A DNA stretch of 29,863 nucleotides from Candidatus Saccharimonadota bacterium (GTDB lineage: Bacteria; Patescibacteriota; Saccharimonadia; Saccharimonadales; UBA4665). Below, piece after piece: positions 1-29,863 of the stretch. A program made the translations under genes and the position numbers. The notes under the pieces are model-generated. The model made no database searches. It saw only the letters and a program-made list of their open reading frames with translations, and was not told where the DNA came from. The stretch is taken from NCBI GenBank assembly GCA_029288335.1, contig JARIHJ010000053.1, positions 1 to 29,863 of the forward strand, in the 5' to 3' direction. Each line of letters opens with the position of its first letter. The stretch's first letter is position 1.

Positions 1-368
1 GACTGTGACAGGGTAGAGATGGATGTCAGCTGTGATAGGTCTAAGCCCGTTGGCTCGATACAGCCGGTCCCACCGGCAACCGGCTCGGCTGTGGTGCAGT
101 ACTGGAAGCTAATTGAACCTAGCGAGTAAGTGTCACCAATAGTAAAAGTAAAGGCATGTTTAACTATGTAGTTAGCGTTTCCAGCCGTGCCGCTACCTGG
201 TGCTGAACCGCCGACAGCGTCGGCTATGAGCGTAAGGCTTCTGTGACCAGCGAATTCTGAAGCCAGCGCATGTGCAGTAAGGGGAGGCATTGCCTCAACC
301 GCCACGCCAACTATTAATAACAATGCGCCCAACAGGCTAGTAAGTCTTTTTATATTTACTCTTTTCAT
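1..368 (-). CDS. Secreted surface protein, 5' part only (runs off the left edge)
   Basis: Not in the ORF track; translated by hand from ATG at 368: MKRVNIKRLTSLLGALLLIVGVAVEAMPPLTAHALASEFAGHRSLTL...HAFTFTIGDTYSLGSISFQYCTTAEPVAGGTGCIEPTGLDLSQ. Open to base 1, with a Sec-type signal peptide and a strong promoter upstream. Confidence 0.85.
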   Translation of the reverse strand, partial: MKRVNIKRLTSLLGALLLIVGVAVEAMPPLTAHALASEFAGHRSLTLIADAVGGSAPGSGTAGNANYIVKHAFTFTIGDTYSLGSISFQYCTTAEPVAGGTGCIEPTGLDLSQLTSISTLSQ

Positions 369-413
369 TTTTTATTTTTAGTTTTTACTGTTTATTTTTA
401 CAGCTTCAACAGG

Positions 414-443
414 AGTGTAGCACAAGCGTTTTGACAATGTCAA
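414..443 (-). promoter_or_regulatory. Near-consensus sigma70 promoter for the 1..368 gene
   Basis: Minus strand: TTGACA (443-438), 18-nt spacer, TG-c-TACACT extended -10 (422-414). Confidence 0.7.
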
Positions 444-514
444 CACTTTTCTAGCAAATCTTTATTAATGGGTAAAACTAGCCTTTAAATCAGAAATCAG
501 GATAGCAACGCAAA

Positions 515-1813
515 TTAGTAAGTAGCAGTGCAGATTATATATTGGCCACCTGTGTATTGGCCGCCCGGAGTTAGGCTGGAAACGTCAGCAATATAGCTGA
601 TAGTGTAGGTAGTTTCACCAGAACTTTTCGGTGCCGTCGCGATAGTTTCGCCGCTAACGTAACGGAATTTGTTGGGCGTGCCGTAATTAGCGCTCGCTGA
701 GCCGACCCCGTTAGGGCCGTAGGCTGGATTAGCACCGAAATTAGTTGGTGATGTGTTGGCGACTAGATTTATGCCAAATTGTTCGGTGCCTGGCGTAGGT
801 GCAGCTGTAGTTGCCATTCCGGGCAAGGTGTGGCCTTGATAGCTCGGTGGATTGCCACCGATTTGGACGGCGTAACCGTAGCTCGTGTAGTCAATGACGC
901 TAAAGCTGGAGGTAGCCGTAGCGGTTGTCGCTGGTCCGAACAGCCCGAACGCAGCATTAGTATTATTGATACTGACGGCCAGTCTGGGGTCCTGGGTGGT
1001 CTGGGAGCCGGCGTTTATTTGAAAGTTACCTGAGCTAGAGTTACCAATGGCACCGTCACCGGTTGATAAGGCTGATTGATAATTGGCCGAGCTAGAGTTC
1101 AGCAATCCGCCGCCGCCTAAGTCAGATTCGATGAGGGAATAGTTAGCCGAATCCATACCACTGTTCAAATCACGCGCTATAGTCAGGTTGGCTAGTGTGT
1201 TGGCCATGCCGTTGCCGCCAATAGTGAGCTTAAAAGTTGTCGACGAGAATCTGAGCGGTACTAGCGCTTCGTTCGTGAAGAAGTTGCTGGCGGTATATTC
1301 ATGGCCTGTTAGGTCGTAAAAGCTACCAGCGGTCGATCCGGATGATGAAGACATAGAATAGGCACCGTTATCATTTATGGAAACGAATTGGTTGCCCTCA
1401 GCGCTAGTAGCACTACCCATTGCAACGCCGACGTAGTAGGTTCCTGGTGCCGGCAAATTGACCTCAAAAGTTGCTGAGCTACCCGCGTTTACGAAGTTGA
1501 TACCGGCCAGACGCGAATCGACACTGGTCGATAGGTTAGCACTAGACGGTGCAGTGCCGGTCCAGCCGAAAGTCGCCCCGCCTCTATTTTGTGGGTAGGC
1601 ATCGCCAACCGAGTAGGTGCAGCCAGCCGGGTCAGTCACGTAGCCGGCGGTTGCTCGAAAGTCAAAGCACATATTATCGTAATTAGAGTAGGCGCTAGCG
1701 CTTCCAGAACTGTCAATAATTATGTAAGCAGCTCCGGTCGCGAGCAGGCTGAATAAAAACAGCCCAGCAACCGCCAGCGCACAACTTCTAATTAGGCTAG
1801 ACCAGTTGACCAT
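515..1813 (-). CDS. Secreted multidomain surface protein (jelly-roll/lectin-like N domain, Ser/Gly-rich linker, WxL-like beta C domain)
   Basis: ORF 515..1819 (TTG); ATG at 1813 is the likelier start. N-terminal hydrophobic signal. FEVNLPAPGTYYVGVAMG resembles carbohydrate-binding beta-sandwiches. The C-terminus YTISYIADVSSLTPGGQYTGGQYIICTATY resembles WxL-like surface domains. Domain calls are by eye. Confidence 0.7.
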   Translation of the reverse strand: MVNWSSLIRSCALAVAGLFLFSLLATGAAYIIIDSSGSASAYSNYDNMCFDFRATAGYVTDPAGCTYSVGDAYPQNRGGATFGWTGTAPSSANLSTSVDSRLAGINFVNAGSSATFEVNLPAPGTYYVGVAMGSATSAEGNQFVSINDNGAYSMSSSSGSTAGSFYDLTGHEYTASNFFTNEALVPLRFSSTTFKLTIGGNGMANTLANLTIARDLNSGMDSANYSLIESDLGGGGLLNSSSANYQSALSTGDGAIGNSSSGNFQINAGSQTTQDPRLAVSINNTNAAFGLFGPATTATATSSFSVIDYTSYGYAVQIGGNPPSYQGHTLPGMATTAAPTPGTEQFGINLVANTSPTNFGANPAYGPNGVGSASANYGTPNKFRYVSGETIATAPKSSGETTYTISYIADVSSLTPGGQYTGGQYIICTATY

Positions 1814-1897
1814 TACCAATTTCTCGCCCTCATTAGCTATATTCTTGTGGAAGCGGCCCGCTTTTGCAACTTACTGGAGGTTAGTAAGCTAAAGCGG

Positions 1898-1903
1898 TAT
1901 AAT
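1898..1903 (+). promoter_or_regulatory. -10 box upstream of the 1933 gene
   Basis: TATAAT ending 29 nt before the ATG; no clear -35. Confidence 0.5.
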
Positions 1904-1932
1904 CTTAATTAAGATTTTGAAAAATAATAAAA

Positions 1933-2967
1933 ATGGCCGAAACCAATAATTCAAAACAACCGCCAGCGCCGGAAGAATTAAAACCGCAAGGCGAGACCGA
2001 AAAAAAACCGGAACCCACTAAAAGCGATAATAAAAAAGATTCTAAACTACCTAAACTCAAACGTCGCGGTAGCTATAGGCCTAGCCATAAAGCAACTTTC
2101 CTAGCTCTGATTGTAGTCATTCTGATACTGCTAGTGAATGGCGGGGTGATCGGCTTCGTGCTAGTAAGGCAGTCAAGTATCAAGCAGAAAGTGGATGACA
2201 GCCCGGTAGCGATTAGCGCTAGCGCACTAGCCAAACTCGGCGTCAACAATACGCCTGTCAACGACAAGGGAATCACATTGACGGTAAATCCCAACGCCCA
2301 GTTTAACGGTAACGTAGCCGTGGCTGGGAGCGCAAGCATCTCCGGCCAGCTGACTTTGAATAATAAATTTAGTGCTACTTCTGCTAGTTTCAACAACTTG
2401 CAGGCGGGAAATACCTCATTATCGCAATTGAATGTTAACGGCGACGGAACTTTATCGAGTCTGAACTTACGCCAAAATCTAGCCGTGGCTGGGGCTACCC
2501 AGATGCAGGGAACAGTGACGATCTCCCAAATGTTGACGGCGGCTAGTGTCGAGGTTACAGGCAATTTGGCGGTTGGCGGTACGATTTCGGTTAATAATGT
2601 GAACGCTCTAAACTTGGCGGTAGACGGCACCTTTACCATTGGTGGACACGTAGTTACCAGTGGTTCGGCACCTGGTGTCAGTGGTGGAACCTGCGGCGGG
2701 GTGACGAATAGCGGCAATGATGCTTCAGGAACTATTTTCGTGCCCGTCGGGGCTGGTGGCTGTAGCGGGACAATTGCTACTCTTTATTTCAGAAACTCTT
2801 ATGGCAACATCCCGCATGTGGTTATTAGTCCTGTAAATGTAGGTTCGGGGGTACCGGCTGGTACGACTTTTTACATTAGTAGCGTGAGTGCTAGCGGCTT
2901 TAGCGTCGGTGTTAGTGGAACGTTGACGCATGGTGGTTATGACATCGACTACATAGTCGAGCAGTAG
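1933..2967 (+). CDS. Membrane-anchored fibre-like surface protein
   Basis: Charged disordered N-terminus, one TM helix (FLALIVVILILLVNGGVIGFVLV), repeated G-N-L-x-V-x-G beta motifs, and a compact C-terminal beta domain (LYFRNSYGNIPHVVISP...SASGFSV). Confidence 0.75.
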   Translation: MAETNNSKQPPAPEELKPQGETEKKPEPTKSDNKKDSKLPKLKRRGSYRPSHKATFLALIVVILILLVNGGVIGFVLVRQSSIKQKVDDSPVAISASALAKLGVNNTPVNDKGITLTVNPNAQFNGNVAVAGSASISGQLTLNNKFSATSASFNNLQAGNTSLSQLNVNGDGTLSSLNLRQNLAVAGATQMQGTVTISQMLTAASVEVTGNLAVGGTISVNNVNALNLAVDGTFTIGGHVVTSGSAPGVSGGTCGGVTNSGNDASGTIFVPVGAGGCSGTIATLYFRNSYGNIPHVVISPVNVGSGVPAGTTFYISSVSASGFSVGVSGTLTHGGYDIDYIVEQ

Positions 2968-2996
2968 CGGCACTAACCAGTTAGCACCTAGAGGAT

Positions 2997-5537
<2,541 letters not shown>

Positions 5538-5541
<4 letters not shown>

Positions 5542-5627
5542 TTGGCTCCCCTTGAGACAAAACTACGTTTTTTCTCAACGCGCGGCGCAAAAATGTGCGA
5601 ATTTTTGCTCCGGTTGCTCTTTTTCAT
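5538..5627 (-). CDS. Possible 29-aa basic small protein between alpha and gamma
   Basis: Hand translation MKKSNRSKNSHIFAPRVEKKRSFVSRGAK*. Starts 11 nt after the alpha stop, and its TGA overlaps the gamma ATG (ATGA). Confidence 0.35.
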
Positions 5628-5638
5628 TGAAAGAAAAA

Positions 5639-7126
5639 TCATTTGGCTGCCTCCACTTGTGACTCTGGCTGTTTAGCTTCTTTTTTGTCTGCTTTTGGTT
5701 TGTCACTTTCTACCGCGGTCGAGTGTTTTTTCAGTAATTCGGCTTCTAATCGGTCTAGATCCTTATCTTCCTTGACTTCGTGGGCTACTTTTTTAACTGA
5801 TTCTTTTAGGCCCGGTACGTCGATTTGAACTTTACCGCCACCAAGAATGACTGTCTCTAGCATCAGCTGTTGTTCGGCTAGCGAGTGTAGTTCTTCTGGT
5901 GGCTGCTGCAAAACGGCGAAAATTTGCTTGCCGAGCTCTAGATCAATAGCTGCTTCCTTGGATAAGCTAGAGCCGAAGTGCGAGAATTCCTCGGCCTGCT
6001 TATATCTAGCCAATTTTTTATTCAGCTCACTCGAGAGCTGCTTGGCGCGGGTAGTTTGCGAATCACCACCGACGCGCGAGACAGATAAGCCGGCGTTGAC
6101 CGCCGGTCGACGACCCTGGCGGAAAACGTTCAGATCCAGTACGATCTGGCCGTCGGTAATCGACATAATACTGGTCGATAGGTAGGCAGTAATGTCGTCG
6201 TTTGGCGTTAGCACAACAGGGAGAGCAGTTAAGGTTTTACCAGTTTTCAGCAATCTACCGGCGCGTTCTAATAAACTCGAGTGGGCGTAGAAAATGTCAC
6301 CAGGGTAGCTATCACGGCCAGGATCGACTTCTTGTAAAAGTGAAAGCTGGCGGTAGGCTTCAGCGTGAGAAGTAAGGTCATCATAGATAACAACGACGTC
6401 CTGGCCCGAATACCAAAGTTGTTCAGCCATTGCGCAGCCAGCGTAGGGCGCCAGGTAGCTTTGGGTTAGCGAATCAAAGATGTCGGCCATTACAACGATA
6501 GTGTGGTCCATCGCGCCAGATGTCTGCAGCTCGTTTAAAAGCAGTTCAATATCGACCTTGCGCTTACCAACCATCACATAGACGACGATACGGTCGGTGC
6601 CTTGCTGGTTAGCCGACAGCTGGCTCAAATAAGTACTTTTACCGGATTTAGAATCCCCCAGAATGGCGATACGCTGACCGAGAACTATTGGGAAGAAGCT
6701 ATCAACGGCTGTGACGCCGCTAACCAGCTGGGTTTCGAGGCGCTTTCTGGCCATAATGCCCGGCGCTGGGTTGAAAGCTGGCAGGGTTTCCGTAGCTCCA
6801 AGCGCACCTTTGCCATCAAGTGGTTCACCCATTGGCGTGATTACACGGCCGACTAGTTTTTTGCCGACCGGTATGCTCAAAATATCGTTTTCGACAACTG
6901 CCAGCGTGCCGGTCGCGAGGTGCTCGGAGTCGATGTTGAAGAGGACGACGTGGTCGCCGCTAGCTTCACGAACTAGTCCGCGCTGGCCATCGGAGAACAG
7001 GACTTGCGCTCCTAGCCGCACACCCTCTAGTCCTTTAACCTCTACGATGAAACTATTGGTGGCGACGACTTCGCCGGTCAGGTTGTCGGCCTCGACTAGC
7101 TTCTGGAACCTAGGATTATCGAACAT
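5639..7126 (-). CDS. atpA: F-type ATPase alpha subunit (divergent)
   Basis: LGQRIAILGDSKSGKS P-loop, YDDLTSHAEAYRQLSLL, PGRDSYPGDIFYAHSSLLERA, SITDGQI, and GLSVSRVGG (arginine finger). Confidence 0.96.
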   Translation of the reverse strand: MFDNPRFQKLVEADNLTGEVVATNSFIVEVKGLEGVRLGAQVLFSDGQRGLVREASGDHVVLFNIDSEHLATGTLAVVENDILSIPVGKKLVGRVITPMGEPLDGKGALGATETLPAFNPAPGIMARKRLETQLVSGVTAVDSFFPIVLGQRIAILGDSKSGKSTYLSQLSANQQGTDRIVVYVMVGKRKVDIELLLNELQTSGAMDHTIVVMADIFDSLTQSYLAPYAGCAMAEQLWYSGQDVVVIYDDLTSHAEAYRQLSLLQEVDPGRDSYPGDIFYAHSSLLERAGRLLKTGKTLTALPVVLTPNDDITAYLSTSIMSITDGQIVLDLNVFRQGRRPAVNAGLSVSRVGGDSQTTRAKQLSSELNKKLARYKQAEEFSHFGSSLSKEAAIDLELGKQIFAVLQQPPEELHSLAEQQLMLETVILGGGKVQIDVPGLKESVKKVAHEVKEDKDLDRLEAELLKKHSTAVESDKPKADKKEAKQPESQVEAAK

Positions 7127-7604
7127 TCGCTAGTACCTCGGCGAATTTTCTCCGGTTATCTAGTAATTGCCGGCGGAATGACCAGTCAAAAACATGGCTG
7201 CCACAGCGCAAGACCATACCGCCGAGCAGAGTAGAATTAAATTCGAAGTTAACCAATATATTGTCGTCAATATTTTTGCGGCACCAATTAGTTAGGTCTT
7301 GCTTTAATTTGGGGCCGGCCGGTGCCGCTAGTGTGATAGTTGCGCTGGGCGCTGAATCTTTTAAGTTTTCTAGGGCGCCGGCTAGTTTGTCCAAGCTAGA
7401 ACTGGACAACGGATTTCTCATTAACCAATCGTGTAATGTTTCGCTGGCACCGGGTGATAGTTCTGGAGCAGGGCTGCGTTTTCTAACTTTAAGGCGCTTT
7501 TTAATGTCATTATGAGCTAGCCAGCTAGCGTAGTTACGAACTTCGAGGGCAAGCGCTTGAATGTCTTGCCTGGAATTGACCTCTGAGGGCAACTCAAGCG
7601 CCAT
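7116..7604 (-). CDS. atpH: F-type ATPase delta-like subunit
   Basis: C-terminal ATITLAAP...NSTLLGGMVLRCGSHVFDWSFRRQL matches the delta/OSCP C-domain (DPxLIGGxxIxxGxxVxDxS). Immediately upstream of alpha, with overlap. Confidence 0.88.
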   Translation of the reverse strand: MALELPSEVNSRQDIQALALEVRNYASWLAHNDIKKRLKVRKRSPAPELSPGASETLHDWLMRNPLSSSSLDKLAGALENLKDSAPSATITLAAPAGPKLKQDLTNWCRKNIDDNILVNFEFNSTLLGGMVLRCGSHVFDWSFRRQLLDNRRKFAEVLANVR

Positions 7605-8202
7605 CCTTCACTCCGTCGATAATTTCGGCTTTGTGTTCGTCGAGCTGGGCTAGCAAATACTTGCTTTGTGCGCCTAAATCCGCATCGTGACCCAGCGTCT
7701 CTAATAAGAACGACATCACAGCATCGGAAATTTTGCTATCGAGCTGCTCCAGTCGGTGCTGCTTTTCTTCGGCGACTTCTTGCTCCATTTTGGCTTTTAG
7801 GGCGACTTGGTGCTCGCTCAGCTCAGTTTCAGCCGATTTGCCAGCGTTTTCGGCGCGCTGGCGTATCCTATCGAGCTCCTCGTGGTAGCGTGCCATCTCT
7901 TTGCCGATGATGTCTTGACTCAACTTTTCGAGCTGGGCGGTTAGCCTAGTCTCGCTAGCTTTTAGATCGGTTTGTAGTTGTGTTGACGAGCGCTCGATCA
8001 CCGCCTGAAAGTTGGTGAGCGCCTTCTCCTGCATTTGCTTCACGATTTCCGGGTCGAGATGGCCGTTTTGTGGCCTGGGCCGCTGCTCGGCATCGTGCCT
8101 TTCCGGTTTAAAATGGGCTAGGCCGTGCCGCCAGGCTAGGGTAGCGACCGCTCCGATGATTAGCGCGTCAACGATCAGGAATATTTCTAAAAATAAATTC
8201 AT
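7594..8202 (-). CDS. atpF: F-type ATPase b-like peripheral stalk subunit
   Basis: Single N-terminal TM, long Glu/Lys/Gln/Ala coiled coil, and a b-like C-terminus (ISDAVMSFLLETLGHDADLGAQSKYLL). In the atpF position. Confidence 0.7.
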   Translation of the reverse strand: MNLFLEIFLIVDALIIGAVATLAWRHGLAHFKPERHDAEQRPRPQNGHLDPEIVKQMQEKALTNFQAVIERSSTQLQTDLKASETRLTAQLEKLSQDIIGKEMARYHEELDRIRQRAENAGKSAETELSEHQVALKAKMEQEVAEEKQHRLEQLDSKISDAVMSFLLETLGHDADLGAQSKYLLAQLDEHKAEIIDGVKDGA

Positions 8203-9023
8203 AGCCTAGTTAGGATTAGGTAAATTACAGCGATAGCCACGGCAATGATGCCGACGACCAGCGCAGACATTTGGACCATATCACGGTAGATTGCCGATTG
8301 GCTCATTGGGTTGCGGCCGACTGAAATAATGCTCGAGCGGATCATCGAGTAGACTATGCTGCTGACGACTATTATCATAATCAGAAAGATTACTGTACTG
8401 ACGATAATCGGTAGAGCGTTGACCTTTTTGCCGGCCAGGGAATTCGCGACGTTTTGCAGGGCGCTAGGGATAATGGTTTTATCGGGTTGTCTATAGAAAT
8501 AGGAGACATTGACATCGATGGGCACGGTACCGATATTAGCTGAGCCGGTGGTGCCGTTTTTGGTTTTGTAAGTCTGTTTAGTTCCACTTAAGTTCGACTG
8601 GCTAACACCGATGATTTTAACGTTCTGGGTGGCAAGCATCCCGACACCGGGAATTGGTGAAGCGGTGATTGGGCTGCCAGCCGTAACTGGGCCGTTGATG
8701 TCCGAGACCAGCACTTGCTGGACACCGTTTGTTGCGACTTGCACTTGGCTGGTTTGGCCGCTGCTAACTGACAACAGAGAATTGTCGCTAGCGATAACAA
8801 CACCGTATAGATTGCTGACGTTGTCGGTATTAGCGGCTTCAACGGCGTCAGAGGAATTCTTATCCAGACTGACTAGTGAACCGGGCGTTAAGTTGCTACT
8901 GCCGGAAAAACTTTGCGACAGGGTGGTTACGGCATACGCTGCGGCCGGCAGAGAAAGAATACCCAATGCTATGACCAAAAATATTTTTGATTTCACTAAA
9001 AAGATTTTCATTTTATAGTCCAC
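8199..9023 (-). CDS. Secreted beta-domain fused to a c-subunit-like helical hairpin (RNP loop, no carboxylate)
   Basis: Signal peptide (alternative ATG at 9011), about 175-aa extracytoplasmic beta-rich region, then TM1-SIISVGRNP-TM2 at the C-terminus. First gene of the operon, in the atpE slot, with a 4-nt overlap with the b-like gene. Confidence 0.7.
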   Translation of the reverse strand: MDYKMKIFLVKSKIFLVIALGILSLPAAAYAVTTLSQSFSGSSNLTPGSLVSLDKNSSDAVEAANTDNVSNLYGVVIASDNSLLSVSSGQTSQVQVATNGVQQVLVSDINGPVTAGSPITASPIPGVGMLATQNVKIIGVSQSNLSGTKQTYKTKNGTTGSANIGTVPIDVNVSYFYRQPDKTIIPSALQNVANSLAGKKVNALPIIVSTVIFLIMIIVVSSIVYSMIRSSIISVGRNPMSQSAIYRDMVQMSALVVGIIAVAIAVIYLILTRL

Positions 9024-9051
9024 TTAAGACCCTATTTCACTTATGCTTTAG

Positions 9052-9060
9052 AGTATAGCA
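9052..9060 (-). promoter_or_regulatory. Extended -10 promoter of the F-type operon
   Basis: TG-c-TATACT on the minus strand, about 30-40 nt upstream of the first gene. Confidence 0.6.
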
Positions 9061-9075
9061 GAAGTGGTGTATCGG

Positions 9076-9103
9076 TTGCGAAAAAGCTTGTGTTTGTTAT
9101 AAT
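9076..9103 (+). promoter_or_regulatory. Promoter of the pilus-side operon
   Basis: TTGCGA (9076-9081), 16-nt spacer, TG-t-TATAAT (9095-9103). Confidence 0.65.
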
Positions 9104-9154
9104 TCGAGTTAAGTAAAATTCGAAAGTAGATAAACACTAATCAAATCGTCGAAA

Positions 9155-9757
9155 ATGAGCGGGCAAGACAAACAACATCCTGAAGTAGTTGTCGGCAGCG
9201 GCGACCATCCGCATTCTTGGCGTAAGCCCTACTATCTGGTCGGCGGGGGCATAATCGTCCTCCTAATAATCGCTCTTGTGATCGTCAGCTTGTTGGCGAT
9301 GTCCAGTAAAAGCCCAACCACGCACCAGAACACACAACCAGTAACAGTTTGTAGCACTCCGTTAATCACACAGGCCAGTCAGGATTTGGCGGTTAACGAC
9401 ATTACTGCTACCGCTGGGATAGACCAGCAGGTTACGGCTATGAAAGGTTATAAACAAGACCCGAACTGCGTCTACATTGCGCTCAGATACGCGATTATGA
9501 CCGGGAACGATAGTGCCAGTAAGCAATATTACAACCAGCTGCTGACGCTTAAGCAGCAGAACGGCGGGAAGTTCGACTTCAGCTCAGCCTTTGGTGGGCA
9601 AATGATGAGCCTGCCTAGCCTATTAGCCGCTATAAAAGCTAACGAAGCCAACCAATCGGCTCAGGAACAGATGAGCACAGGGGCTAACGGCGATTTGCAA
9701 AAAGTTGACCAGATGTATAAGGCGGCCCCTCCTAGCGGGAGTAATAATAACCAATGA
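9155..9757 (+). CDS. Single-pass membrane protein with helical extracytoplasmic domain, unknown function
   Basis: TM YYLVGGGIIVLLIIALVIVSLLAM; ATGA overlap with the next gene. Confidence 0.75.
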   Translation: MSGQDKQHPEVVVGSGDHPHSWRKPYYLVGGGIIVLLIIALVIVSLLAMSSKSPTTHQNTQPVTVCSTPLITQASQDLAVNDITATAGIDQQVTAMKGYKQDPNCVYIALRYAIMTGNDSASKQYYNQLLTLKQQNGGKFDFSSAFGGQMMSLPSLLAAIKANEANQSAQEQMSTGANGDLQKVDQMYKAAPPSGSNNNQ

Positions 9758-12501
9758 TGATTGGCTATATCCGTCGCGACCTAGCTACTACTATAAGATT
9801 ACTATTGGCGACGGTTGTAGTGGTACTGGGTGTGGTAGCGCTCCGAACTATGTCCGCGAGTGCTTTATATAGTACGGCAACGATTCAGGCCAATTTAGCT
9901 AACGGCGTCTCTACGGCGTACGGATGGGACAGTGGTTGCCGAAGCGCTATCGGAGTCAGCAGAGGCTTAACTTTTAACAATGGGCTGCGGGCTAGAATCG
10001 ACCAAACCTCTCCACCAGCTTCCTATGTGCTTTCGACCTGGATTTCTGCTAAGGGTCAGCCAAACACAACCAACCCTGTTAATGTAGCTTATGGCACCAC
10101 GACCGTGCCGATGCAGTTTAACAGCGTTAACTTTTTGTGCCGTACCCTTATAGCGCCCGACCTCAGTCGCGGTTGTACCGATTTGTCAGTTTCTGCTTAC
10201 GATATATATCGCTCTGGTGGCTGGGTTACACCTACCAATGCCGCAGATGCTTATCCTAACGCTGAATGGGCCCCTAATGGAGGCTGTATGAATCCAGCCA
10301 AGACTGGGGTAGCAATTCAACTCAGTAATCTTACTGCCCAAAGTTCAGGTGGGGCACAAGGGGTCGTTTCTGGGTTTACCAATGGTTCCATACTGGATAT
10401 TGGAAGAAATAATACTTCACGCTACTGGTTCTCGAATAAAACATACTTTAACTATTACGATGCAAATGGGCTTACTCAGGACCAAACAGTTACCTTTAAA
10501 GCTGATTACAAAAATATCTCAACCTATTACGGGTCGACTTATATTTGCTCTGGTGTCACAGTGTCGGGCCCCCATTCATTTGGGAGTTGTCCAATCAAAC
10601 ACACCACCTTTACTATTTATATACACGTGGGGCCGCCGCCTTGTCCGGCGGGTGAAACTGGCACGCCGCCAAACTGCAAAAAGCCCAGTGTGTGCCCAGG
10701 TGATCCTAATATTCAGGCCAACGCGCTAGTAACAGTGCCAACGCCGTACAATACCCCCGATCCACAAACCGCACCCACCGGCACGACAACGACGCAGGGA
10801 GCCACCTACACTCAGGATATACCAGTGAAAAATGGTAATTTCACAGTCGCCGATACAAGCACTGGTGGCACACCGGTGTCGCCAGCTAGCCTCAATCTCC
10901 AGGTGGCAGCCGATCAACAGTCGGCCATAGTTGACTATACAATCTTTACTAAGACTTATCCGTACGACCACAACCAGGCGTCTGTAAGTTACTACACATA
11001 CTATCGAACCCAAACCTGGAAAGCGACTAAATCCAATGGTAATGGAACTTACAGCTATGTACAGGCAGGCGGACTGAGCGGCCAAACGCAGAACTACAAC
11101 ACGGCGGTGGGGTACACGATGAGCCCTTGCTACAAGCGCAGCTTTACGGCCAGCTGGGACCCTCAGCCGACTAGTGGTACGCTGGATAACGCCGAGGATC
11201 CGACTAGTGCTAATTTCACTGGTAACACTGTCAATGTACACTTTTACGGCCCGGTTGACCCCAAGAACTTGCGGTTGCCATCCGTAGTTACACTGACTTA
11301 CAGTGGCAGCGGGCCCTATGGGAGTTGTAACGGTGGCACGCTTACAATTACGTCTCCGAATAATTCAGCGAGTGATAATACGGGCAGTTTCAATTTATCC
11401 TGCCCGGTTTCGGCGCCGCCATTGGAGGTTGGCCAGCAAGTTTGCATAAATATGACGGTTACTCCCCAGGCAGGTGACGTCGACGATGCCGGCAATATGT
11501 CAAACACCTCTGGATCACTAACGGCTAATCCTTGCACTAATGCTCTGATCGATGAACCGTATACGCACTTTTTTGGTGAGGATGTATCTACGGGCGGAGA
11601 TTTCGCTAATGGCAATGATCTGTGCGCCGGCGAGAATCCAACTCAAGGGGGGCAAATCCTGACCTGGCTGGAAGACGCGGCCCGTGGTTCGGGCGCTCAG
11701 TTTGCGGCAATCTCCGGTGGAAATAGGGGCTCGGTTAACCAATTTTCTACTGCCAATTTGCGTGGTGCCAATCCGATTGCGCCGAACGGCTTGCTATTGC
11801 CAAACAACCCGCCAAACGGTAGTTTGGGCACTAGTGCGTGCATACCAGACTATTACGGCAGCAGGCCGAACTCACTTACTGCGTGGCCCGGTACACCGGC
11901 TGCCGGCCAGACCAAAGCTTATATACTGAACGGCAACACCTTAGGGGGCTTTAGCGTCCCACTCGGCACTAGCGTGGCTATCTATGCCAGCGGCAGTGTG
12001 ACCGTTACAGGCAATATTACCTATGCCGGTGCCGGCGGCGGCTGGACGGTTAACGGCAACCAAAGTAACGTCCCGTCACTATTCGTCATAGCTAAGGGCA
12101 ACATCAGTGCCGCACCGAATGTTACCGAACTTGATGGTACTTATGTAGCCCAGGGTGGCACCTTTGATAGCTGTAGCACGCACGACTACACCAGCTGCAA
12201 TAGCCAGCTCGTGGTTTATGGCTCGGTCATAGCCAAGCAGTTAAACTTGTTCCGAACCTATTCCTCGCTGCGTGACTCCAAGCCCGGAGAATACCCTAAT
12301 CCACTGGGTAATACAGGTAACTGTGATGTAGGTGACAACGGTAATCCGACCGGCCCTGGGGGCGCGCGCCCAACTAATTACGACTGTGCGGCCGAAATTT
12401 TCATCTTTAGCCCGGAGACATACTTGCCGCGGCCGGCCATACCACCGTTCAGTAATTCTCAACAATACGATGCCATTTTCAGCCTCTCACCGGTATTGTA
12501 A
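9754..12501 (+). CDS. Large Cys-rich secreted protein, candidate pilus-associated adhesin
   Basis: 915 aa with a signal/TM N-terminus, many paired Cys, Pro-rich linker GPPPCPAGETGTPPNC and a beta-helix-like C-terminal region (GSVTVTGNITY...LFVIAKGNI...LVVYGSVIA). Directly upstream of pilM. Confidence 0.7.
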   Translation: MMIGYIRRDLATTIRLLLATVVVVLGVVALRTMSASALYSTATIQANLANGVSTAYGWDSGCRSAIGVSRGLTFNNGLRARIDQTSPPASYVLSTWISAKGQPNTTNPVNVAYGTTTVPMQFNSVNFLCRTLIAPDLSRGCTDLSVSAYDIYRSGGWVTPTNAADAYPNAEWAPNGGCMNPAKTGVAIQLSNLTAQSSGGAQGVVSGFTNGSILDIGRNNTSRYWFSNKTYFNYYDANGLTQDQTVTFKADYKNISTYYGSTYICSGVTVSGPHSFGSCPIKHTTFTIYIHVGPPPCPAGETGTPPNCKKPSVCPGDPNIQANALVTVPTPYNTPDPQTAPTGTTTTQGATYTQDIPVKNGNFTVADTSTGGTPVSPASLNLQVAADQQSAIVDYTIFTKTYPYDHNQASVSYYTYYRTQTWKATKSNGNGTYSYVQAGGLSGQTQNYNTAVGYTMSPCYKRSFTASWDPQPTSGTLDNAEDPTSANFTGNTVNVHFYGPVDPKNLRLPSVVTLTYSGSGPYGSCNGGTLTITSPNNSASDNTGSFNLSCPVSAPPLEVGQQVCINMTVTPQAGDVDDAGNMSNTSGSLTANPCTNALIDEPYTHFFGEDVSTGGDFANGNDLCAGENPTQGGQILTWLEDAARGSGAQFAAISGGNRGSVNQFSTANLRGANPIAPNGLLLPNNPPNGSLGTSACIPDYYGSRPNSLTAWPGTPAAGQTKAYILNGNTLGGFSVPLGTSVAIYASGSVTVTGNITYAGAGGGWTVNGNQSNVPSLFVIAKGNISAAPNVTELDGTYVAQGGTFDSCSTHDYTSCNSQLVVYGSVIAKQLNLFRTYSSLRDSKPGEYPNPLGNTGNCDVGDNGNPTGPGGARPTNYDCAAEIFIFSPETYLPRPAIPPFSNSQQYDAIFSLSPVL

Positions 12502-12615
12502 AATTTTTACCGGTTATGTATAAATATGTATGGAGTTATCTAAATAAAAATTTTAAGCGGTGGGACAGATGCTAAAGACACAAACCACAAAAAATAGTTG
12601 TTATCGGAGTGGGCA

Positions 12616-13656
12616 ATGAGCCTGCTCTCCGGTGTCTCGAATTTCTTCGGTCTCGATCTAGGGACGGAAGCGATCCGGGTGGTTGAATTGCGTGGTAATG
12701 CTCCGACCAAAACTCTCGTTAAGTATGCCTACGTACCGGTTGATAGCCGGGCTTCGAGAAGTGATTCCAGAGCTGACCAGCAGAAGCTGTTGCAGGCCTT
12801 GAAGAGTTTGTTATCGCAGGCCAGGCTATCTACCCAAAATGTAGCCGTCAACTTACCGTCTGATCGGGTATTTACTACTGTAACTGAGTTTGATCGACTG
12901 AACCCTAGTGAGCTTCATAGAGCTTTGCAGCTCCAGGCTGACTCACTTATCCCGACTCCAGTAGCCGAATCCAAAATCGACTGGGCGGTGATTGGTGATT
13001 CGCCGACCGATAAGACTAAAGTCGAGGTGCTACTCTCTAGTGTAGCCAATAACTTTGTTGAGCAGAGGCTGGATATGCTCGAGTCGATCGGGCTGAACGT
13101 AATTGCTTTTGAACCCAGTAACCTAGCATTAGCCCGAGCGCTGGTGCCAACTGGTGCCAATCTGCCTCACTTGGTGTTGGATATCGGCAGTGCTACGACG
13201 GACTTGGTGATTATTGCCAATGAGGCGCCCCATTTGACCAGGGCGATTCCTATCGGTACAGATAGCGTTATCCGGGCGGCTGCACAGAATTTGAATGTGG
13301 ACGACAAACAGGCGCAGCAATTAGTCTTTAAGTTTGGCCTGAGCCAGCAAAAGTTGGAAGGTCAGGTCTTTCAGGCGATTAAGCCGACAGTCGACAACTT
13401 GGTCAGCGAAGTAGATAAGTCATTGAAATTCTTTGCCCAGCGCTATCCGGATTCAAAGATTGATCGTCTGATAGTCGCTGGTGCCGCTGCCAGCATCCCT
13501 GAATTCCCGTTATACCTAGCTAAACAGTTCAATTTGAACACCGAAATCGGCAATGCTTGGCGCAATGTCAGCTATGCTCCAGAGCGCCAAAATGAGTTGT
13601 TATCGGTGTCAAACCAATTTAGTGTCGCGGTTGGTCTAGCTGAGAGGAAACAGTGA
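12616..13656 (+). CDS. pilM: Type IV pilus assembly protein PilM
   Basis: Actin-like fold motifs FGLDLG, LVLDIGSATT and IVAGAAASIP. ATG 12616 with GGAG upstream is preferred over TTG 12598. Confidence 0.93.
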   Translation: MSLLSGVSNFFGLDLGTEAIRVVELRGNAPTKTLVKYAYVPVDSRASRSDSRADQQKLLQALKSLLSQARLSTQNVAVNLPSDRVFTTVTEFDRLNPSELHRALQLQADSLIPTPVAESKIDWAVIGDSPTDKTKVEVLLSSVANNFVEQRLDMLESIGLNVIAFEPSNLALARALVPTGANLPHLVLDIGSATTDLVIIANEAPHLTRAIPIGTDSVIRAAAQNLNVDDKQAQQLVFKFGLSQQKLEGQVFQAIKPTVDNLVSEVDKSLKFFAQRYPDSKIDRLIVAGAAASIPEFPLYLAKQFNLNTEIGNAWRNVSYAPERQNELLSVSNQFSVAVGLAERKQ

Positions 13657-14339
13657 TGGCGGTGCAATTTAACTTACTACCTGATGTCAAATATCAGTAC
13701 CTGAGAGCTAAACAGCTGCAGCGCTTGGCGGTGTCGGGCGCATCTATAGCCGTGGCCGTCTGTGTGGTGGTAATAATTTTGTTGGTTCTGTGGGTTGACG
13801 TGTGGCAAAAGCACACTATCAGCTCGACCACCGATAATATTAGGACCGCCGCCGCCAAGATCGAGTCGATCAATGGCTTGGACAAGATAATTACCGTCCA
13901 GAGCCAGCTAGACAGTCTGCCGAGCCTATACGCGCAGGATCCGCAGGTTTCCAGAATCTTCGGCTACATTACGCAGTTGACGCCGCCAAACGTGACAATA
14001 GGGGATTTACAGCTTGATTTTACCCAGGACACAATGGAAATTAGGGGATCGGCTCCGGGCCTTGACGATGTTAATGCCTACACAGACAGCCTGAAGAGTG
14101 CGACCTATAACGACAAAACCAGCGGTGCTACTGGCGTCCAAGCCTTTACAAGCGTGGTGCTGAGCTCCTTTAGCCGCGACGACAAGGGCGCGACCTATAC
14201 CATTGATATGAACTTCGACCCCTTGCTATTCCAGGCATCTGAAAACATCACCCTATACGTACCGCAAAAGACCAACTTACCGCAAGTGCCAGGCTTAAAT
14301 GGCAGTATTTTCAAGGCATTACCTAAGGGGGGGCAATAG
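13653..14339 (+). CDS. pilN: Type IV pilus assembly protein PilN
   Basis: QFNLLP N-terminal PilM-binding motif, one TM, coiled coil, ferredoxin-like C domain. Confidence 0.85.
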   Translation: MMAVQFNLLPDVKYQYLRAKQLQRLAVSGASIAVAVCVVVIILLVLWVDVWQKHTISSTTDNIRTAAAKIESINGLDKIITVQSQLDSLPSLYAQDPQVSRIFGYITQLTPPNVTIGDLQLDFTQDTMEIRGSAPGLDDVNAYTDSLKSATYNDKTSGATGVQAFTSVVLSSFSRDDKGATYTIDMNFDPLLFQASENITLYVPQKTNLPQVPGLNGSIFKALPKGGQ

Positions 14340-14341
14340 TT

Positions 14342-15043
14342 ATGGCTACAATCTCTGGCCTTAAATCCCAAGCCGCCAACATTCAGATTGGCAAGCATCT
14401 GCAACTATCACGCGCGCAGACAGTGACTTTTTCGTCAATTGCGATAGCTGTGTTCGTAGTAGTGTTCACAATATTTGCGGCTAAATCACTGATTAGCGAG
14501 GGTAGTTTCCAGCACCAAGTGATCAATGCCAAACACGCCGCGCTAAACCAGCTCCAGGTGAACCAGACGAATGTTTCTAAGCTGGCCAACGCTTACAAGG
14601 CATTTATAAGCACTCCGCAGAATATGCTGGGAGGTTCGCCTACTGGCACGGGGCCGCAAGATGGCTCTAACGCCCAGCTAGTCTTGCAAGCATTGCCGTC
14701 AAAATATGACTTTCCCGCACTGACATCCAGCATCGAGAAGCTAATCACTGGCCAAAATATGACCATTCAGTCGATTAGCGGTTCCGACGATCAGGTAAAC
14801 CAGCAGAGCAACAATACTAGCGCCTCGCCGCAACCGGTAGCGATGCCATTTTCGGCTACCGCTGAAGGCAATTACGCCCAGGCGCAAGCGCTGATTGGCC
14901 AATTTCAACACTCAATTAGACCGTTTCAGATTATGACTCTGGAATTCCAGGGTGATCAAAGTGATATGACGGTCTCGATTACCGCCCAGACCTATTATCA
15001 ACCGGGTAAGAATTTTGCAGTGGGGCATAAGGAAATCAAATGA
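14342..15043 (+). CDS. pilO: Type IV pilus assembly protein PilO
   Basis: One TM, coiled coil, LPSKYDFPALTSSIEKL, and FSATAEGNY...RPFQI. Follows pilN. Confidence 0.8.
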   Translation: MATISGLKSQAANIQIGKHLQLSRAQTVTFSSIAIAVFVVVFTIFAAKSLISEGSFQHQVINAKHAALNQLQVNQTNVSKLANAYKAFISTPQNMLGGSPTGTGPQDGSNAQLVLQALPSKYDFPALTSSIEKLITGQNMTIQSISGSDDQVNQQSNNTSASPQPVAMPFSATAEGNYAQAQALIGQFQHSIRPFQIMTLEFQGDQSDMTVSITAQTYYQPGKNFAVGHKEIK

Positions 15044-15309
15044 AACGAAAAGATTTAGCCTTGCTCGCCGGAATATTGATTCTTAGTATCCTTATATCGT
15101 TAGTGATATCAAACTTAATTTTTGGCGGTAGTGGCTCTCGCCAGCAGCAGGTAGAAGTAGTCAGCCCGATCTCGGCTCAGTTCCCAGTTGATCAGGTTAG
15201 TGGTCCAGACAAACAATTCAACAGCAATGCCGTCAATCCAGCTCAGCTGATTCAGATCGGCCAGCCCAATGACAATCCTTTCAATGGTAATGCCAATAGT
15301 CCAAGCTAG
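15040..15309 (+). CDS. Small single-pass membrane protein in the pilP position
   Basis: 89 aa with an N-terminal TM and no lipobox; ATGA overlap with pilO. Confidence 0.7.
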   Translation: MKRKDLALLAGILILSILISLVISNLIFGGSGSRQQQVEVVSPISAQFPVDQVSGPDKQFNSNAVNPAQLIQIGQPNDNPFNGNANSPS

Positions 15310-15321
15310 GAGCTTCTCAAG

Positions 15322-17136
15322 GTGAGTGTACTCTCTGCTAACTCCCAGCGGGCGATTGAGGATCAGTTGGTTAGTTCGGGAATTATATCCGATAGTCAGA
15401 TGGCTGAATATAAAAGCGCCGCCGCCGCAGCCAAACAGCCTCTGTTGGCGTTCTTGGTAGCCGAGAAGCACATTAGCGACGAAGACCTGACCAAGGCTTC
15501 AGCGCACGTTAATGGCGTACCTTACGTTAACCTGTCAAATGTTTTTATTGACCATAAGGTTCTAGAACTTCTTCCAGAGGACGCAGCCAATCGCTATATG
15601 GCTGTACCACTTGGTGAGATGAAAGGTAGATTGGTCGTAGCGATGTTGGACGCCGACAACGTCCAGGCGGTCGACTTTCTGGCGACCAAGCTAGGTCGGC
15701 CACTAAAAGTCTACGCCGCTAGCGAATCTGGTATTAGGAGCGTACTAGCCCAATATAAGACCAAAATCGCCGCTAGCGAGATGGCAGAGCTTAAAAGTTT
15801 AGCTGAAGCTCAGAACCAGGCGGAAGCTACTGCCGAGCCAGCCCACAAGGCCAAATCTGCCAGGGTCAAGGCCGATGACATCCAGACTATTGTTCAGGAT
15901 TCACCTGTCTCCAAGGTGCTAACCACTATCTTGGAATTTGCCGCCAATAATCACGCCAGCGATATTCATATCGAACCCGCTGAAACCGAGCTCAAGATTC
16001 GTTGCCGCGTTGATGGGGTTTTACGCGAGATTATGACGTTGCCGAAGGAAATCGAGCCGGCCTTAATTTCCCGGGTAAAAATTTTAGCGACGCTCAAAAT
16101 CGATGAACATCGCGTGCCGCAGGACGGTGAATTCACCGTCAAGGTCGGCGATAACGCGATCGACTTGCGTATCGCTATTTCGCCGGTTATCTGGGGTGAG
16201 CAGGTCGTTATCCGTTTGCTCGACAAGTCTGGCACATCCCTGAGGCTGGAAGATATGGGTTATAAGGGCCGTGCCCTCCGGACGATACGTGATGGCATCA
16301 AACAGTCTAGCGGTATGATCTTGACCAGCGGTCCGACGGGTTCAGGTAAGTCGACGTCGATGTACGCTCTCCTTCAGGAGGTTAAAAGTGACACCGTCAA
16401 CATTGTCACCCTGGAAGACCCGGTTGAGTACAAAATGGACGGAATTAATCAGATTCAGGTCAATAGCGCGGTTGGCCTGACGTTTGCCAATGGCCTGCGC
16501 TCAATTTTGCGCCAGGACCCAGACATCATTATGGTCGGCGAAATTCGCGACAAGGAGACTGCCGATCTGGCGGTGCAGGCTAGCTTAACCGGCCACTTGG
16601 TATTTAGCACGCTCCACACCAACAGCGCAGCTGGCATTTTGCCACGCTTGCTCGATATGGGCATTGAGCCGTTTTTGATTGCTAGCACGGTACATACTGT
16701 CATCGGTCAGCGGCTAGTCCGCCGGATCAGTAGCAAAAAAGAAGACTACCAGTCAGACGTTGCCGAAACGGCAGCAATCAAGGAAACGATTGGCGCTTAT
16801 TTGCCGAAGTCGGACGAGGACAAGCAGAAAGTTGGCGAAGACCTAGGTTTCGAAAACTTGCCTCTAGCCGACCAAAATGCTTATACTTTAGCTAAGGGCA
16901 TTGACGCGCCCGACGCTCCAGGTGGCTACAAAGGCCGGATGGGCGTCTATGAGGTCTTTAACGTCAGCCAAAAAATACAAGAATTAATCTTAAAACGAGC
17001 AACATCCAGTGAAATACAAAAAGTCGCCAGCTCAGAGGGAATGCTAACAATGCGCCAAGATGGCTATCTGAAAGCTTTGAGTGGTATGACCACTTTACAA
17101 GAAGTTAACAGAGTTGCATCCGAGGGGGCCGCTTAA
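15322..17136 (+). CDS. pilB: Type IV pilus extension ATPase PilB (GspE/PulE family)
   Basis: ASDIHIEP, GPTGSGKS, TLEDPVEY, LRQDPDIIMVGEIRD, STLHTN, plus an N-terminal GspE N-domain. Confidence 0.95.
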   Translation: MSVLSANSQRAIEDQLVSSGIISDSQMAEYKSAAAAAKQPLLAFLVAEKHISDEDLTKASAHVNGVPYVNLSNVFIDHKVLELLPEDAANRYMAVPLGEMKGRLVVAMLDADNVQAVDFLATKLGRPLKVYAASESGIRSVLAQYKTKIAASEMAELKSLAEAQNQAEATAEPAHKAKSARVKADDIQTIVQDSPVSKVLTTILEFAANNHASDIHIEPAETELKIRCRVDGVLREIMTLPKEIEPALISRVKILATLKIDEHRVPQDGEFTVKVGDNAIDLRIAISPVIWGEQVVIRLLDKSGTSLRLEDMGYKGRALRTIRDGIKQSSGMILTSGPTGSGKSTSMYALLQEVKSDTVNIVTLEDPVEYKMDGINQIQVNSAVGLTFANGLRSILRQDPDIIMVGEIRDKETADLAVQASLTGHLVFSTLHTNSAAGILPRLLDMGIEPFLIASTVHTVIGQRLVRRISSKKEDYQSDVAETAAIKETIGAYLPKSDEDKQKVGEDLGFENLPLADQNAYTLAKGIDAPDAPGGYKGRMGVYEVFNVSQKIQELILKRATSSEIQKVASSEGMLTMRQDGYLKALSGMTTLQEVNRVASEGAA

Positions 17137-18204
17137 ATGAACGCGCAACCCAAAATCGAAGTCCTGCTCGAGGAGTGTGTCAAGCGGAAGGCCTCAGACC
17201 TTCATATCCAGGTTGGTTTGCCGCCGATGCTCAGAATCGATGGTAAATTGGCGCCGGTGCCAGGTACCGACGTATTGAATGACGAGGCGGTCGAGGCATT
17301 AATTTTCGCGATTCTGGACGAAGACCAGAAGCAAGTACTCTTGAAGGATAAAGAGTTCGACTTTAGTTTCGCTTTTGGCGATATGGGGCGTTTTCGTGTC
17401 AACGCTTTCCACGAGCGTGGCAATCTAGCGGCCGCACTCAGGCTTATCACCAATAATATGCAGACCATCGAGCAGCTTGGTTTGCCGTCGGTGGTCAACA
17501 AGTTTGCTGATTACCCGCGTGGCCTTGTACTGGTAACCGGTCCGACGGGCTCGGGTAAGTCGACCACGCTGGCGGCTATGATCGACAAGATCAATCACGA
17601 GCGTGCCGAGCATATTATCACCATCGAAGATCCGATCGAATACACCCATCAATCGAAGAAATCCGTCGTTGTCCAGCGCGAAGTTCATTACGATACGTAT
17701 AGCTTTAGTGCAGCCCTGCGTTCGGCGCTACGCGAAGACCCGGATGTGGTGCTGCTGGGGGAAATGCGCGATCTCGAGACGATCGCTAGCGCTATTACTA
17801 TCGCCGAAACCGGTCACTTAGTCTTTGCGACCCTTCACACCAACAGCGCGGCTCAGAGTATCGACCGTATGATCGATGTTTTTCCGCCGCACCAGCAGCC
17901 CCAAATTCGCTCGCAGCTATCGAATATATTGATGGCCATCGTCTCGCAGCGGTTGATTCCGACGATTGGCGGCGGCCGCATTGCCGCGGCTGAGATTCTG
18001 GTGGCGACTAGCGCTGTGCGTAACATTATCCGCGAAGGTAAAACCCACCAGCTGGAGGCTGTCATCCAGACTGGCGCCGAGTTTGGTATGCAGAGTATGG
18101 ATAAGACCCTGGTTGAGTTAATCCACAGCGGCACAGTGACCTACGACGAGGCTAAGAATTTTGCTGTCGACCTAGATGAGCTCGACAGACTAATGAGGGG
18201 CTAG
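17137..18204 (+). CDS. pilT: Type IV pilus retraction ATPase PilT
   Basis: ASDLHI, GPTGSGKSTT, LREDPDVVLLGEMRD, TLHTNSA, and AVRNIIRE (AIRNLIRE motif). Confidence 0.96.
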   Translation: MNAQPKIEVLLEECVKRKASDLHIQVGLPPMLRIDGKLAPVPGTDVLNDEAVEALIFAILDEDQKQVLLKDKEFDFSFAFGDMGRFRVNAFHERGNLAAALRLITNNMQTIEQLGLPSVVNKFADYPRGLVLVTGPTGSGKSTTLAAMIDKINHERAEHIITIEDPIEYTHQSKKSVVVQREVHYDTYSFSAALRSALREDPDVVLLGEMRDLETIASAITIAETGHLVFATLHTNSAAQSIDRMIDVFPPHQQPQIRSQLSNILMAIVSQRLIPTIGGGRIAAAEILVATSAVRNIIREGKTHQLEAVIQTGAEFGMQSMDKTLVELIHSGTVTYDEAKNFAVDLDELDRLMRG

Positions 18205-18207
18205 GCA

Positions 18208-19446
18208 GTGTTAACCTATCACTACGAAGCACGCATACCTGTCACTGGCAAGCTGGTTAAGGGCGACGTGCAGGCTGAGAGTGAACAGGCGGCCGCTAAA
18301 GTTATAAAAGCCCAGGGTCAGGTGCCGATTTCGCTGACAATGAGCCGCAAAAGCGCTAATGGCTTCAACTTCGGCCATCGGGTTAAAACCAAAGAAAAAG
18401 TCCTGTTTTCCCGGCAATTATCGACGCTAATCAATGCCGGTCTGCCGCTATTGCAGAGTTTGCGCCAAGTTGCTGGCCAGACTCAAAATAAGACCCTGGC
18501 TGCCGCCGCGAATGACATTATCACGCAGATTGAGGGCGGTAAGGCTTTTAGCGCTTCGCTGGCCAAATACCCGAAGATCTTTGACCGTGTCTTCGTCAGT
18601 TTAGTAGCTGCCGGTGAGACCTCCGGCCAGCTGGATCAGACGCTAGAGCGCTTGGCTAATCAGCAGGAAAAGGATGCCGATATCGTCTCGAAAGTCCGCG
18701 GCGCTATGATATATCCGGCAATCGTGCTGCTCGTGATGATTGCTGTGGTCGGTTTTATGGTCGTCAAGGTGCTGCCACAGGTACAGAACATTTACAGCGG
18801 CCTGCAAGGTGTTAGCCTGCCGTTCCTAACCAAGTTTCTCTTGGATATTTCGCATTTCGTGACGCACTTTTGGTGGGTAGTAATTATCATCCTGATAATA
18901 ATAGTTTTCTCAACTACCCGGTTGTCGAAGACGCCTGGTGGTCGCCAATTTTTTGACAAGCTCAAGATGAAGGCCTGGCCCATCGCGCCGCTATTCAACA
19001 AGATGTATATGGCTCGTTTTAGCCGCACGGCCCAGTCACTAGTAGCCAGCGGTGTGCCACTGCTGCAGGTCATCGACATCACCGGTGAAGCCGTCAACAA
19101 CGTTTACATCAAAGCTTCGTTGCAGCGCGCCGGCGAGAAGGTCAAAGGCGGCAAATCGCTTAGCGAGGCAATCTCGGGCGATCCGAATTTCTTGGAGCTA
19201 GTGCCGAATATGCTGGCCATCGGCGAGCAATCTGGTGCGCTGGAAGTGATGATGGGCAAGGTCGCCGACTACTACGAAAAGGAAGTCGATAACGAGATCA
19301 AATCCGTATCGACCATCATTGAGCCGGTCCTGATGATTATTATGGGTGTAATGGCGCTCATCATCGTCGCCGCTATTCTTCTGCCGATTTATGGCCTGGT
19401 CAGTCAGTCAGGCTTTACTAACGGTATAGCCACCGGCGGTAAGTAG
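18208..19446 (+). CDS. pilC: Type IV pilus platform protein PilC (GspF family)
   Basis: FSRQLSTLINAGLPL, AGETSGQLD, AMIYP, IGEQSGAL and IEP motifs; three TM segments. Confidence 0.95.
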   Translation: MLTYHYEARIPVTGKLVKGDVQAESEQAAAKVIKAQGQVPISLTMSRKSANGFNFGHRVKTKEKVLFSRQLSTLINAGLPLLQSLRQVAGQTQNKTLAAAANDIITQIEGGKAFSASLAKYPKIFDRVFVSLVAAGETSGQLDQTLERLANQQEKDADIVSKVRGAMIYPAIVLLVMIAVVGFMVVKVLPQVQNIYSGLQGVSLPFLTKFLLDISHFVTHFWWVVIIILIIIVFSTTRLSKTPGGRQFFDKLKMKAWPIAPLFNKMYMARFSRTAQSLVASGVPLLQVIDITGEAVNNVYIKASLQRAGEKVKGGKSLSEAISGDPNFLELVPNMLAIGEQSGALEVMMGKVADYYEKEVDNEIKSVSTIIEPVLMIIMGVMALIIVAAILLPIYGLVSQSGFTNGIATGGK

Positions 19447-19550
19447 TTAAAAGTTGTGGAAAAGTCCTTGATTTTAGCTAACAAACTGATTAATATTTAG
19501 CCATAAGCGTAAAAATATAGCTTAATTAAAGGGCACCAATAAAAGGGGAA

Positions 19551-20072
19551 ATGAAAATGCTCAAAAAACTAAAAACTAATCAGCGTGGCTTCACCATCAT
19601 CGAAGTTATGATTGTGCTGGCCGTGGCGGCCTTGATCATCTTGATCGTGCTGCTTGCCGTGCCGGCGCTTCAGCGTAACAGCCGTAATACGGCGATTAAG
19701 AATGACGCTTCGGCTGTCGCAGCCGGGATTACAGAGTATGAGTCTAACAATAACGGTTCGTTGCCTAACACCATTGACAGTGCTAACACTTCTTCATTGA
19801 TATTGTGTAGAACTGGCGGCGGCGGTAACGGCGCTTGCCCATCTAACCCAACTGATGCTCCGGCTAATGTCAAGGTTCAGGGTAGCGATGTGGTTAAAGT
19901 AGGCACCGGTACTCTTGCGACAACTTCAGGCAATATTGGTCACATCCAAGTTGATTTTGGCTACGAGTGTAATGGCAACGGCGCTAGTCCGACAGTGTCG
20001 GCTCGCTCAACGGCCATTCTCTATCTAACAGAGACCTCTGGCACTCCGGTTCATTCGTGTGTTGACGCCTAG
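19551..20072 (+). CDS. pilA: Major type IV pilin
   Basis: Class III signal QRG|FTIIEVMIV with E5 and four Cys. Stand-alone gene with its own SD-like AAGGGGA and a strong terminator, as expected for the abundant subunit. Confidence 0.88.
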   Translation: MKMLKKLKTNQRGFTIIEVMIVLAVAALIILIVLLAVPALQRNSRNTAIKNDASAVAAGITEYESNNNGSLPNTIDSANTSSLILCRTGGGGNGACPSNPTDAPANVKVQGSDVVKVGTGTLATTSGNIGHIQVDFGYECNGNGASPTVSARSTAILYLTETSGTPVHSCVDA

Positions 20073-20090
20073 AGAAATCAATAGCCTCAC

Positions 20091-20125
20091 AGTTAAAACG
20101 GCCGCTTTATACGGCCGTTTTAACT
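20091..20125 (+). terminator. Intrinsic terminator hairpin after pilA
   Basis: Perfect 14-bp inverted repeat AGTTAAAACGGCCG / CGGCCGTTTTAACT with a 7-nt loop. Confidence 0.85.
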
Positions 20126-20151
20126 TGTAGCCAATGGCACTGTTAGTGGCG

Positions 20152-20160
20152 TGGTATCAT
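20152..20160 (+). promoter_or_regulatory. Extended -10 just before pilD (possibly leaderless transcript)
   Basis: TG-g-TATCAT ending 7 nt before the ATG at 20168. Confidence 0.5.
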
Positions 20161-20167
20161 CTAGCTA

Positions 20168-21001
20168 ATGGTTATAGCAATACTGGCGATTTTGGGATTA
20201 GCCTGGGGCAGCTTTGTGAATGCGCTGGTCTGGCGCTTGCATGAGCAGGCTAGCAGTAAATCTCACGTGGCTAACTCTAAAGACCTGTCAATATTAAACG
20301 GTCGGTCGATGTGCCCGAATTGCCGGCACACGCTAGCGGTGCCAGATTTAGTCCCGCTCTTTAGTTGGCTGGCGCTAAGAGGGAAATGCCGCTATTGCCA
20401 TAAGCCGATTAGCGTTCAGTATCCGCTAGTTGAAGCGCTTACAGCGATTATCTTTATCGTTAGCTACTTATTGTGGCCGCTAACGCTCTCTGGAGCCGCT
20501 AGCTTGGCCATCTTCGGCCTCTGGCTAGCAATTGTCGTTCCGCTAATGGCGCTAGCGCTCTACGACCTCAAATGGGGCCTGTTGCCGAACTGGCTGGTCC
20601 TCGCTCTAGCAGTCATAGCCATAGTCCAGGCGATTGTAGCTATAGCCAGCGCTAGCGACCCGCTGAAATCTCTAGCTTATCACCTTATTGCCGTGGCTAT
20701 CGGCGGCGGGCTGTTTTATCTCATTTTCGTAATCTCTAACGGTAAATGGATAGGTGGTGGCGACGTCAAACTGGGATTAGTCCTAGGATTAATCGCCGCC
20801 ACGCCAGGCAAAGCTATTCTGCTGTTATTTCTAGCGGCGCTAGCTGGCACATTTGCTTCATTACCGCTACTAGTTACCAAAAAGCTCAAACGCTCTAGCT
20901 CTATCCCATTTGGCCCATTTCTTATCCTAGCTACGGTGTTAGTAGTATTATTCGGCCAGGCGATTATTAATTGGTATACCAGCCTGTTTACTTTGGGTTG
21001 A
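20168..21001 (+). CDS. pilD: Prepilin peptidase PilD (A24)
   Basis: GRSMCPNC...DLVPLFSW...GKCRYC zinc motif, YDLK and GGGDVKL catalytic Asp motifs, IPFGPFL. Confidence 0.96.
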   Translation: MVIAILAILGLAWGSFVNALVWRLHEQASSKSHVANSKDLSILNGRSMCPNCRHTLAVPDLVPLFSWLALRGKCRYCHKPISVQYPLVEALTAIIFIVSYLLWPLTLSGAASLAIFGLWLAIVVPLMALALYDLKWGLLPNWLVLALAVIAIVQAIVAIASASDPLKSLAYHLIAVAIGGGLFYLIFVISNGKWIGGGDVKLGLVLGLIAATPGKAILLLFLAALAGTFASLPLLVTKKLKRSSSIPFGPFLILATVLVVLFGQAIINWYTSLFTLG

Positions 21002-21014
21002 CAGAGAGCGCTTA

Positions 21015-21023
21015 TGCTATACT
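21015..21023 (+). promoter_or_regulatory. Extended -10 promoter of the minor pilin operon
   Basis: TG-c-TATACT ending 31 nt before ATG 21055. Confidence 0.55.
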
Positions 21024-21054
21024 GAAGCTAGTTAAAATCAGTAATTTAGCCAAA

Positions 21055-21897
21055 ATGAAAACAGTAAAAAAAGTGGGCGGCTATACCATCATCGAAGTAA
21101 TGATATTTCTGGCGGTGTCGGGGTTTATGTTTGTGCTAGCGGCGATATTCATCAGTGGCAAGCAGGCCAGTGTTTCCTACCGGCAGGGCATAACCGCGGC
21201 CGGCTCGGCGATGAGCGCGGTTGCTAACTCGGTCGCTAATGGCGAGTTCCCAAGCGTTGGCAATTTTACTTGCACGAGTAGTGGCGTGGGGCCTACTTTT
21301 ACAGTGGGGAATAAGAGCCAGGGTATGAACCGGGGCTGCATATTTTTGGGTAAAGCTGTGCAATTTAACCCCAACGGCGATCCGACCCAGTACAACACTT
21401 ATACGATAGCTGGCTGCCAGTTTAAGCAGTGCAGCACCACTTATAACGCCCAGCCATCACAATCACTGACTGATGCTATGCCGGTCGCGGTGATTAGTCC
21501 AATAGATTTGACGCAGACTAACGTGCTCGAGGACGGTTTGGCGTTTAGCCAAGCTTACCTCTGTAATAACGCTAGCTGCAGTTTACCGAATCCGCTAGAC
21601 CCTATCGGTGGGATCGTTTTCTTTGGCAGTTTTGGTAGCGTTGGTGCGGCCATACCTAATAGCGAATCTTCTGGGGCCCAGTCGGTATCTGTCGCCACGC
21701 TGCCGCCGGCAAATGGCGTCAACGCCATACGCTCCAGAATTGCCAACACCTCTGACTACACAGTTTTGACCAGTCAGCAGCACATCGTTATTTGCTTTAA
21801 GTATGGCAGTACGGATGGTGCGGTCACTATCGGTGGCAATAGCGGTCAAGTGGCCCAGACAAGCGTGACGTACGGTAAGGTGGCCCCATGCTCCTGA
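21055..21897 (+). CDS. Minor pilin 1
   Basis: MKTVKKVGG|YTIIEVMIFLAV class III signal. ATG 21055 is preferred over the track start at 20971. Confidence 0.85.
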   Translation: MKTVKKVGGYTIIEVMIFLAVSGFMFVLAAIFISGKQASVSYRQGITAAGSAMSAVANSVANGEFPSVGNFTCTSSGVGPTFTVGNKSQGMNRGCIFLGKAVQFNPNGDPTQYNTYTIAGCQFKQCSTTYNAQPSQSLTDAMPVAVISPIDLTQTNVLEDGLAFSQAYLCNNASCSLPNPLDPIGGIVFFGSFGSVGAAIPNSESSGAQSVSVATLPPANGVNAIRSRIANTSDYTVLTSQQHIVICFKYGSTDGAVTIGGNSGQVAQTSVTYGKVAPCS

Positions 21898-22376
21898 AAA
21901 AACTCCATCAGCGCGGAGACACAATTATCGAAGTAATGGTGGCATTGTCGGTGCTGGCGCTAGCTTTTGCCATTTCATACGCCACTGCGAGCCATGCGCT
22001 TCAGGAATCGCAAAACTCTCAAGAGCACAGCCAGGCGCTTCAGGTTATTGCCAGCCAGCTCGAACTAGCCCGGGAGGATGTAAATGATCCCGCGCTTTTT
22101 AATGCCAGTGGACCGTACTTCTGCCTGGGGACTAGTGGTGGTGGCAACCAAATTACGGTCAGCGCGCACTTTAGTAATCCAAACAGCGCGCCAAACTTTT
22201 GTCAGGTCAATCTCAATGGGCAGGTTTACTACACAGTCTATGTTCAGTACCAACCCACTCCTCTTAATGGCATCAATCAAGATATTTTTACCTTCAGTGT
22301 GTCGTGGCCGGGGATTGGTGATCTCGGCCAACAGCGCGAGCAATTGAGCTACAAGTTACACGAGGTAACCCCGTGA
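21888..22376 (+). CDS. Minor pilin 2 (PilV-like)
   Basis: QRG|DTIIEVMVAL signal with E5. Confidence 0.85.
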   Translation: MLLKKLHQRGDTIIEVMVALSVLALAFAISYATASHALQESQNSQEHSQALQVIASQLELAREDVNDPALFNASGPYFCLGTSGGGNQITVSAHFSNPNSAPNFCQVNLNGQVYYTVYVQYQPTPLNGINQDIFTFSVSWPGIGDLGQQREQLSYKLHEVTP

Positions 22377-23119
22377 AGTACCAACTGAGGCCTAGCAGAC
22401 TGACCAGAACCAAAGGCTTTACGATTATCGAGCTGATGATCGCATTGTCAGTTTTGTCGGTGTTGCTACTCATTAGCGCGTTGACACTAATGCGGCTCGG
22501 TTACATCTATGTAAAGGGGAATAACCAGGCGAATGTGCAAAACAGTGCGAGAAATATCGTGAATGATGTATCGTCCCAGCTGATGCTGGGCGGGGCTGTG
22601 CCAGATCTCAGCCACGAGAGCCAGGGTTACTTTTGCATAGGCACGACGCGTTATAACTTTGTCATTGGCAAGCAGGTTAATTCTAATCCGACTGGCTATC
22701 AAACAGAACACGCCCTCTGGCGCGATACGATGCAAAGTGCTGGTGCGTGCCCGCCATTGTCTCTAACTAGCTCTAACCCCAGCGACGGACTAACTGTTCC
22801 CGGCAGTGGGCAGGAGCTAGTCCCCCAGAATATGCGTCTGACCGAATTTAGCATCAAACCTATAACTAACAGCGCCGGCTTTTATGAGGTCACGGTCGGG
22901 GTAGCTTATGGGGACGACGACTTACTCTGTGTTCGCGGTGCTAGTCTGGGTCGTGGTAGTGACTGTGATAGCAACCAAATTAGTGCCAACCCAAACGGGC
23001 ACGCTAGGAATTTGCAAAATCCTAGCGGCCAAGTCGGTTGCATCGGTAATGTTGGCCAGCAGTTTTGTGCTGTCAGTGACCTAAACGTAAATGTTGCGCG
23101 CCGACTACAAGCCGGGTAA
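22373..23119 (+). CDS. Minor pilin 3 (PilW-like)
   Basis: TKG|FTIIELMIAL signal with E5. Confidence 0.87.
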   Translation: MKYQLRPSRLTRTKGFTIIELMIALSVLSVLLLISALTLMRLGYIYVKGNNQANVQNSARNIVNDVSSQLMLGGAVPDLSHESQGYFCIGTTRYNFVIGKQVNSNPTGYQTEHALWRDTMQSAGACPPLSLTSSNPSDGLTVPGSGQELVPQNMRLTEFSIKPITNSAGFYEVTVGVAYGDDDLLCVRGASLGRGSDCDSNQISANPNGHARNLQNPSGQVGCIGNVGQQFCAVSDLNVNVARRLQAG

Positions 23120-23144
23120 AATTAGGGAAATATCCATAAACATA

Positions 23145-24632
23145 ATGAAACTAACAAACAGATTGAAACTAAACACCGACCAGCGCGGTTTTGCGGCTCT
23201 AATCATTGCGATTATCCTGGTAATCGTGCTCAGCTTGCTGACGATTGGGTTTGCCGAGCTGATGCGCCATTCCCAGCAGGATGAGCTGAACCGACACTTA
23301 TCGGACCAAGCTTACTACGCCGCCGAAAGTGGGGTTAATGATGCGGTCAGAGCGATTCAAAACGGTTTTCAGCAGCAGAAGAACCAATGTGGCCCTGTGG
23401 GTAACGGTCCCGGAGATGATTCTTCCCTCGTTGGTGTAGCTGGGGCTCAGTATTTGACCGACAACTATGCCGATACTACGAATTCGGCACAGAATTCACC
23501 TCAGTGGACTTGCTTACTAATTAACCCGATTCCGCAGTCGCTGGCTTTTAACCCAGTTGACACTGTTACCCCCCAAGTTTTCGTCGTACAGCCGGTCACT
23601 CCTTCAGATCAGCCTACATTGATGAACCAGCTGGATATTTATTGGCAGGGGACCGACAGTTCCACTAATTTCCGGGCTACCCAATATAGCTCGGCTTCAG
23701 CTAATAGCGCTTTTCCGGCCGCGAGTGGGTCAAATCCGCTGTGGAATTCAATTGGTATGCTGCGCTTCAGCATTACGCCCCTAGCTTCGGTAACTCGTCA
23801 AGCGCTGGTAGATGATACTTACACGTCCTACTTTTATCCTAATCGTGACAATTCAACTGGCCGATTTGGTACTGGTGGTTTTGCAGGGGGAGGTGGTAAT
23901 TGGGGCCAGCAGGGAGAGGTTATTAACGGCCACTGCAACGGGGGCAGTACGCCGCGTTACTGTCACGTCAGAGTTACCGGCATACCGACTATTTTAGGGG
24001 AACAATATGCTGTCAGTCTGAGGTCAATTTATGGCGCAACCAATGTTTATATTCAGGGCAGTTACAATGGCAGCCAAATTAACTTTGCCGGCGTTTCGAC
24101 GCTAATCGACTCAACCGGCCGTTCGCAGAACGTACTGAGGCGGTTGCAAGTGTGGGTGCCTGACCGCAACAGTTATCCGTTGCCGGGGTTTGTGGCAGAA
24201 TCCACCGGCGGCATCTGCAAGCAAATCTCCGTTGTGCCGGGTAGCATTACTGGATGTGGCCTAGTAGGGAATGGTGGTGGCGGTGGTTCTCCAGGCGGCG
24301 ACATTGCTGGCGGTGGCAATAACCCATCTCCTCCTGGTCCCCCTAACAGAACGTATCCGCTTAGCTGGGTTCGGCGCTTCCATGTTATACAAGCACCGGC
24401 TAATGTGCAGTACTGCATTTGGAACTTCGGTGATGGTACCACTAAACGTTATAATGGCTCTGATTGCGAACCGTTTGCCGTAACAGTTACACACCCCTAT
24501 CCGCACCCGCCGGACCAATGTACTCATTACAATGTTAATGTGATCTTTTATTACCCGGGTGGCGCCTACGCTGCTGCTCCATATGGCACGTATGTGCCAT
24601 ATAACGGTAATCCGCCCGCACCAAGCTGTTAG
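23145..24632 (+). CDS. PilX-like large minor pilin with C-terminal PKD-like domain
   Basis: QRG|FAALIIAII (no E5) and QAYYAAESGVNDA are PilX hallmarks. Gly/Pro linker, then IWNFGDGTT...TVTHPY. ATG 23145 preferred. Confidence 0.82.
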   Translation: MKLTNRLKLNTDQRGFAALIIAIILVIVLSLLTIGFAELMRHSQQDELNRHLSDQAYYAAESGVNDAVRAIQNGFQQQKNQCGPVGNGPGDDSSLVGVAGAQYLTDNYADTTNSAQNSPQWTCLLINPIPQSLAFNPVDTVTPQVFVVQPVTPSDQPTLMNQLDIYWQGTDSSTNFRATQYSSASANSAFPAASGSNPLWNSIGMLRFSITPLASVTRQALVDDTYTSYFYPNRDNSTGRFGTGGFAGGGGNWGQQGEVINGHCNGGSTPRYCHVRVTGIPTILGEQYAVSLRSIYGATNVYIQGSYNGSQINFAGVSTLIDSTGRSQNVLRRLQVWVPDRNSYPLPGFVAESTGGICKQISVVPGSITGCGLVGNGGGGGSPGGDIAGGGNNPSPPGPPNRTYPLSWVRRFHVIQAPANVQYCIWNFGDGTTKRYNGSDCEPFAVTVTHPYPHPPDQCTHYNVNVIFYYPGGAYAAAPYGTYVPYNGNPPAPSC

Positions 24633-25549
24633 GTTGTCTTGTGGTGGAATTTTTCGTGAACGGCTTTTAGATGCGGATCGGTGACGTGGGTGTAGATCTG
24701 CGTGGTTGAAATGTTGGAATGGCCCAGCATCGCCTGAACAGAGCGTAAATCGGCTCCATTCATCAGTAAATCGGTCGCAAATGAGTGGCGAAGGGTGTGA
24801 GGATGGACGGCTTTAGTGATGCCAGCGAGTAGAGCGTAGCGGGCGACTAAGCGCTGGATACTGCGCGCCGTTAGCCGGCTATAATTACCCGTCTGGTCAG
24901 TGTGCTTTTTGCTTTTTTGATGACGAATAAACAACGGAGTGGCGTTATCCTCACGCTTATCAAGATAGCGTTGAATCCAGTCGGCGGCTTCCTCGCTAAT
25001 GAAAATAGGTCGATCCTTTTGGCCCTTGCCGCGAACCATAAATTCGCGCCGCTTGAGGTTAATGTGACCTTTGTCCAAGCTAACTAATTCGCTGACACGC
25101 AAGCCGCTAGAGAAGAGTAATTCCAGAATTGCGCGGTCGCGTAGGCCGGCTAGCTTGACTACGTCTGGCTGGGCGAATAGACGCTCGAGCTCATCTTCGT
25201 TTAGGAACGTGACTTGCTTGCGCCTAACGCGTGCTAGTTCGATTTTGTCAGCCGTAAGTGCCGGAATATCGCGCTTGGCGCAGAATTTCAGGAAGCCCCT
25301 CAGTGCGATTAAGTGGTAGTTGCTGGTCGATTTATCTAGCTCGTCGGCGCGATCACTCCCGAGTCGGTTTAGCCAGAGGCGCCACTTGCGGATGAGTTCC
25401 GGAGTGATATCCGCGACAGTTAGCTCGTTGCCGGCAAAATCGATTAGCCGGTTCAGATAATGGTCGTAATTTTCGATGGTTTTTTGGGACCGGTTTTGCT
25501 CAATCTCCAGGTATTCTAGAAAATCGGTCTTAGCTTTTGAAAAAAGCAT
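24629..25549 (-). CDS. xerD: Xer-family tyrosine recombinase
   Basis: N-terminal SAM-like domain, LFSSGLRVSEL, RGKGQKDR, HPHTLRHSFAT and LGHSNISTTQIYTH. XerC versus XerD cannot be resolved by eye. Confidence 0.88.
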   Translation of the reverse strand: MLFSKAKTDFLEYLEIEQNRSQKTIENYDHYLNRLIDFAGNELTVADITPELIRKWRLWLNRLGSDRADELDKSTSNYHLIALRGFLKFCAKRDIPALTADKIELARVRRKQVTFLNEDELERLFAQPDVVKLAGLRDRAILELLFSSGLRVSELVSLDKGHINLKRREFMVRGKGQKDRPIFISEEAADWIQRYLDKREDNATPLFIRHQKSKKHTDQTGNYSRLTARSIQRLVARYALLAGITKAVHPHTLRHSFATDLLMNGADLRSVQAMLGHSNISTTQIYTHVTDPHLKAVHEKFHHKTT

Positions 25550-25595
25550 AAGCTAATTGTACAACATTGTGCGACGTGAAACTAGCAGATTTATC

Positions 25596-25604
25596 TGTTA
25601 TAAT
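25596..25604 (+). promoter_or_regulatory. Extended -10 promoter of ndk
   Basis: TG-t-TATAAT, with AAGGA SD before ATG 25631. Confidence 0.65.
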
Positions 25605-25630
25605 GAATGTAAGATTAAATAAGGAACATA

Positions 25631-26212
25631 ATGCAGGAACGTACGCTCATCATTCTTAAACCTGATGCCGTCCAGCGCGGCCTAATCGGTGATATTATTG
25701 GTCGTTTTGAGAAAATGGGTTTAAAAATTGTTGGTGCAAAATTTTTCGTCCCGACAACTGAATTGCTAAACAAACATTATCCTGTCGACCGCGAAGATTT
25801 CATTACGGGTATGGGGCAGAAGACACTTGATAACTATCGGGAACTGGGCTTGGATCCAAAACATTACTTTGGCACTGACGATGCCAACAAGATAGGTTTG
25901 GTAGTGCAAAAATGGCTAGTCGATTTTATGATTTCGGCACCGGTTATGGCGGTGGTTCTAGAGGGCCCGCACGCTATAGAGCTAGTTCGCAAGGTCCGCG
26001 GCCATACCTTGCCACTCAAAGCTGACCCGGGCACTATTACTGGCGATTATTCGTTTGATTCGTCGTCGCTGGCAAATAGCGAGCAGCGCCCTATTCGTAA
26101 CCTCGTACACGCCTCCGGCAATAAAAAAGAGGCGGAATTTGAGATCGATCTCTGGTTTAAGCCAGATGAACTTTTTGATTACAGCACCGCTCATTTACCC
26201 GTAAAGGGCTAA
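25631..26212 (+). CDS. ndk: Nucleoside diphosphate kinase
   Basis: ERTLIILKPDAVQRGLIGDII, PGTITGDY and RNLVHAS (phospho-His). Confidence 0.95.
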   Translation: MQERTLIILKPDAVQRGLIGDIIGRFEKMGLKIVGAKFFVPTTELLNKHYPVDREDFITGMGQKTLDNYRELGLDPKHYFGTDDANKIGLVVQKWLVDFMISAPVMAVVLEGPHAIELVRKVRGHTLPLKADPGTITGDYSFDSSSLANSEQRPIRNLVHASGNKKEAEFEIDLWFKPDELFDYSTAHLPVKG

Positions 26213-26236
26213 CTAGTCTGTTAAACTGGGTTTATT

Positions 26237-26311
26237 GTCCCCATAGTTCAATGGATAGAATAACTCCGTCCTAAGGAGCAGATAGCGGTTCGAATCCGTT
26301 TGGGGATACCA
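26237..26311 (+). tRNA. tRNA-Arg(CCT)
   Basis: Acceptor GTCCCCA/TGGGGAT, anticodon CCT at 26270-26272, T arm AGCGG-TTCGAAT-CCGTT, encoded CCA. Confidence 0.92.
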
Positions 26312-26341
26312 GTTAGCTTGATAAATTGCTAGAATTATCCT

Positions 26342-26923
26342 ATGGCCGATGAAACAGAAATCGAAGAAGAACCTGGCGATCAGAAACCGGTAAAATACTT
26401 TGCCGACCAGTTTGACGACGAGGAAGTGCTGTACGTTTTTCGTAAGCACCCGGTGGTTATGCGTCGCGGGTTGATTTTGGGCCTGCTCGGGCCGGTGCTG
26501 GGTGTAATTCCATCGGCTGTTGACCCAAACATCGGCTTCGGCTGGTTTTTCGGCGGGCTGGCACTAGGAATCTTGGCTGGAGCTATCGTCTACACTCCTT
26601 GGTGGATCACTTGGTATTTTAGCGTTTTTATTATTACTGATCAGCGTTTTATCGAGATTCACCAAAAAGGTTTATTCAAAAAACGTGTCAACGACATCAA
26701 CCTGAACCAAATTCAGGCCGTAAGTTATGACGTGAATGGCATTACCGAAACGCTTCTCGGCTTTGGTACAATTAGGATGCGCAGTTATATCGGCGAGGTG
26801 GTTATTACCCAGGTTCACCATCCCGAAAAAGTTAAGCAAAAATTAGTCAGCCTGCTGCGTTTGCAGGCGCCCACACCGAGTAGTTATGCCTTTGAAGAGA
26901 ATGAAGTTAGCGAAGAAGTCTAA
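26342..26923 (+). CDS. PH-domain (bPH-type) membrane protein
   Basis: FRKHP motif, two TMs, FIITDQRFI, and LLGFGTI typical of bacterial PH domains. Confidence 0.75.
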   Translation: MADETEIEEEPGDQKPVKYFADQFDDEEVLYVFRKHPVVMRRGLILGLLGPVLGVIPSAVDPNIGFGWFFGGLALGILAGAIVYTPWWITWYFSVFIITDQRFIEIHQKGLFKKRVNDINLNQIQAVSYDVNGITETLLGFGTIRMRSYIGEVVITQVHHPEKVKQKLVSLLRLQAPTPSSYAFEENEVSEEV

Positions 26924-27953
26924 GCCCAAGTCGGAGCAAAAATCGGCGGGGGCGGCTAGCTCTGCGCCAGTTACCAATAAGACGGTGGAAGAGCACCGCA
27001 GCGAAATTATCGGTAAGGCGCGCAAATACATCTATCCAACTCGCACTAAGCGTCATATTGTTGTAGTATCAACCTCGATCATACTAGCCGCGATCGTGAT
27101 TTTTCTAATCGTTTGCGGATTTTTACTCTATAAATTTCAGAACACTTCGACCTTTATTTACCGCGTGACCCAGATAGTGCCTTTTCCGGTAGCTCGGGCC
27201 GATGGCCACTTTGTCAGCTACGAGAACTATCTCTTCGAAATCCGCCACTACACCCATTATTACCACTATCGTAGCCAGCAGCCGGTAGATTTTAGCAGTC
27301 AATCGGGGCAGGACCAGTTGAACCATTACGAGCATCAGGCGCTAAATCAGGTGGTGGACTACGCTTACGCAAAGCAACTAGCCAAAGAACACAATATTTC
27401 AGTCACCTCGCAAGAGGTTGACCAAAAACTAAATGATATCCGCGAGCGCGGTTTGCTCGGTCGCAGCGAGCAGCAGCTGCAAGAAGTGCTGGAGCAAACT
27501 TTCGGCTGGTCGCTCAGTGATTACCGCCGTGAGCTGCAACAGGAGCTATTATTACAAAAAATTTCATCAGTGCTTGATGTGAGCGCTCACCAGAGGGCAC
27601 AGCTGGTTTTGAGCGACCTAAGTCACGGTGTTAGCTTTGCCGACCTCGCTGCCAAATATTCTGACGATAAATCCACGGCAGGTAATGGCGGCCAATATCC
27701 GGAGTTAATTACGGATAAGACAACTGATCTGCCGCCGGAATTAGTCGCCGCGGCCTTTAGCCTCAAGCAGGGTCAAACTTCAGGCGTTATCGACACGGGT
27801 TATTCTCTAGAGATTATTCAGTTGGTAGCTCAGAAGGGCGACCAGCTTCAGCTAGCCCATATCCAGATTAACCTAGAGCCGGCTAGCTATTACATCAAGC
27901 CCATAGAACAGAAAAATCCACCGACTTACTACATTACTTTGCCAAAAAGCTAG
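26901..27953 (+). CDS. PrsA/SurA-like membrane-anchored foldase (parvulin PPIase)
   Basis: One TM, SurA-N-like helical region, and SFADLAAKYSDDKSTAGNGG...AAFSLKQGQTSGVIDTGYSLEII parvulin motif. Confidence 0.85.
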   Translation: MKLAKKSKPKSEQKSAGAASSAPVTNKTVEEHRSEIIGKARKYIYPTRTKRHIVVVSTSIILAAIVIFLIVCGFLLYKFQNTSTFIYRVTQIVPFPVARADGHFVSYENYLFEIRHYTHYYHYRSQQPVDFSSQSGQDQLNHYEHQALNQVVDYAYAKQLAKEHNISVTSQEVDQKLNDIRERGLLGRSEQQLQEVLEQTFGWSLSDYRRELQQELLLQKISSVLDVSAHQRAQLVLSDLSHGVSFADLAAKYSDDKSTAGNGGQYPELITDKTTDLPPELVAAAFSLKQGQTSGVIDTGYSLEIIQLVAQKGDQLQLAHIQINLEPASYYIKPIEQKNPPTYYITLPKS

Positions 27954-27957
27954 AGAG

Positions 27958-28032
27958 TGGTGCGGGTGGGGGGAGTCGAACCCCCGTCTCGACCTTGGGA
28001 AGGTCACATAATGGCCGTTATACGACACCCGC
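27958..28032 (-). tRNA. tRNA-Gly(CCC)
   Basis: Acceptor GCGGGTG/CACCCGC, loop TTCCCAA, T arm GGGGG-TTCGACT-CCCCC, encoded CCA. Confidence 0.93.
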
Positions 28033-28036
28033 TTAG

Positions 28037-28492
28037 CTATCCCATAATAACAGGAATTGTTTGGTTTTTAGGCGGTTTGTACTCTGGGCTGTGGGCCTCT
28101 ATAAATTGAAGCTCAGTCTCAACCCATTCTTCTCTATTGCGGTGCAATATATTGTGCCGACAAGCTTCAGGATCATTTGCAAAATAGGTACGCACTATGG
28201 CAACCTGCGGAAATTCAGTCTGCATCACCTGGGCTACCAACACTTCTTCACTCGCTAAACAGTACCGAATATCGGCAATGGCTACGTTTTTGCCTTGCTC
28301 TATATCTGCCTTTAAGTCCAAATAGTTGGGGCTGGTGCGCGGGTTAGACTTATCTTCTTCCGGAGCACCTTTTTGGTAATCGTCGAAATAGCTATCGATG
28401 GCGCCCTCAGCCAAACGCCGCTTCAGATATGTTGTCTTGCCTGATCCGGGGAGACCAATGATGATTTCGAGTATTTGGCTCTCTTTGTTCAT
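28037..28492 (-). CDS. Small P-loop NTPase/kinase-like protein
   Basis: IIIGLPGSGKTT Walker A, followed by a VAIAD Walker B-like strand. Confidence 0.8.
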   Translation of the reverse strand: MNKESQILEIIIGLPGSGKTTYLKRRLAEGAIDSYFDDYQKGAPEEDKSNPRTSPNYLDLKADIEQGKNVAIADIRYCLASEEVLVAQVMQTEFPQVAIVRTYFANDPEACRHNILHRNREEWVETELQFIEAHSPEYKPPKNQTIPVIMG

Positions 28493-28508
28493 AATTACCG
28501 TATGAAAT

Positions 28509-28584
28509 TGGAGCCACCTAGCAGGATCGAACTGCTGACCTACGCGTTACGAATGCGTCGCTCTACCAACTGAGCTAAGGTGGC
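28509..28584 (-). tRNA. tRNA-Thr(CGT)
   Basis: Acceptor GCCACCT/AGGTGGC, D arm GCTC-AGTTGGTA-GAGC, loop TTCGTAA, encoded CCA. Confidence 0.95.
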
Positions 28585-28596
28585 AAGCACGGATAA

Positions 28597-28605
28597 ATTA
28601 TAACA
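28597..28605 (-). promoter_or_regulatory. Extended -10 promoter of tRNA-Thr
   Basis: TG-t-TATAAT on the minus strand, ending 12 nt before the tRNA 5' end. Confidence 0.65.
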
Positions 28606-28704
28606 AACGACTCATCTAATGACGCGCTATCCAATGAAGCGACTCATAGCTAGCAGAATGAACCTTTTCCAATAGTGGTAATATTTGCGCTAGCTCGGCC
28701 ATCC

Positions 28705-28713
28705 TGCTACAAT
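28705..28713 (+). promoter_or_regulatory. Extended -10 promoter of tRNA-Asp
   Basis: TG-c-TACAAT ending 12 nt before the tRNA 5' end. Confidence 0.65.
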
Positions 28714-28725
28714 CACCTCTGTTGC

Positions 28726-28803
28726 GGGCTCGTAGTGAAGTAGGCCTATCACGTCTCCCTGTCACGGAGAAGATCGCCGGTTCGAATCCGGTCGGGCCCG
28801 CCA
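28726..28803 (+). tRNA. tRNA-Asp(GTC)
   Basis: Acceptor GGGCTCG/CGGGCCC, anticodon arm TCTCC-CTGTCAC-GGAGA, T arm GCCGG-TTCGAAT-CCGGT, G73, CCA. Confidence 0.95.
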
Positions 28804-29863
28804 GTCTGAATGACGGTTGCTTTTATGCAACAAACTAAGTGGTTCTCTAGGTGTGAGAGCCACTTTTTTATTGGTCAAAGTCCAGTTCGAGCCTAAGTAC
28901 AGCATGAGGTGTCGCTTGTCAGCGTCATCAGCCTCGGCAAAAACATCACCAACGTTAGTAACACCATTAAACAGTTCAGTTGCCAGTTCTAGCCACAGTT
29001 CGGCGTCTTTGCTTGAACCATTAAGGAGTTTTGTAGTTCTAGCTATGGTCTGCTCATGCTGTTTACTACGAGCCATATAGCGTTCGTCTGTCATTACGCC
29101 CGCTTCTAGCTTAGTGTCCAGCACGTCAAGGGCTTTTTGGGCCTTACTCTTGTCATGCTCCCAGACGCTAATATAGCGGTTCTGCTGGCTCTGGTAGTCG
29201 TTAAACAAATTGTGCAGCATGGCCTTACACTTAGAGGCCATTACTTCGTCAATCTCAAAGTTAGACACTTCCGCCTTAACCTCGGCTGCTAACTTATCTT
29301 CCGCAAGCTGCGGTTCTTCACATACCTTAGTTTTACTTTTCTTGGTGCAAGTGTAAAACACATACTCGGCCTCACGCCCACTAGCAAGTGTCTTTGGCTT
29401 GGTGTAGGCCGTTACGTTGAACCCACAGCCACCACACATAAGCGGGCCTTTATAGGTATAAGTCCTTCCACTGGTTGAGTTAGCGATATGACGCTTGCCA
29501 GCCCAGCCCATTGCTTGCTGTACTTTGTTAAACAGGTCAATATCTATGAGCGGTTCGTATGACCCTTCTATCCACTCTGTGCCACCACGCTTGAACCAGC
29601 CAGTGTAATCTCGCCGTTTCAAAGCACCCTCTAGGGTACTCTTTGCAATCAGTTTAAGTTTGGTGTCGTCTTTGGGTGCTTTTATGCCAATGTCCTGGGC
29701 ATAACGCCACACGTCATCTAGCGTGTACATGCCTGTTGAGGCGTACACAAAAACATCACGTAGCTTTTTGCCCTCATCATTTGGCGCAATGTTACGAACA
29801 CCTGGGCGAATGATAATGTTGTCATATCCAAGAAATGCTGGGCCTGGGTATTCACCATGTAGG
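28762..29863 (-). CDS. Large serine recombinase (integrase), 3' part; start lies beyond the window
   Basis: The frame stays open to the window end (LHGEYPGPAFLGYDN...). Recombinase domain (YTGWF...YEPLIDIDLFNKVQ), zinc ribbon (CGGCG...YTC...C) and coiled coil are present; the catalytic N-domain is outside the window. Confidence 0.88.
   Translation of the reverse strand, partial: LHGEYPGPAFLGYDNIIIRPGVRNIAPNDEGKKLRDVFVYASTGMYTLDDVWRYAQDIGIKAPKDDTKLKLIAKSTLEGALKRRDYTGWFKRGGTEWIEGSYEPLIDIDLFNKVQQAMGWAGKRHIANSTSGRTYTYKGPLMCGGCGFNVTAYTKPKTLASGREAEYVFYTCTKKSKTKVCEEPQLAEDKLAAEVKAEVSNFEIDEVMASKCKAMLHNLFNDYQSQQNRYISVWEHDKSKAQKALDVLDTKLEAGVMTDERYMARSKQHEQTIARTTKLLNGSSKDAELWLELATELFNGVTNVGDVFAEADDADKRHLMLYLGSNWTLTNKKVALTPREPLSLLHKSNRHSDWRARPDSNRRSSP
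28804..29863. mobile_element. Left end of an integrated element (prophage or island) at tRNA-Asp
   Basis: The integrase gene abuts and overlaps the tRNA 3' half, the classic arrangement at an attachment site. The other end is not visible. Confidence 0.65.
28837..28869 (+). terminator. Intrinsic terminator downstream of tRNA-Asp
   Basis: AGTGGTTCTC / GAGAGCCACT stem (one G-U pair), 7-nt loop, followed by a T run. Confidence 0.65.

Follow-up and report, generated by a model that had tools for sequence, protein, structure and literature searches.

A subunit c-like membrane hairpin without the ion-binding carboxylate, fused to a secreted domain and encoded with a second F1-type ATPase in Patescibacteria

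Ion coupling is what rotary ATPases are known for. Their c subunits bind gamma and epsilon through an R-[QN]-P loop and carry the ion-binding aspartate or glutamate 20 residues after the arginine of that loop (R41 to D61 in E. coli). Hairpins of the c type that lack the ion-binding residue occur in Acetobacterium woodii c1 and in V-type c, yet they form part of the rotor ring; to our knowledge, all such hybrid or duplicated rings keep some ion-binding hairpins and always work with subunit a. Mycoplasma possesses F1-like X0 ATPases, of which Type 2 forms the G1 gliding motor and Type 3 is required for the MIB-MIP system (PMC3369863; PMC12994834). Here we report on a seven-gene operon from Patescibacteria whose closest analogue is the Mycoplasma F1-like X0 ATPase. 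The first gene of this operon, referred to as X, encodes a secreted beta domain fused to a c-like hairpin without the carboxylate. We found no earlier description of such a c-like fusion in the published literature.

The operon lies on the minus strand of a 29,863-nucleotide stretch of DNA from a Candidatus Saccharimonadota bacterium (the window), in the order X, b-like, delta, alpha, gamma, beta and short epsilon. Gene X (P0001; 8199–9023) encodes 274 amino acids and is followed by a gene for a b-like stator stalk of 202 amino acids (7594–8202), with one N-terminal TM helix, a long charged helical region and no Pfam match. Next come a delta (OSCP)-like subunit (7116–7604; PF00213, E 6.9e-7), an alpha-like subunit with a non-catalytic P-loop and an SVSRVG arginine finger (5639–7126; PF00006, E 5e-66) and a gamma-like subunit (4681–5541; PF00231, E 9e-25). 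The beta-like catalytic subunit (3257–4681) has intact catalytic motifs, including Walker A (GGAGVGKT), the catalytic glutamate of GVGER and Walker B, and its DELSEED loop reads NELSPAD. The 87-residue epsilon (2997–3260; PF02823) consists of the beta-sandwich alone, without the C-terminal inhibitory helices, and is equally short in 16/16 aligned operons. Searches of the open reading frames and of Pfam found neither a subunit a nor a subunit c gene in the operon, and none of its open reading frames has multiple TM helices; its two genes from outside the F1 set encode X and the one-TM b-like protein. The operon thereby differs in order and content from that of the N-ATPases, which have their own a and c together with AtpQ and AtpR in the order atpDCQRBEFAG. 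Without subunit a, the b-like stalk has no evident holder against the rotor.

The parallels with Mycoplasma are several: an extra set of alpha, beta, gamma and epsilon exists besides the canonical F1Fo in a tiny genome of a host-dependent organism, the genes form a seven-gene cluster without a and c, and the product is considered to be an ATPase rather than a synthase. Compared by architecture alone, X also resembles the Mycoplasma Protein 5 (MMCAP2_0577; PMC12994834), which combines a signal peptide, a large domain facing outward and, at the C-terminus, two TM helices with a short loop. In contrast to the Mycoplasma ATPases, which have no peripheral stalk, no delta and an alpha without the delta-binding helix, the Patescibacteria system retains an OSCP-family delta and a b-like stator stalk; of the Mycoplasma components it is missing both Protein 1, with its 12 TM helices, and Protein 2, which is cytoplasmic, and the X ectodomain is small and phage-like. 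The beta of the operon is a true F1 beta that matches ordinary F1 beta (PS3) at E 1e-105, the G1 beta at 6e-84 and the ATPases of type III secretion at 1e-38. Since it is nearer to ordinary F1 than to G1, an origin independent of Mycoplasma is likely.

The gene order of the operon was found in 80/80 Saccharimonadales orthologous loci, judged as far as each contig extends, and in 15 of the 20 loci of a wider set of full-length homologues from 19 Patescibacteria genomes; most X homologues have F1 genes beside them. Three genomes in which X is unlinked were examined and possess a b-delta-alpha-gamma-beta-epsilon operon, likewise without a or c, and some X paralogues are solitary and adjoin large surface proteins. 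Among sequencing runs, the locus is contained in DNA runs from soil metagenomes and in no RNA run. The source genome, at 778 kb, bears the cost of three F1 heads, and this implies strong selection; among its genes is a canonical atpI-a-c-b-delta-alpha...gamma...beta operon located elsewhere. It is conceivable that X hairpins join the c-ring of this canonical ATP synthase as ion-blind subunits, either altering its ion/ATP ratio or serving as decoration, for which the hybrid rotor rings with carboxylate-less hairpins, such as that of A. woodii, would provide a precedent. We consider this very improbable. X comes with its own full set of F1 and stalk genes in strict synteny, and four near-complete genomes (96–100% complete) that carry the X operon lack canonical a or c, with no match to PF00137 or PF00119. 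In a phylogenetic tree the betas of the a/c-less operons, whether X-linked or not, are lineages apart that fall outside the canonical beta clade (clade support 100/100). Unlike the hybrid rings, the X family has no member with a conserved carboxylate, and its operon is without subunit a.

The translation of gene X is identical to the 274-residue protein quoted in the preliminary description, and its start codon is either GTG at 9023 or ATG at 9011, the choice being uncertain. Residues 1–31 (8931–9023) read as a typical signal peptide that ends in AYA, with a predicted cleavage after A31, and AlphaFold2 places a helix at residues 3–23. The AlphaFold2 model of X, built from a 147-row alignment, reached a pLDDT of 93 and a pTM of 0.75; it comprises strands between residues 35 and 176, corresponding to a beta ectodomain of residues ~32–180 that is followed by a short helix at 187–197 (together 8424–8930), and a helical hairpin with helices at 203–237 and 239–273. 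This hairpin (TM1, loop and TM2, residues 203–274; 8202–8417) was modelled at pLDDT >90 and has the two-TM helical form that is characteristic of subunit c. The loop is formed by G236 to P239 (GRNP; codons at 8307–8318); no other element of the X family is as conserved. Its arginine, R237, is encoded at 8315–8313 and the residue 20 positions further on, where c subunits bind the ion, is V257 (8255–8253), both as described before. TM2 contains zero aspartate or glutamate and TM1 (IIVSTVIFLIMIIVVSSIVYSM) zero glycine, bearing out the claims that the carboxylate and the helix 1 packing motif are missing. The sole acidic residue past the loop, D248 at +11 on the cytoplasmic boundary, is not conserved. 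The topology put forward earlier, with the domain outside and the loop inside, agrees with the signal peptide and also with the basic residues R229, R237 and R247 around the loop.

The X family is large, amounting to 1,281 clusters at 50% identity from Saccharibacteria and other Patescibacteria, and conservation was counted across 146 complete representatives of such clusters. The RNP motif is conserved among these homologues: the loop reads GRNP in 143/146, ARNP in 2 and GRQP in 1. For 143 of the 146, the distance between the loop arginine and the C-terminus is 36–38 residues. At +20 the residue is uncharged and mostly hydrophobic in all 146 representatives and never aspartate or glutamate, and the +14 position is variable and polar (Q 69, E 18, R 15, K 10, D 6). 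Across the hairpin alignment the mean column identity is 80%.

In several respects X resembles subunit c (AtpE, PF00137): the two-helix membrane hairpin has both ends outside in the predicted topology, the cytoplasmic loop follows the pattern G/A-R-N/Q-P (EAIGRNPEA in the c subunits of Patescibacteria), the loop arginine is about 37 residues from the C-terminus, and the gene is situated just ahead of those for b, delta, alpha, gamma, beta and epsilon. Unlike subunit c, X is without the TM2 ion-binding residue, the GxGxGxG of helix 1 and a PF00137 match, it adds a signal peptide and an extracellular domain of ~170 residues, and its operon is without the partner subunit a. The proposed similarity to c is present in profile comparisons and through intermediates, while the direct signal is weak and resides in the loop motif. 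An hhalign comparison of 145 X hairpins with 25 Patescibacteria c subunits gave a probability of 91% (P 1.1e-6) and a score of 35.2, as against 9.1±1.9 for column-shuffled controls; when the four GRNP columns were removed the score fell to 7.6, which equals background, and we therefore do not claim homology between X and c from the direct comparison alone. Direct matches of X to our own canonical-c HMM are ~10 bits (10.6 for the protein in the window). PF00137 gave no match, even at E<=10, to X, its homologues or 22 isolated hairpins, and the X hairpin HMM found nothing at E<=10 among all PDB sequences. Foldseek pairs the X hairpin with c subunits (9itt_I, TM 0.87, rmsd 1.4 Å), and the entries listed include 4bem, the rotor ring of A. 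woodii; with a hairpin-only AlphaFold2 model c subunits were the commonest PDB matches (8/13, best E-value 2.7). These E-values are not significant because the helical hairpin fold is too simple. In the ESM Atlas, PF00137 clusters made up 74 of 100 feature matches.

The connection between the two families is provided by secreted Patescibacteria proteins of 629–2592 amino acids, whose C-terminal hairpins are also carboxylate-less, retain the glycine-rich helix 1 motif and exceed the Pfam cut-off for PF00137. The hairpins of these giant proteins score 46–47 bits against the canonical-c HMM and 28–33 bits against the X-hairpin HMM, with a maximum of 17–21 bits for shuffles in which the motif was kept. 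A profile made from two such intermediate hairpins recovers canonical c and X-family hairpins alike from 201 genomes, and all three giant examples (3/3) are encoded on the same strand as, and upstream of, an F1-like operon with alpha-gamma-beta(-epsilon) genes. From these sequences we think it likely that the X hairpin is a diverged subunit c, related through intermediates by a link that is stronger than the direct comparison. Were the hairpin instead a convergent membrane anchor unrelated to c, GRNP would have arisen independently and X would merely be co-transcribed with the ATPase; the disappearance of the direct profile signal with GRNP, the missing Pfam match and a fold too simple for discrimination would all agree with this. 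There is little to recommend convergence, however, when the intermediate hairpins score well above motif-kept shuffles against both families, the distance of ~37 residues from the arginine to the C-terminus equals that of Patescibacteria c subunits, and the invariant motif coincides with the gamma/epsilon contact site of c in an operon with genes for both of these subunits; we rate it as highly improbable. The preliminary description had named a lack of similarity to c, an unconserved RNP and homologues mostly unlinked to F1 as observations that would speak against it, and none of the three was found to be true.

The ectodomain of X adopts a predicted fold similar to the barrels of phage decoration or cement and pre-neck-appendage proteins (Pam3 gp6, BB1, Sf11, TW1; PF22758, PF23982, DUF2190). 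Foldseek matched it to 8hdt_G, 8pkh and 9ocb in the PDB (E~1e-4) and to BFVD models with E 4.5e-9 and an rmsd of 2.5–3 Å across ~145 residues, and X homologues have weak PF23982/PF22758 matches. In contrast to the phage barrels, with which it shares merely 10–26% identity, the X domain is cellular, predicted to be exported via Sec and membrane-tethered. X-type ectodomains are found again in giant Patescibacteria surface proteins. Two further genes for surface or secreted proteins adjoin the operon. A convergent, conserved gene (1933–2967, plus strand) encodes a membrane-anchored, repeat-rich surface protein of 344 amino acids, a homologue of which follows epsilon in 60/80 orthologous loci. The second gene (515–1819, minus strand) encodes a secreted protein of 434 amino acids with homologues at orthologous loci, the C-terminal half of which belongs to a large family of ~243-residue Saccharimonadales proteins. 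Neither protein has a match in Pfam or the PDB; as candidates for Pam pilus components they gave no PDB match, their homologues carry no protein names, and their sizes are no obvious fit to PamA or PamB. A type IV pilus cluster adjoins the operon in the window, but does so in only 8/80 orthologous loci, and a link to type IV pili was rejected.

The conservation of secreted and surface proteins beside the operon, together with the giant surface proteins that bear the hairpin, would be in line with an export or assembly platform, in which an F1-like head on an X oligomer powers the export or assembly of the adjoining surface proteins or of pili in the manner of FliI/FliJ/FliH of type III secretion. 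Such a platform is improbable in our judgement, given that X has just two TM helices and nothing recognisable as a channel, that the neighbouring proteins have Sec-type signal peptides or anchors of their own and that beta is nearer to PS3 F1 than to the type III ATPases by the E-values given above. Instead, we favour, with moderate confidence, the reading that a second F1-type ATPase, operating without subunit a or canonical c, has X as its membrane subunit. As the operon has no proton channel, this machine probably hydrolyses ATP to perform work on the cell surface instead of synthesising it, and as there is no ion path the energy could not be stored as a gradient. Points against this reading are the weak direct resemblance of X to c, structural matches short of significance, the bulky residues of helix 1, a b-like stalk with no evident holder and the solitary X paralogues.

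In such a machine the N-terminal beta domain of X, of the kind that phages use for attaching decoration proteins and fibres, would be exported via Sec. In the membrane hairpin, the ion-binding carboxylate and the glycine packing motif of helix 1 have been lost and the cytoplasmic GRNP loop, the docking site for gamma/epsilon in ATP synthases, has been kept. Several copies of X would probably gather in the membrane beneath the foot of gamma/epsilon; ATP would be hydrolysed by the alpha3beta3 head while the b-like/delta stalk holds the head, and the energy would be transferred through the hairpins to the outside domains, either as torque or as a conformational change. An oligomeric ring, its contact with gamma/epsilon, rotation and the identity of what is moved are matters that we infer rather than observe. 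Complex predictions of gamma and epsilon with four hairpins had a median score of 0.15 (mark 0.32) and count neither for nor against the contact; the best run placed epsilon residues 35–47 on loop residues 236–241, a placement that its score leaves unsupported. The prediction for four mature copies of X scored 0.00 and likewise counts neither way.

The bulky residues of helix 1 speak against the tight packing of a canonical c-ring, and X could be a static anchor or lever in a non-rotary actuator, with ATP driving a conformational or pulling cycle and not the continuous rotation of a ring. A cycle of this type is the proposal made for two Mycoplasma systems, the G1 gliding motor and the ATPase associated with MIB-MIP, and these analogues, whose mechanism is unexplained, own a similar protein with signal peptide, ectodomain and two TM helices (PMC12994834; PMC3369863). 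The missing stator partner subunit a, the absence of the ring-packing glycine motif and the four-copy prediction, which gave no oligomer and is informative neither way, are compatible with the same view. We nevertheless think a non-rotary actuator rather unlikely. A complete gamma/epsilon rotor and b/delta stator stalk have been kept, where Mycoplasma lost the stalk; the retention of both fits relative rotation, and the best-conserved element of X is the very loop that docks the ring to the rotor. A rotary or torque-generating surface motor of Patescibacteria, in which a channel-less F1 head turns an ion-blind c-type ring that carries outer domains, is a possibility that we advance tentatively.

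If the assignment of X is true, an F-type enzyme with full rotor and stator, no ion path and a c subunit joined to an outward-facing domain would put the motor to another use, converting chemical energy to mechanical work on the cell surface. The system may stand as a simpler counterpart, by descent or by analogy, of the Mycoplasma F1-like X0 ATPases, which are still unexplained, and may inform their study. There is also a consequence for annotation and metabolic inference: where CPR genomes are credited with an ‘ATP synthase’ on the basis of alpha and beta genes, it may be the X-type ATPase and not a synthase that is counted. Should the motor reading be true, the domains borne by the ring would span from a phage-like module of 170 amino acids to surface proteins of 2,500 amino acids, and the c-hairpin would be a general module that passes the energy of cytoplasmic ATP mechanically to the cell surface. 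Patescibacteria are a huge and poorly understood group that live attached to host cells, and in these epibionts such a motor might serve in host attachment, in the handling of pili or fibres, or in the remodelling of the surface.

P0001 is encoded on the reverse strand at 8199–9023 by an open reading frame of 274 residues, identical in sequence and coordinates to that quoted in the preliminary description, with a GTG at 9023 or an ATG at 9011 as candidate start codons. As that description had proposed, a signal peptide of the classical kind (by eye, it ends in AYA) and a beta domain, the latter recovered in the AlphaFold2 model, precede the first transmembrane helix (TM1) of the C-terminal hairpin. 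Its residue assignments were equally accurate: the loop arginine is R237 (codon 8315–8313), the position 20 residues further on (+20), about where ATP synthase c subunits carry their ion-binding Asp or Glu, is occupied by a valine (V257, codon 8255–8253), TM2 has no acidic residue, and the glycine packing motif of helix 1 is absent, TM1 being devoid of glycine. D248, at +11, is a non-conserved residue on the cytoplasmic boundary.

The P0001 family comprises 1,435 clusters (90% identity) matching at E ≤ 1e-3, all about 260–310 aa long and, where named, from Candidatus Saccharimonadales; an exhaustive search yields 1,281 clusters at 50% identity. Among 146 complete and diverse representatives the RNP element is retained almost throughout (GRNP in 143, ARNP in two, GRQP in one), and the arginine lies 36–38 residues ahead of the C-terminus in 143. 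None has Asp or Glu at +20, where the residue is always uncharged and mostly hydrophobic. The residue at +14 is polar but variable (Q 69, E 18, R 15, K 10, D 6) and hence not a conserved ion site. Only four columns of the 147-row alignment are invariant, two in the ectodomain together with R237 and P239, and the best-conserved part of the protein is the stretch immediately N-terminal to the loop, loop included.

A closely spaced reverse-strand operon opens with P0001, continues with b-like, delta, alpha, gamma, beta and epsilon, and contains neither subunit a nor a canonical c. The b-like protein (202 aa) combines a single TM helix at the N-terminus with a long charged helix, delta belongs to PF00213, and epsilon (87 aa) consists of the beta-sandwich only, the inhibitory helices being missing from all 16 operons aligned. 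In beta, Walker A is intact, and the catalytic glutamate of GVGER and a Walker B motif are also there; alpha carries its arginine finger, and the DELSEED loop of beta is degraded to NELSPAD. Judged by its sequence matches, to Bacillus PS3 beta (E 1e-105), Mycoplasma mobile G1 beta (6e-84) and type III secretion ATPases (1e-38), this is a genuine F1 beta.

The source genome (778 kb, 92.5% complete) harbours three F1 sets: one canonical F1Fo and two seven-gene operons, paralogous to each other, that lack a and c. They lie on contigs C62/C20, C42 (the window) and C87 plus C40 (loci L010, L011, L012, L014). The canonical operon is spread over contigs C62 and C20 (atpI-a-c-b-delta-alpha...gamma...beta), and its c subunit carries the loop ATGRNPES and a glutamate in TM2; extra small ORFs of 139, 80, 150 and 76 aa lie between alpha, gamma and beta (L010:9341–11534), the 139-aa one without a Pfam match. 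The third set is split between contigs C87 and C40, has a gene order identical to that of the P0001 operon, and is led by a 284-aa paralogue with 32% identity to P0001 (L014:1308–2162, reverse strand) that has Glu at +14 where P0001 has Gln. Convergent with this set, and directly after its epsilon, lies the gene for a bactofilin-domain protein of 342 aa (L011:3836–4864, reverse strand).

The order P0001-b-delta-alpha-gamma-beta-epsilon is maintained, to the extent of each contig, in all 80 orthologous loci from public Saccharimonadales/Saccharibacteria MAGs, which bears out the expected linkage to F1 genes. Within a sample of 201 Patescibacteria genomes, 15 of 20 full-length homologues (19 genomes) are followed by F1 genes in the same orientation. 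Of the remaining five, two (G169, G087) are second copies whose first copy is linked, and three (G063, G186, G170) occur in genomes with a b-delta-alpha-gamma-beta-epsilon operon lacking a and c elsewhere. In some relatives this second F1-like operon begins at the b-like gene, preceded by a cysteine-desulfurase-like gene (L095 in G063, L096 in G186, L080, L084, L082), and the P0001 homologue is located elsewhere, adjoining rplU and a surface protein of 583+ or 1,745 aa; the gene can thus be unlinked from its presumed partners. In the beta-subunit tree the canonical betas form a single clade (100/100), and the betas of operons without a and c, P0001-linked or not, fall into two groups outside it. 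Four near-complete genomes with the operon (G026, G057, G126, G128) have no detectable PF00137 (subunit c) or PF00119 (subunit a), so the system is independent of a canonical Fo; that P0001 modifies the canonical ring, which the source genome does encode, we hold to be highly improbable.

Conserved genes for surface proteins lie downstream of epsilon at 515–2967 and at 3–368 (reverse strand); epsilon is followed in 60 of the 80 loci by a convergent gene for an anchored repeat protein of 344 aa, and in 54 by at least one copy of a 434-aa secreted protein, whose C-terminal half falls into a family with over 1,400 Saccharimonadales proteins of ~243 aa. We looked for identity between these neighbours and the published Pam pilus components (Troman et al.) and did not establish it. 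Divergent from P0001, two unannotated forward-strand genes (9155–12501) encode a 200-aa protein with one TM helix and a secreted protein of 915 aa rich in Cys and Thr. Pfam matches neither, and homologues of the latter adjoin P0001 in only three of the 80 loci. Beyond them lies a forward-strand type IV pilus cluster (12598–21001) with PilM, two one-TM PilN/O-like proteins, an 89-aa protein, PilB, PilT, PilC, a pilin with an N-methylation motif and a prepilin peptidase. As it is adjacent in only eight of the 80 loci, we rejected a general link between operon and pilus. To an export or assembly platform as the function of the complex we give little credence.

The AlphaFold2 model (147-row alignment; pLDDT 93, pTM 0.75) comprises beta strands within residues 35–176, a short helix (187–197) and a hairpin of two helices (203–237 and 239–273) turning at R237/N238. 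In Foldseek searches with the full model, the ectodomain resembles phage capsid cement and decoration proteins at E~1e-4 (8hdt_G of Pam3, 8pkh of Borrelia BB1, 9ocb of Sf11, 5wk1 of TW1) and, in BFVD, pre-neck-appendage barrels, DUF2190 and the N-terminal domains of large fibre-like proteins (E down to 4.5e-9, rmsd 2.5–3 Å across ~145 residues); weak PF23982/PF22758 matches among the homologues are in line with this. In many giant surface proteins of Patescibacteria the domain recurs unaccompanied by the hairpin, at times in several copies per protein and across many lineages, for example at G198:C1:212606–212845 (an 11,716-aa frame) and G167:C1:986098–986448 (a 4,279-aa frame).

The likeness of the hairpin to subunit c, as claimed in the preliminary description, stood in part. 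Its model superimposes on Chloroflexus c (9itt_I) with a TM score of 0.87 and an rmsd of 1.4 Å over 68 columns, but the E-values of this and further c subunits (Tetrahymena, A. woodii, I. tartaricus, Polytomella) are 0.4–0.7; a hairpin-only model (pLDDT 86) has 13 structural matches, of which c subunits make up eight and none has an E-value below 2.7. The predicted fold is consistent with subunit c, yet too simple to discriminate. Even at E ≤ 10, PF00137 matches neither P0001 nor its homologues nor the hairpins taken alone, and a hairpin HMM has no match among PDB sequences. Aligning 145 hairpins with 25 Patescibacteria F-type c subunits in hhalign gave a probability of 91% (P 1.1e-6, score 35.2; column shuffles 9.1±1.9, maximum 14.5), but deleting the four GRNP columns reduced the score to background (7.6). 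Scored against a canonical-c HMM, the hairpins reach 10.4 bits at the median and P0001 itself 10.6, compared with −0.3 for full shuffles; motif-kept shuffles have their median at 3.9 and their 95th percentile at 11.4. As a lead, the best match of residues 196–274 in an ESM Atlas feature search (0.90) is a Saccharimonadota cluster auto-named 'V-ATPase proteolipid subunit C-like domain', and 74 of 100 matches are PF00137 clusters. The direct sequence evidence is therefore weak, and lacking the carboxylate, the glycine motif and a profile match, P0001 is not a PF00137 member by that family's defining features.

Transitive evidence from intermediate hairpin sequences is stronger. A PF00137 scan of 61 genomes gave two above-cut-off matches within very long ORFs, encoding secreted proteins of 629 aa (G028) and 2,589 aa (G005) that end in a Gly-rich, c-typical helix 1, a GRNP(L/F)AR loop typical of the P0001 family and a TM2 without carboxylate. 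Their last 75 residues score 46–47 bits against the canonical-c HMM and 28–33 bits against the P0001-hairpin HMM, the maxima of motif-kept shuffles (200 each) being only 17–21 bits. A profile built from these two hairpins alone and searched across 201 genomes (including one unpublished, G154, on which no claim rests) retrieves in a single list nine large proteins from eight genomes, canonical c subunits and 15 P0001-family hairpins, among them those of six loci already inspected. Large secreted Patescibacteria proteins (629–2,592 aa) with such a PF00137-positive, Gly-rich, carboxylate-less hairpin and a GRNP(L/F/Y)A loop are encoded at L182:5871–7760, L185:1–615 and L186:1180–3075 (forward), and at L183:10433–18202, L187:19549–19899 and L188:2452–4482 (reverse). 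All three giant proteins (in G005, G009 and G079) have alpha-gamma-beta(-epsilon) genes downstream on the same strand, preceded in G005 by b-like and delta-like genes; there, an ABC ATPase and a 4-TM permease are encoded between the giant protein and the b-like/delta/alpha genes (L183:1135–3134, reverse strand). From the intermediates and these F1-like neighbours we conclude that the hairpin of P0001, best described as c-derived, belongs to the subunit-c hairpin lineage as a diverged representative; convergence of an unrelated membrane anchor on the loop, the sole carrier of the direct signal, is scarcely probable.

By analogy, the closest functional counterpart is the Mycoplasma F1-like X0 ATPase. 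Like the Patescibacteria system, it is an extra alpha/beta/gamma/epsilon set without a or c, and one of its proteins resembles P0001 in layout, having a signal peptide, then an ectodomain and, at the C-terminus, two TM helices (PMC3369863, PMC12994834). In contrast, the Mycoplasma system is described as mycoplasma-specific, includes a protein with 12 TM helices and is without a stalk; the Patescibacteria system shares neither stalk absence nor 12-TM protein and is probably of independent origin. Literature searches retrieved no description of a c-like fusion or of an F-type ATPase without a and c in CPR. New here are the PF00137-positive intermediates, found as hairpins of giant surface proteins, the reduction of the direct signal to the loop, three F1 sets within one small genome and the lack of conserved pilus adjacency.

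Complex prediction with gamma, epsilon and four hairpins reached a median of 0.15 and a best score of 0.29, below the mark of 0.32; in that best run, marked unsupported, epsilon 35–47 touches loop 236–241 of three or four copies in the canonical geometry. Four mature copies scored 0.00. Both predictions being uninformative, ring formation, stoichiometry and docking are what we infer. The bulky helix 1 and a stator without a known membrane partner are the weak points of the mechanism proposed below, and an actuator that does not rotate is a rather unlikely alternative. On balance we favour, with some reservation, a mechanism in which P0001 would assemble beneath the gamma/epsilon foot via its GRNP loops, while b-like and delta would hold a head that may hydrolyse ATP, as suggested by the intact catalytic motifs, the epsilon without inhibitory helices and the eroded DELSEED loop. 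There would be no ion path, because subunit a and the carboxylate are absent, and the output would therefore be mechanical, delivered to domains outside the cell. The same evidence from intermediates and their neighbours leads us to conclude that c hairpins without a carboxylate recur as a membrane module in these Fo-less ATPases, on which ectodomains are interchangeable.
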